Shown piece after piece: positions 1 to 61,807 of a DNA stretch of 61,807 nt (the first letter of the stretch is position 1; the number at the start of each line of letters is the position of its first letter). The notes under the pieces are model-generated. The model made no database searches and was not told the DNA's origin. It was given only the letters and a program-made list of their open reading frames with translations. Both the position numbers and the translations under genes were made by a program. This stretch comes from Patescibacteria group bacterium. GTDB taxonomy: Bacteria > Patescibacteriota > UBA1384 > 2-12-FULL-50-11. The stretch lies in the NCBI GenBank assembly GCA_040900165.1, contig JBBDZM010000009.1:18636-80442 (forward strand), read 5' to 3'.

Positions 1-40
1 CTATAGTGAGCGAAACGGCAGTGAAGCGAACTATACGAAG
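1..40. repeat. Partial copy of a short-hairpin / TATA-linker repeat family, truncated by the window edge
   Basis: ctata-GTGAGCGAAAC-ggca-GTGAAGCGAAC-tata parallels, in reverse orientation, tata-GCGACCGAAC-gtca-GTGAGGGAGC-tata inside the 24562-24834 element. Confidence 0.45.
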
Positions 41-76
41 TTGCCAAGGGCAACTGACTACTCCCTCTCCTGGCAC

Positions 77-799
77 ATGAAACAATTGAAAGTTGAAGAA
101 AAAGACCTAAGGCGGTTATTTATTAATGACACACCCTTGGCGGTATTTTGGCGGCGTTTTCGCCAATTTGCCAAACAGCTACTGGCCCTGGCAGCGCTGT
201 ATTTGCTGTTTTTTGTCCTGCTGAACTTTGGCGCTTATTGGACCCGGTTCCAATACAGCGTTAACGCCCAGCCAGTTGAAAAAGTTGCCGTCATTAAGCC
301 ACCGGTTAAAAAGATCCAGTACAAACCGGAGCTGCGGATACCGAAAATCGGCGTAGTGGCGCCACTGCAGGTGGATGTTCACCCAAATATTATTATTGAG
401 AGCTTAAAAACCGGCGTATCTCAGTACGCCGGTACCGCCACTCCCGGGCAGATCGGCAATAGCGTTATCGTTGGCCACTCGTCGGACTTTCCTTGGAGCG
501 ATGGGCGTTACAAAAATATTTTTGCCCTGCTGGACAAGCTAACGGTCGGCGATCAGATAATTATTACCTACAAAACCGAGAAATATATTTACGTTGTCAC
601 CGGTCAGAAAATTGTCGCCGCCACCGACTTGTCGGTGCTAAACATTACCGCCAAGCCAACAGTCACGCTGCTGACTTGTTACCCGGTTGGAACATCCAGA
701 AACCGCCTAATTATCACAGCAAAGTTGGTGAGCGATAACGCCGGAAGTGTCCAGATCGGTCAGCCCGGCTCTACGGACTCGTTACCGCGGCCACGCTAG
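77..799 (+). CDS. Sortase family transpeptidase, membrane anchored
   Basis: N-terminal TM helix, VIVGHSS His motif, TLLTCYP catalytic Cys motif and downstream Arg (SRNRLII). ATG at 77 is in frame with the TTG at 41 of the ORF track. Confidence 0.85.
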   Translation: MKQLKVEEKDLRRLFINDTPLAVFWRRFRQFAKQLLALAALYLLFFVLLNFGAYWTRFQYSVNAQPVEKVAVIKPPVKKIQYKPELRIPKIGVVAPLQVDVHPNIIIESLKTGVSQYAGTATPGQIGNSVIVGHSSDFPWSDGRYKNIFALLDKLTVGDQIIITYKTEKYIYVVTGQKIVAATDLSVLNITAKPTVTLLTCYPVGTSRNRLIITAKLVSDNAGSVQIGQPGSTDSLPRPR

Positions 800-1481
800 A
801 CTCAACGACATCAACTAAGTAGTTACTATTGCCGTCCTTGAGGGCAAATGACCAGCTAAATAATTTGGGATTGATAGTCGGATCGGCAGCGGCAGTCTTG
901 GTTACAAGTAAGTCTTGCGATGTTTCAGGGATATAAAGGCGAATTTCATTATTGAGCAGGTACAAATAGGCATTATTGAATCGATAGACTTTTTCTGGTG
1001 TTTGGGAGAAACGAGTGATTAGCTTTGAGCCGTCGTAAAGCTCGCTACGCACCAAACTTAATCCGGTGCTAAGTTTGCCGATATCAACGAAGCGGTAGTT
1101 TTTGGCAAGCGTAGTTTTGAGCGGGGCGATAGCAACCATCAGGACGTCTTTAACTAAACCAACCTGACCGGGGCGTAAGTGGAATGATTTTTCGTAGCTA
1201 TAAAAACCGGCCCGTTTAATCTCAAGTTCGTAGGAACCAGGATTAAGGTTGCGTTTTTCAAACGGTAGGGTGTTAGAGACTTTGAGGCCGTTGAGCCAAA
1301 CGGTGACGTTAGAAATTTTACTATCGACGGCAATAACCGATGTTTGCTCGAAGGTGCCGCTGGCTTTGTCGTAGCTTAGGCCGTTGACCCAAATCAAAGA
1401 GAAGATAGCGATTGTCACAAAGGCGGTGGTGCCGAACAATCCGACCAGAAAGTTCTGGAGAAGTCGCTCTTTTCGCGTCAT
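771..1481 (-). CDS. PEGA domain-containing membrane protein
   Basis: Start moved to the internal ATG (MTRKERLL...), which is followed by a TM helix. PEGA-like segment NLNPGSYELEIKRAGFYSYEKSFHLRPGQV. The upstream part of the 326-aa track ORF overlaps mreB and looks non-protein-like. Confidence 0.7.
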   Translation of the reverse strand: MTRKERLLQNFLVGLFGTTAFVTIAIFSLIWVNGLSYDKASGTFEQTSVIAVDSKISNVTVWLNGLKVSNTLPFEKRNLNPGSYELEIKRAGFYSYEKSFHLRPGQVGLVKDVLMVAIAPLKTTLAKNYRFVDIGKLSTGLSLVRSELYDGSKLITRFSQTPEKVYRFNNAYLYLLNNEIRLYIPETSQDLLVTKTAAADPTINPKLFSWSFALKDGNSNYLVDVVESSVAAVTSP

Positions 1482-1557
1482 TTTAGCAAGTGTAGCACCG
1501 TTGGAGCGAAAATGCTTTGTTAAGGGGAAAATTGCTGGTAGTATTTGGTCTGTTAAT

Positions 1558-2565
1558 ATGGTTAGAAAAATTGGCATCGATTTGGGCACAAATAATATCC
1601 TGATTTTTATTCCCGGACAGGGGATAGTTATTGATGAGCCAGCCGTTGTGGCTATTGATGCCTTCGATAATAAAATTGTCGCCTTTGGCGAAGAAGCCAA
1701 GAAAATGCTCGGCAAAACTCCCGACAGCATTATTGCCGCCCGGCCGCTCAAAGACGGCGTTATCGCTAACTTTAAAGTGACCGAGGCAATGTTGCGCTAT
1801 TTTATCAACCGAATTTCCGGCCGGCTAAGATTATTTCGGCCGGATATTATGGTGGCCGTACCGGTGGGTGCGACATCGACCGAGCGACGGGCGGTGATTG
1901 ATGCCTGCGTTTCGGCCGGCGCTAAAAAAGCTTATTTAATCAAAGAGCCGATCGCCGCCGCTCTGGGGGCTAACGTGCCGATCGCCGCCGCCGAAGGTCA
2001 CCTAGTTATTGATATCGGCGGGGGAACTACCGAGGTAGCGGTAATTTCGCTTGGTGATGTAGTGGCCTCAACATCGGTACGGGTGGGCGGTAATAAAATG
2101 GATACTGCCATCGCCAACTATATCCGCAAAAAATATTTGTTGGTGATCGGCGAGCAAACGGCCGAGATGCTTAAGATAAAGGTTGGCTCGGTATTGCCGA
2201 TGAAAAAGGAATTAACAACCGAATTGTCGGGAACCAACTCCGTTACCGGTCTGCCCGAGAGTGTGTTGGTTAACTCCAGCGATGTGATGAACGCCGTTCA
2301 GGAAGAGCTCAAAGAGATTATCGGTGCCGTTAAGGCTGTGCTTCAAAAAACTCCGCCCGAGCTGGCAGCTGATATTATGGACAAAGGAATGATTATGACT
2401 GGCGGGGGATCGCTACTACGAGATATGGACGAGTTGTTTACCAAGGTCACCGGTGTGCCCTGCCAACTCTCCGAAGATCCGCGACTTTGTGTGGTCCGAG
2501 GAACAGGGATTGCCGTTGAACACCTAGACGAATACGTCCGCTCGGTCCTGTGGGCCAAGCGATGA
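1558..2565 (+). CDS. mreB: Rod shape-determining protein MreB
   Basis: MVRKIGIDLGTNN start, actin-fold phosphate motifs (DIGGGTTEVAV, MTGGGSLL). Start set at ATG 1558 inside the longer track ORF. Confidence 0.95.
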   Translation: MVRKIGIDLGTNNILIFIPGQGIVIDEPAVVAIDAFDNKIVAFGEEAKKMLGKTPDSIIAARPLKDGVIANFKVTEAMLRYFINRISGRLRLFRPDIMVAVPVGATSTERRAVIDACVSAGAKKAYLIKEPIAAALGANVPIAAAEGHLVIDIGGGTTEVAVISLGDVVASTSVRVGGNKMDTAIANYIRKKYLLVIGEQTAEMLKIKVGSVLPMKKELTTELSGTNSVTGLPESVLVNSSDVMNAVQEELKEIIGAVKAVLQKTPPELAADIMDKGMIMTGGGSLLRDMDELFTKVTGVPCQLSEDPRLCVVRGTGIAVEHLDEYVRSVLWAKR

Positions 2566-2580
2566 ACACAACTAACGACA

Positions 2581-3294
2581 ATGGTAAGCCAAGCTAAAAT
2601 CCTGGGAGTAAATATCGATATCGTTACCTGGGCAGAGATTGTCCGGTTCTGCAAACAAGCCCTTGTCCAAGCGGCTCCACAGATGATTACAACCATTAAC
2701 GGGGAAATAATTCTTATCGCCACCAAAAACCCCTCGTATAAAAAAGTTCTTAATACGGCCAATTTGGCGATCGCCGATTCAACTAACGTCGTTTGGATGG
2801 GGCGACTGAAGGGATTTAAGTTTCCTTACCGCACCCCGGGCAGCGAGCTGTTTTGGGAGATCTGTGAGATCGCCGAAGATATGAAAAAGTCAGTCTACTT
2901 TTTGGGAGGGGCAGAGAATACCGCCCAGCTAACTGCCGAAAAGGTCCAAGAGCGATTCCCAGCACTAGAGATTGCTGGCTTTAGTAACGCCGACCCGTCG
3001 GAGCAGACGGCGCTAGAAGTCCGCAAGAAAAACCCGGATGTGGTGTTTGTGGCCTACGGCGCACCCGTGCAGGAGCTGTGGATTGCTCAAAACAAAGACA
3101 AAATTACTGCCAAGATAATGGTCGGAGTGGGGGGAACGTTCGATATGGTATCGGGCAAACTGCGCCGGGCGCCGGACTGGATGTTAAAAATGCACTTAGA
3201 GTGGCTCTGGCGGCTCTATCTCCAGCCAAAGCGAATCATTCGGATATTTAAAGCGGTGATAATCTTTCCAATCCGGGTGCTATTTAGCTCATAA
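2581..3294 (+). CDS. WecB/TagA/CpsF family glycosyltransferase
   Basis: ILGVNIDIVT... N-terminus, VGVGGTFD motif and a family-typical C-terminus (LEWLWRL..P.R). Confidence 0.85.
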   Translation: MVSQAKILGVNIDIVTWAEIVRFCKQALVQAAPQMITTINGEIILIATKNPSYKKVLNTANLAIADSTNVVWMGRLKGFKFPYRTPGSELFWEICEIAEDMKKSVYFLGGAENTAQLTAEKVQERFPALEIAGFSNADPSEQTALEVRKKNPDVVFVAYGAPVQELWIAQNKDKITAKIMVGVGGTFDMVSGKLRRAPDWMLKMHLEWLWRLYLQPKRIIRIFKAVIIFPIRVLFSS

Positions 3295-3307
3295 CTAGAA
3301 AAACTCC

Positions 3308-3480
3308 GAGCCAGGACCGAGCAAGCCTGCCCGGTCAGCGAGGAAGTTTTTCACCACCCGCCTGGGGCAGCGTGCGGGGGTGGGCCGCGCTCGCAACGCT
3401 AGCACTTGCTTAGCGGGCGAGAGTGCAGAGGGTAGGGGGCTGCTTCGCAACTAAGCCCCCTGTCCTCTGCAGAAATTGCG
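3308..3480 (+). repeat. Structured repeat element, copy A (possible ncRNA or 3' UTR element)
   Basis: The 73-nt core 3308-3380 is about 85 percent identical to the reverse complement of 24762-24833, including an identical 24-mer caccacccgcctggggcagcgtgc. A 16-bp stem 3425-3440/3455-3470 has two G-U pairs only on the plus strand. Both copies end in agaaattgc. Confidence 0.6.
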
Positions 3481-3499
3481 TTCTTTTGATAATGCGGAA

Positions 3500-3528
3500 T
3501 TGATAACTTCACATATTGATGTTATTAT
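3500..3528 (+). promoter_or_regulatory. Sigma70-like promoter upstream of nusA
   Basis: TTGATA (3500-3505), 17-nt spacer, TATTAT (3523-3528). Confidence 0.5.
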
Positions 3529-3538
3529 TACGATGTAG

Positions 3539-3564
3539 ACCAGGATTTAGTCCTGGTTGTTTTT
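3539..3564 (+). terminator. Intrinsic terminator/attenuator hairpin in the nusA leader
   Basis: accagga-tttag-tcctggt stem-loop followed by tgttttt, starting about 5 nt after the predicted transcription start. Confidence 0.5.
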
Positions 3565-3661
3565 AAATAAAAAACCAAACAGTGATATTCTAAATAAAAG
3601 GAGATTAAACTATACTCATGTATAACATTCGTTTATTCAACCTCCAAAAAGAGGTTTCATA

Positions 3662-4915
3662 ATGGCCATTTCACCATTTAGCGCCGCCCTAAACCAACTA
3701 GCCGACGAGCGAGGACTACCCCGTGAGATTATCGTGGAAGCGATTGAATCGGCCGTCGGTGCCGCTTATCGCAAAGACTACGGCAACCCCGACCAAGAGA
3801 TAATTTCGCGCTTAAACGATGAAAGCGGCCAATTCGATATCTTCCAGGTATTTGATGTTGTCAAGGAGGTGGAAAACGAGCACGCCCAGCTAACACTTAA
3901 GCAAGCCAAAGAAATGAAAAAAGGCGCAAAGCTCGAGGACAAAATCGAAATTGAGCTCGAGCCCCACACAGAATTTGGCCGTATTGCTGCCCAAACTGCC
4001 AAGCAGGTTATCTCTCAGCGCCTACGTGAGGCCGAGAAAGAAATACTTTATGCCGAGTACAAAGAAAAACAGGGCCAGCTAATTAACGGCTACGTCCAAC
4101 AGATCGAGGGACCAAACGTTATTATGAACATCGGTAAACTTAACGGCCTGATGATTGCCTCTGATCAAATTCCTAACCAACATTACTACGCTGGCCAGCG
4201 CTTAAAAATCCTGGTCTACAACGTCGAAGAAACCCCGCGCGGTCCCCGCGTTCTGGTAACCCGCTCCAGCCCCGACTTTATTAAAAAGTTATTTGAGTTG
4301 GAAGTTCCAGAAGTCGCCGCCGGCAACGTGGAAGTGAAAGTAATTGCCCGAGAAGCCGGAACCCGAACCAAAATGGCCGTTATCTCCAACCAACCCGGGC
4401 TCGACCCGGTCGGCTCATGTGTCGGTCAGCGCGGCAGCCGCGTTCAGGCCGTTATTAGCGAGATTGGCGATGAAAAAATCGATATTATCCCTTGGAAAGA
4501 AGACACCGAAGGATTCTTAATCGAAGCCCTTAAGCCAGCGTTAATCGAAAAAATCAAACTCTCTAAAAAAGAGCTGCGAGCAACTGTGACTGTTCCGGAA
4601 GATCAACTATCTCTAGCGATCGGTAAGAACGGCCAGAATGTTCGCTTGGCTAGCAAACTAATTGGCTGGGAAGTCGATATCGTCAAAACCGGCGAGGACA
4701 AGCGCCCGGAAAGAGCCGAGCGAGTAGAAACACCGGCACCAACCGAAACTCCAGCACCAGAAGTGAGCGAAAAAACCGCAGTTGTCGAACAAGTAGAAAC
4801 CGCCGAAATTGTCGAGACCGAACCGCCAATGCCAACGGACAAGGCGATCGATGCTCAGACTCCCGAAGACCAAGTCGCCGAGCAAGAGCAGGTGGCCGAC
4901 GAAGCCAGTAAGTAA
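3662..4915 (+). CDS. nusA: Transcription termination/antitermination factor NusA with an acidic C-terminal tail
   Basis: NusA N-domain, S1 and two KH segments (GLDPVGSCVGQRGSRVQ, LSLAIGKNGQNVRLASKL). Pro/Glu-rich tail. Confidence 0.95.
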   Translation: MAISPFSAALNQLADERGLPREIIVEAIESAVGAAYRKDYGNPDQEIISRLNDESGQFDIFQVFDVVKEVENEHAQLTLKQAKEMKKGAKLEDKIEIELEPHTEFGRIAAQTAKQVISQRLREAEKEILYAEYKEKQGQLINGYVQQIEGPNVIMNIGKLNGLMIASDQIPNQHYYAGQRLKILVYNVEETPRGPRVLVTRSSPDFIKKLFELEVPEVAAGNVEVKVIAREAGTRTKMAVISNQPGLDPVGSCVGQRGSRVQAVISEIGDEKIDIIPWKEDTEGFLIEALKPALIEKIKLSKKELRATVTVPEDQLSLAIGKNGQNVRLASKLIGWEVDIVKTGEDKRPERAERVETPAPTETPAPEVSEKTAVVEQVETAEIVETEPPMPTDKAIDAQTPEDQVAEQEQVADEASK

Positions 4916-5026
4916 GTGTAAAGTACACTTTACACTACCGGTTCAACGATTTGCAGGGTTAATTGGGATAATCTCCAATAATTTTACCTGACAAACCGGT
5001 AACGGTTTGCTATATTTAGAGCGAAA

Positions 5027-7525
5027 ATGAAAGACAACAACCAGCCAGAGGGTCACATCAACCGCCTAAGCGAGACGGCTCAAAAGATTCTTAACGACGC
5101 CGAGCTCTACGCCAAGGCACTTAACTCCGGCTTTGACACGCATCACTTACTAATCGGCATCGCCAGCAACCCCGGGACACTAGCCTACGAGTGGCTAAGG
5201 GAGGTTTACGTGACGCCCGAGCGGCTTAGCTACGCCCTCCACTCCAACAACAGTTTGCTCAAAACGAAAGAAATAATCTCCGTCGATTTAAAGAGGGCTT
5301 TAATTACTGCCCATAAAAAGGCCGCCAAATACAACACCCCAACCGTTGATTCGGAGCACCTACTGCTATCGCTAGTCTGCGCCAAGGACTCCAACGCCTA
5401 CCAAATATTATTATTATTAGAAGTCGATCCCAAGCTCTTGCGCGATCAGATCGAGGAGTATTTCGACCAACTCCAAGACGGCGTTGATGACGACGATGAC
5501 GATATCGAACAGCCCAACAATTTTTCCCAACCAACCAGTCGAGAATTGCCCCAGTCGGCTCAGCAAACCCGAGCCAAATCAGCGATCGATTACTTTACCA
5601 CCGATTTAACCAAGCTCGCCAAAGACCATAAGCTCGATCCGGTCATTGGCCGCCAAAAAGAAATCACCCGAATGACCCAAATATTAATCCGCCGGGTCAA
5701 AAATAACCCGGTCCTAACAGGTGAGGCCGGTGTCGGCAAAACCGCCATCGTCGAAGGCCTGGCGCAAAAGATTGCTGCCGGCGATGTCCCTACCCAGCTG
5801 GCCGACAAACGGGTTTTAAGCTTGGATTTAGCGCTGTTGATATCGGGCACCACTTACCGCGGACAGTTTGAGGAACGAACCAAACGGCTCGTCGATGAAA
5901 TTATTAAATCCGGTAATGTCATCCTCTTTGTTGACGAGCTCCACACTATTGTCGGGGCTGGCGCCGCCGAAGGATCGATCGATTTAAGCAACATCCTAAA
6001 ACCAGCGCTGGCCAAAGGACAGTTGCGATTAATCGGTGCCACCACTAACGATGAGTATCGCAAATACATCGAAAAGGATCCGGCGCTGGAGCGCCGGTTG
6101 CAGAGAGTCAATGTCGACGAGCCCAGTGTTGAGGAAACGGTGGCAATTCTTGCCGGCTTAAAAACCGCTTACGAGAAACATCACAACGTCATAATTGAGC
6201 AGGAGGCGATCGCCGCCGCCGCCGATCTGTCTAAACGCTACATCTCCGACCGATTCTTACCCGATAAGGCCATTGACTTAATTGACGAAGCCGCCGCCGC
6301 TACCCAGCTAGAGGAAAAACAGCTTAAAACTCATAACCGATTGACTGATTTGGAGAAACGTCGTAAACGGGCTAAAGGCGAGCATCTCAAACACGCCGAG
6401 AACTTGGAGTACGAAAAGGCCGCCGAGTGGCGGGTGTTGGAGTTTAAATTAATCGATGAAATCGAGAAATTAAAAGCTAAGTTACCGAAACGCTCCAAAA
6501 CCCGCGCCATTACTCGCGAAGACATCGCCAAAATTGTCTCAATGTGGACCGGCGTGCCGGTCCAAGCCCTGGCTAAAACCGATAAAATTCGCCTGACCAA
6601 CCTGGAGAAAAACTTGTCCGAGTTTATCGTTGGCCAACAGCAGGCAATTAAAACCATCGCCTCGGCGATTCGCCGTTCCAGCACTGGCGTTGGCGACCCA
6701 AACCGACCGCTCGGATCGTTTATTTTCCTTGGCCCAACCGGTGTCGGTAAAACCGAGTTAGCTAAAGTGTTAGCCCGGGAAGTCTACGGCCGAGAGGAAG
6801 CGTTGATCAAGGTAGATATGAGTGAATTTATGGAAAAACATAATGTTTCACGTTTAGTCGGCGCTCCTCCCGGATATATCGGCTACGAAGACGCCGGCAA
6901 ACTAACCGAATCAATCCGTCGCCAACCCTATTCAGTGGTCTTACTTGACGAAATCGAAAAAGCCCACCCCGATGTCTTTAATATGCTCCTTCAGGTAATG
7001 GAGGACGGCTACTTGACCGACGCCAAAGGCCGAAAGGTCAACTTTAAAAACACCATCTTAATTATGACCTCCAATATTGGGATGAGCGAGCTCAATCGCC
7101 AAGCGGCGATTGGCTTTAAAACAATCGGCGATAAATCGACCGAACAGCGCTATGAAGAGATTAAGAGCAAGATTCAGGACGAACTCAAACAGCATTTCCG
7201 CCCGGAGTTTATGAATCGCTTAGATAAGACGATTATCTTCCGCCCGCTGGGCAAGCCGGAGGTCAAAGAAATTGTCCGCCGCCAAATCCAGCTCTTAAGC
7301 GACCGGCTGCTGCCGGAGGGAATTGAAATTCAGGTGGCGCCAGAGGCAGTCAGCTTTCTGGCCGAAAAGGGCTTCGACCCAGAGTTTGGCGCCCGGCCGG
7401 TCCGGCGAGTGATTACTGAATACATTGAAGACCCACTTTCCGAATTATTGCTGACCGGACGGCTGTCGAAATCCGCCCCCATACGGGTGTTGCGCAAAGG
7501 CGCCAAGCTAGCACTAATAAAATAG
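5027..7525 (+). CDS. clpC: ATP-dependent Clp protease ATP-binding subunit ClpC-type
   Basis: Clp_N repeats, two AAA modules ([16 protein letters not shown]) and a UVR-like EYEKAAEWR linker. Confidence 0.95.
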
Positions 7526-7532
7526 TGCTAGC

Positions 7533-7593
7533 GAATTAAGAAGTACGAATTAAGAATTAAGATTTTTATATTCATAATTCATAATTCTTCCCC
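7533..7593. repeat. Heptamer-periodic imperfect hairpin (GAATTAA units facing NTAATTC units)
   Basis: GAATTAA-type heptamers at 7533, 7540, 7547 and 7554 face TTCATAA units at 7571 and 7578. The gaatta/taattc blocks pair, with A-A mismatches every 7 nt. Ends in ttcttcccc. Confidence 0.7.
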
Positions 7594-7662
7594 TAGGTCT
7601 TGACTTTTCCACCGTTTTATGGTATGGTTGGCGCGTCATCCTCACGGATGAGGTACAAAGAC

Positions 7663-7947
7663 ATGAAAATCAAGTTATGGATCTTTCTCGTAGTAGTCGG
7701 GATTCTCCTTGTGTTATTACATGAAGAGATGACTGGCGGAATGACAATTCTGTCAGATATTCCCGACGATCCGAGCGTCAGCGATGGCTGGCCATGGTGC
7801 ATCGGAGCCACCGGCATTTTGTCGGTTGTCTTGGGCACCGTAATCTGTTTCGTTGAAAGGATTCAGCGGAGCAACGACCGGCTTGACGGAAGAGATGTTC
7901 GAGCCGAGGAGCGCCGACGGCGCACCCTCGAGCAACTCTCCCAATGA
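7663..7947 (+). CDS. Small membrane protein, two predicted TM helices and an Arg-rich C-terminus
   Basis: ATG 7663 follows ggatgagg. MKIKLWIFLVVVGILLVLL and WCIGATGILSVVLGTVICFV hydrophobic segments. No recognisable family. Confidence 0.55.
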   Translation: MKIKLWIFLVVVGILLVLLHEEMTGGMTILSDIPDDPSVSDGWPWCIGATGILSVVLGTVICFVERIQRSNDRLDGRDVRAEERRRRTLEQLSQ

Positions 7948-7989
7948 CTCATAAAGGCCCTCAAGCACATCGTGCAAGCGGGCCTTTCT

Positions 7990-8033
7990 CATAATCATAA
8001 TTCGTAATTCATAATTCTTAATTCTTCTTCCCC
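7990..8033. repeat. Tandem heptamer array (NTAATTC)x4-5 ending in ttcttcttcccc
   Basis: ataattc, gtaattc, ataattc and ttaattc at 7997-8024. A direct-repeat relative of the right arm of the 7533-7593 element, so the two arrays bracket the small ORF. Confidence 0.7.
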
Positions 8034-8092
8034 AACTTTCGGTTGACGTTCGGTTTTCCACTTATCCACAGAGTTTTCCCCGAACATTAGCC

Positions 8093-8120
8093 AAAAGAAA
8101 AAGGGCCGCTGATGCGGCCC
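8093..8120 (-). terminator. Intrinsic terminator of the LuxR-type gene
   Basis: gggccgc-tgat-gcggccc (8103-8120), followed on the minus strand by tttttctttt. Confidence 0.7.
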
Positions 8121-8177
8121 GATGAAAGTCTTGTGATCGCTCTCCGAGTAGAATCGGGGAGCTTCCGTGTGTTGGAC

Positions 8178-8462
8178 TTAGGATTCCTCTTGGTCTTGCT
8201 CAAAGAACGGCTCAAAAGGAATCAGACAAAGTCGAGTGGCGTTCCTAACCGCCTGTATCCGGTTGTTAACTTGAAGTTTGTCATAGATGTTGGCCAGGTG
8301 AAAATCCACCGTCCGCTTCGAAACGACCAGCCGGTCAGCAGCTTCCTTGCTGGAGTGGCCTTGAGCGATTAAGCTCAAAACCTTAATTTCTGTGGGCGTG
8401 AGGCGCACGCCGCGCTGGGGAACAATCCCCTGAATCGGTTGAGGTGCTACAGCTACAGCCAT
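8178..8462 (-). CDS. LuxR/GerE-type helix-turn-helix transcriptional regulator (stand-alone DNA-binding domain)
   Basis: LTPTEIKVLSLIAQGHSSKEAADRLVVSKRTVDFHLANIYDKLQV matches the GerE HTH pattern. Confidence 0.85.
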   Translation of the reverse strand: MAVAVAPQPIQGIVPQRGVRLTPTEIKVLSLIAQGHSSKEAADRLVVSKRTVDFHLANIYDKLQVNNRIQAVRNATRLCLIPFEPFFEQDQEES

Positions 8463-8544
8463 AAAGTTCTCGTTCCCTCGCTTAAGTAAGCAGGGGAGAG
8501 TTATCTTACCGCAATTATGCTCAAAAATCTAGTCTTGGGTGGTA

Positions 8545-8575
8545 TTGACAAGTTTGGTATTTGTTCGGCTATGAT
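8545..8575 (+). promoter_or_regulatory. Promoter with an embedded putative LexA operator (GTTT-N7-GTTC)
   Basis: TTGACA 8545-8550, GTTTggtatttGTTC 8552-8566, TATGAT 8570-8575, ATG 6 nt further on (leaderless geometry). Confidence 0.55.
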
Positions 8576-8581
8576 AGCGAC

Positions 8582-8848
8582 ATGACTAATGTTGCCGTTG
8601 AGTCATTTGAACAGGTACAAGAGCCAATCCGGGTGGTGGCTAGTTTCGATGGCCCGAAGGTACGATTGCACTCGTTTGAGTGGCGGGGACGAATCTACCA
8701 AGTGGAAACCGTCAACCTTTTCCACATTGAAAAAGACGCTAAAAAGTCGCTCTACCATTTTGCCGTTTCTTCCGAAGGGAACGATTACGACATTGTCTTT
8801 AACCCGATTAGCTTGGCTTGGAAACTTCAGGAAGTCGTCAACGCTTGA
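8582..8848 (+). CDS. Hypothetical protein, putative SOS-regulated
   Basis: ATG 8582 lies right after the -10 element. The 88-aa product has no recognisable motif. Confidence 0.55.
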   Translation: MTNVAVESFEQVQEPIRVVASFDGPKVRLHSFEWRGRIYQVETVNLFHIEKDAKKSLYHFAVSSEGNDYDIVFNPISLAWKLQEVVNA

Positions 8849-8905
8849 CAGGCTCTGGCACAAAAAATAGTATTAGCGACAGTGTGCACATTCTACGGAG
8901 GGAAT

Positions 8906-9172
8906 ATGAGTAGGCCGGAGTACTTGATACTACTGCGCCCGACTAATGACGGCTGGCGAGCCGTTATTTTAAAGGGCCAGGAGCAGATCTGCCCGATTCT
9001 GCCAGCGACCAGGGAAAAACCAACCGTATCTGGGGAGTGGTGGCTGGATTATCTGATTAAACCATCGCCGGAGATTGACCAGCTCCACTGGGAGCCCCTC
9101 AATATGGCTATCCAACAAGTTCCGGGGAAAATTCCCCACGACCTTGCTTGCATCCTGATTCGACATCTTTAA
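8906..9172 (+). CDS. Hypothetical protein, probably co-transcribed with 8582-8848
   Basis: ATG 8906 is preceded by ggaggg. The 88-aa product has no recognisable motif. Confidence 0.55.
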   Translation: MSRPEYLILLRPTNDGWRAVILKGQEQICPILPATREKPTVSGEWWLDYLIKPSPEIDQLHWEPLNMAIQQVPGKIPHDLACILIRHL

Positions 9173-9206
9173 AGGCGCGTCAACCGCGCTTTCTCTTTTT
9201 TATCCA

Positions 9207-9240
9207 TTGACTGTTCGGCTTTTGTTCGCCACTGTAGAGT
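9207..9240 (+). promoter_or_regulatory. Promoter with an embedded putative LexA operator (GTTC-N7-GTTC) upstream of dinB
   Basis: TTGACT 9207-9212 is followed directly by GTTCggcttttGTTC 9213-9227. Candidate -10 is TAGAGT at 9235-9240. Confidence 0.55.
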
Positions 9241-9393
9241 ATATGGAGGAGAAAGTGTTTTTTATGACATTTGCAGGCAATTTTGCATGGCTCGACGTAG
9301 TCGAAAAATTGCCGAAAGTTAAGGCCCGAGACACGCTGGGTCGAGCGGCCGGTCATAAAAAAGATTTTCTCCTCCATAACCAAGGCGTAACAA

Positions 9394-10803
9394 ATGGCCA
9401 TCATCCTCCATCTTGACGTCAACTCTTACTACGCCACGATGGAACAACAGGCCTACCCGAGCTTGCGCGGTAAACCGATTGGGGTGGCGGGCAAGGGTAG
9501 GGGAGAGCGCACCGTTATGGTCGGTGCTTCGATTGAAGCCAAAAAGCTCGGTGTCCGGGGCATTATGCCCACCTGGGAGGCCAAAAAACTCTGCCCGCAG
9601 ATTATTATCGTCCCGGCCAACTACGACCGCTATATTTTTACTAGCAAGCGAATTTTTGCCCTGCTCGAGCGTTTCAGCCCAAAGGTAGAGATTTTTTCGA
9701 TTGATGAAGCCTTTCTGGAGTTACCAACTCCAGAAAGCTCGAAACTCGAAGCACGAAATACGAAACAAGTTTTAAATTTCATAAATTCTAATTTTGAGAT
9801 TGTTTCGGATTTAGGATTTAGAATTTCGGATTTCTGCCAACCAAAAAACTTACCCTACCTTTACGCCATAAAGACGGCTATTCAAATAAAACAGCTCATC
9901 AAAAGTCATATTGGCAGCTGGGTAAGCGTTTCTGTTGGTATTTCCTACGGCCGGACTTTGGCCAAACTGGCTAGCGAGCTGGAAAAACCAGACGGGCTAG
10001 TAGTGATTCGCCCAGAAAACTTCGCCAAAATCGCCGCCCAAACACCAATTGAAGAGCTCTGCGGCATTGGCTGGGCTCTGCAGCCACGGTTGAACCAGAT
10101 GGGAATAAAAACCATTGCCGAACTAGGGGCAATGCCGCTAGAAATGCTCGTAACGGCTTTTGGGCCGCATACCGGCAGTTGGTTGCACCGGATCGGTAAC
10201 GGCATTGACGACGGACAACTGCGCTCGTTCCGAGAACTACCGCAAGAAAAATCCGTTGGCCATTCCTACACTTTGCCGCGCGACATCACCAACCCGGAGG
10301 ATGCTAAAAGGTCAATGTTGCTACTGGCCGAGCGGGTGGCGGTGCGACTGCGCCGCAAGGGATTACTGGCCAGGGGCGTTAATGTTTATATCCGTTTCGG
10401 GGATAAAACCGGCTTCGGGCAACATCTACTGACTAAAACTTATACCGCCGACGGCTACCAACTCTACCAATGGGCACAGAAATTACTGGAAGCTGTACCA
10501 CAAGGCAAACCAATCCGTTTAATTGCTATCAGCGCCTACGAGCTGGTTAAACACGTTGAGCATTCCCGCTCACTGTTTCTGGACGACCATCACCACGAAA
10601 AGCTGTTGGGGGCGCTCGACAAAATCAACAACCGCTACGGCGAATTTGCTGTCCACCGAGCCGCGTTGTCACGAGTGAAACAGCGGATTTTCAAACTGCC
10701 CGATGGTCGTAATAAAGGGCTGTACACGCCAGAGCTGGAGAGCGACCAGACCACTTTACGCCGTCGCTCCATTTCCACCAGCCCCTTTTTAAAACGGCTT
10801 TAA
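9394..10803 (+). CDS. dinB: DNA polymerase IV (Y-family) carrying an in-frame insertion of about 38 aa
   Basis: LHLDVNSYYATME, SIDEAFLEL, SVGISYGRTLAKLASELEKPDG and SVGHSYT motifs. Extra segment at residues 116-153. Confidence 0.9.
   Translation: MAIILHLDVNSYYATMEQQAYPSLRGKPIGVAGKGRGERTVMVGASIEAKKLGVRGIMPTWEAKKLCPQIIIVPANYDRYIFTSKRIFALLERFSPKVEIFSIDEAFLELPTPESSKLEARNTKQVLNFINSNFEIVSDLGFRISDFCQPKNLPYLYAIKTAIQIKQLIKSHIGSWVSVSVGISYGRTLAKLASELEKPDGLVVIRPENFAKIAAQTPIEELCGIGWALQPRLNQMGIKTIAELGAMPLEMLVTAFGPHTGSWLHRIGNGIDDGQLRSFRELPQEKSVGHSYTLPRDITNPEDAKRSMLLLAERVAVRLRRKGLLARGVNVYIRFGDKTGFGQHLLTKTYTADGYQLYQWAQKLLEAVPQGKPIRLIAISAYELVKHVEHSRSLFLDDHHHEKLLGALDKINNRYGEFAVHRAALSRVKQRIFKLPDGRNKGLYTPELESDQTTLRRRSISTSPFLKRL
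9739..9852 (+). repeat. Heptamer-periodic hairpin element inserted in frame within dinB
   Basis: CGAAACT, CGAAGCA, CGAAATA and CGAAACA units face GATTTAG, GATTTAG, AATTTCG and GATTTCT units. Inner arms cgaaacaa/ttgtttcg pair. Translates as SKLEARNTKQVLNFINSNFEIVSDLGFRISDF. Confidence 0.7.
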
Positions 10804-10850
10804 TAGAGTATTATTCGCTCAAACCGTCTCTGACGGCGCACGAGGAAACT

Positions 10851-11258
10851 ATGAAATTAATCGGATTTCTTGTTCTGGTAGTGGGGTTCGGCTTGGGTTT
10901 AGTAAAGATATACTTTGGTCTTACGGATAATAACGCCGTACAGGCCGTCCAAGGGCTGCTAACGATGCTCGGAACGCTCTGTCTATGGTGTGGAGTTGTT
11001 ATACTCTTCTTAAACTCCTCAAAAAACGAACCAAGAACTGGCGAAAGAGTTCAGGTCGTTGAGGTTATTGTTGGAGGCCTGCTCTCTCCGCACAAGGCGA
11101 TGATGGTAGCCGATAGCAAACGGCAATATGAGGACATGTTCAGAGTCTACTACGCCCCACTCAAAGACCTGCCAAACGGCAACCAAACCCTTAAGGGACA
11201 ACGACTGCTCTACTCGATGGACAACAAGTGGTACGAAGATCCCAGCCCCGCGGAGTAA
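10851..11258 (+). CDS. Hypothetical membrane protein (two N-terminal TM helices plus a soluble C-domain)
   Basis: Hydrophobic N-terminal 55 aa. A terminator hairpin ccccgcg..cgcgggg follows the stop. Confidence 0.6.
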   Translation: MKLIGFLVLVVGFGLGLVKIYFGLTDNNAVQAVQGLLTMLGTLCLWCGVVILFLNSSKNEPRTGERVQVVEVIVGGLLSPHKAMMVADSKRQYEDMFRVYYAPLKDLPNGNQTLKGQRLLYSMDNKWYEDPSPAE

Positions 11259-11345
11259 TTTCGCGGGGTTTTCTCTGGATTTTTTTACACGATAAACGTA
11301 TACTATTTAGGCATTCGCACCTGTCAGCCAGACAAGGAAGTTGCT

Positions 11346-11840
11346 ATGGAAAAACTACTCGAAAATGAAATCGCTCTCCGCCTGCTCTCGCTCCGAGTCC
11401 AAACAATCGCCGACGCTCTCTTAGTTACCACTGACCGGCACTTCGTGCTGGGAAGGATGGCCGATCGGGACGACGTTGTGAACCGCCTTAAAGGTGAGTA
11501 CCACGTTCCTGGCACCGGCGTCAGCGATGCTTCGGAAAAGGACATTCCGTCGGCGTTGCGGCTCTATCTGGCTTCGGCCTTGTGGTTGCAACCCGAGCTA
11601 CTCGACGTGATTGGTGTCAGCTATCGAGAACCGGACGACCGCTTCGTCCGGCACATCCACTACTGGGGTCGGATCAATCTGACGGCCAATGAAGCCGAAA
11701 AGGAAGCTAGACCCGGACTCGATCTCTCGCATGTGGTTATCGTCACCGGCTGTAAAGCGGTCGAGCTAATTGCCAGCTCGAAGGTGGCTTTCGAGCGGAC
11801 GCCAAAAGTGTTCCAGACCATGTTTAATAGCCGTGACTGA
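11346..11840 (+). CDS. Hypothetical protein
   Basis: 164-aa ORF between two terminator hairpins. No motif recognised. Confidence 0.55.
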   Translation: MEKLLENEIALRLLSLRVQTIADALLVTTDRHFVLGRMADRDDVVNRLKGEYHVPGTGVSDASEKDIPSALRLYLASALWLQPELLDVIGVSYREPDDRFVRHIHYWGRINLTANEAEKEARPGLDLSHVVIVTGCKAVELIASSKVAFERTPKVFQTMFNSRD

Positions 11841-11892
11841 ACGGCCCACCAGCCCCGCAATCCGCGGGGCTATTTCTTTATGCAACCCGCTC

Positions 11893-11921
11893 TTGACACG
11901 TTCGGTATTTGTTCGTAATCT
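11893..11921 (+). promoter_or_regulatory. lexA promoter with an embedded GTTC-N7-GTTC operator
   Basis: TTGACA 11893-11898, GTTCggtatttGTTC 11900-11914, TAATCT 11916-11921 (17-nt spacer), ATG 6 nt downstream. Confidence 0.65.
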
Positions 11922-11927
11922 GGGGAT

Positions 11928-12524
11928 ATGTTAACGCCAAAGCAGAAACAAATTTTAGAATTTATCGAGAGCTTTATTAAAGAAAACGACTACGCCCCTA
12001 GCTACCGCGAGATCGCCGAGAACTTTGGCTTCAGCTCGGTGGCAACAGTGGCCGAGCATGTTGATAATTTGAAAACTAAAGGATATTTAACCAACGACGA
12101 CGGCTACCGCTCGTTAAGGGTTGTCGGTGTCCAAGTGGAGGGTGACTCTATCTTTGCTGGCAGTGTGCCGATGTTGGGCGCCATTAGAGCCGGTAAACCT
12201 ATTGAGGCCGTTCGGACTAGCGAAACCCTGGAGATACCGCGCGATATGATGTCCAACAATGTTTTTGCGCTCAAGGTAAAAGGGGACTCTATGCAAGATG
12301 ACGGTATTTTGGACGGCGATTACGTGGTAGTCGAGCCCTGCCAGAATCCCAAAAACGGCGATATCGTGGTGGCGCTAATTAACAAAGACGAAGTTACCCT
12401 CAAGCGTTTTTATCGAGAAAAAGACCATATCCGCCTCCAGCCAGCCAACGCCAAATATAAACCAATCCGGGTAAAGAAAATTACTATTCAAGGTAAAGTT
12501 CGGGGAGTAATTCGAAAGTTTTAG
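11928..12524 (+). CDS. lexA: LexA repressor
   Basis: Winged-helix N-domain (SYREIAENFGFSSVATVAEHV), AG-type cleavage region (GAIRAGKP) and S24 peptidase motifs (KVKGDSM, VTLKRF). Confidence 0.95.
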   Translation: MLTPKQKQILEFIESFIKENDYAPSYREIAENFGFSSVATVAEHVDNLKTKGYLTNDDGYRSLRVVGVQVEGDSIFAGSVPMLGAIRAGKPIEAVRTSETLEIPRDMMSNNVFALKVKGDSMQDDGILDGDYVVVEPCQNPKNGDIVVALINKDEVTLKRFYREKDHIRLQPANAKYKPIRVKKITIQGKVRGVIRKF

Positions 12525-12638
12525 GCTTGTAAAAGTTAAGCGACCCCCGCTGCGATGCCGTGATGGCTGCGTTGTGGGTCGTTTCGAGTGCCTTTGTTGT
12601 CCGGGTCAGGCCTAAACCTGTATACGGGCGCAAGGCTA

Positions 12639-12668
12639 GGCGGTATTTTGCCGCCATGGTTTTTGTTT
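12639..12668 (+). terminator. Probable lexA terminator
   Basis: ggcgg-tattttg-ccgcc hairpin, then atggtttttgttt. Confidence 0.45.
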
Positions 12669-12737
12669 CGAACATGATGTCCGTCTGACGAGAATCGTCT
12701 CTAGACAATCATCAAAATAATTATACAAACTATCAAT

Positions 12738-12920
12738 GAAAAGCGAAAGGCTCCGAACGAGTCGGAGCCATGATCAATGGATAGGTACGGGTGGCCTCTG
12801 CGGGCATTTCGGGATGTTTGGCCTTCTCCAGCTGGTTACGCTTTGGCAGCCTGTCTCGCGGCCGCTAGGTTAGCGCTCCAGTTGCTGGGCAGAGCCACCC
12901 GTCGTGTTCTCGTATGGACG
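12738..12920 (-). ncRNA. Orphan small RNA transcription unit of unknown class
   Basis: Minus-strand TTGACA (12953-12948), 16-nt spacer, TATACT (12931-12926). A 12-bp closing helix gggtggctctgc/gcagaggccaccc encloses about 90 nt. Terminator ggctccg-actcgtt-cggagcc plus tttcgcttttc (12769-12738). No ORF of 60 aa or more on either strand. Confidence 0.5.
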
Positions 12921-12998
12921 TGATAAGTATAGCCAAACCAGATGTGATGTCAATATACAGCTAGTAAAAAAATTGCCAACGGCCATAAGTATTGATAT

Positions 12999-13256
12999 AT
13001 GTCATTTATGGCTAAAACCACTCGTCGCAAACTATTCTTGTTTGGTAAATATTCATTAGCGCTCCTACCACCGAAAAAATGGCTAAGCAAAATTGGGGTA
13101 AAAGTCGGTGATGAGGTGGAGATAGAGCTCGATAGTACTAAACGACGGTTGATTGTTCGCTTTGACCCCAAATTACTTCCCGAGGGCAAAAAAACTAAAA
13201 AATCCGTCTCGCCAAAAACCAACCCAGACGACTGGGAGCCAATTGCCGAACTCTAG
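12999..13256 (+). CDS. AbrB/MazE/SpoVT-type DNA-binding protein (putative)
   Basis: KYSLALLPPKKWLSKIGVKVGDEVEIELD resembles the SpoVT-AbrB swapped-hairpin motif. Small basic protein. Confidence 0.5.
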   Translation: MSFMAKTTRRKLFLFGKYSLALLPPKKWLSKIGVKVGDEVEIELDSTKRRLIVRFDPKLLPEGKKTKKSVSPKTNPDDWEPIAEL

Positions 13257-13293
13257 CATTGAGAACTGGCAGTTAAGTCGTTAATCTAGACCT

Positions 13294-13788
13294 ATGGCAC
13301 GCGACTTTGATTTTAAATCTCGGACAGTCAAACGACCACCGGAACTCCAACGCCGCCAGAGCGTTGCTCGAAAACCCAAGGTTCGCCAGGCCAAGTGGTG
13401 GCTGGTGTTGGCAGTAATTGGCTTATCTTTGGTTGGATACGCCGTTTACCGACAGTACAGCTCACCAACAATCACAACCAACACTGACAACAGCTCCCAG
13501 CCAGATAGTACTACCGCCCAGACCAGCCAACGAATACAAGTATACAACGGCGGAGCTGGGGAGGATGTAGCCAAGCAATTGGTCGCCAAATTAATTGCGG
13601 CGGGGTATCTTGCCAGCTACGTTGGGCCGACATTAGACAGCTACCAAGGCGCCGAAATTTGGTACAGCCCGGGTAATGGCGAGCTATCCAAACAAATCAT
13701 CAAGGAAATCACCGCTTCCAAGATTGTTACCCACGAATCGCAGATAGCCACCGGTTACGCTATCCAGATATTTCTCGGTGGTAATTAG
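13294..13788 (+). CDS. LytR_C domain-containing membrane protein
   Basis: Single TM helix, then IQVYNGGAGEDVAKQLVAKLIAAGY, typical of the LytR cell-envelope-related C-terminal domain. Confidence 0.65.
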   Translation: MARDFDFKSRTVKRPPELQRRQSVARKPKVRQAKWWLVLAVIGLSLVGYAVYRQYSSPTITTNTDNSSQPDSTTAQTSQRIQVYNGGAGEDVAKQLVAKLIAAGYLASYVGPTLDSYQGAEIWYSPGNGELSKQIIKEITASKIVTHESQIATGYAIQIFLGGN

Positions 13789-13819
13789 TAGAAACGCAAT
13801 TATTTGCTAAAGTAAAGAT

Positions 13820-14326
13820 ATGTTAGGTAATCCATCGCAACGAGTTGGGGTCTTTGTTGACGTACAGAATCTGTACTACAGCGCCCGGGCAATGCACGAC
13901 TCCAACGTTAATTTTGGCAAACTCTTACAGACCGCCGTTGGTGACCGTCAGCTAATTAGAGCGATTGCTTACGTTATTAAATCCGAGGCACCAAAGGAGC
14001 AGGGGTTCTTCGACGCTTTAGCTAAGGCCGGGTTGGAGGTAAAAAGCAAAGATATTCAAATTTTTGGCGACGGCCAGAAAAAGGGGGACTGGGACGTTGG
14101 AATCGCTGTTGATGCCATTAAGATCGCCGACCGGCTGGACGTGGTAGTGCTAGCAACCGGTGACGGCGATTTTGTACCACTGGTGACTTATCTACGTGAA
14201 AATCGAGGCTGTCTAGTTGAAGGAATCTCTTTTGAACGCAGTACCAGCGCCAAATTAATCGAAGTCCTTGATAACTTTACCGATATCGCCGCCAACCCTA
14301 AACAGTATTTATTTAGGAGTCGGTGA
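13820..14326 (+). CDS. NYN/LabA-like (PIN-fold) domain protein
   Basis: VGVFVDVQNLYYSAR and ATGDGDFVPLV acidic motifs. Confidence 0.8.
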   Translation: MLGNPSQRVGVFVDVQNLYYSARAMHDSNVNFGKLLQTAVGDRQLIRAIAYVIKSEAPKEQGFFDALAKAGLEVKSKDIQIFGDGQKKGDWDVGIAVDAIKIADRLDVVVLATGDGDFVPLVTYLRENRGCLVEGISFERSTSAKLIEVLDNFTDIAANPKQYLFRSR

Positions 14327-15060
14327 TGCTTAAGGTTAAAAACCTTAATGTGCTCCACCCGGCCGGCCAAGAACTAGTTGATATTTCCTTTGCTGTTGAA
14401 AAAGGCACAGTAACCGCTGTTATCGGCAGGACCGATAGCGGCAAGTCGGTCTTGGGGAGGGTGATAGCCGATCAATATATTGAGCACGACGGCGAGATAA
14501 TCATCAACCACCTTAGTCGCCGCCATGAATCGGCCAAGATCGCCTACCAACTTGGCTATGCACCAGCCGAACCACTGCTGGAGAATTATCTAACCGGGTA
14601 CGAGCAGATTGATTTTATTGCCAGTTTTTTTGAGATCAGCCCGGCCGAACGCTCAAAAAAAATCATTGAATTAGCCAAAACCTATAATGCCACCAACGCC
14701 CTGTACCGGTTAATCGAGCAGCTCTCTGGCGCCGACCGAAAGAAAATTTCCTTAATTAGCTCGCTCGTCCACGCTCCCAGCGTGGTTGTTTGGGACGAGC
14801 CGACTAGCCATCTTGACCCGTTCGACCAACAAATAGTTTATCGCCAGCTGGCCAAGATGAAAGACGATAAAATGGCCGTATTATTAATAACCAACGACTT
14901 AACTCTAGTGAGCACTAGCGCCGATCAGATTATTATTCTTGAGAACGGACAGATAAAAATGTCCGGCAATGTTAGCCAGCTAAAGAACCAAACTAGCAGT
15001 AAAACCAACTCTTTGGCCGAGATCCTAGCCAGGAGTGAGCCGGGCGATGTCAGAGCTTAA
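14326..15060 (+). CDS. ABC transporter ATP-binding protein
   Basis: Walker A GRTDSGKS, signature LSGADRKK, Walker B VVVWDEPTSHLD. ATG overlaps the NYN stop (TGATG) and follows aggag. Confidence 0.85.
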   Translation: MLKVKNLNVLHPAGQELVDISFAVEKGTVTAVIGRTDSGKSVLGRVIADQYIEHDGEIIINHLSRRHESAKIAYQLGYAPAEPLLENYLTGYEQIDFIASFFEISPAERSKKIIELAKTYNATNALYRLIEQLSGADRKKISLISSLVHAPSVVVWDEPTSHLDPFDQQIVYRQLAKMKDDKMAVLLITNDLTLVSTSADQIIILENGQIKMSGNVSQLKNQTSSKTNSLAEILARSEPGDVRA

Positions 15061-16420
15061 GCTAGCTTACTTAGAGCTAACCCAACTCTCTAGAAAATCT
15101 GGACGAACTAGCGCCAATACTACCAGTACCGTTTTCGTCGTTAGTGCCGTCGTCGCCTTAACAATTCTCACGCTCTGGCTATCGCCAATAACCTACACTC
15201 GCGAAATTTCCCAAATAATTCTCTACAGCCTGGCTATCATCCAAATTGTTTTTGGATTAAGGGTGGGGTTTTTGAAAATTGGCAGCCGCAACAACGAATA
15301 CTTCCTGCCGCTAGCAACCCGATACTGGCAGCGGGCCCTGCCGTACTTAATAATCGCCTTGCTACTACCAGCTCCAATAGTAATTGCCACAACCACCCAT
15401 CTAGCTAATGGAAGCTACCAATGGTCGACAGTATTTATCTCCCAAACAACTAACTACTTGATGTTTTTTCTAATTGGATTAACCGGTGCGATGGTTATAC
15501 GATCGTTAGTAAAACGATCGATTGTCAGGATAATTATTGTGGCGATAGCCTTAATTGGAACCATTTTAACCCTTAGCTCCGGCAGTTTTGTTTTTCGGTC
15601 GGTTTTTGTCAATGAGATTACTACTTATTCACAGCTTTTCGTTATCGCCGGCCAACTTTCAGTTATTGCCATACTAATAATGATCACCGATTTGTTGGCC
15701 GAGCGGCTACCGTTAACCGTCGCCAAGGTTGGGCGCTATTGGCCACTTTTTTTGGGGCAGCGAGCGCTTGGGTTCGGACAGGGAAGTGGGCAGTTCTTTA
15801 AAACCAACCGAATTTTCTTGCGCGATACCCAGCTCCACCGCCGATTGTCTGCGATAGTGATTGGGCTGGTGATATTTATTTCGCTCCTCCACGTCACCTT
15901 GCTGGTTAACGGTACGGCGGTTTCAGAAACGTTAGTCTTGATAACCCTAACAATTTTCAGCGCCATTTCGGCTTTGGTCATATCCAAACTGGCCGAGGAA
16001 ATTTACTATCAAGGCACCGTCCACAACCTCCATCTGCCTATCGATCTAGTACGGAGCCGGGTCGGAAACTGGCTGATTAGCTGGTTCTGGCAAGTTGGCA
16101 TTACCGTAGTGCTCTGGGGAATTATTGGCAGCTGGTATACGACTACTCAACAGTTAATATGGCCACTACTGGTTGCCGCCACTACCCAACACCTATTGGT
16201 TTACGGCTGGTCGGGGAAATTAATCCACGCCCGCCATCAGACACTGGCAAACTTAGCAGTATTCGGGTTGACGATATTGGTCGGGGTGATGCCAGTGGCA
16301 TTACTCCAAGTAACGCCGATTAGCCAAACTATATTTATCCAATTGATCTGGCTGTTGTTTGTCGGTATTCTTTTACAGCTTACTTCGAATAAAAAGGTTG
16401 GTGATAACTCTTATGCTTAA
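15047..16420 (+). CDS. Polytopic membrane protein, putative permease partner of the ABC ATPase
   Basis: About 10 or more hydrophobic segments. Overlaps the ATPase stop. No family motif recognised. Confidence 0.6.
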   Translation: MSELKLAYLELTQLSRKSGRTSANTTSTVFVVSAVVALTILTLWLSPITYTREISQIILYSLAIIQIVFGLRVGFLKIGSRNNEYFLPLATRYWQRALPYLIIALLLPAPIVIATTTHLANGSYQWSTVFISQTTNYLMFFLIGLTGAMVIRSLVKRSIVRIIIVAIALIGTILTLSSGSFVFRSVFVNEITTYSQLFVIAGQLSVIAILIMITDLLAERLPLTVAKVGRYWPLFLGQRALGFGQGSGQFFKTNRIFLRDTQLHRRLSAIVIGLVIFISLLHVTLLVNGTAVSETLVLITLTIFSAISALVISKLAEEIYYQGTVHNLHLPIDLVRSRVGNWLISWFWQVGITVVLWGIIGSWYTTTQQLIWPLLVAATTQHLLVYGWSGKLIHARHQTLANLAVFGLTILVGVMPVALLQVTPISQTIFIQLIWLLFVGILLQLTSNKKVGDNSYA

Positions 16421-16480
16421 GGTAATTATTTGGATAACGATTCTATTTCTGATGGGCGGGACTTTTCTGTTTTTTCTCCA

Positions 16481-17842
16481 ATGATTCCCACACTGCCGGT
16501 CCACCTGGAGCGCCTGGCGGGCGTTTTTGAGCAATCGGGGAAAGATTTCTACATTGTGGGCGGAGCGCTACGAGATCAGCTGCTTGGCCGAACCCATCAC
16601 GAGTGGGACGTTGCTACCAATGCCAAGCCCGATGAAATAATTAAGTTACTACAAAAGGGCGGCTGTCAAAAAATTAATTTAGTCGGTAAACGGTTCGGAA
16701 CAATTGCTGGCGAATTTCATAACGAACCAATTGAAATAACCACCTACCGAACCGAACAATACCAAGAAGATAGCCGCAAACCGGCTGTTTTATTTGGCGA
16801 TAACTTATCTGACGACTTGTCGCGTCGCGATTTCACCATCAACGCCCTGGCCTATAGCCCAACCGAAAAGAAATTAATCGACAGCCACGACGGCCAGCAA
16901 GATTTACAGCTCAAGCAAATCCGTTCAGTCGGCAACGCGGTTGAGCGCTTCCACGAAGACCCCCTGAGAATGCTTCGGGCAATTCGTTTGGCCACTCAGC
17001 TAGGCTTTTCGATCGAGAGAAAAACATTTTTAGCCATCATCGGCGAGAAAGATCGCTTTGGCGTGCTCTCGGCCGAGCGTGTCCGCCAAGAGATTGATAA
17101 AATATTACTCTCGCCAACCCCCAGCCAGGGGATAGAGCTACTCAAAGAAAGCGGTTTGATTGCCTATATCTTACCGGAGCTCTTACCCTCTATTGATATC
17201 GAATTTGACCCGCGCGAGCACAAAGATATTTATCACCATATTATCCAAGTGCTTGACAACACTCCGCCCCAATTAGCCCTGCGTTGGTGCGCCCTGCTCC
17301 ACGATATCGCCAAACCGATCACCCGCAAAAAAATTGGTGGCGAGTATCATTTCCTCGGTCACGAGATTGTTGGGGCAAGAATGGCTAAAGATGTCTTGGG
17401 GCGACTAAAATACTCTACCGACTTCACTAAGTACGTTACTAAGCTAGTCAGGTTACATCAACGAATCCCTAACGACGATGGCCAATGGACAGATGGGGCG
17501 GTCCGCCGGTTTGTCAGGGACGCTGGCGAATGTTTAGAGGATTTATTTACGTTTGCGGAGGCCGACTCAACCGGCAAAAACGAGCGAAAACTTGAGCAGT
17601 ACCGCCAAAAGCGCCAAGAGCTAAAATCTCGAATTGCCGAGCTAGAAAAACTAGCTGAAATCGCCAAGATAAAAAGTCCGCTCTCCGGCGAGGAACTAAT
17701 GGAGCTGTTCCACCGGCCAGCTGGCCCGTGGATTAAACCGGTCAAAGAAGAGCTATTACGCCAGGTCATTGAAGGCGACTTAAAGCAGGACGACAAAAAA
17801 AAGGCCGCCGAGATTGCCCGGCGGCTAGTGAAAAAGGTCTGA
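16481..17842 (+). CDS. cca: CCA-adding tRNA nucleotidyltransferase with HD domain
   Basis: IVGGALRDQLLGR, DFTINALA and an HD region (HHIIQVLD, LLHDIAKP). The start could instead be the TTG at 16430. Confidence 0.85.
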   Translation: MIPTLPVHLERLAGVFEQSGKDFYIVGGALRDQLLGRTHHEWDVATNAKPDEIIKLLQKGGCQKINLVGKRFGTIAGEFHNEPIEITTYRTEQYQEDSRKPAVLFGDNLSDDLSRRDFTINALAYSPTEKKLIDSHDGQQDLQLKQIRSVGNAVERFHEDPLRMLRAIRLATQLGFSIERKTFLAIIGEKDRFGVLSAERVRQEIDKILLSPTPSQGIELLKESGLIAYILPELLPSIDIEFDPREHKDIYHHIIQVLDNTPPQLALRWCALLHDIAKPITRKKIGGEYHFLGHEIVGARMAKDVLGRLKYSTDFTKYVTKLVRLHQRIPNDDGQWTDGAVRRFVRDAGECLEDLFTFAEADSTGKNERKLEQYRQKRQELKSRIAELEKLAEIAKIKSPLSGEELMELFHRPAGPWIKPVKEELLRQVIEGDLKQDDKKKAAEIARRLVKKV

Positions 17843-17847
17843 CTGGT

Positions 17848-18273
17848 TCACGGATTCATGACGGCGGTGGCCATTTTATCAGCGTATTCATCGGCTCTTG
17901 AGACTCCCACCTTCTTCAGGATTTGAGCCATGTACAGCCGGAAATATGCCCGGTTCGCCTCGCCATGAATCGATCCCGGCGGAACCACCCCGTAGTAATA
18001 CGGAACCAGCTCCTCACTTGGGACAATGACGGTTAGCTGGTTACGGTCAAGGAAGTCGAGGCACTTGACGGTATCCTCGAGCTTGATACCTAGTGCTGGG
18101 TCACAGAAGAGGGAGACATTAGAGTACTTGTTCGCCTTGACGATGTCGGCCAGCTGCTGCCCTTCCAGGCAGGTGACGATCGTGTCGCCAGATCTAATAA
18201 CCTGCTCCGTCGGGAACACGGGTTCCCCGCAAATCATCATGTTCTGGCTACCCAAGATTGAGTAAATGTTCAT
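17848..18273 (-). CDS. Hypothetical protein
   Basis: ATG 18273 is preceded by ggag. 141 aa, no motif recognised. Confidence 0.5.
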   Translation of the reverse strand: MNIYSILGSQNMMICGEPVFPTEQVIRSGDTIVTCLEGQQLADIVKANKYSNVSLFCDPALGIKLEDTVKCLDFLDRNQLTVIVPSEELVPYYYGVVPPGSIHGEANRAYFRLYMAQILKKVGVSRADEYADKMATAVMNP

Positions 18274-18391
18274 GTGCGTAAACTCCACGTTTGGAAATCT
18301 TATCAAAATATAGCGCAATTGTCACCCCTTACGGTGGAAATTATCACCGCCCAGACAGTGTGGTACTATAATTACTGTTAAGGAGGGAACC

Positions 18392-19504
18392 GTGTGGAAT
18401 AAATTAAACATTTGGATTAAAACTCATAAAAAAGCGGTAATTATTGGCGTGCCGGTTATCTTAATAGTGTTATTTTCCGGGATTGTGTTGATGATTCGCT
18501 ACTTGAACAACTACCAGGATCCAGTGGTTATTACCCACCCTAATACCGAGGAGGAAAAACCGGTACTAGTGGCTAGCTTATTGAACGGGACGTTAGTTGA
18601 TCCGGCGACTGCTAATCGCCACGTTGTCGCCACAATGATTGAGAACTCCCAGGCGGCTCGACCACAGGTCGGCCTAACTAGCGCCGATGTTGTTTACGAA
18701 GCCGTTGCCGAGGGCGGAATTACCCGGTTTATGGCACTCTATCAAACCAAATACCCGGCCAAAGCTGGCCCGGTTCGATCGGCCCGAAGTAACTATATCG
18801 ACTGGCTAAGCGAGTTCGATGCGTTTTATATGCACGCTGGGGGGTCGCCAACGGCGCTAGGCCTAATTAATAGCTATCGGATAAAAGACTACCCCCACAG
18901 TAACGACGGCACCTACTGGCGTGAGCCGACTCCGGGCGTAGCCAGTGAGCATACGTTGTTTGCCAACGTTGCCCTGGTTTATAAAAATGGCGTCAACATA
19001 AAAAAGTGGCCAAAAACGTACAATTTCGATCCCTGGAAGTTTAAAGATCCCGAGCCGACAATAGAGTTGGGCTCAACGCTAACCATCAACTTTTCTTCTG
19101 CGCCATTTGCTGTTAAATGGACGTTTAGCAAAAAAACCAACACCTATAGTCGAGAGATGGCCGGTACCGCTCATAAAGATCGATTAACTGGCAAACAAAT
19201 TACTGCCAAGACAATAATTGTTATGACCGTCAAACGCTCGCCCAACCCACCGTTCGCCAATGGCAAACAATCAGAGTGGACAATGAAGACAATTGGTTCA
19301 GGTAATGCCTCGGTATTTATCGATGGCAAACAGATTAGGGGAACTTGGAAAAAACCATCAAGAAAAGAGCGGACCCGATTTTATGATTCGTCCGATCAAG
19401 AAATTACTCTCAATCGAGGCCAGATTTGGGTCGAGGTAATTCCCGAGACTGGTTCCTACAAATTCACCGCCGAAAAACCTCCAACTACTACCACTAGTAA
19501 CTAG
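18392..19504 (+). CDS. DUF3048-like secreted/membrane-anchored protein
   Basis: GTG start follows aggagg. N-terminal TM anchor. VATMIENSQAARPQVGLTSADVVYEAVAEGGITRFMALY is typical of DUF3048 (YerB-like). Confidence 0.7.
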   Translation: MWNKLNIWIKTHKKAVIIGVPVILIVLFSGIVLMIRYLNNYQDPVVITHPNTEEEKPVLVASLLNGTLVDPATANRHVVATMIENSQAARPQVGLTSADVVYEAVAEGGITRFMALYQTKYPAKAGPVRSARSNYIDWLSEFDAFYMHAGGSPTALGLINSYRIKDYPHSNDGTYWREPTPGVASEHTLFANVALVYKNGVNIKKWPKTYNFDPWKFKDPEPTIELGSTLTINFSSAPFAVKWTFSKKTNTYSREMAGTAHKDRLTGKQITAKTIIVMTVKRSPNPPFANGKQSEWTMKTIGSGNASVFIDGKQIRGTWKKPSRKERTRFYDSSDQEITLNRGQIWVEVIPETGSYKFTAEKPPTTTTSN

Positions 19505-19632
19505 AAAAAGTTGTCATAAAAGTGTGTCGTAGACATTTTTGCTTGGTTCGCCAACGGCGAAAAAATGTCGAGACCCAAGCGGTATGATTCGCTGGAGATC
19601 ATAACCGCGTCTTTTGTGGCAATTTTTTCTAG
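19501..19632 (+). other. 132-nt multi-helix structured element overlapping the DUF3048 stop codon
   Basis: 13-bp closing stem ctagaaaaagttg/caattttttctag with one G-U that pairs only on the plus strand. Internal hairpins gacatttt..ttcgcc-aac-ggcgaa..aaaatgtc and gcggtatgat..atcataaccgc. Confidence 0.5.
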
Positions 19633-19636
19633 TTAC

Positions 19637-19663
19637 AAAAAAGACCTCTGAAGAGGTCTTTTT
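19637..19663. terminator. Bidirectional intrinsic terminator
   Basis: aaaaaa-gacctc-tgaa-gaggtc-ttttt between convergent genes. Confidence 0.75.
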
Positions 19664-19671
19664 CGCGAACG

Positions 19672-20301
19672 TCAATACGTTCGAGCAATTGACAGAACTA
19701 GATTGACATAAGCCATGGAGTGGTTGTAGCGAAGCAGAGCTCCGACAACATTACCGCTGGCCGCACCGTTGGCGGCCAACAGTTTGGCCGCACCAAACAA
19801 ACAGTCTGGAGCGTAAGTTACGTCTTTAATACCGTCGCCGTTTCCGTCAACAGCATAAGCTCGCCAAGTACCAGGCATAAACTGGCATGGGCCAGTTGCC
19901 CCGGCATAGGACCTAACCGATCGATACCAACTTTGACCAGACTCTACTTGCCAAACGGCCTGTAGAACCTTCCAGTCAATTCCGTAAGCAGCGGCGGCTT
20001 TTTTAGCCAACGCTCTCTTACCAGCTGGGCCGGGATCCGCTAAGTAGTGCTGGTAGCTTACCAGCCTAATTTCGACTGGTTTGGCAACTACTTTTTGGGG
20101 CTCCGGCTTAATAACGATTTTCAGGTTAAGCTGTCTACCGGCAACCGAAACAATATTAGAAGTAAAACTATTAAGTTTAACCTCTACATTACTGGTATTC
20201 GATACCGGTTCGTGCGCCTGGGTGATTGTACCAACTGGCAAAACCAAAGGTATCGCCAATAGTAAGACCGAGGCACTTTTAGTGAACTTATTATCTGTCA
20301 A
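19672..20301 (-). CDS. Lytic transglycosylase domain protein, secreted
   Basis: Signal/anchor peptide. GATGPCQFMPGTWRAYAVDGNGDG motif. Confidence 0.8.
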   Translation of the reverse strand: MTDNKFTKSASVLLLAIPLVLPVGTITQAHEPVSNTSNVEVKLNSFTSNIVSVAGRQLNLKIVIKPEPQKVVAKPVEIRLVSYQHYLADPGPAGKRALAKKAAAAYGIDWKVLQAVWQVESGQSWYRSVRSYAGATGPCQFMPGTWRAYAVDGNGDGIKDVTYAPDCLFGAAKLLAANGAASGNVVGALLRYNHSMAYVNLVLSIARTY

Positions 20302-20520
20302 AGTGCTTTTTACCCTCCTTGAGATCCCACTTACGAGATTCCAAAGATTAATATATATTTTCTATCACTCCTTATCTTTTGCCGGTAAAACGGCGCTTCT
20401 CGGTTATGCTTGGGCGTCTGTTACCAGACTGAAAAGCTTCCCGAAAGAAGTTAGGGCATTGTACCGGTTCTGCCATAATTGTCAACCAGTAGGGGATGAT
20501 TTTTCTGTTAGTATTGTCCT

Positions 20521-20853
20521 ATGAATACTTGCCTATTCTGCGACATTGTCTCGGGTAAATTACCGAGCGATAAGGTACTGGAAACCGCCTATTTTATGGC
20601 ATTTAAAGATATCCACCCAAAGGCACCGGTTCATGTGCTGATTGTTCCAAAAAGGCACCTTGAGCGGCCGGAAGAACTACGCGGCGAGGAAATTCACAAC
20701 ATGTTGCTTGGCAGTGAGGAAATCGCTCAAATTCTCGGTGTCAAAGAGAGCGGCTACCGATTGCTGTTTAATGTTGGTAAGCACGCCGGCCAAGAGATTG
20801 ATCACGTCCATCTCCACCTGATTGGCGGCAAACCCGCTGGGGCAATGTATTAA
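20521..20853 (+). CDS. HIT family (histidine triad) protein
   Basis: CLFCDIV..., HVHLHLIGG triad. Confidence 0.9.
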   Translation: MNTCLFCDIVSGKLPSDKVLETAYFMAFKDIHPKAPVHVLIVPKRHLERPEELRGEEIHNMLLGSEEIAQILGVKESGYRLLFNVGKHAGQEIDHVHLHLIGGKPAGAMY

Positions 20854-20937
20854 ACGCCTAGTGCATCCGAAACACCTGAGCGTTGCCGGTTAGATTAGTC
20901 CTTAACAACTACCAATTATTTTGCTAAAATTTCCTTA

Positions 20938-21135
20938 ATGTCTGAATCAGATCGCCGAGAACGAAGCTCATCGCCAGAGGTGCAACTGCGCCGATTTTTC
21001 CGCGAGGTTCAGCAATCAGATCTGATGACCGAAATTAAGCGCCGCCGTTACTTCGAAAAGAAACCGTCTCGCAACGCCCGCCGCAGCTCCGCCCACGGCA
21101 AAGAAATTCGCCGTCAAGAAAAACGGGGCTACTAA
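20938..21135 (+). CDS. rpsU: 30S ribosomal protein S21
   Basis: LRRFFREV....IKRRRYFEKKPSRNARR pattern, highly basic, followed by yqeY as in many bacteria. Confidence 0.8.
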   Translation: MSESDRRERSSSPEVQLRRFFREVQQSDLMTEIKRRRYFEKKPSRNARRSSAHGKEIRRQEKRGY

Positions 21136-21599
21136 TGACCCTTCTGCAACGAATCGAGGATGATTTGTTGGCAGCAGTTAAAGCCCAAGAACCTTTAGCC
21201 CGCGATGTTTTGCGTGGCGTCAAAAGCTCGTTAAAGAATCTGGCGATTGAGATTGCCAAAGCCGATTTATCGGAGGAACAAGTTGAGGGTGTTATCGCCA
21301 AGGAAGTAAAGCGTCGCAAAGAATCGATCGAGGCCTATATCAACGCCGGCCGCCAAGAGCTGGTCGAAATTGAGCAAAACGAGCTAAAAGTCCTGGAGAA
21401 ATACCTTCCGGAACAGCTCGACATCAAAGATGTTGAGAAAATTATTGATTCGGTGATTGCCGAATTGGGCAAAGCTGCTAATACCGGCAACGTTATGGGC
21501 AAACTTAGCGGCTTATTTAAGGGTAAGGCCGATATGGGACAGATTGCCAAACTTGTTAACGAAAAACTCTCTCGAATCAGCCACGAGCTCAACAAGTAA
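21135..21599 (+). CDS. GatB/YqeY domain protein
   Basis: LLQRIEDDLLAAVKAQEPLARDVLRGVKSSLKN. ATG overlaps the rpsU stop. Confidence 0.8.
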   Translation: MTLLQRIEDDLLAAVKAQEPLARDVLRGVKSSLKNLAIEIAKADLSEEQVEGVIAKEVKRRKESIEAYINAGRQELVEIEQNELKVLEKYLPEQLDIKDVEKIIDSVIAELGKAANTGNVMGKLSGLFKGKADMGQIAKLVNEKLSRISHELNK

Positions 21600-21622
21600 A
21601 TGGGTTATTTAGAGGACTAAAT

Positions 21623-21991
21623 ATGGCCCAGTTGGTGGTTAGCTTTACCAATCAAACGAATTTTACCGTCAATAAAAAATCCCTCATCCAATCGCTCGAA
21701 CTTATCTTGCTACGCCTTAACCACCTTGGTAGAGTAAATATTGAGTTGTTATTGGTGGGGGATGAAAAAATCAAGCTTTTAAATAAAAAATTTAGAGATA
21801 TGGACAAGGTTACCGACGTACTAAGCTTTTCAAGTAATGAACCGCCGGCCCAGGATTTTTATGGTTCGATTGTCATATCTGCCAACACCGCCAATAGACA
21901 AGCCAAACAGGCCGGAATTAACCCCCAAAGCGAGATTAACACCTTAGCCGGGCACGGATTACTCCATCTGCTTGGCTATAATCATTCCTGA
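21623..21991 (+). CDS. ybeY: rRNA maturation endoribonuclease YbeY
   Basis: HGLLHLLGYNH zinc-binding motif. Confidence 0.85.
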   Translation: MAQLVVSFTNQTNFTVNKKSLIQSLELILLRLNHLGRVNIELLLVGDEKIKLLNKKFRDMDKVTDVLSFSSNEPPAQDFYGSIVISANTANRQAKQAGINPQSEINTLAGHGLLHLLGYNHS

Positions 21992-22013
21992 TGAATAGCG
22001 GAGGGTGCTGGTA

Positions 22014-23252
22014 ATGGCTAAGGATCAATACTTCGTTGGTATTGACGTTGGCAGCTCAAAAATCGTTGTTTGTGTGGCGACTGTTCACGATAACGAAACC
22101 CAAATTATTGCCTTGTCGTCCATCGGTCATAACGGTGTTCGCAAGGGAGTGGTTAGCGATATCGAGGAAACCGTTAGCGCCTTATCGCACGGTTTAGAGG
22201 AGGCCGAAAGGATCGTCGGCTCGCCACTAACCCACGCCTATATCTCGATTAGTGGAGCTTCCATTGAGGCGATTCCGGCCCGGGGAGTTATCGCCGTCTC
22301 TAAGCCAACTGGCGAAATTGACACCAACGACGTCGCCCGGGTAATCGACGCCGCTCGGGCATCAACCCTGCCTCAGAACCGCGAACTCGTTCATCTTTTC
22401 CCCATCCAATATTTAATCGACGGACAGATTCAAGAACGAGACCCAGTCGGAATGAATGGGGTTCGCTTGGAAGTCGATTCCTTAGTAATTAGCTCCACGG
22501 CTGCCGCCATGCGCAACCTAACCAAAACCGTTTTTCAGTCGGGCATTGAGATCGACGGCGTGGTTTACGGACCGTTGGCCACTGCCCTTGCCCTAACCAC
22601 CAAAAAACAGCGGGAGAACGGGGTGGTGGTGGTAGATATTGGTGCCGGCTCAACTGATATGGCCGTTTACGAGGAAAGCCAGCTAATTCACGTTGCTTCG
22701 ATTCCAATTGGTTCAAACCATATTACTAACGATATCGCCATCGGTCTGCGAACCAATTTGGATATCGCCGAGGCGATCAAAGTTAAATACGGCCACGCCC
22801 AACCGGACAAAACCCGTGACGGCGAACAGATCAATCTGTCGGCATTTGATCCGGCTGAAACCGAGCGTATTTCCCGTAAGCACGTTTCGGAAATTATCGA
22901 GGCTAGAACTAGCGAAATTTTTCATTTAATCAAAGAAGAGCTGCAGAAGGTTGGCAAAGATGGACTATTGCCGGCCGGTGTGATATTTACAGGAGGTGGA
23001 AGCGATCTTGAGGGCATCACTGAGGCTGCCAAAGAAACGCTTCGATTACCAGCATCGATTGGGTACCCAGTTGTTCCACTTTCGGGAATGATTGACAAGA
23101 TCGATAGTCCGATATACGCTACCAGCGTCGGACTGGTACTCTGGGCAGTAGAGGCAGCCGGAGATAAAAGCGCACCTTGGCGGCTCGATATCGGTAAATT
23201 TGGGGGGGTAGTTGACCGTTTTCGGGGTATTTTTAAGAATTTTACAAACTAA
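22014..23252 (+). CDS. ftsA: Cell division protein FtsA
   Basis: YFVGIDVGSSKIVV, VVDIGAGSTDMAVY. ATG 22014 follows ggaggg. Confidence 0.9.
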   Translation: MAKDQYFVGIDVGSSKIVVCVATVHDNETQIIALSSIGHNGVRKGVVSDIEETVSALSHGLEEAERIVGSPLTHAYISISGASIEAIPARGVIAVSKPTGEIDTNDVARVIDAARASTLPQNRELVHLFPIQYLIDGQIQERDPVGMNGVRLEVDSLVISSTAAAMRNLTKTVFQSGIEIDGVVYGPLATALALTTKKQRENGVVVVDIGAGSTDMAVYEESQLIHVASIPIGSNHITNDIAIGLRTNLDIAEAIKVKYGHAQPDKTRDGEQINLSAFDPAETERISRKHVSEIIEARTSEIFHLIKEELQKVGKDGLLPAGVIFTGGGSDLEGITEAAKETLRLPASIGYPVVPLSGMIDKIDSPIYATSVGLVLWAVEAAGDKSAPWRLDIGKFGGVVDRFRGIFKNFTN

Positions 23253-23261
23253 CCTAAGTTT

Positions 23262-24491
23262 ATGGATAGGGAAACATTAGACACTTTTGCAAATATTAAA
23301 GTTTGTGGTGTAGGCGGTTCCGGTGGGAACGCTATTGCCAGAATGATAGCCGCTCGCGTACGAGGGGTTGAGTTTATTGCGATCAATACTGATGCCCAGG
23401 CGCTAATGAATAACGCCGCGCCGGTTAAGGTGCAGATCGGTAAAGATACTACCCGCGGCCTTGGTGCCGGCGCCGACATTGAGGTTGGCCGTAAGAGTGC
23501 CGAAGAAAATAAAGATGAAATTTACGAGGTCCTGAAAGGGGCCGATATGGTTTTTGTAACTTTTGGCGCTGGTGGCGGTACCGGTACGGGCGCCGCACCA
23601 TTAGTTGCCCAAATCGCTCGGGAGCTGGGAGCCCTGACTGTTGGTGTCGTTACCAAACCGTTTAGCTTTGAGGGTTTGCGCCGCAAAAAGATGGCCGATA
23701 TCGGCATCGAGGAGCTGCGCGACAAAGTTGATACTTTAATTACAATCCCCAACGACCGGCTATTGCAGGTAATCGACAAAAAAACTTCTCTGCCCGATGC
23801 CTTTGGTATCGTTGACGATATTTTGCGCCAAGGCGTTCAAGGAATCTCCGACTTAATTGTGATCCCCGGCATTATTAACGTTGACTTTGCCGACGTCCGA
23901 ACAATTATGCAAGATGCTGGGTCGGCGCTGATGGGTATCGGCCGCGCCTCCGGTGAAAACCGGGCGATTGAGGCCGCCCGCCAAGCGATCGATTCACCGT
24001 TGCTGGAGCTATCAATCGACGGTGCCATGGGTATTCTTTACAACATCACTGGTGGGCCGGATATGACAATGTACGAAGTCGAAGAGGCCTCCAAGGCTAT
24101 TACCGAAGCGGCTCATCCAGAGGCCAATATTATCTTTGGCGCCATGGTAGATGATGCGATGAGCGGGGAGATTAAGATTACCGTTATTGCCACCGGTTTT
24201 GAGACCGAAACACCAAAGCCCCAAACCAAGCGTCGAGCTCAAGGAGAATCACTTGGCTACGGTTTCAATCAAGGCCAGAGTGAGCCGATTGGGTCGCCAT
24301 CCGTCTCAAATATTCCATTTTTTGGCTCCTCTCAACCAGCTAAACCAAGTTTCGGCGATGATTATGACTCCGACGGTAGGGAGCACCGCCGCGAACGACC
24401 AATCCCACCGAAAGAGGAAGAAACTAAAAAAGAAGACGACGACAAAGACGAGCTCGACGTCCCGGCGTTCATACGACGGAAGTTGCGTTAG
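23262..24491 (+). CDS. ftsZ: Cell division protein FtsZ
   Basis: [22 protein letters not shown] tubulin signature, C-terminal DVPAFIRRK peptide. Confidence 0.97.
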
Positions 24492-24561
24492 CAACTGTAG
24501 GAGTACGACCACAGGAAGATCCGTAGGAAATTACGCTAAATATTATCATTATATTGGGATT

Positions 24562-24834
24562 GGCAATTTCTCTTTTGTGAGGGTGAGGGCATACCCTCCG
24601 CTTCGCTCCGGTATAGCTCCCTCACTGACGTTCGGTCGCTATAGCAACTGGGACGTTGCTTAGTGTCCGTTTCTAGGACACTATCAGAGTTAGCACCTAC
24701 TGCGAGCAAGTTTCTACTTGCGAGAAGTGAAGCGACAGCGTAAACACCCTCACACTCCCTACCCCGGCACGCTGCCCCAGGCGGGTGGTGAAAATTAACT
24801 CGCTGACCTGGGAGGCGTCCTAGGTCATGGCTCA
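24562..24834 (-). repeat. Structured repeat element, copy B (inverted relative to copy A, with an extra multi-hairpin insert)
   Basis: The core 24762-24833 matches copy A in reverse complement. The outer stem is gtgagggtg/caccctcac. The internal array of short hairpins (24644-24659, 24663-24681, 24706-24721) is separated by ta/tata linkers and is absent from copy A. Confidence 0.6.
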
Positions 24835-24862
24835 TTAATTTTCGATTAATATGTAGGCATAT

Positions 24863-24891
24863 TTGTTCGGGTATAGTTTGGTATATATAGT
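24863..24891 (+). promoter_or_regulatory. Candidate nrdJ promoter overlapping a GTTC-N7-GTTT half-degenerate box
   Basis: TTGTTC 24863-24868, 17-nt spacer, TATAGT 24886-24891. GTTCgggtataGTTT at 24865-24879. A TTGACA at 24893-24898 has no well-spaced -10. Confidence 0.3.
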
Positions 24892-24958
24892 CTTGACACA
24901 GTACGGTTTTAATATGCTAGGGTGATTGAAGGAACCATAAAAAATAACGGGAGGTGCA

Positions 24959-27900
24959 ATGGCAAAATCAAAGGATAGCGGTAGGAATATTTCGGACATT
25001 GCCTTAAAACCCGTTGAAATTTCCGTTAATTTACCCACTGATAGAAATGATAAATCATCAAAAAAGACCGGCCTAAAAGTATCTCGCCGTTTCACCAAGC
25101 CCGGTCAGGATGTGTTTGCTTCCGTGGAGTGGGATACTCGCGACTCAATTATCTCGGACGAAAAAGGTAATATTATTTCGCAAATCACCGGTATCGAAGT
25201 ACCAAAAACTTGGACCCAACTAGCCACCGATATTGTTTCCTATAAATATTTCCGCAAAGCCGGTCTGCCAACCAAAGAAGGCCGAGAAACATCCGTCAGA
25301 CAGCCAATTATTCGCATTAGTAAAACCATGGCCGACTTCGGGGAAAAGTTCGGTTACTTTGCCTCCAAAGCCGAGCGGGAGACCTTTGAGACCGAGTTGA
25401 TGTATATATTGCTTCACCAGCGCGCCGCCTTCAACTCGCCAGTTTGGTTTAACTGCGGCCTTTATCATCAATACGGCATTAAAGGTAGTGGGGGATCGTT
25501 CTACTGGAATTTTAAAGAAAATAAGGTTCTAGAGTCCGAATCTGCTTACCGCAACCCTCAATGTTCCGCTTGTTTTATTTTATCGGTCACCGATACCTTG
25601 CCAGGGATTTTTGAGTTAGTAAAAACCGAAGCCCACATCTTTAAATACGGCTCTGGCTCCGGCGCTAACTTTTCGCCGCTACGCAGTCGATACGAAAAAC
25701 TCTCGGGCGGTGGTTACTCCAGTGGGCTATTAAGCTTCTTGCGAGTATTCGATCGGGCCGCCGGTGCTACTAAATCTGGTGGAACAACCAGGCGGGCCGC
25801 TAAAATGGTCGTTGTCGACATTGAGCACCCAGAGATTGAAGACTTTATTGATTGGAAAGTTAACGAAGAGAAAAAAGCCCTGGCCTTAATCGAAGCTGGC
25901 TATGAATCGGACTTTAACGGCGATGCTTACAGTACGGTTTCCGGTCAAAATGCCAACAACTCCGTTCGGGTAACCGACGACTTTATGAAAGCGGTGGAGA
26001 ACGACGGCGAGTGGCAGACCCGTTTTGCCACCAGCGGCGAGCCATACAAGACATACAAAGCCCGGGATTTAATGGATAAAATTGCCCAGGCCGCTTGGAA
26101 ATGCGCCGACCCAGGGCTGCAGTTTGATACCACTATCAACGACTGGCACACTAGTCCAAATACCGATCGAATCTACGCCTCCAACCCTTGCTCGGAGTAT
26201 ATGTTTCTCAACGACTCGGCCTGTAACTTGGCGTCGATCAATTTGGCGAAATTTATTAAGGACGACGGCTCATTTGATATCGCTGGCTATCGCCACGCCT
26301 GCCGGATAATGTTTATTGCCCAGGAAATTGCCGTCGATCTATCCAGCTACCCAACTAATGTAATCGCCAAAAATAGCCACGATTACCGACCGCTTGGATT
26401 GGGTTACGCTAACCTAGGGACGCTGTTAATGCTCCAGGGCGTTCCTTATGACTCGCCAGAGGGCTTTGCCATCGGTGGGGCCTTAACGGCCATTATGACT
26501 GGTCACGCCTATAAAACTTCTGCCGAGATGGCCGCCGTTAAGGGGCCCTTTGAAGGATTCGCTAAAAATCGAGCACCGATGCTTAATGTGATGCGCAAAC
26601 ACCGCTCGGCTGCTTACCGAATTAGCGAAAAGCACTGTCCCACCGACATCTTAGATGCCGCTCACCAGGACTGGGACGAAGCGGTGGCACTGGGAGAACA
26701 GTTTGGCTATCGCAATAGCCAGGCAACGGTGATTGCTCCAACCGGCACGATTGGCCTACTAATGGACTGCGACACGACTGGTGTCGAGCCGGACTTTGCC
26801 CTGGTTAAATTTAAAAAATTAGCTGGTGGTGGATCGATGAAAATCGTTAACAACGCCGTACCAAAAGCACTGGAGAATCTTGGGTACAGCCCATTAGAAC
26901 AACAGGCGATTATCGATTACGCCATCGGTACCGGTACGCTCAACGGCTCAACACCAATTAACGCCGAGAGTTTAAAGGATAAGGGATTAACCCAAGAGGA
27001 GATCGCCAAGCTCGAGAAAACCCTGCCAACAATGTTCGATATCAACTACGCCTTCAATCGAACGGTAATCGACAGTAATCTTTTTGAGAGATTGGGGGTT
27101 ACCAGTGAACAAGAAAACAAGCCGACGTTCTCGCTCCTAAAAAAACTCGGTTTCAGCCAGACAGATATCAATCAAAGCAACGAGATAATCTGTGGCACCC
27201 AAATGCTGGAGGGCGCACCGCATCTCAAAGAAGAACACTACCCAGTCTTTGACTGCGCCAATCGCTGCGGGCCAAACGGCAAGCGTTTTATCCGACCAAT
27301 GGGACACGTCCAGATGATGGCGGCCGTTCAGCCGTTTATTTCTGGTGCAATCTCCAAAACTATTAATATGCCTAACGAGGCAACAGTTGAGGATGTTAAG
27401 GAAGTTTACATTGAGTCATGGAAGCTTGGTATTAAGGCATTAGCTTTGTATCGAGACGGCTCAAAATCTAGCCAGCCACTCAATACCAAGCGCCAAGACG
27501 AAGCAGACGAGCTGGAGGTTAAAAAAGAACAAGTGATCGTCTACAAGCCTCGCCGGCGTCGTCTTAACGACGAGCGCCAAGCACTCACTCATAAATTCAG
27601 TATCGCTGGCCACGAGGGCTATATTACCACCGGTCTGTACGACGACGGGATGCCCGGAGAGATATTCATTACCATGGCCAAGCAAGGGAGCGTTATCTCC
27701 GGCTTAATGGATGCTTTCGCTACCTCGATATCGATTTCTCTCCAATACGGTGTACCGCTCAGTGTGGTTGTTAGAAAATTTGCCAATAGCCGCTTTGAGC
27801 CGTATGGCTTTACCTCCAACCCACAGATTAGGATTGCTAAGTCGATCGTTGATTACCTAGCTCGCTACCTGGGGCTAAAATTCCTATCGCCGGGGGAACT

Positions 27901-28171
27901 CCAAGATATCGGTATCAAATCCGACAGCCAAGCTGCTTCAAGCCAAGCGCCGTTAGAACTCGAGGTTGGTAGCCAGGGGCAATCGGTCCCGATTACCATC
28001 AATGAGAACACTGATAAGACTGAAGATAATACCGACACTGACATCACCCAAGATCAGCCCATCGTCGCCTCTGATGCGCCGCCCTGCCCAACCTGCGGAT
28101 CGATGACCACCAAAACCGGCACTTGCTACACCTGCTTGTCGTGCGGCTCCACCACCGGCGGCTGCAGCTAG
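24959..28171 (+). CDS. nrdJ: Adenosylcobalamin-dependent (class II) ribonucleotide reductase
   Basis: [32 protein letters not shown], C-terminal CPTCGS...[15 protein letters not shown] zinc ribbon and redox tail. Confidence 0.93.
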   Translation: [1070 protein letters not shown]

Positions 28172-28173
28172 TA

Positions 28174-28737
28174 ATGCCTATTTACACAAAGAAGGGGGAC
28201 CGGGGTGAAACCGGTCTTCCTGGCAAAAGACGTCTATCCAAGACGGACCAGCTTTTTGAAGTCTTGGGAAACTTAGATCAAACCAGCGCTTCGATTGGTT
28301 TAGCGCTATCGTACACTGAGAAAAAGGAAAGTGAGTTGATAGCGTTATTGAAATCTGTCCAATCAGACTTTTTGGGGATTGGCGCCTACTTGGCCTCAGA
28401 AAACCACAGCCAGAGGGCAATATTAAATCACCTACCAAAACAAATTACGTTATTTGAGAAAACCATCGACAAACTAGAAAACGAGACAGGTTCGTTGCAG
28501 AATTTTATCCTGCCTGGCGGAGGAAACGCCGGTTCGGCTCTTCACTTAGCCCGAACAATCGCTCGAAAAACCGAACGGGAATTTCATAATTTAACTGGAG
28601 TAAAGTCGCCTGAAATCAGCCAGTACCTCAACCGATTGTCAGACTTACTTTTCCAAATAGCCCGAGCGATTAACCATCGACAGGGTAATGTTGAGGATAA
28701 TTGGAAGTATCTACAAAACAAAGCTGATAATCGTTGA
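28174..28737 (+). CDS. PduO-type ATP:cob(I)alamin adenosyltransferase
   Basis: MPIYTKKGDRGETGL start motif, FILPGGGNAGSALHLARTIARKTER. ATG lies 2 nt after the nrdJ stop. Confidence 0.88.
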   Translation: MPIYTKKGDRGETGLPGKRRLSKTDQLFEVLGNLDQTSASIGLALSYTEKKESELIALLKSVQSDFLGIGAYLASENHSQRAILNHLPKQITLFEKTIDKLENETGSLQNFILPGGGNAGSALHLARTIARKTEREFHNLTGVKSPEISQYLNRLSDLLFQIARAINHRQGNVEDNWKYLQNKADNR

Positions 28738-28870
28738 CTTTACCCTAACTAATTGATATATTGCAACCGTCTTGAAAGGGGTATGTTTCAGACAATCCTT
28801 TTAGGTTTAGTTGTATCGGAAACGGTCGATCCCCTCCCGTCGTTTCCGGTACTACCAAGCTTAAAAGATG

Positions 28871-28892
28871 GAGCCGAGTGGCTCTTTTTTTT
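28871..28892 (+). terminator. Hairpin plus T8 tract between the adenosyltransferase gene and the membrane-protein gene
   Basis: gagcc-gagt-ggctc followed by tttttttt. Either the operon terminator or the expression platform of a leader. Confidence 0.55.
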
Positions 28893-28922
28893 ATGACCAT
28901 ATGCTGGTATTTTGATTTGGCT

Positions 28923-29471
28923 ATGCAAAAACCGACTGCTTCGATATTAACAGTAATTACCATCTTGAGTCGGCTAATTCCTCATCCCGCCAACTTCACC
29001 ACCTTGGGCGCAACGTCACTTTTTTCCGGCAGTAAACTTGGGCGCCCGTGGAATTATATTGTTCCCTTTGTGGCGATGGTTGTGACCGATTTGATTATTG
29101 GGCTACACGGTACGATGGTCTATGTCTATCTAAGCATCGCTATCAGCATCTGGATTGGCGAGAAATATTTAAAGACGGACGACGGCAGTAAGAGGGTGGC
29201 GGCTGCCGCCATCGCCAACTCAACAATATTCTTTGTTATCACAAATTTTGGCGTTTGGGCCAGTAGTACCCTTTATGCCAAAACTTTTAGCGGCTTGGTA
29301 GAAAGCTACGCCATGGGATTACCGTTCTGGCGAAATATGCTGTTGGCAGATATGTTATTTAGCGTTGGCATATTTGCGCTCTATCGCTATGCTCAGCAGC
29401 AAACAGCAGTTGATAGATTTGACAGAAAATTAGGCAATATTATGGGAATAAATAATGGAGGGGGAAATTAA
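28923..29471 (+). CDS. Small polytopic membrane protein, putative vitamin/cofactor transporter (DUF6580-like)
   Basis: SRLIPHPANFTTLGATSLFSG motif and 5-6 TM segments. Alternative in-frame starts at GTG 28878 and ATG 28893. Confidence 0.6.
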   Translation: MQKPTASILTVITILSRLIPHPANFTTLGATSLFSGSKLGRPWNYIVPFVAMVVTDLIIGLHGTMVYVYLSIAISIWIGEKYLKTDDGSKRVAAAAIANSTIFFVITNFGVWASSTLYAKTFSGLVESYAMGLPFWRNMLLADMLFSVGIFALYRYAQQQTAVDRFDRKLGNIMGINNGGGN

Positions 29472-29755
29472 TGGGCAAAGGTGGGGTTAAGTTGTTAGAT
29501 TTTTGGGCAGCGTGGTGTGGGCCGTGCAAGATAATGAATCCAATTTTGGAAGAAATTGAGAAAGAATACGGTTCGAAAATTACTATTGTAAAGTACGACG
29601 TTGACGATGCTACTAACCAAGAAATTGTTCAAAAATATCAGGTAATGGCCATGCCAACCTATTTTATTGAAAAAGACGGCCAAGTTGTTGGACAGTTTGT
29701 GGGAGCTCAGTCAAAATCGACTCTGACAAAAGCCCTTGATCAAGCATTGGGCTAG
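29471..29755 (+). CDS. trxA: Thioredoxin
   Basis: WAAWCGPCK active site. Confidence 0.92.
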   Translation: MGKGGVKLLDFWAAWCGPCKIMNPILEEIEKEYGSKITIVKYDVDDATNQEIVQKYQVMAMPTYFIEKDGQVVGQFVGAQSKSTLTKALDQALG

Positions 29756-32652
29756 CTGTAAATCCGACAGACCTCACAGCCATTATTATAGTCGGCGTTA
29801 GTGTGTTTAAAATATTTGAGAGCGAGCATCTCTTGGCGCATAGCGATCACCAGTTTCTCTAAATCGGCGATCTCTTCGTTAGTCACACTAAAAACCTCGT
29901 CTTTAAATTCGCCCTTGTCATCGACAATGCTAATTTGAAATTGTTTGGCAATAAACGGAAAAAGTGGGTCGTGCTTGGCGAGCATGGCATAGAATACCAG
30001 CTGCCTTTTTATCTCCCCGTCGCTACTTTGGGTTTTGCCCTCGATCTCGTTGCGACTGATCGAGCGGCTCTTGGTTTTATAGTCGACGATTGTAACGGCT
30101 TTGGTAACTGGGTCTATTAGATCGATTCGGTCAAATTTGCCGGTAATCCACATATCGCCGTAGTAGACGTGGTGATGGGTAAAAGAGTACTCAATACCCG
30201 CTGGTACCCGCCATATCGGTAATTTGGCGTCGTAGTATCGATCCAGTACGGCAATCGCATGGTCGATAATCCGTTTCTGCCACTGGGGGCTAACTAGCTG
30301 TGACGTTGCCTCCGTAGCGAGCTCAATAAGTCGTTTTTTCGGTGGTAATTTTTTGTAGCTGCGATATTCACGCATCAACATCTCCAGTGCCCTGTGGACA
30401 ACATTGCCGTACATTAACGGCTCACTCGGTGGTTGAGGCAGGCGAAGCACCCGAGAAAAATAATATTGGGAAGGGCAGGTTTGATAGGCCCGAATGTCCG
30501 AGTAAGAAAGCGGCGATGAGGCGATAATTGAGCGAATATAGTCGAGTTGTTGATCGGAAAGTATCTGGGCGGGTGTTTTCTGGAGCAGCCGTTTAATGGT
30601 TAATTTGGACGTTTTTTCGTCCGAAACGGTGTTCTTGTGGTTAATATCGCCTAGTTCAATCACAAACTGGCTCGGTAGAACAGTTTTTTGATCGCTGGTT
30701 AATTTGGACATCGTCAAGGACAGACTTTTTTTAGCTCGGGTTAGCCCAACATAGAAGAGTCGGCGTTCATCCTCCTCGTTGTCGTCTTGCCAGTCCGTTA
30801 AACCAACAATCTCGCTAGGAAGTTTGATTAGCTCGGGCTTACTTTTGAGTGACCAATTTTTTTCATCAACCCCGGCCAGAATCACTCTTTCAAATTCTAA
30901 TCCCTTGGCGCTATGAACGGTTCCAATAAACAGCCCGTTCTCGGGAAGGAGTTTAGCGATCGGCACATCGAGGTTGCGGGATCGAACCATTTGGGTGTAT
31001 TCCAGAAAACTTATAAGCGTGGCATCTTTTTGATCGGCGTAGCCAGCAGCTAGGTTATAAAACGATAATAACAGCTCCGCCCCGGCCAGCGTATCCAGCG
31101 ATAGGCGTTTCTGGAAGTGCCTGGTTTCATCCATCAGCCATTCGATAGTTTCCTGGACAGTCAAAGTATCAGAAAGTTTATGGACTTCCAGTAGCTGCTG
31201 GGCTGTCTGACGAAGCGATTTAGAGGCTGTTAGTAATTTTTCGACAATTGGGGTTGTCGAACGAATTGATCGGTTAATTTTATAAAGCTCGAGTAGGTCG
31301 CTATCGGAGAGTATTGGTCGAAGAGCCGCTATGACTAACAAGTTATTCGTTGGCTTAGCAATCGCCGACAGCAGGTTCAATAGCGATCTAACCGCTGGCT
31401 CATCAAAAAGCTCAAGCAGAACTTGCCCGGAAATCGGTAAATTATTTTTTTGAGCAAACTGGGCGAATTGTTTGACGTTTTCCCGTTTTCTCCATAACAC
31501 CGCTATTTGCGGTAGTGCTGTGCCGGTTTTCTGATATGTCTCAACTAATTGAATAATTTGAGCTAGCTGGCCAACGCTACTGGTCGATTCAAAAAGAGTT
31601 ACTGGGTCGGCGGAAGGCAAGTTGGCGACTACTTCATTATCTTGACCCTTAACCAGCTTATTTATCTGGTAGCGATTATGGGAGATCAGCTCTTTGGCAA
31701 CTGCCAGTATCTCCGGCGAACTTCGATAGTTTTGTTTCAAATTAATTACAACCATCTCTGGGTAGCGTTGTTTGAAATGGAGCATATTAGCAACGGAGGC
31801 ACCTTGAAATCGGTAAATTGCCTGCTTGTCATCGCCCACGACAAACAGGTTGGGATTTTGATAAAAGTCGGCCAATACCCCGACTAACGCATTCTGTGAG
31901 TTGTTCGTATCCTGATATTCATCTACCAACATATATTGGTAACGCTCTTGAAAATAGGCCCGAACTTCCTCGTTGGTTTTCAGGGCATCAACAACAAATA
32001 CAATGGTATCCTCGTAGTCGTACCAACCCCGCTCGGAGAGCTGACTATTATACTGCTGGTATATTTTCACAAATTCTTCCAGCCGTTGTTTTTCGGATTC
32101 CGTTGGTTTTTTTCCGGCAGATTGTTTGATAATTTTTTTTAACTCGTCTGGCGAAACATTCTCTTGTTTGGCGGTTTTTATTCGCTGGCTAATCTCGTAA
32201 ACATAAAGATCGGGTTTGCGCAGTGGCCTAAGTACTTTCAATGACTGTTCGTTATTTAATATTTCTTCGATCAGTAGGAAGCGCTCAGCATCACTGATTA
32301 ACCGGAGCGTTTGGGTTTGAGTAAACAAGTGGGGGAATATGCCAATAACTTCATTGGAGAATCCGTGAAAAGTGGAGATTGTTACACGATAAGCGGTTGG
32401 TCCAATTAATTTTATTAATCGATCACGTAGAGCTGTAACGCCGGCTTCGGTAAAAGTCAGCGCTAAAATATTATTTGGACCCATTTGGGTCTGGGAAAGA
32501 ATTTGAGCGATCCGTAGCGCCACTACTTGGGTTTTGCCGGTACCAGGGCCAGCTAAGACCATGACCGGGCCCTCAATCGTTTCAACCGCTTTTCGCTGTT
32601 CGGTGTTGAGTTTTTTTAAGGCTAACTGAAAATTTTTAGGCGTCGCTAACAT
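29752..32652 (-). CDS. UvrD/PcrA-family helicase fused to a C-terminal PD-(D/E)XK (RecB/Cas4-like) nuclease domain
   Basis: AGPGTGKTQ Walker A, VDEYQDTN, GTVHSAKGLEFE, YVGLTRAK. C-terminal DRIDLID...VDYKT nuclease motif and terminal CEVC cysteines. Start set at the internal ATG 32652. Confidence 0.85.
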   Translation of the reverse strand: MLATPKNFQLALKKLNTEQRKAVETIEGPVMVLAGPGTGKTQVVALRIAQILSQTQMGPNNILALTFTEAGVTALRDRLIKLIGPTAYRVTISTFHGFSNEVIGIFPHLFTQTQTLRLISDAERFLLIEEILNNEQSLKVLRPLRKPDLYVYEISQRIKTAKQENVSPDELKKIIKQSAGKKPTESEKQRLEEFVKIYQQYNSQLSERGWYDYEDTIVFVVDALKTNEEVRAYFQERYQYMLVDEYQDTNNSQNALVGVLADFYQNPNLFVVGDDKQAIYRFQGASVANMLHFKQRYPEMVVINLKQNYRSSPEILAVAKELISHNRYQINKLVKGQDNEVVANLPSADPVTLFESTSSVGQLAQIIQLVETYQKTGTALPQIAVLWRKRENVKQFAQFAQKNNLPISGQVLLELFDEPAVRSLLNLLSAIAKPTNNLLVIAALRPILSDSDLLELYKINRSIRSTTPIVEKLLTASKSLRQTAQQLLEVHKLSDTLTVQETIEWLMDETRHFQKRLSLDTLAGAELLLSFYNLAAGYADQKDATLISFLEYTQMVRSRNLDVPIAKLLPENGLFIGTVHSAKGLEFERVILAGVDEKNWSLKSKPELIKLPSEIVGLTDWQDDNEEDERRLFYVGLTRAKKSLSLTMSKLTSDQKTVLPSQFVIELGDINHKNTVSDEKTSKLTIKRLLQKTPAQILSDQQLDYIRSIIASSPLSYSDIRAYQTCPSQYYFSRVLRLPQPPSEPLMYGNVVHRALEMLMREYRSYKKLPPKKRLIELATEATSQLVSPQWQKRIIDHAIAVLDRYYDAKLPIWRVPAGIEYSFTHHHVYYGDMWITGKFDRIDLIDPVTKAVTIVDYKTKSRSISRNEIEGKTQSSDGEIKRQLVFYAMLAKHDPLFPFIAKQFQISIVDDKGEFKDEVFSVTNEEIADLEKLVIAMRQEMLALKYFKHTNADYNNGCEVCRIYS

Positions 32653-32701
32653 CGGTTTGAGCTTAACGACTTTTACTCGCTTCGCCAAGCGTAAAACAGG
32701 T

Positions 32702-33409
32702 ATGATTAACTTAATGTTGCCAGAAATTATTAGCGAAAATGCCCAATATTGGGTAATCAACAAGCCCGCCGGCATGGCCACCGAACCTCCTTCCCGCAGC
32801 CTAACGTTGCGCGACTGGCTAATTGAGCAAGGTAGAATCAAACCGGGGGAGTGGGACGAGAATGACCGCGCCGGAATCGTTCACCGGCTCGATACCGACA
32901 CCTCCGGCGTTATAATCTGGGCAAAAAATCACGCTGCCCAAAAACATCTCCGGGAACTCTGGCAGGGGAGAGCGGTTCGGAAAAATTATCTCGCCCTAGT
33001 AACGGGTAACGCCCCCGATCAGGGAATAATCGAAGCCTCGTTGATGCGCGACAATAAAAAAGATCGCCAAGTAGCCGCATTATTTCCCCACCCCAAAGCT
33101 CGCCCGGCAATTACTGAATATGAGCGTCTGGCAGTAGGGGAGTGGGAGGGAAACAAGGTTTCCCTTATTCGGGCTCACCCGATTACCGGTCGGACCCATC
33201 AAATTCGCGTTCATCTAAAATCAATTGGTCATCCAATTATCGGCGACAGTCTGTACGGCGAAAAATCCGGCGATGCCATCGCCAAAGGTCTCCATCTTAA
33301 TCGGCAGTTTTTGCACGCTGAAAGTATTGAGTTGGAAGGGAATAGTTACTCAGTCGAACTACCGAAAGAACTTGCCGATTGCTTAAAACAGGTTAATATC
33401 AGTCTGTAA
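32702..33409 (+). CDS. RluA-family pseudouridine synthase
   Basis: HRLDTDTSGVIIWAK catalytic Asp motif, ITGRTHQIRVHL. Confidence 0.88.
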   Translation: MINLMLPEIISENAQYWVINKPAGMATEPPSRSLTLRDWLIEQGRIKPGEWDENDRAGIVHRLDTDTSGVIIWAKNHAAQKHLRELWQGRAVRKNYLALVTGNAPDQGIIEASLMRDNKKDRQVAALFPHPKARPAITEYERLAVGEWEGNKVSLIRAHPITGRTHQIRVHLKSIGHPIIGDSLYGEKSGDAIAKGLHLNRQFLHAESIELEGNSYSVELPKELADCLKQVNISL

Positions 33410-34666
33410 ATGCGTAGAAATTTTTGGATTGGTTTTGTGTTAATTCTTGCCACCATTGGGCTGGCTTTTTACATTAGCCTACCATCGACAACCAGCTTTC
33501 TTGGACGTAGTACGACCATCCGCCAGGGGCTTGATCTCCAGGGCGGTGTCAGGTTGGTTTACCAACTAGACTTGTCTGCTTCAGCTGATGTCGACAAAGC
33601 CGGGGCGATTAGCTCGACCCGGGACGTTATTGAACGACGAGTCAACACTACTGGCGTCGCCGAGCCAGTAATTCAATCGGGTAAGGCCAGCGGTCAAGAG
33701 ACAGTGATTGTTGAGTTGCCTGGCATTAAGGATGTCCAAGAGGCGATTAATTTAATCGGCCAGACTGCTCAACTAGAGTTCAAGGAACAGGATAGTCGTA
33801 ACCCCGACCAGTGGATCAATACCGGCCTAACTGGTAAACAGCTAAAGAATGCGACTGTTTCTTTTGATCCAACAACTAACGCCCCCCAGATCAACTTGGA
33901 ATTTAGTAGTGAGGGAGCGAGCCTATTCGAGGAAATCACCAGCCGAAACGTCGGAAAGCAAGTGGCAACGTTTCTTGACGGCGAAGTCCTCCAGATTGCA
34001 ACAGTTAACGAAAAAATTGCTGGCGGTCAGGCCGTGATTACGGGCCAGTTTACAATTCAAGAAGCTAAGGATTTAGTCAGCCTACTTAACGCCGGAGCCC
34101 TAGATGTACCAATTAAGCTGATCGAACAACGAACCGTTGGGGCAACATTGGGGGAGCAGTCCGTTAAAAACAGTCTGGTTGCCGGAGTAATTGGCTTGTT
34201 ATTAGTAATAATTTTTATGCTCGTCAACTACCGGGTGGCTGGCTTGGCGGCGGTCTTGGCATTGAGTGGTTATGCCGTAATTGTGGTGGCGATGTTTAAA
34301 CTAATTCCGGTCACCATTACTTTGTCGGGCATTGCCGGTTTTATTCTGTCGATCGGTATGGCCGTGGACGCCAATATTTTAATCTTTGAGCGGATGCGCG
34401 AAGAGCTACGCGACGGCAAAAACCTGTCACTGGCGATGGAAGAGGGATTCACGCGGGCTTGGCCGTCGGTACGTGATTCCAATATGGCGACAATTATCAC
34501 CTCGGGAATTCTCTTTTTCACGACAACCGGTTTGGTTAGGGGATTTGCCTTAACTCTAGCGCTGGGTGTTTTGGTCTCTCTCTACAGCTCAATTACTGCC
34601 AGCCGAGCATTCCTGCGACTGTTTGCAATGAACAAATGGCTAGCGAAAGATATGGAGAAAATATAA
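33410..34666 (+). CDS. secD: Protein translocase subunit SecD
   Basis: GLDLQGG motif, C-terminal 6-TM block with AGFILSIGMAVDANILIFER. Confidence 0.92.
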   Translation: MRRNFWIGFVLILATIGLAFYISLPSTTSFLGRSTTIRQGLDLQGGVRLVYQLDLSASADVDKAGAISSTRDVIERRVNTTGVAEPVIQSGKASGQETVIVELPGIKDVQEAINLIGQTAQLEFKEQDSRNPDQWINTGLTGKQLKNATVSFDPTTNAPQINLEFSSEGASLFEEITSRNVGKQVATFLDGEVLQIATVNEKIAGGQAVITGQFTIQEAKDLVSLLNAGALDVPIKLIEQRTVGATLGEQSVKNSLVAGVIGLLLVIIFMLVNYRVAGLAAVLALSGYAVIVVAMFKLIPVTITLSGIAGFILSIGMAVDANILIFERMREELRDGKNLSLAMEEGFTRAWPSVRDSNMATIITSGILFFTTTGLVRGFALTLALGVLVSLYSSITASRAFLRLFAMNKWLAKDMEKI

Positions 34667-35583
34667 TGAGCTACCGCTACTTAGGAAAACGAAAAACTAT
34701 GTGGCTGATTATCTCCGGATTATTGCTAGTACCGGGAATATTGTCGTTGATTTTCTGGAAGTTGCCGTTGGGAATCGATTTCCGTGGAGGTGGTACGGCC
34801 GAATGGCAGTTTGCCAAATCCGTCACGGATCAGCAACTACGAGATACGTTGGGTGAGCAGGGGATTCTCAAGGGATTTTCTGTTTCTAGTTCTGGGGAGG
34901 GAAGCGTTTTTGTCAAATTCTTACCAATTGAGGTAGGGGAGTATCAAAAAAGTTTTGCCACAATTAAAGAAAAGTACGGTCAGGCAACGGAGCTAAAATT
35001 TGAGAACGTCGGTCCAAGTGTCTCCAAAGATTTAACCAAAAAGGCGATTATTGCAGTAGTAATTGCTTCGCTATTTATACTAGTCTATCTCGCCTATTCC
35101 TTCCGGGGAGTTACCTATCCGGTTTCGTCCTGGCGCTTTGGCAGCGTTGCCTTAATTGCCTTGCTTCATGACGTCGCTATATCGATTGGAGTGTTTTCAA
35201 TCCTGGCGCACTTCTTTGGATATGAAGTCGACAGTTCATTTATTACTGCTACCTTAACGATTATGGGATTCTCGGTTCATGACACGATCGTTGTCTTCGA
35301 TAGAATTAGGGAAAACTTGCACGGTAAAAATATCGATACAGCCGAGCAGTTCGAACAGATCGCCGAGTCTTCTCTGGCTCAAACCCTGAACCGCTCGTTA
35401 GGAACCAGTCTAACCCTTATATTCACCTTAGTAGCCCTATTATTGCTTGGCGGACAGACTATTAAACCGTTCGTGCTAATGATGACAGTCGGCGTGGCCG
35501 TTGGAACGTATTCATCGATATTCACCGCCACGCCATTGCTAACAATTTGGCAAAGTAAGATATTTAGCCGAGCAAAAAAGTAG
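34666..35583 (+). CDS. secF: Protein translocase subunit SecF
   Basis: GIDFRGG motif, MGFSVHDTIVVFDRIRE. ATG overlaps the secD stop (TAATG). Confidence 0.92.
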   Translation: MSYRYLGKRKTMWLIISGLLLVPGILSLIFWKLPLGIDFRGGGTAEWQFAKSVTDQQLRDTLGEQGILKGFSVSSSGEGSVFVKFLPIEVGEYQKSFATIKEKYGQATELKFENVGPSVSKDLTKKAIIAVVIASLFILVYLAYSFRGVTYPVSSWRFGSVALIALLHDVAISIGVFSILAHFFGYEVDSSFITATLTIMGFSVHDTIVVFDRIRENLHGKNIDTAEQFEQIAESSLAQTLNRSLGTSLTLIFTLVALLLLGGQTIKPFVLMMTVGVAVGTYSSIFTATPLLTIWQSKIFSRAKK

Positions 35584-35982
35584 GTTAGACGACCCATTAA
35601 TCAGCGCCGTATTAAACTTGGCTCTGTGAGCGAATTTTAACGGTATTTTATATTTAACTGGTATAAATAGGAGACAAATGCCTAATTAAGTACAGATTAT
35701 TAGGTAAAGCACCGGTAAATTACCTAGACACGTTAGTAACTGTGATTTGATATATATCTATGTCGGACAATGTATCTTATGCGACACAACAGCAATGAGG
35801 TCTTTCAGAAAATAACAAAAATCGGCAATCCAACACCAGGGCCAAAACAGGCGATATTACTACTTTGCTAGCACCAGCACCCGGCCTGGCCACCCAGGTA
35901 TTAATGAAATTTGCAAAAATATTAGCACTCTCCCCCGCGGCGGTGGGGGAGAAGAGAGTAAAAAATAAAAAATCTCTGTTAA

Positions 35983-38913
35983 CTACAGCTCATCAATTGG
36001 CTCAAAATCGTCGTAATTGGTTGGCCTGGCTACGTCCTTGTTTGGCAGTTTCAGGCCTAGTTGGTCGGCTTGTTCCCAGGATATCAACTGTGTTTCATCG
36101 GTTTTCTCTCCCCTATCTCCCCCACTCTGCGGAGTTTCCATGTTATATTTTTCAATCACTTTTTCGGAAAGCGCCGCTGGCGGGCTGATAGTTTCAGTTT
36201 TTTGTTCTGGAGCAATTTCGTCTTTTTTAGCCACTCCCCCATCTTCGAGAGTTCTCTCGATGGGCGTAACACCATACCACTGTCGATCAAACCGGTCTTT
36301 GATAATCTCAATCTTGTTGTTCTTGAGAGTTTCTTTGAGTTTTTCCCCATCCTGATCCTTGGGTTTTGTATCTGAATCCCCCGCCGGCTGGACGAATCGC
36401 TGGGGCTCCTCTTTGGCTGTCGGCGACGTCACTATCCGATCAGTTTCATCTTTGCGTCTGGCTCCCCCACTCTTGCCCGTGCCATCTTCTTCCGACAAAT
36501 TAATTGGCATGGACCATTCAGCGATATAATCCTCAACGTCTGTTCTTGGCGTTGAATAGCTGGCTCGGCTAGCAGCAACAACGGCATCTTTGAGGTTGGA
36601 TTTTTCCTCGGGCGGCGGTAGAGTTCCGGCCGAGAAAGCTGGGACGGTTACCCCATCGATCGCCATTTTGATATAAATCTGCCGATTCGGTAGATTAACT
36701 AAATCGTTAACTTCGAAAATCGGCTCGTATTCTTTCCTGAGAACTTCGGCGTCCGACGCCCCAACCCTAAACGAAATCATTGTTCCAACATTGCCAAAGA
36801 CTGCATTGGCGACAGTTTCCGGCATTTGATTAATATACTGGTTAATCATTACCAAATTTAGCCGGTATTTGCGGGCTTCCGATAGAATTGTCGCGAACGA
36901 ATCGGTGGCAAAGTTCTGAAACTCATCAACGTACAAGTAGAAATCCCGGCGGTTTTGTTCCTCGATATTAGTTCGTCCCATCGCCGCCAACTGGATTTTG
37001 GTAATCAGCATCGAACCCAATAGCGCCGAGTTGTCCTCGCCAATTTTTCCGGTCGACAGATCGGCTAGCAGAATCTTCCCCTCGTCCATAATCTTGCGGA
37101 TATCCATAGTCGTTTTTGGCTGGCCAACAATATTGCGAATAATCGACGACGACAAAAACTGGCCAACCTTGTTTTGAATCGGTGCAATCGCTTCCTGGCG
37201 AAACTTTGGCTCGTATTTTTCATACTCATTCAAAAAGAAGTCTCGTATTACCGGATCCTTGATTGCGTTGACGACTTTTCGGCGGTAAGCATTATCGGTT
37301 AAGACCCGCATTACCCCTAGTAGAGTGGAGTTTGGATAATCAAGTAGAGCGATAATAGCGTTGCGTAAAATATACTCCAGCCGCGGGCCCCAACTCTCGC
37401 CGAAGATTTTCTTAAAAATACCGACCACTCCAGAGGCGATAATATTCTGAACTTCTGGCTCAACGTTCTCCAGCACGTTAAACCCAATCGGGAAGTCCCG
37501 ATCAGCTGGGTTGAAATAAACCACATCTTGAACCCGATCTTCGGGAATAAAATTCAGCACGTGGTCGATTAATTCGCCGTGCGGATCGACCACGGCGACG
37601 CCGCGGCCTTCGCGGATATCGTCAAATATCATATTCTCCATCAGCGTCGATTTTCCGGTGCCGGTTTTACCGATAATATAGCTATGTAGTCGCCGGTCTT
37701 GTTTTTTAATCCCAAATTTACGGACGCTATTGCGGAAGTTGGTTTGAGCAAAGACCGTTAGTTCATCGGCCGCAACGGATCCAACCACCGGCAAGTTGGC
37801 AGGCGGTTCCCCTTTCTTCGACCCCGCCCAAGCAATGGTTGGGGTAGTAACGGTTTCGGACGGGAAATGAAAGATCGAAGCCAACTCGGTAATATTCAAC
37901 AACAGAGCCGCATCCCCTACTACGCGGTTGCGATACAGCTCGAGCGCCGCCTTATCATCGCTAATCGCCGATGTAACAAAAGAGTTAATATTTATTGAGT
38001 TAAATTGTTTGTATCCACCAATCACCTGCTCAAGCTTGGCCTTGGCCGAGAACGAGTCTGGCGCTACCGCCACCAAACGAATTGTCGCCTCAAAGCCGAG
38101 CTTGGTGATTTTTTCCTCAACCCCCTTAAGAGCTTGTTGAACCGGTCCGCTTAACTCTTTGCCTTTGTCATCCTTTTTCTTTTTGTCATCTGGTAACGGT
38201 TTGGCCGCGCCGGTAAAAACCGAGCTGAAAAAATCACCGCCTAAATTTTTTAGCTCGTTGGCAACTAGCGATACTGGACCACTGCTTTTGGCGGGCGGTT
38301 CTTTGATATTTTTTACTTCCTTCTCCCCTTCTTCCTGCCAAGAGTCGTCGATCGGTTTAATAATAATTTGCGACCAAACCTCTTCGTTATCACCGGTCGA
38401 GCTAAGTACTCCCGTAATTGCCGAAAGCGGGTCGACCTCAAAATTCACAAAAGTCTTAATCGGGTAAACCCGGGGCTTGCTGAAATGGAGCTCGCTGGCA
38501 GCAATGGCCATTTCTGGCTCTACCACAGCGTAGTCATGCTCTAACTCCTCGACATCTATCGTTGGGTACTGGGCGTAAATCTGGCTCAAAACAAAATCAC
38601 GCAAACGCTTGGGAACGTGAAAATAAAATTTTATTGCTCGGTGATGCGAGACAATCTCCAGCGATACTTGCGGTTGGTTAGTAGTGTCGGAGCGATAAAT
38701 ACCGTGGAGGGCGGCAAACATCTGCTCGGCCGCTAACGGTGTTTTCTCGTTATTGCGCGGCACCGATATCGATAATATCGAATACTCATCGGGTAGTGCC
38801 AGACCACCGTCAACTGTTCGATTTTTTAGTTTTCGAGTCTGTTGCCAGAAAAATAATGCGCCCAACAAAAACAAAGCGGTGAAAATGATATTAATTAGTG
38901 TGAAATAATTCAT
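35983..38913 (-). CDS. Membrane-anchored FtsK/HerA/TraD-superfamily P-loop ATPase, paralog 2, with a long disordered C-terminal tail
   Basis: N-terminal TM helix. About 350-aa N-domain shared with the upstream paralog (DPLSAIT, GFEATIRL, ELASIFHFP). Walker A IIGKTGTGKST at 37648-37675, VVDPHGEL, Walker B LYVDEFQNF. About 180-aa Lys/Glu/Asp-rich tail. Confidence 0.8.
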   Translation of the reverse strand: MNYFTLINIIFTALFLLGALFFWQQTRKLKNRTVDGGLALPDEYSILSISVPRNNEKTPLAAEQMFAALHGIYRSDTTNQPQVSLEIVSHHRAIKFYFHVPKRLRDFVLSQIYAQYPTIDVEELEHDYAVVEPEMAIAASELHFSKPRVYPIKTFVNFEVDPLSAITGVLSSTGDNEEVWSQIIIKPIDDSWQEEGEKEVKNIKEPPAKSSGPVSLVANELKNLGGDFFSSVFTGAAKPLPDDKKKKDDKGKELSGPVQQALKGVEEKITKLGFEATIRLVAVAPDSFSAKAKLEQVIGGYKQFNSININSFVTSAISDDKAALELYRNRVVGDAALLLNITELASIFHFPSETVTTPTIAWAGSKKGEPPANLPVVGSVAADELTVFAQTNFRNSVRKFGIKKQDRRLHSYIIGKTGTGKSTLMENMIFDDIREGRGVAVVDPHGELIDHVLNFIPEDRVQDVVYFNPADRDFPIGFNVLENVEPEVQNIIASGVVGIFKKIFGESWGPRLEYILRNAIIALLDYPNSTLLGVMRVLTDNAYRRKVVNAIKDPVIRDFFLNEYEKYEPKFRQEAIAPIQNKVGQFLSSSIIRNIVGQPKTTMDIRKIMDEGKILLADLSTGKIGEDNSALLGSMLITKIQLAAMGRTNIEEQNRRDFYLYVDEFQNFATDSFATILSEARKYRLNLVMINQYINQMPETVANAVFGNVGTMISFRVGASDAEVLRKEYEPIFEVNDLVNLPNRQIYIKMAIDGVTVPAFSAGTLPPPEEKSNLKDAVVAASRASYSTPRTDVEDYIAEWSMPINLSEEDGTGKSGGARRKDETDRIVTSPTAKEEPQRFVQPAGDSDTKPKDQDGEKLKETLKNNKIEIIKDRFDRQWYGVTPIERTLEDGGVAKKDEIAPEQKTETISPPAALSEKVIEKYNMETPQSGGDRGEKTDETQLISWEQADQLGLKLPNKDVARPTNYDDFEPIDEL

Positions 38914-41315
38914 CGGGTTGCCTGAACCTTTCGGCCGTATTTTTGACGACTAGCATTTTTAATCCAAATCGCCATTTCCTGGCTGCCGGCATTGGGGCTT
39001 TTTACCCCACGCATATTAAAGGGTTTGGACGGTTTCAAATCAATTAGAAGCTTAACATACGCCTGAAATCTATCAAGATTGGTTAAGTCCTCGGCGCTAA
39101 CGCCCGGCAGCTCGTGAGTCAGAAATTCGGCATCTTCGGCACCAATCCGGTAGCTAATTAGCGTTCCCACGTTACCAATCACAGCATCGCGGACGTTCTC
39201 TGGTAGTTGGGCAAAATATTGGTTGGTGATATTCAAGTTAAGCCGGTATTTTCGGGCTTCCGCTAAAATTGTCGCAAAGGTATTAGTAGTGAAGTTTTGG
39301 AACTCGTCTACATACATATAGAAGTCCTGGCGTTGCTCTTCCGGCAGATCGGCCCGGCTAAAGGCAGCTACTTGCAGTTTTGAGACCAAGATTAGCCCAA
39401 GTAGATTGGCGTTGATGTCGCCGATTTTGCCTTTGGCTAAGTTTACAAAGAGAATTTTTTTATCATCCATAATATTGCGAAAATTAAACGACGACGTCGG
39501 TTGGCCAATAATATTGCGCATTAAATCATTAGTCATAAACCGACCAAATTTGGAGATAAAATAGTTGTACATCTCCGATTTGTGGAAATCGGCGGTCTTA
39601 GCCAATTGTTGCTGCCAAAAGGCCTTAACAGCTGGATCGGCGACATTGGCAATCGCCTGTTCCCGAAAAGCATCGTCCGTAAACAATCTCGGCAGATCGA
39701 TAATCGTTCCACCCCCTGGTTGAGCCATGACCGTCAACGCCGCGTTACGGGCCCAGTGCTCCCACTGCGGTCCAACAATACCGGTGCGATTGGGGTCGAA
39801 TAACTTATAGAAAATTTCGATTACTTCCTGAATAAGAAAATCGCGCTCCTCGGGTTTTGAAAACTCCAGCAAGTTTAGACCCAGCGGAAAACTGGTGTCG
39901 CTAGGATCAAAAAGGATTACATCGTTCGCCCGGTGGGTTGGCACTTTGGCGATTAAGCTCTCAATCGCATCACCAAGTGGATCGATAAAACAGAGCCCGC
40001 GGCCGTTGTGCATATCCTGCTCGATCATCGTCTCAAAGAGCGTAGTTTTACCAGTACCAGTTTTACCGATCATAAATAGGTGCCGGCGCCGGTCGTCGTC
40101 TTTAAGCCGCACCAGTTTGTTAATATCCCGATAAGCCGATTCCCCAATTACCACCCCAGCTGGTGGCAGATTTTCCGGGGCCGGTAAGGTTTTAGACATC
40201 TCCCACTTGAGCCCCGGCGTTTCCAGTAAACGGTTGGGCAGATGAAAAATGCTCGAAATTTCTTCGACGTTTAAGATCATCTTGGGGGCACCCGCAAACA
40301 TTCTCAGTAGGTACTGTCGAGCAATGTTGTCGGACTTGGCTTTTTTATATTTAAAAGAATTAAACTGCGGTGAGTAAAACTGGGAGAACCCGGAAATTAG
40401 CGCCATCAGATTCCCCTCGGCTTCGGCGGAATTTTGGCCAGTTGCAATAAGGCGAATAATTGTTTCGAAGCCGGTTTTTGACGACTTTTCTTCCAACCCT
40501 TTCATCACCTGCTCTTGCTGGGGGGTGTATTGCCGCGGTTTATTTGAATCAATTTGTTGGGTCGATGGTTGTTTAACAGTATTGGCAATATTACCGGCGA
40601 TTCGGCCAGCCGTTGATTGATTAACTAAATGCAGTTTATTTTCGGCCGCGTTTTGGGTGGCAATGTTACTGTGAATTCGCCAGGATTCGCTAATTGGCCT
40701 AATCAACATCTGCAAACCGACACCGGCATCGTTATTAACTTTGGTCATTACTGTTGTGATCGCGCTCAACGGATCGGCATCCATTGTCCGGTAGGTCTTA
40801 ATCGGCAAGACAAAATTCTTGGCTTGTTCCATCACCGCCCCGGCAATGGCCGGGTTTGACATCGAGAAAATCGGTGGCGGGCTGGCGTAATGGACTTCGG
40901 CGGTGGGAAAGTAGCTGTGCAGCTGGCGTTCAACGATAGATTTAATGCGCTTCGGGCAAACAATTGAAAATTGAATCGACCCGCCAACCGAGCTAATCTC
41001 AAAACTAATATGGGCTGGGGTACTAAATAGCCAGTCAATAAAATGCCGCTGGTGGATAATTGTCGTCAACGAGGCAAAAAACTGCTCCATCGGCGAAATT
41101 AAGTCTTTAAAATCCTGCCCTCCCTTATTTTGCTCGGCCGCAGTTTTGGCGCTTTCTTTGGGGATTGCTACCACCAAGCAAACCAACGATTTAACATCGG
41201 CAACGGTATCTTTTTTCTGAAACAATCTGAAAAACAGCATCAACCCAGCTGGTATAACAACCACTAAGGATAATATTAAATAAAGCGCAAATGTTGGGAC
41301 GCTATCAAGCAGCAT
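38910..41315 (-). CDS. Membrane-anchored FtsK/HerA/TraD-superfamily P-loop ATPase, paralog 1
   Basis: TM helix. N-domain motifs DPLSAIT, GFETIIRL, EISSIFHLP. Walker A MIGKTGTGKTT, FIDPLGD, Walker B MYVDEFQNF. Its stop overlaps the paralog 2 start (ATGA). Confidence 0.8.
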   Translation of the reverse strand: MLLDSVPTFALYLILSLVVVIPAGLMLFFRLFQKKDTVADVKSLVCLVVAIPKESAKTAAEQNKGGQDFKDLISPMEQFFASLTTIIHQRHFIDWLFSTPAHISFEISSVGGSIQFSIVCPKRIKSIVERQLHSYFPTAEVHYASPPPIFSMSNPAIAGAVMEQAKNFVLPIKTYRTMDADPLSAITTVMTKVNNDAGVGLQMLIRPISESWRIHSNIATQNAAENKLHLVNQSTAGRIAGNIANTVKQPSTQQIDSNKPRQYTPQQEQVMKGLEEKSSKTGFETIIRLIATGQNSAEAEGNLMALISGFSQFYSPQFNSFKYKKAKSDNIARQYLLRMFAGAPKMILNVEEISSIFHLPNRLLETPGLKWEMSKTLPAPENLPPAGVVIGESAYRDINKLVRLKDDDRRRHLFMIGKTGTGKTTLFETMIEQDMHNGRGLCFIDPLGDAIESLIAKVPTHRANDVILFDPSDTSFPLGLNLLEFSKPEERDFLIQEVIEIFYKLFDPNRTGIVGPQWEHWARNAALTVMAQPGGGTIIDLPRLFTDDAFREQAIANVADPAVKAFWQQQLAKTADFHKSEMYNYFISKFGRFMTNDLMRNIIGQPTSSFNFRNIMDDKKILFVNLAKGKIGDINANLLGLILVSKLQVAAFSRADLPEEQRQDFYMYVDEFQNFTTNTFATILAEARKYRLNLNITNQYFAQLPENVRDAVIGNVGTLISYRIGAEDAEFLTHELPGVSAEDLTNLDRFQAYVKLLIDLKPSKPFNMRGVKSPNAGSQEMAIWIKNASRQKYGRKVQATR

Positions 41316-41607
41316 CGTTTTGCGTTTCGTGTTCTTGGGCACTTGTTTCCATTTGGCTAGCAAGTTGGGCCTGTAGCTCTACAGCCGGTGGGTTCTCGGT
41401 CCCACTAACAACCGCCGATAAGTCATAGTGTTTTGGTTGCTCGGCTGGGGCACTCTGGGCTTGATCGGGATGGGGGGTATTATGCTCTGGGGCTTGTTCA
41501 ACTGTTTTCTCGGTGTGAGAAAATGTTGTTGACAGTTCGCCACCGTCAACACGTGGCGCTTCGAATTGCTCCGAACCGTTCGGTAGTAGATCTCCCCTCT
41601 CAACCAT
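41305..41607 (-). CDS. Small acidic, low-complexity hypothetical protein
   Basis: 100-aa ORF overlapping the start of paralog 1 by 11 nt. Compositionally disordered, weak RBS. Confidence 0.35.
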   Translation of the reverse strand: MVERGDLLPNGSEQFEAPRVDGGELSTTFSHTEKTVEQAPEHNTPHPDQAQSAPAEQPKHYDLSAVVSGTENPPAVELQAQLASQMETSAQEHETQNDAA

Positions 41608-41642
41608 ATTAAAAGTATACCAACCTCTTGAAAAACTGGAAG

Positions 41643-42773
41643 CTAAATTTTCAGATATTGAGCATACTTTTGTTTGAACGAACCGTCGTTAATTGCCAGG
41701 CGAATTTGGCGCATCAGCTCCAATAGAATATGAACATTATGATAGCTTAGTGCCCTGGCCGAATTAATCTCGTTGGCCAGATAGAGATGACGCAGATACG
41801 AGCGCGAAAATGTCCGGCAGGTTTGGCAGGCGCAGTCCGGATCGAGCGGCTGGTCGTCGTCGGTGTATTGGGCGGCGTCAATGCTTTTGCGTGAGAAATC
41901 TTTGGTTAGCCAGAACGAGCCGTGACGGGCGTAACGGGTGGGAATAACGCAGTCGAACATATCCATACCTTTATCGACCATCCGAATTAAATCCACCGGC
42001 TCCCCTACTCCCATCAAATAATGGGGGCGGGCCTTGTCTAAAAGTGGCGCGACGAAATCGACCGCTTTGTTCATTAAATCCTTCCCCTCCGACTCAATCG
42101 CCACTCCCCCAACAGCAATGCCGTCGAATGGGCGTGATTGGATAGAATTAAGCGATTCCAGACGATGCTCCTTAGAGAGTCCACCTTGGATAATCCCGAA
42201 TAATGCCCTCCCCTGCTCCCCCATTTTTTGTTCATGCCAATAATTTATCGACCGCTCGGCCCAGCGCGCTGTACGGTTTATAGCATCACGGGAGCGCATT
42301 ATTGTTGCCTCAATAGGCGGGCAATCATCCAAAACCATGGCGATATCGCTGCCCAGCTTGGATTGAATATCTAATACCCCCTCCGGCGTAAAAGTTAATT
42401 TTTTACCGTCTAGGTGAGATTGAAAGGTTACCCCATCAACAGTAGTTTTAGCCGTCTTTAGACGGGTCGAGCCAAGTGAATACGCTTGATAGCCGCCAGA
42501 GTCAGTTAGAATTGGTTTGTTCCAAGCGCTCCATTTCTGCAGACCGCCGTGCTTGGCGATTAAGTCCTCGCCCGGCCGCAGGTGCAAATGATAGGTATTG
42601 CCTAAAATTATCTCGCTGCCTAGTTGCTCCAATTCCCAAGGCATCAGACCGCGAACGGCGCCGTAGGTGCCAACCGGCATAAACACCGGGGTCTGGATTG
42701 TCCCGTGCGGCGTCTCCAGCTCTCCCGTGCGCGCTAGCGAATCAGCGAGCGTTTTGCTAACGGTGAATTTCAT
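41643..42773 (-). CDS. tgt: tRNA-guanine transglycosylase (queuine tRNA-ribosyltransferase)
   Basis: TPVFMPVGT, LTDSGGYQ, FDCVIPTRYARHG, zinc motif CxCxxC (CACQTC). Confidence 0.93.
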   Translation of the reverse strand: MKFTVSKTLADSLARTGELETPHGTIQTPVFMPVGTYGAVRGLMPWELEQLGSEIILGNTYHLHLRPGEDLIAKHGGLQKWSAWNKPILTDSGGYQAYSLGSTRLKTAKTTVDGVTFQSHLDGKKLTFTPEGVLDIQSKLGSDIAMVLDDCPPIEATIMRSRDAINRTARWAERSINYWHEQKMGEQGRALFGIIQGGLSKEHRLESLNSIQSRPFDGIAVGGVAIESEGKDLMNKAVDFVAPLLDKARPHYLMGVGEPVDLIRMVDKGMDMFDCVIPTRYARHGSFWLTKDFSRKSIDAAQYTDDDQPLDPDCACQTCRTFSRSYLRHLYLANEINSARALSYHNVHILLELMRQIRLAINDGSFKQKYAQYLKI

Positions 42774-43287
42774 GGTTGGCGGGCGTCAGCTTGGTTGCCT
42801 GGACAAATACGTCGCCGGCAAAAACCAGCCGGTACATCTCCCCCATTAGGCACGGAAACTCGGCTTCTTGTTCGCTAACGTCATATGATCGCAAAACAGT
42901 CTCAATAACGTCTTGATGCGACACACAGACCACCTGCTCACCGGCGTGTTTGGCAATAATTGATTGGAAAAATTTAGGCAGGTGCTTACCGATACTGTAA
43001 AAACTGTCGTTGTCGTAAATTTCATAGAGATCTTGGCCAGTAATTACTTCGCCGGGAATCTCTGCCAACTCCTTGATAATGCTGGAGGTTTCTATCGTCC
43101 GATGGAGCGGGCTGGAGTAAATTGCGGTTGGGCGAAAGGCCTTGAGATACCGGCCGTTCCGGCGGGACTGGCTCTGACCTTTTTCGGTTAATCGGCGCCG
43201 GTCATCGACCGTTGGGTCGTTACTGTACGGGAAATCGGTTTGTCCGTGTCGCACCAAAAATATCACTGTCTGAAGTTTCTTGGACAT
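42757..43287 (-). CDS. Histidine phosphatase (phosphoglycerate mutase-like) family protein
   Basis: FLVRHGQTDF RHG motif, later SHQDVI. Confidence 0.8.
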   Translation of the reverse strand: MSKKLQTVIFLVRHGQTDFPYSNDPTVDDRRRLTEKGQSQSRRNGRYLKAFRPTAIYSSPLHRTIETSSIIKELAEIPGEVITGQDLYEIYDNDSFYSIGKHLPKFFQSIIAKHAGEQVVCVSHQDVIETVLRSYDVSEQEAEFPCLMGEMYRLVFAGDVFVQATKLTPANHEIHR

Positions 43288-43303
43288 ACGGTAATTTTAC
43301 CAG

Positions 43304-43510
43304 CTATGCGGGTGGCCAGAAAGCAATAAATCGGCCTTCGATTGTTTTAACTTTTTCGGTTTCCCAGCTGGCTTGTTTGGCAAGTTTTTTTACCACAGCG
43401 TTGCGCTCGACTTGGGTTAGACGGTTGAACTTTTCGTTTTCTTGATCGGTTGCTACCCGGCCATTAGCGGCCAAGAACAAATCGGCAAAGCTGTAGGCGC
43501 AGTAGTGCAT
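43304..43510 (-). CDS. Hypothetical small protein
   Basis: 68-aa ORF with ATG start. No motif recognised. Confidence 0.4.
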   Translation of the reverse strand: MHYCAYSFADLFLAANGRVATDQENEKFNRLTQVERNAVVKKLAKQASWETEKVKTIEGRFIAFWPPA

Positions 43511-43613
43511 TAGCTCTAAATTGCCAGCTCAAAATTGACATTACAAGCCTTGCTTAGTAATTTTCCGCAGAGTATACTATTCAGACCGCACGTTTGTACC
43601 AAGGAAATGCGTT

Positions 43614-43928
43614 ATGAGACAACAGGAAGTCACCGTACCTAAAATCGCCACTCTTCCCGACTCACTGATGGGTTCCGCTGCCGTTGACCAGATCTATGTG
43701 ACGTTTGGCGTACCAGCCGAATATCGCGATCAGGCTCGCTCGACGTTAGCCAACAACCTGGTGCCGATGGGAGATGTTGCTGGGAGAGATTTGGCGATAT
43801 TCAACTCTTTACCCGAGGATAGTCGGGTGGAGTTGTGGGAGAAGATCGCCAAAGCCAATCTGGCCATTACTAACGAGTTCAAGCAACTCATCGCCCAACC
43901 GCCCCCCGTACTTGTTCTTATCCCCTGA
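43614..43928 (+). CDS. Hypothetical protein
   Basis: 104-aa ORF with an upstream TTGACA-type promoter and a downstream terminator hairpin cggctcgcc..ggcgagccg. Confidence 0.5.
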   Translation: MRQQEVTVPKIATLPDSLMGSAAVDQIYVTFGVPAEYRDQARSTLANNLVPMGDVAGRDLAIFNSLPEDSRVELWEKIAKANLAITNEFKQLIAQPPPVLVLIP

Positions 43929-44033
43929 CGCTTCGCGTCATCTCACGGCTCGCCGCCCCGGCGAGCCGTTCTCTTTTGCGCCCAAAAATCGTATCCTAGT
44001 AGGAGTTTGGTCTTTACCAACTAGGTGTCCACT

Positions 44034-44864
44034 ATGATTGAAAGACTTAAAAAACAACTATCATTGCGCGATGAAGAAACAGGAGAATTCAAGTATGGAA
44101 AGTTCTTCGCATTCTACATTGTGCAATACGCCCTCTTTGTCGCTCTTGGCTTGTCCGTTTTCTCGTCATGGGAAAACACATTCCAATCGCCTTGGTACAG
44201 CTACGTCGCCTGGTTCGTCGGAACCCACTTCGTCCTCTCCGGATTTGAGTGGGGATACCACCGCTACCTGCTTCATACCGTTGTTGCTAGATGGTTTAAA
44301 TCCCAGTGCGAGGCTCATACCCTGCACCACAGCCACACAGACGTAACAACGATCAAGAACCAATACGAGATCCGTCACTCCCATCAAAACGAGGCAGCCA
44401 CATTCCCTGTGTATGCCCTTTCAGCGTTCTGCGCTGTGTTCACGCCCCTGATTTGGGGACTGCAGTATCTACTTCCCGCCGCGCCAGTAATTATTGGCGG
44501 ATACTCAGGAGTAATGTTCTCTTTGGTTCTTTACGAGGTGTACCACGCCGTAATGCACCTGGAGTACGATAGGTACTGGCGTAGATGGGTGGAAAAATTC
44601 CACTTGGTTCGCCAGCTCTACGGCTTTCATCTGATGCATCATGCCAGCATTCGGATTAATCAGGCCATCGGAGGGTTCTTCTTCCTGCCAATATGGGACT
44701 GGGTATTCGGGACATACTTTGTACCGACCAGCAGTCTTCCGTTGCCAGGTCAGGAGCTACCCCAGCCTATTCCCAAGCCTCCACCAGCAAGGTGGTTAAC
44801 AAGGAAACTGGACAAGATTACCAACAACGCCCAAAAACGTGTTGTGCTCAAATCCAGGCCCTAG
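44034..44864 (+). CDS. Fatty acid hydroxylase / sterol desaturase superfamily membrane protein
   Basis: Histidine boxes HRYLLH, HTLHH, HAVMH and HLMHH in a polytopic membrane protein. Confidence 0.75.
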   Translation: MIERLKKQLSLRDEETGEFKYGKFFAFYIVQYALFVALGLSVFSSWENTFQSPWYSYVAWFVGTHFVLSGFEWGYHRYLLHTVVARWFKSQCEAHTLHHSHTDVTTIKNQYEIRHSHQNEAATFPVYALSAFCAVFTPLIWGLQYLLPAAPVIIGGYSGVMFSLVLYEVYHAVMHLEYDRYWRRWVEKFHLVRQLYGFHLMHHASIRINQAIGGFFFLPIWDWVFGTYFVPTSSLPLPGQELPQPIPKPPPARWLTRKLDKITNNAQKRVVLKSRP

Positions 44865-44890
44865 TTGATACTGCGGACACCTTTCCTTAA

Positions 44891-44918
44891 ATGACCCACC
44901 CGTGTGGGTCATTTTTTT
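44891..44918 (+). terminator. Intrinsic terminator
   Basis: atgacccac-ccgt-gtgggtcat followed by ttttttt. Confidence 0.8.
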
Positions 44919-44923
44919 ATGGC

Positions 44924-44948
44924 AACAAAAACCCGCTCCTACGAGCGG
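44924..44948 (-). terminator. Intrinsic terminator of the beta-helix gene
   Basis: ccgctc-ctac-gagcgg, with tttttgtt on the minus strand. Confidence 0.7.
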
Positions 44949-44971
44949 ATTTTTGTGTACTAACTAGAATC

Positions 44972-45967
44972 CTAGAACCAAGCGTTCCCTTGCTGTGGAC
45001 CGCCGACGCGAATATTCTTGCCGCCGGTTACACCCTCATAGGCAGTGTCGAACCCTCTAACCACGTTGTGCTTAACTACGTTTCCGGTCCCGTCGTTAAA
45101 TACTCCGTAATCACCGTGTGCTCCATCTTCCCCTTCGTCAAAGACCCGATTATTGGAGATGTTACTGTCGTTGGCGAAACCGTAGATCCCAACGTCCGAA
45201 TTACCACGAATGTTGTTAAAGCGCACTTCGGCGCCGTCAACATCAAACAGTAAAATGGCCGTGGCCGAAAAGCTGCTCGCCCCCAACCATTGATTACCCA
45301 TGACCTGATTGTGTTGAATTGTGCCGATCGCTCCAAAGCCCAACTGGATGCTGTTAGCCGCCAAGTTTGCTTGAGTGGCTGATTGGCCGATTTGGTTGTG
45401 AGCGATTAAGACTTCTACATCGCCGTTAGCGACGATGCCGCTCTTTTGAAAACCGTCGAGTGAGTTGAACATCACATCCACACTCATTGTGTTTGGATGA
45501 GTACCGTCGAACGGAGCGTTGCGTACCTCAATGGCGTTACCTTCCTGGCAACCACTCGCCCCTTTGTTAATACCGTTAACCGTGTTGTTAACGATCGAGC
45601 CGCTGGCGCCGTCAAAGAGAATGCCGCGCAGCCGGTTATCGGTTGGCGCGCCCGGTTTGCAGGTGTTTATTAACCCACTAACCGTAACATTGAGATTTCG
45701 GACTCGGGCTTCATCACCGTCGTTTTTGACCACGGCGCCGTTAAAGCCGCCCGGGGCATCAATGCCCGTAATAGTGAACCCTTGGCCGTCGAGCATCATC
45801 CCATCCGGAATTACAATTGTTGAGTCGGTTGTGCAGTCGGCGTCCAAATACATTACGTCGCCAACCGTCGTGAACGAACAGGTTGTTACTGCATGTGCCA
45901 AACCAACCCAGACAAACGACGCCGCTACTAGCGGAAGTGCTGTTAGAATTATTGTCAGTTTTTTCAT
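44972..45967 (-). CDS. Secreted right-handed parallel beta-helix repeat protein
   Basis: Signal peptide MKKLTIILTALPLVAASFVWVGLAHA follows aggagg. Repeated N-x-hydrophobic-x-G-N rungs (IVNNTVNGIN, IAHNQIG, IQHNQVMGN, ISNNRVFD, VKHNVVRG). Confidence 0.75.
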   Translation of the reverse strand: MKKLTIILTALPLVAASFVWVGLAHAVTTCSFTTVGDVMYLDADCTTDSTIVIPDGMMLDGQGFTITGIDAPGGFNGAVVKNDGDEARVRNLNVTVSGLINTCKPGAPTDNRLRGILFDGASGSIVNNTVNGINKGASGCQEGNAIEVRNAPFDGTHPNTMSVDVMFNSLDGFQKSGIVANGDVEVLIAHNQIGQSATQANLAANSIQLGFGAIGTIQHNQVMGNQWLGASSFSATAILLFDVDGAEVRFNNIRGNSDVGIYGFANDSNISNNRVFDEGEDGAHGDYGVFNDGTGNVVKHNVVRGFDTAYEGVTGGKNIRVGGPQQGNAWF

Positions 45968-46076
45968 CTGTCTCACCTCCTTCCCCACTTTTTATCGTTG
46001 CTACTGCGACCGTAGTTGTTGAGATTAGCGATGTCAATATAAATTGGCCGCGGTTGAAAAACCGCGGCCAGTCTTG

Positions 46077-46469
46077 CTACCCAAGCGCTTGAGCTGGCTC
46101 GGAGTACTCCGCTGCCAGCTGCTCAACAATCAAACCAATCACTTTCGGTAGGTTGGCGTCCAACGCCGGCAGATCGAATTTGTCGATTTCAATCTGCCTG
46201 TTGTTGCAGAGCAGGTGCATTGCCTCAACGACAATAATCACTGCTTCATGCTTAAAGGTGCCTATTCCAATCCGGCGATTTTCCACCCAACACTCAAGTT
46301 GATACCATTGCTGGTCGTTGAGATTGCGTCGCAATCGACGGACAATCCCATCGCAGTCCTCGTCCAGTTGATCGGCGGCCAAGGTGACGCAGTAGTCACA
46401 GGCAAAGCCAAATCGTCCCAGTTCAGTCAGCGTGCCCTTGCACGCAACGCAAATGTTGTTGATTTCCAT
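46077..46469 (-). CDS. Hypothetical Cys-rich protein
   Basis: CVAC...CDYC pairs near the N-terminus (zinc-ribbon-like). Start uncertain (46469 or 46493). Confidence 0.45.
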   Translation of the reverse strand: MEINNICVACKGTLTELGRFGFACDYCVTLAADQLDEDCDGIVRRLRRNLNDQQWYQLECWVENRRIGIGTFKHEAVIIVVEAMHLLCNNRQIEIDKFDLPALDANLPKVIGLIVEQLAAEYSEPAQALG

Positions 46470-46619
46470 GTACAAACGAGCCTCTGCTGCCAAGTTTACT
46501 GCGGCTAAATACGATAATCAACAGTCTTTGGGCAGTTTTTGAATATGCGTTTAAATGCGGGAAAAATATAACTTCTGAACCTTGAATAGTCGAGGAATAT
46601 TATCTATAATTTTGCCGAG

Positions 46620-46958
46620 GTGTATCTTACATTGGCAACAGACATTAAACTACCCAACTTGCAGTCGGAGGATTTCTGGAAAGTTTGCAGAGAAAAATTC
46701 CCCAAGGAGCATGACTGGCTGGTCTCGCTTGTAAAATCATTCCGAGTGAAAGGACTTAAAAACGTGCTACTTGACGACCGTCGTATGCAGCATCAAATCG
46801 AAAGCTGTCAATTTGCCGAAAAGCTTGGTCTCGTGACGTTCTCGGAAATCGGTTCGGACGAAGCGCAGTACACCGGCTGGGTTTACACTCCTACCGAGTT
46901 GGGCAAAAAGGTCTTTTTGGATCCGAACGCACCAACTGTGTATGTCCTTCCGGGCTAA
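46620..46958 (+). CDS. Hypothetical protein
   Basis: 112-aa ORF with GTG start. No motif recognised. Confidence 0.4.
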   Translation: MYLTLATDIKLPNLQSEDFWKVCREKFPKEHDWLVSLVKSFRVKGLKNVLLDDRRMQHQIESCQFAEKLGLVTFSEIGSDEAQYTGWVYTPTELGKKVFLDPNAPTVYVLPG

Positions 46959-47058
46959 AGATTTCACTTGCCGCATGGTTCGCCCAGCGGCTTTTTCTTT
47001 ACCAAAAAGCCCCCACCAGTTGGCAGAGGGGCTAATTTGTTTTTAAAAAGTTTAAGAG

Positions 47059-47445
47059 TTACTTTAACTCTACGGTTGCGCCAGCTTCTTCGAGCTTGGC
47101 TTTAGCGGCTTCGGCGTCTTCTTTTTTCATCACACCAAGCTCTTTAGGAGCGGCATCAGCCAGGTCTTTAGCTTCTTTAAGGCCAAGGTCCGGTTTGATT
47201 TCGCGGATTGCTTTAATAACAGCAATCTTTTGGTCGCCAGAGGCGGCTAGCACCACTTGGTACTCGCTCTTCTCTTCGGCGGCTTCAGCACCGGCGGCGG
47301 CACCAGCGGCTGGGGCGGCTCCGGCAGCCATCATCGGCATGGCCGATACACCAAATTTCTCTTCCAAGCCTTTAACCAGCTCGGACAATTCCATTACGGA
47401 CAACTTCTCTACTTCTGCAATAATTTTTTCTACTTTTTCTGCCAT
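47059..47445 (-). CDS. rplL: 50S ribosomal protein L7/L12
   Basis: Ala-rich hinge, C-terminal [21 protein letters not shown]. Confidence 0.95.
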
Positions 47446-47518
47446 GTTATTCTCCTTTATTCCTTAAATTATTTATTATTCTAGGTCGTTGTATGGGATA
47501 TACCCCATACAATGCTTT

Positions 47519-48049
47519 TTAGCTTTTCTCTCCCTTGCTTACTTCAACTGCCTTTACCACAAAAGCAAATTGCTGGAGTGGGAAGTTCAAGTTGTAAACC
47601 AAGCCCTGGATTAAGCCAGCCAGTCGGCCAACTACTTGAGCTTGCAGGGTTTCTTTGTTTGGAAGCGAGGCCAGGGTTTTAACATCGGCGGCGCTGAAGA
47701 ATTTGCCGTCAATCCAACCACCCAATACTTCTAACGCTTCGGTTTCTTTGGCGAAATCTGCCAGCAATTTGGCGGCGGTAACTTCGTCCTCAAAACCGTA
47801 GGCCAAGGCCAGCTGACGGGACGGGATCTCCAGCTCTTTGTCTAGGCCGAGGTTCTTCAAAACCAGCTTCAACAGGTTGTTGGAGAGCATTTTCAGCTTG
47901 CCGTTTTGCTCAAACGCTTTATCACGCAGCTGCAAGTTGGCTTGGGCGTTCAAGTTTTGGTAGGCCACAATTAAGCTAATCCGGGATTCTTTTAGCTCCC
48001 CGACTAACTTTTCAACTAAACTTTCTTTTTGGGCTCGTAATATCGGCAT
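47519..48049 (-). CDS. rplJ: 50S ribosomal protein L10
   Basis: Position upstream of rplL plus an L10-like sequence. ATG 48049 follows gagga. Confidence 0.88.
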   Translation of the reverse strand: MPILRAQKESLVEKLVGELKESRISLIVAYQNLNAQANLQLRDKAFEQNGKLKMLSNNLLKLVLKNLGLDKELEIPSRQLALAYGFEDEVTAAKLLADFAKETEALEVLGGWIDGKFFSAADVKTLASLPNKETLQAQVVGRLAGLIQGLVYNLNFPLQQFAFVVKAVEVSKGEKS

Positions 48050-48295
48050 TGGTATCCTCAATTAAAATCGACGCTCAAAGATGACGTCGCGTAAGCTTCG
48101 TCCTCGGCCAGAGATTAAGGCGTCGAGCGCCGCTGGCTTTCTTTGGAACGAAATAATTATCGCAAAATAGCAGTGGAACGTCAATTAGTTATTAGTCGGC
48201 AAGATCTGCCGACTAAATGGCCAGGATGCCATTTAGTCGTATATTGCAGCTTGATAAGCAATAAAATTAGTAATAAGTTCGTCCTAGAGGAATTT

Positions 48296-48676
48296 ATGCA
48301 CTTTTCACTAGAAAAAGCACTGTCGATGGCTATTTCCAAAGCTCAAGATGCCAGCGACAATGCCCCACAAAACGGCGCTACCAGTACGGATGAGCAGCAA
48401 TGCCTCAATATTCTCTGCTGGCTCAAGCAAGACTTGGAGCCAATCTTTTGTAGATTCGATGGAGGAATCGAATGGGTTGAGGTTACCATCGCCCGACCCT
48501 ATATCTCGCCGGCGGTTTATCGAATCTCCATCAAGCTCAAGGGCGGTAAGAAATTGAAAGGCAACTTCTTTAAAGCGATGCAATTTATCGCCCACTTCAA
48601 ATCCATGGAAGCCCCTGGTGACGAAAACGACCCAGCTGGCTTTTGGAGAGGAACATCGTCTATTGTTTTAGTTTGA
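48296..48676 (+). CDS. Hypothetical protein inserted between rplA and rplJ on the opposite strand
   Basis: ATG 48296 follows agagga. 126 aa with its own terminator. No motif recognised. Confidence 0.45.
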   Translation: MHFSLEKALSMAISKAQDASDNAPQNGATSTDEQQCLNILCWLKQDLEPIFCRFDGGIEWVEVTIARPYISPAVYRISIKLKGGKKLKGNFFKAMQFIAHFKSMEAPGDENDPAGFWRGTSSIVLV

Positions 48677-48679
48677 ATG

Positions 48680-48707
48680 AGCCGCGCTTTCAGCGCGGCT
48701 TCTTTCT
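48680..48707 (+). terminator. Intrinsic terminator
   Basis: agccgcgc-tttca-gcgcggct followed by tctttct. Confidence 0.65.
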
Positions 48708-48710
48708 AAT

Positions 48711-48755
48711 TAACAAAAAGGCGGCCGTGTCCCAGGGAGGGGGACAACGGCCGCT
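48711..48755 (-). terminator. Strong intrinsic terminator on the minus strand, 180 nt downstream of rplA
   Basis: 13-bp interrupted stem gcggccgt-gtccc..gggac-acggccgc, followed on the minus strand by tttttgttaa. Confidence 0.65.
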
Positions 48756-48935
48756 GGATGCCTGGTAGACCGGGGGGTGGCGGTACTACCATTCTTGCGA
48801 TTCGGCCGGAGTGCGGATTGGCCTATTCGCGGAGAGTCCGCTGTCGTCGGCAACGGACATTCGTGCCAGTGTTGGGTCTGGCAGCTGAACAGAAAAATTT
48901 TACCCCAAAGTTTATCTGGAGTCAATGGCTGGACC
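48756..48935 (-). other. GC-rich structured 3' region of rplA, or an independent small RNA
   Basis: No ORF. Several mutually exclusive stems of 8 bp or more (ggtagaccg..cggtactacc, cctggtagacc..ggtctggcag). Confidence 0.35.
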
Positions 48936-49844
48936 TTACTTGGCTTTAATTAAATCCAGGGAAACTGATGGCGCCATGCTGGCGGTGAGATAAGCAGCAG
49001 CGACTCGTGAGAGTTGAAAACCAGAGAGAATGGCGTTGATGTTTTCGGCCAATTTCTGGCTGTCCCACGAGCATTTACCAACAAGCTGGTGGATATTATT
49101 GGCGGCATCGATCCGATACTCAATTTTACCGGAGTTAATCTCCGCAATCGCCTTTTTAGGATCATCGGTAACGGTTCCGGACTTTGGGTCGGGCATTAAG
49201 CCACGTGGCCCTAAAATCTTGGCAATTTTGCCAACTTTCGGCATCAATTCGGGTGTGGCAATGGCAATATCAAAGTCGATCTTTTTGGTTTTGGCAATCT
49301 GTTCAATTTTCGCCTCGTCCAAAACGATAATGTTTTTGATTTTCCCGGAGCCGTGCGGCAGGTGAAAAATGCCTTTGGTTGATTCGTTTCCAGATTTGGC
49401 TTTCTTTTTAGTTAATTTTAAATGTAGCTCCACCGAGCCATCAAATCTGGAGTAAGAAGCGGCTTTGACCAGTTCAATTGCTTCGTTAACGCTGTAGAGT
49501 TTGCCTTTTTCAATCTGCTCGCTGGCTTTAATGTGCTTCGGCGAGCGTTTTGATTTTGGCTGGGGTTTTTCTTTTTTTACGGCATTTTTTACCGGTTTGA
49601 CGCCTTTGGGAATGTCTTGATTAAGAGCTTGAGCAGACTCGTTGTCTTCGTGGATGGCGGCCACTTCGGCTGGTATTACTGTGTCGGCATCGGCGGCCTG
49701 TTCGGCAATTAGGCCTTTTTCGGCTTGCTCGTCGAGGTTAATCTCGGCCTCAACAGCGTTGTCGGGTTCGTTTACTAATACCTCCGCTTCGTTTTTAGCG
49801 GCTTTTTCGTCGGCAACTGGATTATTTTTTAATTTCTTTGGCAT
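48936..49844 (-). CDS. rplA: 50S ribosomal protein L1 with an acidic N-terminal extension of about 95 aa
   Basis: The canonical L1 core begins near KSKRSPKHIKASEQIEKGKLYSVNEAIELVK and includes HLPHGSGK and GPRGLMP. There is no in-frame ATG, GTG or TTG near the canonical start, and the frame stays open to ATG 49844. Confidence 0.85.
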   Translation of the reverse strand: MPKKLKNNPVADEKAAKNEAEVLVNEPDNAVEAEINLDEQAEKGLIAEQAADADTVIPAEVAAIHEDNESAQALNQDIPKGVKPVKNAVKKEKPQPKSKRSPKHIKASEQIEKGKLYSVNEAIELVKAASYSRFDGSVELHLKLTKKKAKSGNESTKGIFHLPHGSGKIKNIIVLDEAKIEQIAKTKKIDFDIAIATPELMPKVGKIAKILGPRGLMPDPKSGTVTDDPKKAIAEINSGKIEYRIDAANNIHQLVGKCSWDSQKLAENINAILSGFQLSRVAAAYLTASMAPSVSLDLIKAK

Positions 49845-50406
49845 TGAAAGTGGTTGACTCAATTGTTCCTTTGTCTAACGATTTTAACAGATAGGAAGAG
49901 GCTTGGTCAATGATAGTTGCTAGCTCATCTTGCTCGGCATCGGTAAACGGCGATAAGACAAATCGGGCAAGATCGAATCCAACGTATTTGGGCTTGCCGA
50001 TCCCCACTCGCATCCGCCAGTATTTATTGCCAATAGCTTTGTCGATCGATTTAATGCCGTTGTGCCCAGCCGAAGTGCCAGCGTATTTAACCCGGATTTC
50101 ACCGAATGGGATCTCGGTGTCGTCGTGGATTATCCAGAGGTCTTTGGTGTCGGCATCGCGGTAAAAATCAAATACTTGGCGAATCGCATCGCCGGAGTTG
50201 TTCATATAGCCCAGCGGCAATGTTAGTACCACCTCGTCGTCCTTGCGTTTAGTTTTGAAATACATATTGGCCCGATACGTGCTGGCGTCTTCTAGAAAAT
50301 TGAGCCCCAATTTATTGGCTAAATCGATAACGATCCGATACCCGATATTGTGTCGGGTATTTTTATACTCTTCGGTCGGGTTGCCTAAACCGGCGATAAC
50401 TAACAT
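49822..50406 (-). CDS. pth: Peptidyl-tRNA hydrolase
   Basis: GLGNPTEEYKNTRHNIG, GHNGIKS. Confidence 0.93.
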   Translation of the reverse strand: MLVIAGLGNPTEEYKNTRHNIGYRIVIDLANKLGLNFLEDASTYRANMYFKTKRKDDEVVLTLPLGYMNNSGDAIRQVFDFYRDADTKDLWIIHDDTEIPFGEIRVKYAGTSAGHNGIKSIDKAIGNKYWRMRVGIGKPKYVGFDLARFVLSPFTDAEQDELATIIDQASSYLLKSLDKGTIESTTFNAKEIKK

Positions 50407-50723
50407 TAACCACCCAGACCCGGTAAGTTCATGTCTTTGAGCAGCGGCTGCATGCGGGTAGCAGATTCGGTCTGGGCCCGGCTCATGGCTTGGCCGATGG
50501 TTTCTTTAATGGCCATTTCCAAGCGAGTTTTGTTCTCCGGTTTGAGTGCTTCTTCGGCGATGGTAATTGAGACCAGTTTCATCTCGCCACTGACAACGGC
50601 GTTAACCGTGCCGTCAGCCGAGCTAGCCTCGATCTCCATGGCTTTGAGCTCTTTTTGCATTTGTTTGGCCTTTTTTTGCAAAGAGTAGAGCTCTTTCATC
50701 TGGCCGAAATTTGGGATTGCCAT
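50406..50723 (-). CDS. YbaB/EbfC family nucleoid-associated protein
   Basis: MKELYSLQKKAKQMQKELKAMEIEASSADGTV...V. Its stop overlaps the pth start. Confidence 0.88.
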   Translation of the reverse strand: MAIPNFGQMKELYSLQKKAKQMQKELKAMEIEASSADGTVNAVVSGEMKLVSITIAEEALKPENKTRLEMAIKETIGQAMSRAQTESATRMQPLLKDMNLPGLGG

Positions 50724-50867
50724 ACGCGTTCCTTTCGAGGTTTATTTACTTCCCTATTCTACTCTTAACCGAGCAGAAAATAAAGATTACAGAAAATAAT
50801 AAATAAAATATAATAGCTAATAAATATTGAGTCGCTCTGCGACACCTTAATTATTATCTTATATCTA

Positions 50868-51845
50868 TTATCTATTCTTCACTGCTTGCCACTTGGCATA
50901 GCTCTCTAAAAATGGCTCGATTTTGCCATCTAGAGTATCTATCGTGGCGCTGGTTTCGTAGCCGCTGCGCAAGTCCTTAACCATTTGGTAGGGCTGGAGC
51001 ACGTAGGAACGGATTTGATTGCCCCAGGAGGCTAAGATTGAGCCGCCTTTTAGGTCACTTTGCTCCACTCGCCGCTTAGCGTCTTCCAAAATCTGTAGTT
51101 TGGCTTGGAGTATTTTCATTGCCTGCTGTTTGTTTTGTAGTTGACTGCGCTCGTTCTGGCAGGTAACAACAATCTTACTCGGTACGTGAGTGATTCGCAC
51201 CGCTGAATCGGTGGTGTTAACGCCCTGCCCCCCGTGGCCGCCGGCGCGAAAGACATCGATTCGTAGATCCTCGGGTTTAATCACAAAATCGTCGTCGTCA
51301 GTTTCCGGGACAACCTCCACTAGCGCAAACGAAGTATGGCGAGATTTGCTCGCATCAAACGGGCTAATCCGCACTAACCGGTGGACGCCGTTCTCGCCTT
51401 TGAGCTTGCCGTAAGCGCGGAAGCCTTTGAGATAAAGGGTGGCGCTCTTGATGCCGGCTTCCTCGCCGGTTGATTTGTCGAGTAGCTCGGCCTTAAAACT
51501 AGCCTGTTCGGCGTAGCGGCTGTACATTCGCAGCAGCATTTCCGCCCAATCCTGGGCTTCGGTGCCGCCCGAGCCAGCGTGAACCGATAGATAGCAGTTG
51601 GCGTTATCGTGCTTGCCGGTAAAGATGGCTTCTTTCTCTAGTTCGTCCAGCTCGTGTTCAGACTCGGCGACTTCGTATTTTAAAATAAAATCCTCCAAGT
51701 GTTTGAGCTCTTGAGCGGCTTTGCCGGCTTTCTCGTGATCCGACCAAAAATCCGGGTCTTTCATCTGCTCGGTAATCGCCTCCAGCCGAGCTTGCTTGCC
51801 CGGAATATCGAGGATTTTGGCTAGTTCGGCCTTGCGTTCGGTCAT
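50868..51845 (-). CDS. prfB: Peptide chain release factor 2, single uninterrupted ORF
   Basis: SPF tripeptide (RISPFDA), GGQ (GGHGGQGVN). No CTT TGA frameshift site upstream. Confidence 0.92.
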   Translation of the reverse strand: MTERKAELAKILDIPGKQARLEAITEQMKDPDFWSDHEKAGKAAQELKHLEDFILKYEVAESEHELDELEKEAIFTGKHDNANCYLSVHAGSGGTEAQDWAEMLLRMYSRYAEQASFKAELLDKSTGEEAGIKSATLYLKGFRAYGKLKGENGVHRLVRISPFDASKSRHTSFALVEVVPETDDDDFVIKPEDLRIDVFRAGGHGGQGVNTTDSAVRITHVPSKIVVTCQNERSQLQNKQQAMKILQAKLQILEDAKRRVEQSDLKGGSILASWGNQIRSYVLQPYQMVKDLRSGYETSATIDTLDGKIEPFLESYAKWQAVKNR

Positions 51846-51895
51846 ATCCCCTATCTTAAACCAGATAGAAGACTAAAGAAACTGACCCGATGGGA

Positions 51896-52045
51896 TCAGC
51901 TAAATATTCGTGGTGGACCAAGTGGTCGCTGACGCTGCTTGGATGTCAGGCGAGTTTTGCGCCGCCACACCTTCATATCGTTCTGGGCTTTGTGAATCGC
52001 TTTTTTTACGCGATCTAGTGTCTTTTTGTCTAAGTCGAGTGACAT
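51896..52045 (-). CDS. Possible 49-aa basic ORF
   Basis: ATG 52045 follows ggag. The longer track ORF runs through a terminator repeat, so only the short form is plausible. Confidence 0.3.
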   Translation of the reverse strand: MSLDLDKKTLDRVKKAIHKAQNDMKVWRRKTRLTSKQRQRPLGPPRIFS

Positions 52046-52079
52046 AATATAAGGTACTCCAGAATCAATATAGATATTT

Positions 52080-52134
52080 TTGGGTAACAAAAAAGACCCC
52101 GTTTTCACGAGGTCTAATTTGTTTGTTTGTTTTT
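52080..52134 (-). repeat. 55-bp perfect direct repeat, copy 1, containing a minus-strand intrinsic terminator
   Basis: Identical to 52720-52774. On the minus strand it reads agacctcg-tgaaaa-cggggtct followed by tttttgtt. Confidence 0.85.
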
Positions 52135-52165
52135 TAGACAACAACACCACCACCCCCTTAAAACA

Positions 52166-52193
52166 CAGACTATCTGATATATCAGATAGTCTG
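52166..52193. promoter_or_regulatory. Perfect 28-bp palindrome sharing the ATCTGATATATCAGAT motif with the XRE gene upstream region
   Basis: cagactatctgata|tatcagatagtctg, 5 nt beyond the XRE stop codon. Confidence 0.6.
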
Positions 52194-52197
52194 CCTA

Positions 52198-52554
52198 TCA
52201 ATCTTTGACAAGTTTTTTGTCTGATATTCTCAGTATCAACTCCACCCCAATCGCCCGGCAGTAGCGATCAATAAATTTCAGTGTCGGATTGTCTCTCCCC
52301 GTCTCGAAATAAGATATGTAGGACTGGCTGGTCCGCAATTTCTTTGCAACAGCTTGTTGGGTTAGGCGCTTGCTTCGCCTACGCGACACCAAATAGGTTA
52401 TGTACTCGTCTGGTTTGGGATTGATTGATTTGGGTTTTGGACGAGATGGGCTTTTCTCACCCTTCATTCGCTTAGCTCTGGCACTACTGTAATATTTCTT
52501 CGATCCTAAATGAAATAATTGACTAAGCTCGCTTTCACCCGACGTTTCTGTCAT
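52198..52554 (-). CDS. XRE-family helix-turn-helix transcriptional regulator with a Lys/Pro-rich N-terminal extension
   Basis: LTQQAVAKKLRTSQSYISYFETGRDNPTLKFIDRYCRAIG matches the HTH_3 pattern. Confidence 0.8.
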   Translation of the reverse strand: MTETSGESELSQLFHLGSKKYYSSARAKRMKGEKSPSRPKPKSINPKPDEYITYLVSRRRSKRLTQQAVAKKLRTSQSYISYFETGRDNPTLKFIDRYCRAIGVELILRISDKKLVKD

Positions 52555-52633
52555 CGATTTTTACCTGATTTCTAACATTACATTCGTTATTAATTGTAAT
52601 TACTAAATATTTATTTGAAATATAATCTCTTTT

Positions 52634-52666
52634 ATCTGATATATAGTATATATGATATATCAGATA
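52634..52666. promoter_or_regulatory. Inverted repeat operator candidate upstream of the XRE gene
   Basis: tatctgatatat-gtatatatg-atatatcagata (12-bp arms, 9-nt spacer), 80-110 nt upstream of ATG 52554. Confidence 0.55.
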
Positions 52667-52719
52667 CTCTGAGGGGTAGACGGTGCGAATAATAAAATAA
52701 TTAATAACTAAATAATGAA

Positions 52720-52774
52720 TTGGGTAACAAAAAAGACCCCGTTTTCACGAGGTCTAATTTGTTTGTTTGTTTTT
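52720..52774 (-). repeat. 55-bp perfect direct repeat, copy 2, terminator of the Ala/Ser-rich gene
   Basis: Identical to 52080-52134. Overlaps the stop codon at 52773-52775 by 2 nt. Confidence 0.85.
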
Positions 52775-53327
52775 AGGCAAACAAAGCAGCTTCTTTACGA
52801 GCCAATACGTAGCGTCGGAAGGCAGCCGCAAAGGCTGTCATCGCGCCAGGCAGTAAAGCAACTTCGGCACCGGCTGCTGGCAAGCGGTTAGTCTTGCTAG
52901 TTTGGGCAACCGTTACGCAACTGGTCTTAGCGACGGCAGCTGCGCTGGAACTGGAACCAGCACTGGCACTAGCACCGGAAGCACTGGCGGCAGCTGCAGA
53001 TGCAGCGGCAGCGGAAGCACTTGGGCAAGTAACCTGTTTGGTAACAGTTTTTTCTGTCTTAACTGTCTTGCCGTCATTTTTGACGGTGGCAACAGCGACA
53101 GAGCTCGAACTAGAGCTCGAAGCGGCAGAGCTAGAAGCACCGTTACCAGAGCTGGCCGAAGCCGCACCGGAGGCACCACTAGCAGCAGCCGCACCGCCAG
53201 AGCCGCCAATAACGACAGCCGAGGTGGTTGAGCTTGTAGAGCTAGAGCTTGTTGACGCAGCCATTGCTGAACCGGCAAAACCGGCAGCCAAAACAACGCC
53301 AAACAGTGAAAGAATAATTTTATTCAT
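52773..53327 (-). CDS. Ala/Ser-rich low-complexity surface protein with an LPxxG-type sorting signal
   Basis: Signal peptide MNKIILSLFGVVLAAGFAGSAMA follows aaggag. About 120 aa of A/S/G repeats. C-terminal LPAAG, then the hydrophobic stretch AEVALLPGAMTAFAAAF, then RRYVLARKE. Confidence 0.7.
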   Translation of the reverse strand: MNKIILSLFGVVLAAGFAGSAMAASTSSSSTSSTTSAVVIGGSGGAAAASGASGAASASSGNGASSSAASSSSSSSVAVATVKNDGKTVKTEKTVTKQVTCPSASAAAASAAAASASGASASAGSSSSAAAVAKTSCVTVAQTSKTNRLPAAGAEVALLPGAMTAFAAAFRRYVLARKEAALFA

Positions 53328-53416
53328 CAATTATTTCTCCTTTTGTTAATTCATCTACATTCCCAACCAATTCGACCTGTACGCTTGCGCGCAGGATTAG
53401 TTAGGTATGGAATGAA

Positions 53417-53442
53417 CCGAGTCGCGCGGATGCGCGACTCGG
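53417..53442 (-). terminator. 11-bp perfect hairpin downstream of the 53461-54237 gene
   Basis: ccgagtcgcgc-ggat-gcgcgactcgg. The minus-strand trailing sequence ttcattcc is only weakly U-rich. Confidence 0.4.
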
Positions 53443-53460
53443 CAAGGAAAGGAAGTGGCT

Positions 53461-54237
53461 CTAGCGTGAACCAGAGCCGGAGCTGCCACCACCGCCTCCA
53501 CCGGCTGCCCCGGAAGAACCGGAGCCGCCCGAGCCGGATGTACCGGCGCCGGAGGTCGGGGTTACAGCGGTTGAGGACGTGCTGGCCGCGGCGGCGGCTG
53601 CCGCTGCAGCAGCGCCGTAACCGTTAGCGCTGACGCGCGAGTTGTTGAACGAGAACCCTGGGATCCCGTTGAGGACCGGTGTGATGACCGTTGGCGGTGC
53701 CATCTGCCCGACATAGCTGATCTGCGACCCGTGGATAAAGACGGGCAGCCATCGATCAACGTAATCTGTCTTGTATTCGGTCCTGTACTCGACCGGACCG
53801 GGTACGTCGACCCTGTAGGGTACTGGGATGTACTCGGTATCGCCCTTGATCTTGATGATCTTATCTCGCTCGACGATTTTTTCTTTCTCCACAACAACCC
53901 GAATCAAATCGGTCCAGTTGCCGCAAGCAAGAATCACTAGGCGATTGTATTCGTCCCAGGCCGCCCAAGTCCCGGCTTTGTGCCATTGGGGCTTGGTGTG
54001 CTCACCGTTGGCGCCATACATCGCCGTATAGACGTCCTCGGGTAACTGGAACGGTGTCCAACCACGCGCTTTTGCCTGCTCCGGCGTAACGCCACCCTTA
54101 ATCATCGGGTTGCGGCCGTAGGTCGCATACTTGCGCTGGGAAGGGTTAGTCAGGTCGGGGTTTTGGGCAAAGCCCATCACCCCGAGAACGACGAGAAGAA
54201 CTATGGCGGCAAGCCGCCCTTTTGCTGTGTGTTTCAT
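53461..54237 (-). CDS. Secreted hypothetical protein with a poly-Ala and Gly/Ser-rich C-terminal tail
   Basis: Signal/anchor RLAAIVLLVVLGVMGFA. Tail AAAAAAAAAASTSS...GGGGGGSSGSGSR. Its ATG overlaps the upstream stop (ATGA). Confidence 0.65.
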   Translation of the reverse strand: MKHTAKGRLAAIVLLVVLGVMGFAQNPDLTNPSQRKYATYGRNPMIKGGVTPEQAKARGWTPFQLPEDVYTAMYGANGEHTKPQWHKAGTWAAWDEYNRLVILACGNWTDLIRVVVEKEKIVERDKIIKIKGDTEYIPVPYRVDVPGPVEYRTEYKTDYVDRWLPVFIHGSQISYVGQMAPPTVITPVLNGIPGFSFNNSRVSANGYGAAAAAAAAAASTSSTAVTPTSGAGTSGSGGSGSSGAAGGGGGGSSGSGSR

Positions 54238-55412
54238 CGTGCCTCTTTGAACTTGATTTCCTTGGTCGTACCGCCCACCGTAATGAGCAATTTGCCGGTT
54301 GGTTTTTGACCTCGCCCGAGAGTGAGATTAACCAACGCCGAGTAGATCGGACCATCCGGTGTGTCGGCGCGACCGTTTTTGTAAACGTGACGCTGGCCAT
54401 CGGACGAAACGTACTCAATCTTCATCTCTTCTCTCGAAAAGATTAGGATCGCCACGCCGTCCCCATTGTTGGGAACGCCGATTGTGTCGCCCTGATGCGG
54501 TTGCTGTTCGCTGGCCCTAAGGGCCAAATGACGCATAATCGCATCTTTGTCGCCGACCTTGCGGTCAACGTCATCGTAGCGATAGACGTGGATTTCAAAC
54601 AAAGAATTGCGCTCGGTCGATAGATCGGGCGGGCTCTGTTTGATTTGGTAGCCCTGGCCGCCCCAACTGGTGTTGGCTTGGCCTTGACTGCCCTGAACTG
54701 GCGGCTCTTGGCGCTGGAAGCCCTGCTGTTGCATGGCGGCCAATTCCAACTGCATCTGCTCAAGCGACGCGAAGTTACGGACTGTTCCATCTGGCAAAAG
54801 AGCAGTGAGTGACTGCCACGCAGGCGTCATACTTGCTCCCCCACCAGTTGCCGCCAATCGGTTTAGTTCCGATTGAAAGGCCCGGATAAAGTCCGCTTCG
54901 TTTTGGCGTGAGAAGATCGCAGTACCCCATTCGCCACGTCCACCTAGGACCTTGAATTGGTGGACGCCGATTGGGATATCCCGAGCTCTGATGAATGGGT
55001 AGCCATCAATGACACCCTTGGCACCGATGATCTTCTTTTTTGAGAAGGACCAGTCGCCAGAGTCAACGTCGCGGAATGCGATCATTTGGTCGTCCAAGTA
55101 GTATTTCAGATCACGAGGCGGCGGACCGCTCGTGAAAGCTTTCACCTGGAAGACTATGTCGTCGGGCCAGTATGTCAGAGTTGGAACACGCGATGCCGGC
55201 CAAACGCCAAGGTAGTGGAGGTTGCCCTCACTGTCCTCACGATAGACATCGCATTCAATTGCCAGCGTTCCGATTTCGTCACGCTGGCTGTTAGCCAGGG
55301 CGCTGTTGGCGATGCCACCAAACAGCAGTGCTCCGAGTTCCAGAAGCTGGGCCGGTGTCGCTGAGGCGAACATCAGGCCCAGCAAGATAACGAGAATTTT
55401 GAAGTTTTTCAT
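54234..55412 (-). CDS. Secreted hypothetical protein (two domains joined by a Gln-rich linker)
   Basis: Signal peptide MKNFKILVILLGLMFASATPA follows gagagg. No motif recognised. Confidence 0.65.
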   Translation of the reverse strand: MKNFKILVILLGLMFASATPAQLLELGALLFGGIANSALANSQRDEIGTLAIECDVYREDSEGNLHYLGVWPASRVPTLTYWPDDIVFQVKAFTSGPPPRDLKYYLDDQMIAFRDVDSGDWSFSKKKIIGAKGVIDGYPFIRARDIPIGVHQFKVLGGRGEWGTAIFSRQNEADFIRAFQSELNRLAATGGGASMTPAWQSLTALLPDGTVRNFASLEQMQLELAAMQQQGFQRQEPPVQGSQGQANTSWGGQGYQIKQSPPDLSTERNSLFEIHVYRYDDVDRKVGDKDAIMRHLALRASEQQPHQGDTIGVPNNGDGVAILIFSREEMKIEYVSSDGQRHVYKNGRADTPDGPIYSALVNLTLGRGQKPTGKLLITVGGTTKEIKFKEAR

Positions 55413-55959
55413 AACTGTATCGCCTCTCGCATACTGACTTTTTCTTGTCAGTACCGTCTCAGCCAGGAAAAGGGAAGGAGGGAAATTGCCGTAGATAGCA
55501 AGCTATCAATAGTGGCAACTCTCCCTAATCCCAGCCGAGACGGTACTGACAAGTTACTCTCTCCAATTTGCCCGCAACAAATTCGGTAGAAAAAGTTGCG
55601 GGCAAGTTGGAGGGGGCGAACTCTTGCGAGCTCGCCCCTAGGTAGACATGACAAAAGATTGATGGAGGTGGGGGCACCTGGCCCACCACCTCCAGTTCGC
55701 GCGCTCTGGAATGAAGGAACACTAGGACAGGTTGACTACACCTGCAGTAGGCGCACCTACTTTCGTCCGTTCGATCCGCCAATGGCGGAGGTATTTCGAA
55801 TGACATTATCCCTTTGCCGTTGCAGCCCCATGGGTCTAGGAACGATGAGCGCGCTTAAAAAGCGTTTTGAGGTTACCCTCTAATCCATTAATAGCACTGC
55901 TACAAATGGGTTGGAAGGGGCGACGCGTTCGAAAATGCGTCGCCCGGGCTGTGTCCCCC
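55413..55959. other. 547-nt non-coding, hairpin-dense region
   Basis: 17-bp perfect inverted repeat 55444-55460/55537-55553. 18-bp stem 55561-55578/55595-55612. Stems at 55613-55638, 55664-55693, 55747-55760, 55776-55788 and 55918-55945. Only non-protein-like ORFs. Confidence 0.6.
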
Positions 55960-56616
55960 CTACGAAGAGAGGACGGGCTCATAATGTTCGACGGCCTTTT
56001 TGAGTTCGTCTAGACAGTCTTCGGCTATGCCACCGCCGAACAACTCTAATAGCTCCGGGAACTGTGTCTCGTGCATACGAGACAATAACCCCCATTCTGG
56101 CACTGCGTTCCCTTCAGGGTCGAAGATTGTGTACCATCCGTCCATAGACAGGATAGTCCAATCTTGCCCCTTGTCTTCTAAGGAGCCAAGGTAAAGGCTG
56201 ATCACGCGGTTCCCGACTGTTCGGGACTGCATGGTCATCTGAACAACGTAACCCCTGCAGACGCCCCAGGAGTTGGGCTCTATGTCAAACCCTACCCGGT
56301 ACACCACCCGGCCACCCGGGCTTGCGTATGTCCACCCGTTGCCTGTGTGGTGCCATGCAAGAGCCCTGTCGGTGTATTCCGACCCTGGGTGGTCGCCCCT
56401 CCGAATTGCTTCTTCCGCATTGTAGCGGGATTCAGCGTCGAGCATGCATCGCATAATTCTGCGATGCATGTCATTGCCGCCATGCAACTCGTTGCTACTC
56501 TCGTAAAGGTCTTGCGGGGTGATGGCGAAGGCCCACCCGTGCGCTAGAGCGCGGGCAACCATCGTAATAATGGTTAACATGCTTAGGGGCAGTTGGTTGA
56601 TTGTTTCTGTGCTCAT
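55960..56616 (-). CDS. Hypothetical cytoplasmic protein
   Basis: ATG 56616 follows ggagtg. 218 aa, no signal peptide, no motif recognised. Confidence 0.55.
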   Translation of the reverse strand: MSTETINQLPLSMLTIITMVARALAHGWAFAITPQDLYESSNELHGGNDMHRRIMRCMLDAESRYNAEEAIRRGDHPGSEYTDRALAWHHTGNGWTYASPGGRVVYRVGFDIEPNSWGVCRGYVVQMTMQSRTVGNRVISLYLGSLEDKGQDWTILSMDGWYTIFDPEGNAVPEWGLLSRMHETQFPELLELFGGGIAEDCLDELKKAVEHYEPVLSS

Positions 56617-56747
56617 ATTCACTCCAATCCACCTGCATATATAAATGTAGGCGCGTTGGAGAGAACAAGATGTTAAGGTTCGGCCGCTTTTGGGAGATTG
56701 CTCATTAGACGCAACCCTCACAGCCGTGTCCGTTCATTAGACGGCAC

Positions 56748-56852
56748 CTTCAAAGAAAACAAAAAGCACTTGCGGTTATGCCGGAAACATCCAGCGACCG
56801 CGTTTCTACCGCTGCGGTTGGGCAAGTGACAATCTATGTTTTTGTTTTTGAA
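56748..56852. other. Long imperfect hairpin between cysS and the accessory genes
   Basis: cttcaaagaaaacaaaaagcacttgc ... gcaagtgacaatctatgtttttgtttttgaag. Confidence 0.4.
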
Positions 56853-56931
56853 GAACACTGTTGCATACTGCAACCGTATGCCGGGATATTAGCATATGTT
56901 ATTAATAAAGTCAATACTTTGAGGGTATTTT

Positions 56932-58266
56932 TTAACGCGGTAAGTAGGTAGTCTGGTTAGGTGTATCCACTACTTCGTAGCCCATCTGGTAGATTTCGGC
57001 TTTGCGGTTGTCGGCCGTAAGGAAATCGTTCCTGGCTCGAGCGGCATCACGTTGAGTGGCTAGTTCTGTTGCCTCGGCGCTCTCTCCTATATCTACGTAC
57101 TTGATTCCGAAAAGTTCAAATAGCATATGTGTTTGTTCTTGACCAAGTTTCAGATAATTCTCGCTCCAGGTTCGAATAGCTGTTGGTGTGTCTAGATCGT
57201 CATCTAGGGCCGCTAGAATTTCTTGATAGATCTCCTGTCCGGCCGATTTCTCCATCAGCGGGTAGGCCTGGAAAATCTTCCGGCGCAAGGCCACCCCCTG
57301 CTCCATTACCTCCTTGGTATAGTCAAAGGGTTTGCGGTAATGGGTTTGGAAAAAAGCTAACCTAATTTCGTTAGCCGAGTATTCCTTTAGAGCATCCTGG
57401 ACATTAACCTGGTTATGGAGGGATTTACTCATTTTTTTACTGTCCACCGTCAACATCCCGGTATGAACCCAGTAATTGGCCATTGGTTTACCGGTTAGGC
57501 TCTCGGTCTGGGCAATCTCATTTTCGTGATGGGGGAAGACATGCTCCACCGCTGAACCGTGAATATCAAAGGTATCGCCCAGGTATTTCCGGCTCATTGC
57601 TGAACACTCGATATGCCAGCCCGGATAACCCTTGCCCCACGGTGAATCCCAGGTCATCTCTGGATCGTTGATCCGAGAATTCTTCCAGAGAGCAAAATCG
57701 GCGGATGAGCGCTTATCGGCAGCAGTTTCTACCCGTGTACCAGTTAATAGCTCGGATATGGAGCGGTGGCTAAGCTTGCCGTAATCAACCTTCTTAGAAA
57801 CGGCAAAATAGACGTTTCCTTGGTTGGTAACATATGCGAAACCGGCGTTAATTAGCCCCGTAATAAACTCCTGAATTTCCTTGATATTAGCCGATGCCTT
57901 AGGGAGCTGGCTCGGCAAAAGAATATTGAGATTTTTTAGATCCTTCAGGTGTGACTCGGTAAAATGCTCAGCAATTTGGCGGGGAGTTTGGCCAGTTTCG
58001 GCAGCTTTCTTTTGAATCTTATCGGCACCGACCTCGGCATCATTAACCAAATGCCCAACATCGGTGATGTTCTGGATATAGTTAACGCTAAATCCTTGGT
58101 TTTTTAGCACCCGGTTGAGTAAATCGAAACTTAGATAGGTTCGGGCATGGCCAATATGGTCGTAGTCGTAAACGGTGGGACCGCAGACATACATCGACAC
58201 CTCGCCATCTATAATCGGCTTGAACTCGTCTTTTTTACCGGTGAGGGTATTGTGGATTTTCAACAT
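56932..58266 (-). CDS. cysS: Cysteine--tRNA ligase
   Basis: CGPTVYDYDHIGHARTY (HIGH), KMSKS. Start set at the internal ATG 58266 (MLKIHNTLTG). Confidence 0.93.
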   Translation of the reverse strand: MLKIHNTLTGKKDEFKPIIDGEVSMYVCGPTVYDYDHIGHARTYLSFDLLNRVLKNQGFSVNYIQNITDVGHLVNDAEVGADKIQKKAAETGQTPRQIAEHFTESHLKDLKNLNILLPSQLPKASANIKEIQEFITGLINAGFAYVTNQGNVYFAVSKKVDYGKLSHRSISELLTGTRVETAADKRSSADFALWKNSRINDPEMTWDSPWGKGYPGWHIECSAMSRKYLGDTFDIHGSAVEHVFPHHENEIAQTESLTGKPMANYWVHTGMLTVDSKKMSKSLHNQVNVQDALKEYSANEIRLAFFQTHYRKPFDYTKEVMEQGVALRRKIFQAYPLMEKSAGQEIYQEILAALDDDLDTPTAIRTWSENYLKLGQEQTHMLFELFGIKYVDIGESAEATELATQRDAARARNDFLTADNRKAEIYQMGYEVVDTPNQTTYLPR

Positions 58267-58448
58267 CTTGTTTCTTTGTATCTCAATTCCCCCCTTATAT
58301 AAAGCCTGGCGACGAAACATTATTTTTACGGTATCCGCAGGTGATTTTTGCATGGTCCGCGCTGATTAAATGGCGCGGAAAAATCACCGAGGATTAAAGC
58401 CCGAGACTCGCTGGGTCGAGAGGCTGTCCGAAAAAATAATGTTTCTAG

Positions 58449-58721
58449 CTACGCCTCGTCGTCAAACGAATCGTGACGATAATCCTCGTCGTTTTCTTCG
58501 TGCTCTTTACTAGCAAGCGCCTCTAGCGATTGGGTGCCAGCACCCGCGTCATCAACACCGACACTACTGTCCAATTCATCGTCTTTGAGATTTTCTGGGT
58601 TTGGCTCAACGTTGTCGTCCAATACAATCATCTTGCCGCCGCAGTTAGTACAGGTGTCGTTATCGACCGGTGTGGTCTGACCGCAGGACTCACAGACAAA
58701 TAGTTTTTCGTCGTCTGACAT
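58449..58721 (-). CDS. Zinc-ribbon protein with an acidic tail
   Basis: CESCG...CTNCG, followed by a D/E-rich C-terminus. Confidence 0.55.
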   Translation of the reverse strand: MSDDEKLFVCESCGQTTPVDNDTCTNCGGKMIVLDDNVEPNPENLKDDELDSSVGVDDAGAGTQSLEALASKEHEENDEDYRHDSFDDEA

Positions 58722-58764
58722 TTCCGAATAATTGTAGCTTAATTATTTTTGCTGCAACAGTATT

Positions 58765-59397
58765 TTATTGTTGGTCGTAACTCCGGCGACCCTCGAGCGC
58801 TCGTGAAAGAGTTAGCTCGTCGGCATACTCCAAATCGCCCCCGACCGGCAGACCTCGGGCTAGCCGAGTAACGCTTAGCTTGGCATCGATCTTACCGTCT
58901 TTAATCGCCTGGGTAATTTGTTCACCGATATAAAGCGATGTTGCCTCGCCCTCCAGCGATGGGTCAGTCGCCAAGATTACTTCCTGAACGCCGTCTTCTT
59001 CCAGCCGAGCCAATAGCTCTTTGATTTTTAAATCATGGGGTCCAACGTTATTGATCGGTGAAATTTGTCCGCCCAACACGTGGTAACGCCCAGCAAACCG
59101 GGCTTTTTCTAAAGCTATCACGTCCAATGATTCTTCAACCACCGCTAATTTCTCTGTTTCCCTCTGACTATCGGCGCAAATTGGGCATGGGTCGGTCTCG
59201 GAAACCAAATTACACTGCGAGCAGTAGGTAAGGTTTTTTCGCAGATCGCCAAAGGCCTGACCAAATTGGGTTAGCTCGTCGTCGGAACGAGTGAGCATAT
59301 AGAAAGTTAGGCGGTTGGCGGTTTTGGGGCCAATACTCGGTAGACTACTTAAGGCCTCTGCCAACTTCTGAACCGACTTAGGAAGGATGTTTTGCAT
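58765..59397 (-). CDS. recR: Recombination protein RecR
   Basis: HhH N-terminus (LPSIGPKTANRL), C4 zinc finger CSQCN..CPIC, Toprim region. Confidence 0.93.
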   Translation of the reverse strand: MQNILPKSVQKLAEALSSLPSIGPKTANRLTFYMLTRSDDELTQFGQAFGDLRKNLTYCSQCNLVSETDPCPICADSQRETEKLAVVEESLDVIALEKARFAGRYHVLGGQISPINNVGPHDLKIKELLARLEEDGVQEVILATDPSLEGEATSLYIGEQITQAIKDGKIDAKLSVTRLARGLPVGGDLEYADELTLSRALEGRRSYDQQ

Positions 59398-61631
59398 TAC
59401 TTATTCGTCTTACCAACTTCTACCTTGTCCGTCACTTGATCGTCCTTGGAAAAACCGCATTGGCTGCAGGTTAGGCCAGATTTTTTATTGACCATCACCC
59501 CTTGGCACTGCGGGCATTTTTCGCCCGTTGGCTCGTCCCAATAAGCAGTTTTACAGTTTGGGTAGCCCGAGCAACCCCAAAATACTTTGCCTTTGCGAGT
59601 ATTTTTGCGCACCAATTCTTTACCGCAATTTGGGCATTTAACGCCGGTGCCAACGACAATCGATTTAGTGTATTTGCAGTTGGGGTAATCGGAGCAGCCG
59701 ATAAACGAGCCAAACCGACTTTGTTTCATCTCCAAGGCCTTACCGCACTTTGGGCAAGGGTTTTTTGTTTCTTCGGTAATTTCCTTGGACAGTTCTTGGT
59801 CTTTTTCGTCGATTACCGGCGCAGTGTGGTCACACTGTGGAAAACCGCTACAAGCATAGAATTTGCCAAATCGGCCCAATTTAATAACAACATCCTTACC
59901 ACATTTCGGACATTTTTTGCCGGTATTTTCGTCGACGACAGTTTTTTTCTCAATCGTTTTTTCTTTTTCTTTGAGTAGCTGGGCAAACGGATCGTAAAAT
60001 TCTTTAAGCACTGGCTCAAGCTTTTTGCGGCCTTCCGCAATCTCGTCCAGCTTGTCTTCGAGCTGGGCGGTAAAATCGTAGTCGACAATATTAGGAAAAT
60101 TATTGACTAACAAATCAATAACAATAAATGCCACGTCTTCCGGAAAAAATCGGCCGGTTTGTTTGGTGACGTAGCCGCGATCAACAATCGTCGACATAAT
60201 CGGCGCGTAGGTGGACGGACGGCCAATGCCGCGCTTTTCCAGTTCGCGCACCAACGACGCTTCGCCAAAACGAGCCGGTGGCTCGGTCATATGACCCTCG
60301 TCGTTAAGTTTTTTTAATTTAAGCGCTTCTTTTTCGGCTAACCCCGGCAGTGGTTCGAACCGCTCATCATCGCTAGGAAGCTGGGCGAGAAAACCATCGA
60401 AAACTAATTTACGACCCCGAGCAATAAATTGTTGGTTGCCGCCGGCAATGGTGGCGACGGTGGTTTCGACAGTTGCTGGGGTCATCTGCGAGGCGGCGGC
60501 GGTATTGTAAACTAGCTGATAAATTTTTCGCTGATCTGGTGATAAATCACTTTGGATATCGGCTGGCTTTAAACTAAAGTGGCTGGGGCGGATCGCCTCA
60601 TGGGCTTCTTGGGCGCCGCGGACTTTCTTGGAAAAAACATTGGGGCGCTCCGGCAAATATTGGGCGCCGTAGGTTTTGGCAATGACATCGCTGGCTTCCC
60701 GACGGGCTTGATCGGCAATGGCGTGGGAGTCGGTTCGCATATAGGTAATCAGCCCAATGCTCCCCTTGCCCGGGATATCGACACCCTCGTAGAGTTCTTG
60801 GGCAATTTTCATTGTCCGTTTGGCGCTAAAGCCGTAAAAACGAGCGGCCGCTTGTTGGAGGGTTGAGGTAATTAACGGTGGCTGGGGGCGCAATTGCGAA
60901 TCGGCAACGGTGAGGGTGTTAACCGAAAAATCGGCATTCTTTAGTTGCTTGACAATCTTGTCCACCTCCGCCTTGGTGGCAAATTCCTGCTTGCCGGTCG
61001 AGCCAGCTTTGGCGATGTAGGCCGAAAATGCTCCGTTTTTAGCGCTAAATTCGGCGGTAATTGTCCAAAACTCCCGAGGTTTAAAGGCCTTGATTTCCCG
61101 CTCTCGCTCAACAATCAACCGGACCGCTACTGATTGGACTCGCCCGGCCGACAGCCCCCGATAAACCTTTTTCCACAACAACGGCGACAATTTGTAGCCA
61201 ACTAGTCGGTCGAGAATTCGCCGGGCTTGTTGGGCATCAACCAGCTCTTGCGAAATATTGCGGGGGTTAGCAACGGCATTAGTTACAGCGGTTTTAGTAA
61301 TTTCGTTAAAGCTAATTCGGTGGACGGGCACCTTGGGTTTAAGCGCGGCCACCAAGTGCCAGGCAATTGCTTCGCCTTCGCGATCGTGATCGGTTGCGAG
61401 TAGTAGTTCATCGGTATTGATTAACTCTTTTTTGAGTTGGTCGATTATTTTTTTAGCTCTCGGGATATTTTGATAAGTTACCTCGAAATGTTTGGCTGGA
61501 TCGATTCCTAGTTTGGTTTTTGGCAAATCCCGGACATGGCCAAACGAAGCCATAACAACAAAGTCGCTTCCTAAATATTGGCCAATCGTCTTGGCCTTCG
61601 CAGGGCTTTCAACAATAACGAGCTTTTTCAT
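59397..61631 (-). CDS. topA: DNA topoisomerase I with C-terminal zinc ribbons
   Basis: LVIVESPAKAKTI Toprim, TYMRTDS active-site Tyr region, four CxxC...C zinc-ribbon repeats. Confidence 0.96.
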   Translation of the reverse strand: MKKLVIVESPAKAKTIGQYLGSDFVVMASFGHVRDLPKTKLGIDPAKHFEVTYQNIPRAKKIIDQLKKELINTDELLLATDHDREGEAIAWHLVAALKPKVPVHRISFNEITKTAVTNAVANPRNISQELVDAQQARRILDRLVGYKLSPLLWKKVYRGLSAGRVQSVAVRLIVEREREIKAFKPREFWTITAEFSAKNGAFSAYIAKAGSTGKQEFATKAEVDKIVKQLKNADFSVNTLTVADSQLRPQPPLITSTLQQAAARFYGFSAKRTMKIAQELYEGVDIPGKGSIGLITYMRTDSHAIADQARREASDVIAKTYGAQYLPERPNVFSKKVRGAQEAHEAIRPSHFSLKPADIQSDLSPDQRKIYQLVYNTAAASQMTPATVETTVATIAGGNQQFIARGRKLVFDGFLAQLPSDDERFEPLPGLAEKEALKLKKLNDEGHMTEPPARFGEASLVRELEKRGIGRPSTYAPIMSTIVDRGYVTKQTGRFFPEDVAFIVIDLLVNNFPNIVDYDFTAQLEDKLDEIAEGRKKLEPVLKEFYDPFAQLLKEKEKTIEKKTVVDENTGKKCPKCGKDVVIKLGRFGKFYACSGFPQCDHTAPVIDEKDQELSKEITEETKNPCPKCGKALEMKQSRFGSFIGCSDYPNCKYTKSIVVGTGVKCPNCGKELVRKNTRKGKVFWGCSGYPNCKTAYWDEPTGEKCPQCQGVMVNKKSGLTCSQCGFSKDDQVTDKVEVGKTNK

Positions 61632-61720
61632 TAGAGAAAACGAGTTACGATGCTCTTGGTTGAGATAATAAGTGTCTTTTTGGGGTTAGTCATATTATTT
61701 TTGGCCGTAAATTACTTTAT

Positions 61721-61807
61721 ACACGGCGGGATACGCCGTGTAAGTCGCGTACTAGCGACTATAGTGGCCAGTAAGCCACTAAGCAGTTTACCGGCTGCTA
61801 TAGTGGC
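61721..61807. repeat. Array of short hairpins separated by ta/ata linkers, truncated by the window edge
   Basis: Hairpins 61721-61741, 61743-61760, 61764-61779 and 61782-61799. The gtggc arm restarts at 61803. Same architecture (ctata-hairpin-ta(a)-hairpin-tat) as 24640-24685. Confidence 0.55.

What the first reader, a model, noticed from the sequence alone, without database searches (positions are those of the whole stretch)
3308..3480. Structured repeat family: copy A downstream of the TagA-family gene, inverted copy B at 24562-24834
The 73-nt core (3308-3380) recurs in reverse complement at 24762-24833, with an identical 24-mer caccacccgcctggggcagcgtgc.

The two copies differ by a compensatory double change in a 5-bp helix. 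Copy A has gaccG...Cggtc (3315-3319/3332-3336) and copy B has gaccT...Aggtc, which argues that the structure is under selection.

Copy A closes with a 16-bp stem (3425-3440/3455-3470). Its two tandem G-U pairs exist only on the plus strand and would be C-A on the other strand, which suggests an RNA transcribed in that orientation. Both copies end in agaaattgc.

Copy B carries about 100 extra nt of short hairpins between the conserved ends. I could not match the element to any riboswitch or housekeeping RNA I know (RNase P, SRP, tmRNA and 6S motifs were looked for by eye).
Basis: seen in the sequence. Interest (0 to 1): 0.65.

Follow-up and report, generated by a model that had tools for sequence, protein, structure and literature searches.

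The report
Small mobile structured repeat in CPR bacterium
The two look-alike stretches are real copies of a small, hairpin-rich element that has inserted itself next to gene ends in one lineage of ultra-small (Patescibacteria) bacteria; its RNA-style fold is kept by matched base changes, it matches no catalogued RNA family, and only three copies could be found.

Summary

**What is there**
- Copy A is 3295-3488 (+). Copy B is about 24547-24845 (-).
- They share a 5' domain of about 90 nt, including an exact 24-mer.
- Nearly all differences in that domain fall in helices and keep the pairing.

**Third copy**
- A covariance model built from A and B found copy C in a related genome (L149 6296-6461).
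- With C, the 5' domain has 98% of cells paired and 6 pairs changed on both sides. Shifted-register controls give 25-57%.
- The long hairpin shared by A and C also covaries at its base.
- All three copies fold better on the named strand.

**Mobility**
- The host is a Berkelbacteria-like Patescibacterium.
- Every copy is an insertion absent from the same spacer in close relatives: tagA-nusA, ftsZ-RNR and RNR-cobA.
- The two genomes carry copies at different loci, so the element moves.
- A and C carry ATAA at both junctions. Their reconstructed empty sites share TCATAATGC.

**Searches**
- Rfam 15, ARAGORN, plasmid and phage BLAST, and viral scans gave nothing.
- No transposase, reverse transcriptase or Cas gene was found among the window ORFs scanned.

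**Best reading**
It is a new family of non-autonomous structured intergenic repeats. It is like BOX, REP or MITE elements, but has no terminal inverted repeats and is constrained at the RNA level. Function and mobilising enzyme are unknown.

The parts
3295..3488 (+). Copy A, whole element (194 nt), inserted directly after the tagA stop codon (TAA 3292-3294) and upstream of the nusA promoter (3500-3528)
   Evidence: The tagA-nusA spacer is 367 nt here. It is 82-109 nt in four relatives, which lack the element. A sibling strain is identical. CM hit of 117.6 bits.
3291..3294 (+). Left junction repeat ATAA of copy A (overlaps the tagA stop codon). The right copy lies at 3489-3492.
   Evidence: Read. 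The same ATAA pair flanks copy C (L149 6292-6295 and 6462-6465). Reconstructed empty sites of A and C both read TCATAATGC. The length of the duplication is not established.
3489..3492 (+). Right junction repeat ATAA of copy A
   Evidence: It is followed by TGC, as in copy C.
3298..3352 (+). 5' domain of copy A. P1 is 3298-3307 with 3342-3352. A tandem G-A/G-A internal loop is 3308-3309 with 3340-3341. A 2-bp P1b is 3310-3311 with 3338-3339. P2 is 3315-3319 with 3332-3336. P2a is 3321-3323 with 3328-3330, with loop AGCC.
   Evidence: MFE fold. Covariation count on alignment A10: 98.2% paired, 6 pairs changed on both sides, slid controls 25-57%.
3352..3384 (+). Conserved C-rich/G-rich segment of copy A. 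It holds the exact 24-mer (3352-3375) and the tentative helix P3, CCACCC 3354-3359 with GGGUGG 3378-3383.
   Evidence: The 24-mer is exact in A and B. AGCGUGCGGGGGUGGG is also kept in copy C. P3 is possible in all three copies only with register shifts. RNAalifold does not support it cleanly.
3386..3423 (+). Extra hairpin H3 of copy A. It is absent from copy C. It resembles one hairpin of copy B (shared CTCGCAA...ACTTGCT).
3424..3471 (+). P4, the long terminal hairpin of copy A: 18 bp (3424-3441 with 3454-3471) and a 12-nt loop GCUUCGCAACUA
   Evidence: The apical 32 nt is identical in copy C. The base of the stem covaries (A UGCAGA/UCUGCA versus C GCGA/UCGC). G-U and G-C exchange at two positions on the sense strand.
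3472..3488 (+). 3' tail of copy A, GAAAUUGCGUUCUUUUG (contains the shared AGAAATTGC motif, 3469-3477)
   Evidence: A weak hairpin with the flanking AAUGC is not significant.
24547..24845 (-). Copy B, whole element (about 299 nt; ends less certain). It lies between ftsZ (stop at 24491) and the RNR promoter, antisense to both genes.
   Evidence: The ftsZ-RNR spacer is 467 nt here. It is 161-213 nt in four relatives, which lack the element. CM hit of 113.8 bits.
24757..24843 (-). 5' domain plus conserved segment of copy B. P1 is 24843-24834 with 24799-24790, followed by GAGCC at 24833-24829. The P2 strands are 24827-24822 (UGACCU) and 24809-24804 (AGGUCA). The exact 24-mer is 24790-24767.
24563..24756 (-). 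Variable 3' domain of copy B. A 10-bp closing stem (UGUGAGGGUG/CACCCUCACA) encloses about four hairpins. It is followed by AAAGAGAAAUUGC.

Best explanation
A and B, together with copy C in a related genome, belong to a small family of non-autonomous, structured, mobile intergenic elements of 166-300 nt. They sit in a Berkelbacteria-like Patescibacteria lineage.

**Shown**
1. Each copy is an insertion that is missing from the same spacer in close relatives. Two co-occurring genomes carry copies at different loci.
2. A and C sit within a few nt of a stop codon, in the sense orientation. They have ATAA at both junctions and the same reconstructed target, TCATAATGC.
3. The elements are modular:
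   - a 5' three-helix domain (P1, tandem G-A loop, P1b, P2 with or without P2a);
   - a conserved C-rich/G-rich segment;
   - optional hairpins;
   - a long terminal hairpin or multi-hairpin domain;
   - a U-rich tail.
4. The helices are kept by compensatory changes. Wobble pairs and folding energy favour one strand.

**Inferred**
- The element is transcribed as part of host messages. A and C would be 3' extensions of tagA and RNR.
- Its fold acts at the RNA level, most likely as a stable 3'-end or processing module. That would make insertion tolerable or useful, as is thought for BOX, REP and ERIC repeats.
- It is moved in trans by an enzyme encoded elsewhere in the genome.
For: **Insertion polymorphism**
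- tagA-nusA spacer: 367 nt here versus 82-109 nt in relatives.
- ftsZ-RNR spacer: 467 nt versus 161-213 nt.
- RNR-cobA spacer: 169 nt in L149 with copy C, versus 2-17 nt in the window, L147 and L150.
- L152 and L149 come from one genome. That genome has C but not A or B. The window has A and B but not C.
- Both hosts occur in run SRR27977658.
- A and C are about 90% identical over P3, P4 and the tail (read from the alignment). The host RNR and ftsZ genes are 75-81% identical at the nucleotide level.

**Structure**
- CM hit to C: 39.9 bits, E about 1e-8.
- 98.2% of cells paired, 6 doubly changed pairs, at most 6 of 500 shuffles reaching any measure, slid registers 25-57%.
- P4 covaries and shows G-U/G-C swaps.
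- Folding z-scores: -3.45, -5.29 and -4.74.

**Strand**
- Sense is more stable than antisense by 2.3, 8.5 and 13.7 kcal/mol.

**Context and analogy**
- Neighbouring genes are housekeeping. The three contexts are unrelated.
- Pneumococcal BOX repeats are modular and 67-637 bp long. They often supply the stop codon of the upstream gene, are co-transcribed, and can form spurious ORFs (PMC3049150).
- The left junction of copy A shares the 12-mer TAACTAGAAAAA with both termini of E2, another inserted element in the window that does have inverted repeats.
Against: - Only three distinct copies are known, so the covariation statistics are weak in absolute terms. The alignment used was fitted to the model.
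- No terminal inverted repeats were found, so the element fails the MITE definition.
- No mobilising enzyme was found.
- The ATAA duplication rests on two junction pairs in A+T-rich flanks.
- Copy B lies antisense to both neighbours. No convincing promoter precedes it, so co-transcription in the sense orientation is not explained for B.
- No stem is followed directly by a U tract. No transcript data exist. The proposed RNA role is an analogy, not a result.
The metagenome scan returned one chance match. True copy number and spread are therefore unknown.
Confidence: 0.55

Rival explanations
1. It is a horizontally mobile gene for a free-standing small RNA, either trans-acting or protein-binding. 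The invariant single-stranded stretch (CACCACCCGCCUGGGGCAGCGUGC in A and B; AGCGUGCGGGGGUGGG in all three) would be its working surface.
For: - Loops, junctions and the 24-mer are invariant between A and B while the helices vary freely.
- Copy B is antisense to its neighbours, so it would need its own transcription.
- Strand asymmetry is present in all copies.
Against: - No consistent promoter precedes the copies and no terminator follows them.
- The left flanks differ in length and sequence.
- The 5' half of the 'invariant' stretch differs in copy C.
- No partner protein gene lies nearby.
Confidence: 0.2
2. It is a DNA-level transposon remnant. This would be a MITE, or an element that works as single-stranded DNA (of the IS200/IS605, REP-RAYT or IS91 type). 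The hairpins would be recognition sites for a transposase, and the RNA fold would be incidental.
For: - Insertion polymorphism, with possible 4-bp ATAA duplications.
- The left end of copy A shares TAACTAGAAAAA with the inverted-repeat element E2.
- Single-strand transposases read one strand only, which could also give strand-specific wobble pairs.
Against: - No inverted-repeat pair spans the ends of A or B in the repeat scan. Reading the ends by eye shows none for any copy.
- The left and right subterminal hairpins are unrelated. IS200/IS605 ends carry similar hairpins at both ends (my own knowledge).
- Rfam's transposon-associated RNA models (IS605-orfB, HEARO) give no hit.
- No transposase gene was found among about 40 window ORFs scanned, including all of those flanking the copies.
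- Covariation extends through a multi-helix domain far larger than any known transposase binding site.
Confidence: 0.15
3. It is a retro-mobile RNA, SINE-like. The element would spread through an RNA copy that a reverse transcriptase encoded elsewhere copies into A+T-rich targets. Selection on mobility would then maintain the RNA fold.
For: - RNA-type covariation is maintained across copies that sit at unrelated loci.
- There are no inverted repeats.
- There are short direct repeats at the junctions and ragged 5' junctions: 3 nt before P1 in A and 18 nt in C.
Against: - No reverse transcriptase was found among the window ORFs or fetched-locus genes examined.
- No such element class is known in bacteria (my own knowledge).
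- There is no A-rich 3' tail.
- Three copies cannot separate this reading from host-level selection.
Confidence: 0.07
4. It is a cis-regulatory leader or riboswitch for the downstream gene (nusA, RNR or cobA).
For: It is structured and intergenic. Copy A lies upstream of nusA and copy C abuts the cobA start codon.
Against: - Relatives with the same genes lack it.
- The three downstream genes are unrelated.
- Copy B is antisense to RNR.
- Copy A lies upstream of, not within, the nusA transcription unit. The promoter is at 3500-3528.
- No Rfam hit.
Confidence: 0.02
5. It is a small protein-coding gene. Copy B carries a 99-codon ORF, 24536-24835 (-).
For: The ORF spans the whole of copy B and starts at an ATG.
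Against: - The frame is not kept. A and B differ by a 1-nt indel inside the domain, and C differs by a 7-nt deletion.
- Copy A has stops in that frame.
- Substitutions are paired in helices rather than at third codon positions.
- A six-frame chimeric query found nothing at E<=10 among 5.8 billion proteins.
- Large BOX repeats make similar spurious ORFs.
Confidence: 0.01

Closest known systems
BOX elements of Streptococcus pneumoniae (boxA-boxB(n)-boxC small interspersed repeats; PMC3049150)
   Same: - Modular, with variable middle modules and a wide size range.
- Highly base-paired and intergenic.
- Often placed at the extreme 3' end of a gene, so that the repeat meets or supplies the stop codon.
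- Co-transcribed with host genes.
- Large copies create spurious ORFs.
- Regarded as non-autonomous mobile parasites.
   Different: - No sequence similarity.
- BOX is reported to have terminal inverted repeats and target duplications. None were found here.
- BOX has more than 100 copies per genome. Only 2 copies in 62 kb are seen here.
- The host phylum is different.
- The conserved module here is a three-helix domain with RNA-type covariation.
MITEs with TA or short target duplications (Correia elements, RUP, Nezha)
   Same: Small, non-coding, dispersed insertions that are polymorphic between relatives, with A+T-rich targets and possible short duplications. The same window holds a true inverted-repeat element (E2, 19497-19636) that shares 12 nt with the left junction of copy A.
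   Different: A, B and C have no terminal inverted repeats. Their structure consists of local helices rather than end-to-end pairing. A (62% G+C) and C (54%) are G+C-richer than their genomes (49% and 51%), whereas RUP and SPRITE are A+T-rich.
REP/BIME and ERIC repeats of enterobacteria
   Same: Extragenic, often just after stop codons, in either orientation. They are transcribed within messages, where their hairpins affect message stability or processing (my own knowledge).
   Different: REP units are 20-40 nt palindromes with a GTAG head and are linked to RAYT transposases. ERIC is one long imperfect palindrome. Neither has a multi-domain fold or this sequence.
G+C-rich palindromic clusters of yeast mitochondrial DNA
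   Same: Structured mobile inserts that are G+C-richer than the surrounding genome, with short target duplications at A+T-rich sites (my own knowledge; not tested here).
   Different: They are 30-60 bp, organellar and unrelated in sequence.

Membership tests
MITE | Terminal inverted repeats matching an autonomous IS | tested here: not met
   No inverted-repeat pair spans the ends of A or B in the repeat finder. The ends of A, B and C were compared by eye and show only A-rich/T-rich low-complexity resemblance.
MITE | Target-site duplication | tested here: inconclusive
   ATAA is present at both junctions of A (3291-94, 3489-92) and of C (L149 6292-95, 6462-65). The reconstructed sites share TCATAATGC. 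Copy B is ambiguous. There are only two informative junction pairs.
MITE | Small, non-coding, several dispersed copies, presence/absence polymorphism | tested here: met
   166-300 nt. Three loci in two genomes. The sites are empty in relatives.
BOX-type modular interspersed repeat | Sequence homology to the boxA/boxB/boxC modules | not tested
   No BOX sequence or model was compared directly. Rfam and the plasmid and phage BLAST searches gave no hit of any kind. The resemblance is in architecture only.
REP/BIME | 20-40 nt imperfect palindrome with a conserved GTAG head; RAYT gene in the genome | tested here: not met
   The element is 166-300 nt with several distinct helices and no GTAG-headed unit. 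The presence of RAYT cannot be tested without the whole genome.
IS200/IS605 ends, PATE, TnpB/IscB guide RNA | Similar subterminal hairpins at both ends; match to Rfam IS605-orfB or HEARO models; adjacent tnpB or iscB gene | tested here: not met
   The left hairpin (P2) and the right hairpin (P4) are unrelated. No Rfam match at E<=10. Neighbours are tagA/nusA, ftsZ/RNR and RNR/cobA.
Riboswitch or cis-regulatory leader | Conserved position upstream of orthologous genes | tested here: not met
   Absent from the orthologous spacers of 4-5 relatives at each locus.
Intrinsic terminator | G+C-rich stem directly followed by a U tract | tested here: not met
   The terminator scan finds only the native hairpin at 3538-3558, outside the element. 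It finds none at copy B.
Housekeeping RNAs (tRNA, tmRNA, RNase P, SRP, 6S) and all Rfam 15 families | Match to the family model | tested here: not met
   ARAGORN finds 0 genes. cmscan at gathering threshold gives 0 hits in the window and in 61 kb of relatives. At E<=10 there is only noise, such as microRNA hairpin models on P4.
Retron or other RT-linked non-coding RNA | Reverse-transcriptase gene next to the RNA | tested here: not met
   No RT domain in any flanking gene.

The most novel reading that the evidence does not exclude
The element is a self-propagating structured RNA gene. One form of this reading is a bacterial SINE-like retroposon, whose fold is selected because the RNA itself is the transposition intermediate. 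The other form is a mobile guide or ribozyme RNA serving an enzyme encoded elsewhere. In either form it is passing between co-occurring Patescibacteria and targeting the stop/start junction motif TCATAATGC.
Probability: 0.12. Interest if true: 0.8.

Novelty: new variant of a known kind. Interest (0 to 1): 0.45.

Why it matters
Patescibacteria have tiny, streamlined genomes. My two literature searches found no description of small interspersed repeats or lineage-specific structured RNAs in them.

This lineage has recently gained several small insertions at gene boundaries. One family keeps a multi-helix fold by compensatory change although it sits at unrelated loci. If the fold serves mobility, the element would be an unusual RNA-dependent mobile element. 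If it serves the host, it would be a portable module for message stability or processing.

Either way it is a clean candidate for a new RNA family, and it may serve as a marker of gene flow between co-occurring ultra-small bacteria. With only three copies, the case is promising rather than proven.

Tried and rejected
**Database searches that led nowhere**
1. Genome-collection scan with the 18-mer CACCCGCCTGGGGCAGCG gave 119 hits. 
2. Metagenome scan with AGCGAG-gap-CACCACCCGCCTGGGG gave one chance hit in a G+C-rich contig.
3. Three viral-contig scans gave chance hits or nothing.
4. Translating all frames of A and B into one chimeric protein query, to catch spurious ORFs called over homologous elements, gave nothing at E<=10.
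5. Plasmid and phage blastn found no match.
6. Further loci from the same or sibling genomes (L152-L155) held no more copies. Weak CM hits there lie inside dinB and topA coding sequence.
7. Two literature searches on Patescibacteria repeats and structured RNAs found nothing relevant.

**Structural ideas considered and dropped**
- A long-range P3 pairing as in the MFE of copy A: both A-to-B changes and three A-to-C changes break it. Only a 6-bp CCACCC/GGGUGG version with register shifts remains possible.
- P5, a tail hairpin that uses the flank: not better than shuffles.
- A tRNA-like acceptor end (P1 followed by ACCA): copy C reads ACGA.
- A kink-turn at the tandem G-A loop: the bulge and the G-A pairs are in the wrong order.
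- Group I, group II, HDV-like, hammerhead and twister ribozymes: no core motifs by eye and no Rfam hit.

**Other points**
- Logan contigs that break inside copy A break within the P4 inverted repeat. I read this as probably an assembler effect, not evidence of copy number.
- A relic of the tagA 3' end downstream of copy A: the similarity is too weak to claim.

Full report
**1. The observation**

Both stretches are present as described.
- The 24-mer CACCACCCGCCTGGGGCAGCGTGC occurs only at 3352-3375 (+) and 24767-24790 (-). It has no other match at up to three mismatches and none in 100 shuffles.
- The repeat finder reports a 37-nt pair at 95% (I1).
- The reported compensatory change is real: GACCG/CGGUC in A versus GACCU/AGGUC in B.
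- So is the long stem of copy A, which I extend to 18 bp (3424-3441 with 3454-3471), with adjacent G-U and U-G pairs.
- Both copies carry AGAAATTGC near the 3' end.
- Both copies fold well below shuffled controls: A -92.9 kcal/mol (z -3.45), B -119.7 kcal/mol (z -5.29).

**2. Organism and setting**

The window comes from a Patescibacteria (CPR) genome close to Berkelbacteria.
- NusA and FtsZ homologues are named Patescibacteria or Berkelbacteria. An NCBI MAG, GCA_040881295.1, carries the same nusA locus.
- Copy A lies between a WecG/TagA glycosyltransferase gene (2581-3294) and nusA (3662-4915), on their strand.
- Copy B lies between ftsZ (23262-24491) and a class II ribonucleotide reductase gene (24959-28171), on the opposite strand.
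- Other window genes are housekeeping. They include mreB, a Clp ATPase, dinB, lexA, the CCA-adding enzyme, ftsA, secDF, a UvrD/AddA-like helicase-nuclease, tgt, ribosomal protein genes, cysS (identified) and topA.
- Among about 40 of the window's larger ORFs scanned, no transposase, reverse transcriptase, integrase or Cas domain was found.

**3. Not a catalogued RNA**
- Rfam 15 gives no gathering-level hit in the window or in 61 kb of related loci.
- At E<=10 the three copies give only noise, mainly microRNA hairpin models on the long stem.
- ARAGORN finds no tRNA or tmRNA.
- Plasmid and phage collections hold nothing similar.

**4. Every copy is an insertion**

| Spacer | With element | Relatives without it |
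|---|---|---|
| tagA-nusA (copy A) | 367 nt, window | 82-109 nt in four relatives (NusA 78-79% identical in the three listed) |
| ftsZ-RNR (copy B) | 467 nt, window | 161-213 nt in four relatives (87-88% FtsZ identity) |
| RNR-cobA (copy C) | 169 nt, L149 | 2-17 nt in window, L147, L150 |

- At tagA-nusA the relatives keep only the nusA promoter and a small conserved hairpin.
- A sibling strain carries an identical copy A.

**5. A third copy**

Collection scans with short exact patterns failed (see section 12).
- It found one strong new hit: L149 6309-6397, 39.9 bits, E about 1e-8.
- L149 belongs to GCA_040881265.1. Its FtsZ is 87% identical to the window's.
- Copy C (6296-6461, 166 nt) lies between the RNR stop codon and the start codon of a PduO-type adenosyltransferase gene (called cobA here).
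- That site is empty in the window (TAG TA ATG at 28169-28176), in L147 and in L150.
- The same genome lacks copy A (L152, 109-nt spacer) and copy B.
- So two related genomes carry the family at different loci.
- Both organisms occur in the same sequencing run, SRR27977658.
- A and C are about 90% identical over P3, P4 and the tail (read from the alignment). The host ftsZ and RNR genes are 81% and 75% identical.
- This points to recent movement or exchange, to strong constraint, or to both.

**6. Architecture**

Copy C is the minimal version.
- P1 has 10-11 bp. Its outer part is GAAAA/UUUUC and its inner part is free to vary.
- A 2x2 internal loop, GA over GA, follows.
- P1b is a 2-bp helix.
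- P2 is GACC/GGUC. A and B add a 3-bp extension (P2a) capped by AGCC or CGCC.
- A conserved stretch ends in AGCGUGCGGGGGUGGG.
- P4 is a long hairpin.
- The tail is U-rich.

Copy A adds one hairpin (3386-3423) before P4. In copy B, a 10-bp stem enclosing about four hairpins takes the place of P4.

The family is mosaic. A shares its 5' domain with B, and its P4 and tail with C.

**7. Covariation**

On the model-derived alignment of the three copies:
- 98.2% of cells form standard pairs.
- 6 of 20 pairs change on both sides.
- At most 6 of 500 shuffles reach any measure.
- Sliding the 3' partners by 1-3 columns drops pairing to 25-57%.

Between A and B, almost every difference in the 55-nt 5' domain is structure-preserving. 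There are six double changes, two one-sided compatible changes, one loop change and one bulge.

P4 of A and C has an identical 32-nt apex. Its base changes A-U to C-G and C-G to G-C, and G-U and G-C exchange at two positions.

Caveats: there are only three sequences, and the alignment leans towards the model.

The helix P3 suggested by single-sequence folding is not supported as drawn. Only a 6-bp CCACCC/GGGUGG pairing with register shifts remains possible.

**8. Strand**
- The named strand folds better than its complement in all copies: -92.9 versus -90.6, -119.7 versus -111.2, and -76.4 versus -62.7 kcal/mol.
- In the supported helices I count about seven G-U pairs on the sense strand. One C-A pair would be a G-U pair on the other strand.
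- This favours an RNA of the named orientation, or a single DNA strand of that orientation.

**9. Junctions**
- A and C each have ATAA on both sides. Removing the element and one ATAA gives AGC TCA TAA TGC GGA for A and TGT TCA TAA TGC CAA for C. These share the nine bases TCATAATGC.
- That 9-mer has no exact unoccupied occurrence in the window.
- In C the reconstruction gives a TAATG stop/start overlap.
- This suggests a preferred target and a 4-bp duplication, but two junction pairs in A+T-rich sequence cannot settle it.
- An alternative placement of C's left end, 18 nt further in, is possible.
- B's junctions are ambiguous.
- No terminal inverted repeats were found.
- The left junction of copy A, TAACTAGAAAAA, is identical to both termini of another inserted element (E2, 19497-19636). 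E2 has 26-nt inverted repeats and is absent from L147. The 12-mer occurs nowhere else in the window.
- A shared mobilising system is therefore conceivable but unproven.

**10. Mechanism**

Shown:
- a mobile, non-coding, modular element;
- helices conserved by compensation;
- a strand bias.

Inferred:
- A and C, sitting in the sense orientation within a few bases of a stop codon, would be transcribed as 3' extensions of tagA and RNR.
- A compact fold ending in an 18-bp hairpin could block 3' exonucleases or provide a processing site.
- This is how BOX, REP and ERIC repeats are thought to act. BOX repeats show the same habits of meeting stop codons, modular size variation and spurious ORFs (PMC3049150).

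Copy B does not fit co-transcription. No promoter or terminator signal belongs consistently to the element. The enzyme that moves it is unknown.

Rival readings are a mobile small-RNA gene, a DNA-level transposon end, a retro-mobile RNA, a regulatory leader and a coding gene. They are weighed in their own entries. The last two are contradicted by the data.

**11. Comparison and novelty**

The element works most like the small interspersed structured repeats of other bacteria. It fails the membership tests for these classes:
- MITEs (no inverted repeats);
- REP (wrong unit);
- IS200/IS605 ends or guide RNAs (unrelated end hairpins, no model match, no nuclease gene);
- riboswitches (not orthologous);
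- terminators (no U tract).

I file it as a new variant of a known kind: a repeat that lacks inverted repeats, is constrained at the RNA level, and sits in a phylum for which my literature searches found no such elements described.

**12. What failed**
- The metagenome scan gave one chance hit.
- Viral scans gave nothing real.
- A six-frame protein query gave nothing.
- Extra loci from sibling strains held no further copy.

Copy number and spread are therefore unknown.

**13. Verdict**

This is a real, non-chance, structured repeat family with covariation support and clear mobility. It is unknown to Rfam. It has three copies, no transcript data and no known partner enzyme.

Interest is moderate (0.45). 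The most novel reading, an RNA-dependent mobile element or mobile functional RNA, remains open at about 12%.

Noticed in passing
window 24471-24539: The ftsZ 3' end is duplicated. A 48-nt in-frame insert (24471-24518) begins with a synonymously recoded copy of the last six codons plus stop (ATACGACGGAAGTTGCGTTAG = IRRKLR*). The native end follows as an in-frame relic (24519-24539, ATCCGTAGGAAATTACGCTAA). The relic is 21/21 identical to the functional ftsZ end of relative L149. Copy B's right end lies 7 nt past the relic's stop codon. No explanation was found.
   Followed up: partly
window 19497-19636: E2 is a 140-nt element with 26-nt terminal inverted repeats (GTAACTAGAAAAAGTTGTCATAAAAG). It is inserted at the stop codon of the DUF3048 gene and supplies the new stop. 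It is absent from relative L147, where the gene is followed directly by the terminator (I6, 52, 55). Its termini share TAACTAGAAAAA with copy A's left junction.
   Followed up: partly
window 9242-9378 and 58340-58445: E1 is 137 nt with 27-nt inverted repeats. It lies between an SOS-box-like site and dinB. Its core (9303-9368) is 76% identical to 58378-58443 in the leader of cysS (56932-58353, -). E1, E2 and this leader segment are related (D3/I5, 51, 53, 62). By eye, a similar motif in the opposite orientation lies upstream of dinB in relative L152. This is a second structured repeat family, with no Rfam match.
   Followed up: partly
window 8552-8567, 9213-9228, 11900-11915: The 16-mer GTTYGGNWTTTGTTCG occurs three times (0.05 expected), each just after a TTGAC-type -35 box. 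One copy is upstream of lexA (11928) and one upstream of dinB. It is a candidate LexA operator for this lineage (D10, 51, 96).
   Followed up: partly
window 52080-52784: There are two 65-nt direct repeats (94% identical) that contain terminator-like hairpins, with palindromes at 52166-52200 and 52637-52671 between them (D1, I3, D11). By my coordinate mapping, the NCBI contig of the same MAG ends near window position 53.1 kb. This suggests a repeat-induced assembly break.
   Followed up: no
window 55444-55553: A 32-nt inverted repeat (84% complementary) with a 46-nt spacer lies in an intergenic region next to genes without Pfam hits (I4).
   Followed up: no
L121 and L122 (Logan contigs), equivalent to window 3430: Two independent Logan assemblies of the nusA locus both begin inside the 5' arm of copy A's long hairpin. 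This looks like an assembler break at the inverted repeat rather than biological variation.
   Followed up: partly
window 48936-49862: The ribosomal protein L1 ORF is 308 aa as listed from its TTG start, and the Pfam L1 match is split into two stretches. It looks longer than a typical L1, so there may be an insertion or a wrongly chosen start.
   Followed up: no

Follow-up and report, generated by a model that had tools for sequence, protein, structure and literature searches.

S23p, the 23S-rRNA intervening-sequence protein, is a four-helix bundle that is not known to be catalytic. In the intervening sequence of Coxiella, a variable number of tandem heptamers lies directly upstream of the S23p open reading frame (ORF), and the origin and function of intervening sequences and S23p have been puzzling for over 25 years (PMC4990558). 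Classical intervening sequences have been described in rRNA genes only. Rickettsia palindromic elements (RPEs) measure 100 to 150 nt and are found in spacers as well as in frame within housekeeping genes (PMC10969869, PMC3184786). Our literature searches found no paper on heptanucleotide repeats in Patescibacteria, nothing specific on palindromic intragenic insertions in the CPR, and no publication describing in-frame heptamer hairpins of Patescibacteria.

The window that we analyzed, a whole stretch of 61,807 nt from a patescibacterial genome of 590 kb (G000), contains an intact dinB gene (9394 to 10803, + strand; 469 aa), assigned from the ORF list, Pfam, and PDB matches. Its product exceeded the Pfam cut-offs for IMS (9e-35), IMS_C (1e-19), and IMS_HHH_1, its best PDB matches were DNA polymerase IV (Pol IV) chains, and the catalytic residues D8, D104, and E105 were invariant in our alignment (A1). 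The gene thus encodes a Y-family Pol IV with the palm and fingers, the HhH thumb, the little finger, and the acidic residues. Its neighbor is lexA. Compared with its nearest orthologs, this dinB carries an inserted segment of 117 nt, or 39 codons (TPESSKLEARNTKQVLNFINSNFEIVSDLGFRISDFCQP; 9727 to 9843, + strand, with an uncertainty of a few bases at the edges), which was delimited by alignment, spacing, and GC content (0.33 in the insert versus 0.52 elsewhere in dinB). The Pfam IMS match spans residues 7 to 195 yet uses 148 profile positions, and Pol IV chains of solved structure cover residues 4 to 111 and 162 to 421, with 9 chain residues between these blocks versus 50 here. The spacing across the insert site is 73 residues, versus the canonical 34 seen in 88 of 117 homologs. 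A first-pass annotation had recognized this extra segment correctly, putting it at about 38 residues rather than 39, and its figure of about 10 residues for E. coli Pol IV is close to the 9 of the solved chains.

The heptamer sequence described in that annotation was found inside dinB at the expected place, with its tandem arrays and inverted arms. The core of the insert is a heptamer-armed palindromic element (9736 to 9834, + strand) that was assigned to a family, R1, by a covariance model and nhmmer; the covariance model matched it over the full length of positions 1 to 107 with 103.2 bits and an E value of 1e-16. The 5′ arm (9740 to 9767, + strand) consists of the tandem heptamers CGAAACT, CGAAGCA, CGAAATA, and CGAAACA, reported by TRF with a period of 7 as CGAAACA × 4.0, and the 3′ arm (9803 to 9834, + strand) consists of TTTCGGA, TTTAGGA, TTTAGAA, TTTCGGA, and a final TTTC, reported with the same period as TTTCGGA × 4.6. 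The arms form an imperfect inverted repeat of 39 nt with 72% complementarity, and a perfect 8-bp core stem (CGAAACAA at 9761 to 9768, TTGTTTCG at 9800 to 9807) encloses an AT-rich loop of 31 nt (9769 to 9799, + strand), which has no ORF and shows loop motifs conserved in the family alignment (A2). In the family as a whole, inverted arms of C-N-AAA-Y-N and GGATTTN units flank a conserved core, GAAACAAAT ... ATTTGTTTC.

We found about 14 copies of this family in the genome (nhmmer and the R1 model; 27 matches over both strands), that is, about 13 full-length copies beyond the one in dinB, which is the sole member within the window. The element is about 100 nt long with a GC content of 30%, and the other copies are 75 to 80% identical to the dinB copy. 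Most of them lie in intergenic spacers, several at only 4 to 30 bp from the ends of neighboring genes. Another lies in frame within mnmA, a further case of the sort that the first-pass annotation had suggested looking for, and one lies in the 23S rRNA gene at a helix tip, where the loop measures 93 nt versus 9 nt in the LSU consensus model. The proposal that a heptamer element of the genome's own kind had landed in dinB was therefore borne out, as the segment belongs, at full length, to a dispersed family and is lacking in the closest relatives. An Rfam search of 7450 to 9950 with E values up to 1 gave no family match. For the comparison across relatives, a loose core pattern, RAAACAA-N(12-42)-TTGTTTY, was abandoned in favor of the covariance model because terminator-like AAAACAA..TTGTTTT matches and a reversed control were equally frequent, making the pattern uninformative.

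Arms of the same kind frame S23p genes in related genomes. Full-length cassettes with matching arms were found in two of them (G009:C23 and G006:C12), and the arms of the G009:C23 cassette agree with those of dinB at 28 of 38 and, in the 3′ arm, 32 of 35 positions, which exceeds all 500 shuffles. The position of the loop in the dinB element is the site of the S23p gene in the full-length cassettes of relatives (L149, L147). Inverted arrays spanning the gene were present at 16 of 21 S23p loci (above the shuffled 95th percentile), and tandem heptamers stand beside the S23p start in the cassettes of G000, G009, G006, G027, and G036. In our genome, the S23p gene at C11:1249-1598 is flanked by inverted heptamer arrays, with C11:1218-1248 preceding the ATG; because this only S23p cassette uses AAGATTT units, the genome lacks a full-length copy cognate to the dinB family. 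Across 41 genomes, the number of S23p genes correlated with that of R1 matches (Spearman 0.64, without phylogenetic correction), the exceptions being G013, in which elements are present but S23p is not, and six genomes with S23p and no R1 matches. As its arms match those framing S23p genes, the dinB copy looks like an ORF-less derivative; it would be a derivative of the S23p cassette rather than a strict member, the S23p (PF05635) ORF being absent. No match to Y1/RAYT (PF01797), TnpB (PF07282), DDE_Tnp_1 (PF01609), rve (PF00665), or IS110 (PF01548) was found in the genome, which is 93% complete. We also considered its only reverse transcriptase as a mobilizer and rejected it: it belongs to a diversity-generating retroelement (GNLTSQ, an Avd-like ORF, and a template/variable repeat pair), the distribution of such reverse transcriptases follows the element weakly (rho 0.36), and some element-free genomes have them.

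We consider it probable that the dinB segment is an ORF-less copy, of about 100 nt, of a dispersed selfish palindromic element, with the link to S23p and the mode of copying as parts of this explanation. A copy of the element landed in frame in a permissive loop of the DinB palm. The hairpin may be an internally deleted, nonautonomous form of the S23p cassettes, related to them as a MITE is to its parent element, and the insertion probably took place by snap-back copying, with template switches at sites of microhomology to the arm units.

The 5′ junction bears on this proposed mode of copying. An inverted-repeat search found a perfect 12-bp hairpin there (CTTTCTGGAGTT-acc-AACTCCAGAAAG; 9711 to 9737, + strand), of which the left arm is made of the host FLEL codons and the right arm, an inverted copy of the same codons, opens the insert; snap-back copying with template switching is our proposed reason for this arrangement. 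Across 508 kb of coding interior, just 5 perfect hairpins, this one included, reach a stem length of 12 bp, and lineage-specific counterparts of it occur in the dinB genes of G011 and G006 and in the mnmA gene of G000. Near the intergenic family copies, 7 adjoining hairpins were observed versus about 3.6 expected (a rough estimate from a noncoding density of 2.0 per kb), and the adjacency was significant for the in-gene family copies only. The insert is also flanked by the direct repeats CCAAC (9724 and 9837, 113 nt apart) and TTTCTG (9712 and 9831, 119 nt apart). As a simple target-site duplication they fit poorly, since neither distance is a multiple of 3 whereas the gain of 117 nt is in frame, and no common target-site duplication was seen among the other family copies. 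As a speculation, a 17-nt host duplication might have been followed by a 6-nt loss and a compensating indel within the next 15 nt.

An alternative, of a kind also suggested in the first-pass annotation, is that the hairpin was co-opted as a regulatory RNA in the dinB message, acting as an RNase III substrate or as a translation brake that keeps the error-prone SOS polymerase low. The + strand RNA of 9725 to 9855 folds at −25 kcal/mol, beyond its shuffles (z −2.3), whereas the − strand is unremarkable (z −0.3). The perfect 12-bp stem adjoins the element, 23S relatives of the element sit where RNase III cuts intervening sequences in other bacteria (PMC4990558), and dinB adjoins lexA. Nevertheless, such a role is unlikely. 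The insert is missing from 110 of 117 DinB genes, the element is also found in unrelated genes and spacers, and its arms in dinB are just 72% complementary. A cut within the coding sequence would ruin the message, and yet all 7 insert-bearing genes keep the frame and the stop-free reading. The hairpin is also poorly kept where the insert has been inherited: the sister sequences P0028 and P0041 are identical at 352 of 408 positions outside the insert (86%, no gaps) versus 9 of 32 inside it (28%, 4 gap positions), with insert segments of −22 and −19 kcal/mol in which the hairpin has decayed. When folded as DNA, 9705 to 9845, which includes the junction hairpin, gave −24.4 kcal/mol (z −4.8), with none of 200 shuffles doing better.

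The dinB copy was gained in this lineage after its split from the nearest known relatives. Neither the five nearest DinB relatives (P0001 to P0005, up to 84% amino acid identity) nor the same-genus genomes G001 to G003 have the insert, and in the DinB tree the G000 sequence sits within an insert-free clade. The R1 model detected no full-length family copy in these three congeners; the mnmA site in G002 has a short family remnant, so that these congeners are not wholly family-free. The ortholog alignment that the first-pass annotation had proposed returned sequences that either lack the segment or have heptamer-periodic DNA there, and thus not the shared, nonperiodic homologous segment that the annotation had named as a refutation. 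A heptamer-type insert occupies the DinB loop in 7 of 117 homologs. Explaining its presence on the tree requires 6 changes, the monophyly of the insert bearers is rejected (delta lnL 420, AU p 2e-42), and the loop has been colonized several times independently in related lineages. The insert occurs only in genomes rich in the family, with 27 to 57 R1 matches in each of the 5 dinB-insert bearers that were searched (G000, G006, G009, G011, and G027). The junctions vary by lineage, the inverted flank copy being present or not and the insert following either ELP(T/A) or E(I/L), and in G027 the core is read in a different frame. Our dinB copy is 71 to 83% identical to the dinB inserts of other lineages and 75 to 80% identical to the copies of its own genome, so that similarity to the two sets, being equal, does not show its source.

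A single ancient insertion, inherited vertically and lost precisely many times, with the hairpin and junction stem kept by compensatory changes, would place the same inserts in a different history. The insert-bearing alleles share host flanks, namely, (A/P)Y-L-x-A, or Y-L-x-A, together with a hydrophobic stripe along the following helix and an upstream AF-L-E, features that independent insertion alone does not account for. The junction mini-hairpin covaries as well, reading CTGGAGT/ACTCCAG in G000, CTTGAGC/GCTCAAG in G011, and CTCGAGC/GCTCGAG in G006, and the mnmA insert is common to G000, G002, G007, and G009, in a region that is absent from many orthologs. Set against these are the rejection of a single insert-bearing clade by the AU test and the need for at least 7 separate in-frame losses versus 4 gains (a hand count on the tree, within the family). 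The inserts are confined to genomes in which the family is at present abundant, with lineage-specific junctions and the shifted frame in G027, and given the fast decay of inherited inserts, an old one should no longer resemble a family member. We therefore consider this history quite improbable. We also looked for a dip in identity that could betray co-conversion of the flanks with the insert, as in a homing-like transfer. Compared with the nearest relative, about 12 codons 3′ of the insert show an identity of 0.42 to 0.50 versus 0.74 overall, in a stretch that is variable in all orthologs.

At the protein level, the insert site is a loop in the solved Pol IV structures, following the palm-domain strand that bears the catalytic SIDE motif, and AlphaFold gave a pLDDT of 55 to 68 at residues 111 to 150 versus about 90 in the flanks. 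Because the insert has no stops and its length is a multiple of 3, it is predicted to be translated as a 39-residue low-confidence excursion that leaves the polymerase intact. The first-pass annotation had stressed the in-frame reading without stops. The reading itself was confirmed; it is less surprising than was thought because CGAAA-type units avoid stop codons, with 29 of 84 copy-by-frame combinations in the family being stop free versus about 6% (a hand estimate) for random 30%-GC sequence of the same length. With arms made of tandem 7-nt units, any frame yields a permuted 7-residue repeat, and the peptide types of the insert, SKLETRN and SDLGFRI, are dictated by the heptamer units in any frame and are also found in ValRS and MnmA.

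A selected peptide module, such as a new interaction surface or a lid on the palm domain, could also be placed at this loop. In human Pol kappa, a long insertion occupies this loop. AlphaFold predicted short helices at residues 123 to 132 and 144 to 147, and the helix that follows, at residues 150 to 172, has a hydrophobic stripe (L, I/V, I/V/L) where insert-free proteins have D and K, which suggests that the insert packs against it. This reading is very unlikely, however, considering the low AlphaFold confidence throughout the insert, the 28% identity and indels between the sister inserts, a peptide composition set by the heptamer units, and the lack of the insert in the closest relatives. 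Since inherited inserts decay fast, the segment looks like a tolerated passenger rather than a selected module, judging from these sequences and the predicted model. The suggestion of a tolerated surface loop in the first-pass annotation agrees with the pLDDT values, the solved structures, and the sister-pair identities of 28% versus 86%.

The array in dinB could in principle have grown in place by slippage and palindrome growth from a unit-like host sequence. Codons of the host, TTT-CTN-GAG, come close to the TTTCGAG arm unit, the MnmA loop contains heptamer arrays of quite other units in G011 (CAATTAT) and G018 (CAGCCAT), and an excess of simple heptamer repeats is seen in many bacteria (PMC4692102). 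However, the nonrepetitive core and loop motifs GAAACAA..AAATTT..ATTGTTTC are common to about 13 other loci and to other genomes, and the full-length model match (E 1e-16) reflects a sharing that local slippage cannot produce, which makes growth in place highly improbable. Hardly credible at all is an assembly artifact, in which a metagenome assembler misjoined a repeat copy into dinB: as a metagenome-assembled draft, the genome comes in 20 contigs and contains runs of N, yet both junctions are in frame, the ORF is intact, the flanks are conserved, the identical 2410 nt lie on a differently sized contig of a second assembly, the exact protein is found on 3 contigs, and comparable inserts occupy the same loop in six other assemblies.

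The window contains other heptamer arrays (no strand assigned), two of which the first-pass annotation had taken for the same kind of hairpin as that in dinB, at 7533 to 7593 and 7990 to 8033. The 7-nt period was confirmed for both; the units proved different, and the latter forms no hairpin. The first, located by TRF at 7533 to 7587, just past a clpC-like gene, is an intergenic heptamer hairpin of another unit class (GAATTAA/ATTCATA), with a DNA fold of z −2.2 and an R1 model E value of 0.38, similar in kind and of a separate family. The second, located by TRF at 7989 to 8024, is an intergenic single array of TCATAAT × 5.3 without an inverted partner; 7985 to 8040 folds with an MFE of 0, and the R1 model gave an E value of 9.3. 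With GAATTAA/ATAATTC units, these two arrays have only the 7-nt period in common with the dinB element. TRF and folding revealed a third class at 50794 to 50876, with AAATAAT and TATTATC arms and a GTCGC..GCGAC mini-hairpin between them, which has sister copies elsewhere in the genome (C9:90208-90285 and C17:7916-8006).

Returning to a selfish element as the source of the dinB segment, we note that even one of the smallest bacterial genomes, of 590 kb here, would still bear translated selfish DNA inside essential genes, as in Rickettsia, with a different type of element. Such in-frame inserts inflate protein length, mimic "lineage-specific loops," and can lead alignments as well as structure prediction astray, and the recurrent colonization of the DinB (and MnmA) loop is a natural experiment on insertion tolerance. 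The flank-inverted junction hairpin may point to how the DNA is copied in. A broader reading, which we put forward tentatively and which is more doubtful than the explanation of the dinB segment itself, is that heptamer-armed S23p cassettes are the full-length form of a widespread selfish class, whose ORF-less hairpins colonize rRNA tips, spacers, and protein loops by snap-back/template-switch copying, leaving an inverted host flank at the junction, and whose 7-nt units are recognized by S23p. If true, one mechanism would lie behind rRNA intervening sequences, the function of S23p, and the heptamer excess of bacteria, and the repeated gain of inserts at the same protein loops in Patescibacteria would also be explained.

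Among the known systems, RPEs (Ogata et al. 2000, as summarized in PMC10969869 and PMC3184786) appear to work in a similar way, as a dispersed palindromic family in a small genome, with selfish behavior and with copies both intergenic and in frame in genes, where they are translated as an extra peptide at fold-compatible sites. Likewise, we found multicopy palindromes, in-frame copies missing from orthologs, and a fold-compatible site by pLDDT and loop position. Compared by description only, the likeness would be one of working and not of membership. The element differs from RPEs in the host phylum, in its arms of tandem 7-nt units, in the repeated colonization of one protein loop, in full-length relatives that bear an S23p gene, and in having a copy in 23S rRNA.

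With the S23p-bearing 23S intervening sequences of Coxiella burnetii, Leptospira, and Salmonella (PMC4990558), the family shares terminal inverted repeats and a long stem, a copy at a 23S helix tip, and a patchy, selfish-looking distribution. As in the Coxiella intervening sequence, a variable number of tandem heptamers lies directly upstream of the S23p start in the patescibacterial cassettes (PMC4990558). The arm match, the 23S rRNA copy, and the Coxiella heptamers together suggest elements of one kind, although the dinB copy has no ORF, lies in a protein gene, and is predicted to be translated rather than excised.

The remaining systems resemble the element in part. MITEs are likewise short, noncoding, and multicopy, with inverted-repeat ends, an apparent origin by internal deletion, and occasional in-frame host fusions; here, however, no transposase-bearing parent was found, the parent gene encodes a small four-helix-bundle protein, and the junction holds an inverted host-flank copy instead of a clean target-site duplication. 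REP/RAYT systems, which combine GC-rich palindromes of 20 to 40 nt with a Y1 transposase, differ from an element of about 100 nt and 30% GC without a Y1_Tnp match. The heptanucleotide repeats of other bacteria (cyanobacterial STRR and the GGGAATC type in Xanthomonas and Nostoc; PMC4692102) similarly have about 4 units with 1 or 2 variable positions, lie mostly near gene ends, and vary in number, but they are direct, mostly intergenic, G-rich, and quadruplex forming, whereas ours are inverted pairs around a conserved core, A/T-rich, and in frame. Finally, PARCELs are also coding DNA with dyad symmetry, a patchy distribution, and probable horizontal spread; they form arrays of 25-residue repeats in accessory, often membrane-targeted ORFs, in contrast to the single hairpins in housekeeping enzymes described here.

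The dinB gene, a complete open reading frame (window 9394-10803, plus strand) for a Y-family polymerase IV with IMS, HhH, and little-finger domains, carries two heptamer arrays between its catalytic SIDEAF strand and the following helix. TRF placed CGAAACA (×4, period 7) at 9740-9767 and TTTCGGA (×4.6, period 7) at 9803-9834, which form an imperfect inverted repeat (72% complementary) with a perfect core stem, CGAAACAA/TTGTTTCG, whose halves are separated by a 31-nt AT-rich loop. At this site, 9 residues are present in solved Pol IV chains, in agreement with the roughly 10 given in the first-pass annotation, and 50 in this DinB. The spacing across the loop is 73 residues versus a canonical 34 (88/117 homologues), so the insert, at 9727-9843 by orthologue spacing, amounts to 39 codons, and its GC content is 33% versus 52% for the gene. 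The arrays, inverted repeat, spacing, and GC content thus confirm the in-frame heptamer hairpin proposed at first pass, with its size of about 38 residues revised to 39 codons. The source genome, G000, is a draft of 589,614 bp in 20 contigs, the window being part of contig C9, and its relatives are labeled Patescibacteria, Candidatus Berkelbacteria, or 'Saccharimonadales'. A second public assembly (GCA_040881295.1, JBBEDM010000024.1:41655-44064, locus L161, on a 57-kb contig) reproduces window 8894-11303, with the insert, exactly (2410 nt), and the exact DinB protein is recorded on three contigs.

Seven is the commonest tandem-repeat period in G000 (63 TRF rows), and inverted pairs are frequent among the arrays. 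An nhmmer search with the dinB segment found about 13 further full-length relatives, and their alignment (A2) showed a common architecture: [C-N-AAA-Y-N]n, GAAACAAAT, a conserved AT-rich loop, ATTTGTTTC, and [GGATTTN]n. Ten copies served to build a covariance model, whose only significant match within the window was the dinB segment (103 bits, E 1e-16). The intergenic arrays at 7533-7587 and 7989-8024, previously taken to be of the same kind, consist of other unit classes, and the latter forms no hairpin. The other family copies lie mostly in intergenic spacers, several of them 4-30 bp from neighboring gene ends by crude genome-wide ORF calls. One copy, of 67 nt (RETRNPKSEIRNGFGFRNSTFEF), is in frame in mnmA (L130; C19:3831-5024, minus strand), with a flank-inverted hairpin on either side. 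At the same mnmA loop, genomes G007 and G009 have family copies, G002 has a short remnant, and the heptamer arrays of G011 (CAATTAT) and G018 (CAGCCAT) are built of very different units. Another copy lies within the 23S rRNA gene (L129:2333-2417; C16:37832-37916, minus strand), approximately 165-250 nt from its 5′-end, at the tip of a helix aligned to LSU model positions ~150-176, where the loop has 93 nt versus 9 in the model. It is an ORF-less insertion resembling an intervening sequence.

Arrays of other heptamer classes were found in frame in six long ORFs of G000, whose putative names, assigned by eye, are UDG family 4, LeuRS, ValRS, TsaD, a phosphomutase, and PpsA (C15:12589-13257, minus; C9:10260-13097, minus; C15:29681-31888, plus; C15:28002-29105, plus; C1:5286-6641, minus; C15:2584-4950, minus). 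The putative ValRS ORF has arrays at two sites, one coding for GNSKLETLNSK. A third hairpin class, with AATAGAT/ATCTATT-type arms (window 50794-50876; C9:90208-90285; C17:7916-8006), surrounds a GC mini-hairpin, GAGTCGC-nnnn-GCGACAC, that is conserved and is found in both orientations. In-frame inserts with the appearance of GC-rich palindromes that have been translated occur in other DinB loops (P0024, P0027 [L003], P0007, and P0104; P0003, P0068, and P0072), such as, in the GKG-GERTV loop, LPATPGLAW(Q/R)AG and, in the little finger, SPRAKSRG or LPRAESRG; PLPRAKSRG is also present in the putative G000 ValRS. These sequences suggest that small hairpins of a second family lie in coding DNA.

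The first-pass annotation envisaged, as one of two possibilities, a tolerated surface loop, and the AlphaFold2 model gave residues 111-150 a pLDDT of 55-68, compared with about 90 on either side. The sister proteins P0028 and P0041, which inherited one insert, are 86% identical without gaps outside it but only 28% identical inside it, with one indel and a decayed hairpin. We conclude that constraint is visible on neither the insert peptide nor the hairpin structure. Members of this family readily avoid stop codons, 29 of the 84 combinations of copy and frame being stop-free. Read through its three phases, a 7-nt unit encodes one and the same 7-residue repeat whatever the frame (SKLETRN and SDLGFRI types). 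Use of the insert, as a peptide or as an RNA hairpin, is nevertheless kept alive by two observations: the RNA hairpin is strand-asymmetric when folded against shuffles (sense z −2.3, antisense z −0.3), and the next helix has on one face hydrophobic residues (mostly L, I/V, I/V/L) in place of the D and K of insert-free DinBs. In this helix (window 9850-9900, DinB ~153-170), all seven insert-bearers have Y-[LI]-x-A followed by mostly hydrophobic [IVAS] and [IVLQK], whereas insert-free proteins have [WY]-[DEAT]-[DE]-A-V-x-I-A-K. This pattern reflects either convergent packing of the insert or a flank of shared origin.

A perfect 12-bp hairpin (9711-9737) lies directly upstream of the dinB arrays, and the region including it, folded as DNA, gave a z of −4.8. 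The 5′ junction consists of the host FLEL codons, 3-5 nt, an inverted copy of these codons, and then the first arm unit; its sequence differs by lineage, being CTTTCTGGAGTT-acc-AACTCCAGAAAG in G000, TTTCTTGAGC-tcccg-GCTCAAGAAA in G011, and CTCGAGCT-tcc-AGCTCGAG in G006. Perfect stems of 12 bp or more number just 5 in 508 kb of coding interior, so the position of this one next to the insert is not due to chance. The mechanism of insertion proposed here, like any role of S23p (PF05635, the 23S-rRNA intervening-sequence protein), is hypothetical. A nascent 3′-end snapping back on GTT-acc-AAC would be extended over a short stretch of host sequence before changing over to an element copy by way of the GAAAG microhomology; the family copy at C19:7219 starts GAAAGCACGAAA. 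The host codons TTT-CTN-GAG/GAA-AT resemble arm units, which, with selection for a permissive loop, may account for the hot spot. Alternatively, the junction stem may be a selected structure kept by compensatory changes. Profile searches for Y1/RAYT, TnpB, DDE_Tnp_1, rve, and IS110 matched no transposase family in G000. The reverse transcriptase of G000 was rejected as a mobilizer, as it is part of a diversity-generating retroelement (L128; C18:1-3357; RT with GNLTSQ, 1078-2148, minus; Avd-like four-helix ORF, 2021-2443; a repeat pair) and its distribution does not follow the family. The template and variable repeats of the retroelement end in ...LRVREVVS and ...LRVREIVS.

The comparison with orthologues advised at first pass showed that the insert is missing from the five DinB proteins that came closest in a search of 5.8 billion proteins (the nearest 84% identical outside the gap) and from three same-genus genomes. 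Long inserts at this loop occur in 7/117 homologues, and their DNA, where available, was heptamer-periodic and family-like. A DinB tree computed with the insert columns left out requires the trait to change 6 times and has the G000 protein nested within an insert-free clade. With both strands counted, the family model gave 27-57 matches in each of G000, G006, G009, G011, and G027, exactly the five searched genomes having a dinB insert, and none in the three congeners of G000 and 17 other relatives. This pattern is in keeping with insertions that were recent and repeated and took place where the family is active. A single old insertion followed by many precise losses fits poorly, since forcing the insert-bearers into one group was rejected (420 log-likelihood units, AU p 2e-42) and the inserts are confined to family-rich genomes among those searched. 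The mnmA-site remnant in G002 shows that the congeners have not been entirely free of the family.

The sole S23p gene of G000 (C11:1249-1598, 135 bits) is directly framed by inverted heptamer arrays, AGATTTAAGAATATAGATTAAAGATTT/AACTCTTAAATCTTTAATCTTAAATCT (27 nt, 85% complementary; L137:1218-1657, C11); a GCTAGC-aaa-GCTAGC hairpin adjoins the left arm. Gene-spanning inverted arrays exceeded the 95th percentile of shuffles at 16 of 21 S23p loci from six genomes. Two S23p cassettes have dinB-family arms; for those of G009:C23, agreement with the arms in dinB extends to 28/38 and 32/35 positions, more than in any of 500 shuffles. A conserved motif of ORF-less copies, AAACAAATTCAAATG, ends in the S23p start codon. 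Across 41 genomes, S23p and family counts covary (Spearman rho 0.64; 2×2 table 17/6/4/14), by statistics that ignore relatedness. In the Coxiella intervening sequence, the S23p ORF is directly preceded by tandem GACAGAT heptamers, two or three according to strain, plus one degenerate copy, with the RNase III site at the first repeat (PMC4990558). From the matching arms, the framed loci, the covarying counts, and the Coxiella heptamers, we infer that the dinB hairpin is an internally deleted, ORF-less derivative of an S23p cassette.

A literature search found nothing on heptamer-armed hairpins in Patescibacteria genes. By structure, the dinB hairpin is closest to the S23p intervening sequences, although it is not a strict member because it has no ORF and lies outside rRNA. 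Its nearest functional counterparts are the Rickettsia palindromic elements, described in PMC10969869 and PMC3184786 as selfish palindromes translated within housekeeping genes; here too it is not counted as a strict member, the likeness noted being one of function.

Follow-up and report, generated by a model that had tools for sequence, protein, structure and literature searches.

Paralogous DUF8128 ATPases of Patescibacteria combine a type IV coupling protein-like motor with an N-terminal domain of predicted VirB4-like fold

Two adjacent genes in the core chromosome of a Patescibacteria (CPR) MAG, here called A and B, encode paralogous membrane-anchored ATPases whose motor is a homolog of the type IV coupling proteins (T4CPs; TrwB/VirD4) by both sequence and fold. 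The two paralogs represent two deep clades that span the phylum, and their N-terminal domain is predicted to fold like the one at the N-terminus of VirB4. We propose that A and B form a hetero-oligomeric membrane-anchored motor that probably works on DNA and is not strictly dependent on a type IV secretion system (T4SS), a reading to which we give about an even chance.

Both genes are located on the reverse strand of the stretch of DNA that was analysed (61,807 nt, hereafter the window). Gene B (35983..38913, −) encodes a B-clade DUF8128/T4CP-like ATPase of 976 aa from an ATG start, and gene A (38910..41315, −) encodes its A-clade counterpart, which starts at the ATG at 41315 and has 801 aa. 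With the TTG at 41363 as an alternative start, A would be a protein of 817 aa (38910..41363). The NCBI call for A is 776 aa; its start falls inside the TM helix, and it is probably too short. The 801 aa start agrees with the 799–804 aa called in relatives. The ATGA at 38910-38913 contains both the stop codon of A and the start codon of B, which bears out the proposed translational coupling. The tgt gene (41643-42773, −) lies upstream, and SecD and SecF (33410-35583, +) are encoded downstream of B in convergent orientation. The ORFs of the window that were searched with Pfam yielded only housekeeping families and none of the VirB, pilus, relaxase or competence families (the scan covered part of the ORFs, and several gave no Pfam match). 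To this extent, the picture of a locus flanked by tgt and secDF and free of secretion and conjugation genes holds. The housekeeping synteny around A and B comprises tgt, secDF, rluA, addA and ribosomal protein genes and is kept down to ~51% identity. In the window's lineage, the AddA-type helicase-nuclease is encoded a few genes past SecDF.

A and B are true paralogs, as originally predicted, with 37% identity over 703 aa in BLASTP (E 9e-153). The aligned part includes the N-domain that they have in common; compared alone, the two N-domains are 30% identical. All motifs listed in the original prediction are present in both proteins: DPLSAIT, GFE(A/T)(T/I)IRL, E(L/I)(A/S)SIFH(F/L)P, GKTGTGK(S/T)T, (V/I)DP(H/L)G(E/D) and YVDEFQNF. 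Walker A reads GKTGTGKTT in A (40041..40067, −) and GKTGTGKST in B (37645..37671, −), and the Walker B region is YVDEFQNF at 39291..39314 (−) in A and at 36910..36933 (−) in B. The columns of the Walker A lysine and of the Walker B D and E are invariant across both paralog groups. Orthologs of A are 799–833 aa long and carry PF26449 and PF10412.

A hydropathy scan detected one hydrophobic segment in each protein, located at the extreme N-terminus and followed by basic residues, which is in good agreement with the single TM helix proposed for each. In A this segment (SVPTFALYLILSLVVVIPAGLMLFF; 41229..41303, −), the only one above threshold, is followed by RLFQKK. By the positive-inside rule, this implies that the N-terminus of A is outside and that the bulk of the protein is cytoplasmic. 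In B the helix (YFTLINIIFTALFLLGALFFW; 38845..38907, −) is followed by QQTRKLKNR, and the AlphaFold model has a long helix at residues 2–35; B is taken to have the same topology as A.

The motor of B (36544..37761, −; ~aa 385–790) is a nucleotide-binding domain interrupted by an all-alpha domain (37126..37458, −; aa 486–596), for which seven helices are predicted between Walker A and Walker B, at the place where T4CPs have their all-alpha domain. It matches the Pfam families TrwB_AAD_bind, DUF87, T4SS-DNA_transf and TraG-D_C. With a cut-off of 20.5 bits, TrwB_AAD_bind (PF10412) scores 34.9 bits in B and 26.0 bits in A, and the Pfam and NCBIfam matches of A and B point to T4CP families. DotL and TrwB are the sequence matches of the motor in the PDB, and hhalign aligned 270 columns with TrwB (96.8% probability, E 2e-10). 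The full-length AF2 model of B (pLDDT 88.8) was matched to TrwB by Foldseek with a TMt, normalised to TrwB, of 0.62–0.68 and an rmsd of ~4.5 Å over ~415 columns, thus spanning ~415 of the ~420 residues of TrwB-deltaN70. The best match of the full-length model by E-value was TrwK (~880–900 columns), with a TM of only ~0.3 because the domain orientation differs. The assignment of the P-loop core to the FtsK-HerA/type IV coupling protein type is therefore confirmed.

The N-domain of B (37762..38790, −; ~aa 42–384) is an alpha/beta domain belonging to PF26449 (DUF8128). In precomputed Pfam assignments, this family is given to the identical proteins P0001 and P0121 and to all of the 240 homologs listed; searched with a Pfam copy that lacks the DUF8128 model, the N-domains of A and B gave no match even at E 10. 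The AF2 model of the N-domain (pLDDT 89.8) includes a low-confidence charged insert at ~aa 205–255. When this model was compared with the PDB using Foldseek, TrwK/VirB4 accounted for each of the top 13 matches (E 1e-5 to 4e-4, probability 1.0, TMq ~0.4) and was the only PDB protein matched. At the level of sequence profiles no likeness to the VirB4 N-domain was detected (profile-profile probability 0.2% in hhalign). As the likeness is structural, with a TMq of only ~0.4, it could conceivably reflect convergence on a common alpha/beta fold. The description of this domain as uncharacterised in the original prediction has to be revised, since it is already a Pfam family and its AlphaFold model resembles, in the PDB, only the N-terminal domain of VirB4/TrwK. 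In ~20 loci B is encoded by two ORFs, one for the N-domain and one for the ATPase. Together with the bimodal lengths of the DUF8128 clusters, this indicates that the N-domain is an autonomous module.

A and B resemble T4CPs (TrwB of R388, VirD4, TraD, Cag-beta and DotL) in the motor, Walker A and B, the all-alpha insertion and the membrane anchor, and TraD and DotL have a C-terminal extension, as does B. However, the T4CP membrane domain consists of two TM helices that lead straight into the nucleotide-binding domain, whereas A and B have one TM helix and a cytoplasmic DUF8128 domain of ~350 aa between anchor and motor. We therefore do not consider them standard VirD4 proteins. They also differ from T4CPs in being two old paralogs with core-chromosome synteny that are near-universal in one phylum, and linkage to relaxase (Dtr) or T4SS (Mpf) genes was seen neither in those window ORFs that were searched with Pfam nor in the cassettes of relatives. 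By their predicted structure they share with VirB4 (TrwK of R388) the order of an N-terminal alpha/beta domain followed by an FtsK-HerA-type ATPase, and having a TM helix fused to this is reminiscent of the known fusions of VirB3 with VirB4. In contrast, the motor resembles VirD4 more closely than VirB4, and the genes are not found beside VirB3, VirB6 or VirB8. Searches with Pfam and NCBIfam VirB4 models gave no match above threshold (NCBIfam yielded only far-sub-threshold P-loop matches), and the full-length hhalign comparison with TrwK gave a probability of 1.2%.

Three other ATPase families were considered and rejected. FtsK/SpoIIIE proteins have a multi-pass membrane domain, unlike the single TM helix seen here, and no FtsK_SpoIIIE Pfam match was obtained. 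For HerA, a DUF87 match was found in B alone (33 bits), HerA structures ranked below TrwK and TrwB, and no NurA-like neighbour was found. Matches to mad8 of MADS defence are limited to the ATPase core, and the neighbours are housekeeping genes. A parallel in gene arrangement is offered by TrsD, which is related to the N-terminal part of VirB4 and encoded next to virB4 (PMC12102498). In MPF-FATA/patescibacterial T4SSs, TrsD is thus a free-standing protein encoded beside an ATPase gene, which parallels the separate DUF8128 N-domain and ATPase ORFs of the ~20 CPR loci. The families and loci are different, though, and DUF8128 genes do not adjoin virB4.

In a neighbour-joining tree A and B fell into two deep clades, and ~30 contig sizes were common to the match lists of A-orthologs and B-orthologs. 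The cassette tgt-small ORF-A-B-secFD is kept across one broad lineage, in relatives down to ~51% identity, and the start/stop overlap of A and B is kept only in close relatives. In other lineages genes are inserted between A and B, the paralogs are separated, or B is split. Conserved pairing thus applies to the broad lineage of the window but is not universal. SecD/SecF are encoded beside B in 14 loci; these come from several lineages and show two different arrangements. In Saccharibacteria B adjoins dprA-topA in place of SecDF, at loci that also contain the dcw cluster. Both the dprA-topA and the SecDF neighbourhoods may be inherited synteny without functional meaning.

NCBI names A and B 'type IV secretion system DNA-binding domain-containing protein', and the family is almost certainly among the T4CP homologs surveyed by Quinonero-Coronel et al. 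(2025; PMC12102498). In that survey 5,713 VirD4-type T4CP homologs were found in 2,918 of 3,035 Patescibacteria genomes (96%), which is ~2 per genome, compared to VirB4 in 2,417 genomes; 148 of the 5,713 were near virB4. The authors suggest that the homologs may be exapted, and report that in S. epibionticum the t4cp homolog is non-essential and the T4SS genes are essential (PMC12102498). The Se T4SS has been described as lacking a recognisable coupling protein (Wang et al., 2023). Given the NCBI name, the Pfam family and the 2025 survey of T4CP homologs of this kind (PMC12102498), the pair is not the undescribed system that it had been taken for. DUF8128 and the near-universal presence of T4CP homologs in Patescibacteria were already known. 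New are the deep A and B clades, the conserved cassette, the separation of the paralogs or splitting of B in other lineages, and full-length homologs in Bacillus phages beside a relaxase-family gene.

These homologs, which include the DUF8128 N-domain, are found in the lytic Bacillus phages SPO1 (gp27.4) and G (gp156). They were detected by tblastn (E 1e-20 and 2e-51, respectively) and by the DUF8128 profile (E 1e-28 and 1e-42), and gp156 matched B in BLASTP with E 4e-58, although identity between the phage and patescibacterial proteins is only 20–24%. The gene for SPO1 gp27.4 overlaps that for gp27.3, a Replic_Relax (relaxase-family) protein, and Pathria et al. (2012; PMC3357382) described the two genes as a phage 'DNA translocation operon'. 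The coupling ATPases of these operons (SPO1 gp27.4, 0305phi8-36 orf201 and phage G gp156; PMC3357382) are true full-length homologs of A and B. In phage G the gp156 gene follows in tandem that of gp155, a second, VirB4-like T4SS-type ATPase. The phage proteins differ from A and B in lacking the N-terminal TM helix, and their linkage to a Replic_Relax gene has no counterpart in the window or the CPR loci, where we found no Replic_Relax homolog and, near the CPR A and B genes, no relaxase or nickase homolog. Like the patescibacterial t4cp homolog, the phage genes are reported to be non-essential in the laboratory, and they occur without a T4SS.

The C-terminal tail of B (35986..36543, −; aa 791–976) is rich in Glu, Asp and Lys, as the original prediction had it; its net charge is −16 and it is probably disordered. 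It varies by lineage and is basic in Saccharibacteria. Two short motifs are conserved within it. Motif 1 (LISWEQADQLGL; 36052..36087, −), with the consensus LI[TS]W[DE]xA[DE]xLG, was found in nearly all of 59 inspected B-orthologs. Motif 2 (DDFEPIDEL; 35986..36012, −), with the consensus [DE][FL]xP[IL][DE]E[LI], is located at or near the C-terminus of B-orthologs.

In the reading that we favour, A and B would co-assemble at the membrane as a hetero-oligomeric ring or as stacked rings, as suggested by their translational coupling and paralogy; VirB4, VirD4, FtsK and HerA all form hexamers. ATP hydrolysis would thread a polymer through the ring, and this is most probably DNA, to which the relaxase-family gene beside the phage homologs points, as may the dprA-topA neighbours of B in Saccharibacteria and the AddA-type gene beyond SecDF. 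Homology of the motor does not in itself fix the substrate, since the T4CPs of effector-translocating systems move proteins. The VirB4-like N-domain could serve in membrane-proximal oligomerisation or docking, and the tail of B, acidic and carrying two conserved motifs, could recruit a partner or adaptor. We lean towards a role, such as DNA uptake, export or segregation, for which the patescibacterial T4SS encoded elsewhere is not strictly needed.

A possible but doubtful explanation is that A and B serve the patescibacterial MPF-FATA-like T4SS as its coupling proteins (VirD4 equivalents), recruiting its substrates to the channel, with genes that are remote from the virB4 cluster. Both sequence and fold mark the motor as a T4CP homolog, VirB3, VirB6 or VirB8-like partners could offer a docking site for the VirB4-like N-domain, and the tail motifs of B are similar in concept to the adaptor-binding tails that TraD and DotL have. 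Nearly all Patescibacteria have a chromosomal T4SS and their t4cp genes are often remote from virB4 (PMC12102498). The original prediction had itself set a standard VirD4 of a T4SS split across loci against its own proposal; the family almost certainly belongs to the surveyed homologs that are mostly far from virB4, so a split locus may apply, but an N-terminal architecture unlike that of VirD4 does not fit the standard protein. A coupling role in the T4SS is also at odds with the Se T4SS having no recognisable coupling protein (Wang et al., 2023), with the t4cp homolog being non-essential when T4SS genes are essential, and with the number of genomes that have T4CP homologs, which exceeds the number with VirB4 by at least 500 (PMC12102498). 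The phage homologs work without any T4SS. Going further than our preferred reading, DUF8128 could be a third branch of T4SS ATPases, a living intermediate between VirB4 and VirD4 with the N-domain of the former and the motor of the latter. A and B would then be a T4SS-free, phylum-wide DNA pump, from which Bacillus phages borrowed the motor along with a relaxase. They might for instance be a cytoplasmic DNA-uptake motor, a role taken by ComFA elsewhere, or move DNA across the epibiont-host contact. We regard this as unlikely.

That the pair instead translocates or sorts proteins (effectors or envelope proteins), maybe together with the Sec machinery, seems improbable. SecD/SecF adjoin B in 14 loci with two arrangements, and Cag-beta and DotL, both among the structural or sequence matches, handle proteins. 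However, the SecDF link could be inherited synteny, and in Saccharibacteria its place is taken by dprA-topA and the dcw cluster. Beside A and B there are no conserved candidate substrate genes, and the relaxase-family partner of the phage relatives points to DNA. T4CP homology and the occurrence of homologs in phages could also suggest that the pair is left over from an integrated conjugative element or a prophage, and PADLOC mad8 matches (E 1e-15 to 1e-18), with weaker HerA matches on the ATPase domain, that it is part of an anti-phage defence centred on a HerA/mad8-like ATPase. The PADLOC matches cover the generic P-loop core only, the window contains no integrase, relaxase or other mad genes, and the base composition of the region shows no anomaly. 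Such an origin is very improbable, and largely refuted by housekeeping synteny that persists to ~51% identity and by deep clades distributed across the phylum.

A large proportion of uncultured bacteria are Patescibacteria. They depend on host cells, and the machines that transport macromolecules across their envelope are a central question. A motor present in ~96% of genomes, usually in two copies, is among their most conserved lineage-typical components. A VirB4-like front on a VirD4-like motor, two old paralogs with co-translation in at least one lineage and relaxase-linked phage relatives turn the label 'T4CP homolog' into testable hypotheses, namely a hetero-oligomer, a DNA substrate and T4SS independence, and Saccharibacteria are now genetically tractable. 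The DUF8128 architecture also bears on the divergence of VirB4 and VirD4.

The small acidic ORF that had been noted to overlap the start of A is present at 41305..41607 (−). It encodes 100 aa rich in P/Q/E/S/T/A with a net charge of −14. Between its stop and the ATG of A there is an overlap of 11 nt, and the apparent operon begins with it. In five relatives (loci L081, L082, L083, L086 and L087) the tgt-A interval holds an ORF of 95–150 aa with a net charge of −13 to −16 and no Pfam match. The position of the small ORF is thus kept in relatives, while its sequence is barely conserved.

The three closely packed minus-strand ORFs of interest are a small acidic ORF (41305–41607, 100 aa), gene A (38910–41315, 801 aa from its ATG) and gene B (35983–38913, 976 aa), the latter two encoding paralogous ATPases. 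Between the small ORF's stop and the ATG of A there is an 11-nt overlap, and A ends and B begins within a shared ATGA; both overlaps had been predicted. A TTG at 41363 would extend A to 817 aa, and the NCBI model starts it at an internal Met within the transmembrane (TM) helix, giving 776 aa. The gene calls of relatives agree with a start at the ATG at 41315. A and B share 37% identity across 703 aa (E 9e-153), and the N-terminal 400 aa fall within the match. All motifs listed in the original prediction were found in both proteins, and the catalytic motifs are intact in each. The single N-terminal TM helix proposed for each corresponds to the one hydrophobic segment per protein, located at the far N-terminus and followed by basic residues. 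The positive-inside rule thus predicts that most of A and of B lies in the cytoplasm.

The C-terminal half of A and B is a type IV coupling protein (T4CP) motor. TrwB_AAD_bind scored above its Pfam cut-off in both proteins, and B alone also matched DUF87, T4SS-DNA_transf and TraG-D_C. NCBIfam returned TraD/VirD4-type matches, every one far under the family cut-off. The only solved structures reached by sequence were DotL and TrwB, the VirD4 equivalent of R388. For the family profile, the match to R388 TrwB had a probability of 96.8% (E 2e-10, 270 columns) and that to TrwK, the VirB4 equivalent, one of 1.2%. These domain-wise HMM searches are in agreement with the FtsK-HerA/T4CP type originally assigned to the core.

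The N-domain (~350 aa), described in the original prediction as uncharacterised, is in fact catalogued as Pfam PF26449 (DUF8128, a name that we also use for the whole family). In NCBIfam and a Pfam copy without the DUF8128 model, the N-domains of A and B gave no match even at E 10, and no sequence relatives were found outside DUF8128. A profile of 357 DUF8128 sequences compared with one of the VirB4 N-domain (TrwK and 17 homologs) gave 0.2% probability, the VirB4 profile being thin because the last homolog search yielded only 30, often truncated, VirB4 sequences. The AlphaFold model of the N-domain is confident (pLDDT 89.8, pTM 0.81), and its 13 best PDB matches in Foldseek were TrwK/VirB4 chains (E 1e-5 to 4e-4, probability 1.0), the next hits, at E > 3e-3, being ferredoxin-like or FAD-oxidase folds of a generic kind. 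Structure prediction, which had been proposed as a check, thus yielded VirB4/TrwK as the best fold in the PDB but without a VirB4 match in sequence, and the likeness of the modelled N-domain to VirB4 is probable at the fold level only.

For the full-length model (pLDDT 88.8) the best E-value was to TrwK, over ~880–900 columns spanning both domains, with a TM score of only ~0.3 because the domain orientation differs; Cag-beta and HerA came after TrwB. The motor aligned with nearly the whole length of TrwB (TMt 0.62–0.68, rmsd ~4.5 A) and therefore includes the all-alpha domain. From the motor, N-domain and full-length matches we infer a predicted architecture of a TM helix, a VirB4-N-domain-like fold and a VirD4-type motor, which differs from that of standard VirD4 and from that of VirB4.

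The N-domain model matched predicted structures of Bacillus phage proteins far better than TrwK, namely gp156 of phage G (E 6e-23, TMq 0.58) as well as phage G gp155 and proteins of phages JL and Slash. Using tblastn, homologs were detected in 64 phage genomes, of which 59 belong to Bacillus phages, including phage G gp156 (aa 63–797, E 2e-51) and SPO1 gp27.4 (E 1e-20); the DUF8128 profile matched the two with E 1e-42 and 1e-28, respectively. The phage homologs are full-length but lack the N-terminal TM helix. In SPO1 (L089, 5236–8773) gp27.4 overlaps gp27.3, a Pfam Replic_Relax (relaxase-family) protein, and in phage G (L088, 4240–8382) gp155, a VirB4-type P-loop_TraG protein, is followed in tandem by gp156. 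SPO1 27.3/27.4 and 0305phi8-36 orf200/201 have been described as a "DNA translocation operon", made up of a relaxase and a coupling ATPase and dispensable in the laboratory (Pathria et al., 2012; PMC3357382). No gp27.3 homolog was found in the window or in the loci of CPR relatives. SPO1, phage G and 0305phi8-36 are without a full T4SS, which argues that DNA can be a substrate of a DUF8128/T4CP-like motor in the absence of such a system.

For B, over 4,300 homologs were scored, and A has its own ortholog set, distinct from that of B. A-type proteins are ~800–830 aa long and B-type proteins ~870–1,050 aa, and all orthologs of both types carry PF26449 and PF10412. Among GTDB species genomes, the family was detected in Saccharibacteria and in Peregrini-, Gracili-, Dojka-, Buchanan-, Uhr-, Falkow-, Nomura-, Doudna-, Lipton-, Moranii- and Abawacabacteria. 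Searching 1.84 billion representatives with a profile built from both N-domains retrieved 3,311 clusters (50% identity); in these DUF8128 is always N-terminal, and the lengths are bimodal (~350–500 aa and ~800–1,130 aa). A neighbor-joining tree of the fused proteins, drawn without bootstrap support, consists of an A-clade and a B-clade with many distant members in each. The A/B paralogy is old. The two clades fit the 5,713 VirD4-type T4CP homologs reported in 2,918 of 3,035 Patescibacteria genomes (Quinonero-Coronel et al., 2025; PMC12102498); VirB4 occurs in 2,417 of the 3,035.

In the part of Table S3 of that survey that we consulted, T4CP-type hits lie 1–11 genes apart in eight genomes, which is at most suggestive of A/B pairing across the phylum. 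The same part shows that the T4CP count mixes two profiles, t4cp1 and t4cp2, and that many genomes have, in addition to near-adjacent pairs, further singleton t4cp1 hits; the T4CP-like proteins of Patescibacteria may thus be of several kinds. Our literature searches found no mention of DUF8128 or PF26449. Based on the surveys and these searches, the family is already catalogued and counted, and the description of its domain architecture and paralog structure is, as far as we could find, new. The suggested undescribed system is therefore a member pair of a catalogued, phylum-wide and uncharacterised family of the T4SS ATPase kind.

Relatives with B at 60–73% identity have an identical cassette in the order His_Phos, tgt, small ORF (95 aa), A, B, convergent SecF and SecD, RluA and AddA, with an A/B overlap of 4 nt or 1 nt. 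This order is kept at ~51% identity. A and B are separated by a 60-nt gap in L087, by a gene of 175 aa in L086, by two genes (the one seen in L086, here 175–187 aa, and one for a Sigma70_r4/HARE-HTH protein) in L001, L016 and L075, and by SecDF in L059, where A lies 6 kb upstream of B. In most Saccharibacteria loci a B-type gene, without an A-type gene, is seen within 10 kb; the order there is dprA, topA, HTH protein, B and then a divergent dcw cluster; of these neighbors Pfam confirmed DprA only, and the rest were named from reading the sequences. The cluster (L005–L008 and others, e.g., L006 5720–22000) comprises ftsQ-like, murG, ftsW, mraY, ftsI, ftsL-like and rsmH.

Other CPR groups include ~20 loci in which the B-type gene is divided between two ORFs 0–30 nt apart, one for the N-domain (DUF8128; ~425–490 aa) and one for the ATPase (~500–990 aa) (L019, L025, L030, L031, L045, L046, L053, L059, L061, L062, L064, L069–L073, L076, L079; ~10000–13000 where the flank is full). 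This is too consistent across loci for a sequencing error, and the N-domain is therefore a separable module. The proposed pairing across relatives thus holds for the cassette down to ~51% identity, but other lineages separate A and B or split B; A–B linkage is common, and translational overlap is confined to the closer relatives of the window.

The conserved 170–187-aa protein encoded between A and B in some relatives (L016 8256–8819; L075 5366–5878; L001 8083–8610; L086 8465–8992) has no Pfam match and is absent from the window. The Sigma70_r4/HARE-HTH protein (~330–375 aa; L016 8843–9883; L075 5859–6920; L001 8791–9771; L005 8805–9839; L006 8806–9909; L059 8647–9774; L072 8737–9822; L047 8422–9456) is conserved in several CPR lineages, where its gene directly precedes the B-type gene, and could be a dedicated regulator; tblastn found no homolog in the window. 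A ~350-aa ORF that clustered with the DUF8128 family turned out to be this unrelated protein, the link probably being an ORF-calling fusion artifact of clustering. Its relationship to the phage relaxase gp27.3 was rejected as well (hhalign 0.1%).

In the window, tgt and a histidine phosphatase gene lie upstream of the ORFs, and SecD/SecF lie convergently downstream, followed by RluA and an AddA-type helicase-nuclease, consistent with the tgt and secDF flanks noted originally. The rest of the window encodes MreB, NusA, a Clp ATPase, DinB, CCA-adding enzyme, FtsA, FtsZ, a class II ribonucleotide reductase, ribosomal proteins L1 and L10, Pth, a release factor, CysRS and a TopA homolog, assigned via similarity to the topA cluster. 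The predicted lack of VirB-like, pilus, relaxase and competence genes was borne out, as no T4SS, pilus, relaxase or competence genes were seen among the Pfam-scanned ORFs of the window. Scans of the window for tRNAs and Rfam families gave no matches, and consensus scans for promoters and terminators of the operon found fewer sites than in shuffled sequence, an uninformative outcome. GC content is uniform over the region, which together with the conservation of flanks and cassette in relatives speaks against a mobile element. We rejected this reading and that of a defence system, and regard both as extremely improbable.

Domain composition, intact catalytic motifs, membrane anchor, operon-like packing and cassette conservation were treated as established. 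In the model that we propose, A and B would co-assemble at the membrane as a hetero-oligomeric ring, through which ATP hydrolysis would push a polymer, most likely DNA; the VirB4-like N-domain would serve in membrane-proximal assembly or docking, and the C-terminal tail of B would recruit a partner. We give this overall picture an even chance. A plain T4CP would fit the TrwB-like motor; only 148 of the 5,713 surveyed homologs lie near virB4, and in S. epibionticum the t4cp homolog is non-essential and the T4SS genes are essential (PMC12102498), the Se T4SS being without a recognisable coupling protein (Wang et al., 2023; PMC10633639). We consider the plain T4CP unlikely, and a protein-export role distinctly less probable still. 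We favor a role of A and B that is not strictly tied to a T4SS; the survey authors state that T4CP exaptation "cannot be ruled out" (PMC12102498). Three features merit follow-up, namely the VirB4/VirD4 hybrid architecture, the link to phages and the old pair of paralogs; with the genetics available for Saccharibacteria the question can be tested.

The tail of B, predicted as a charged stretch of about 180 aa, is 186 aa long and acidic (net charge -16); in Saccharibacteria it is basic. In this lineage its end has two conserved short motifs, LI[TS]W[DE]xA[DE]xLG and the terminal [DE][FL]xP[IL][DE]E[LI]. Conserved motifs within a disordered tail suggest that it docks a partner. In five relatives the slot between tgt and A holds an ORF of 95–150 aa with a net charge of -13 to -16, rich in P, Q, E, S, T and A, without a Pfam match and hardly alignable among relatives. 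The small ORF probably encodes a genuine acidic protein that is disordered and evolves fast; that it acts as a regulator or DNA mimic is speculation.

The secD/secF genes adjoin the B-type gene in the window (33410–35583, plus strand) and in 14 related loci, in two arrangements depending on lineage: downstream and convergent in one, upstream and codirectional in the other. Inherited synteny or a functional link may account for this. The class II (B12-dependent) ribonucleotide reductase has a TSCPD domain and is followed by a cobalamin adenosyltransferase (24959–28737, plus strand), a pair also found in the relative L081. Six ORFs of 253–461 aa were without Pfam matches at E 1e-3 or 1e-4 (15035–16420 and 44025–44864 on the plus strand; 44972–45988, 53461–54237, 54234–55412 and 55960–56721 on the minus strand) and may encode CPR-specific proteins.
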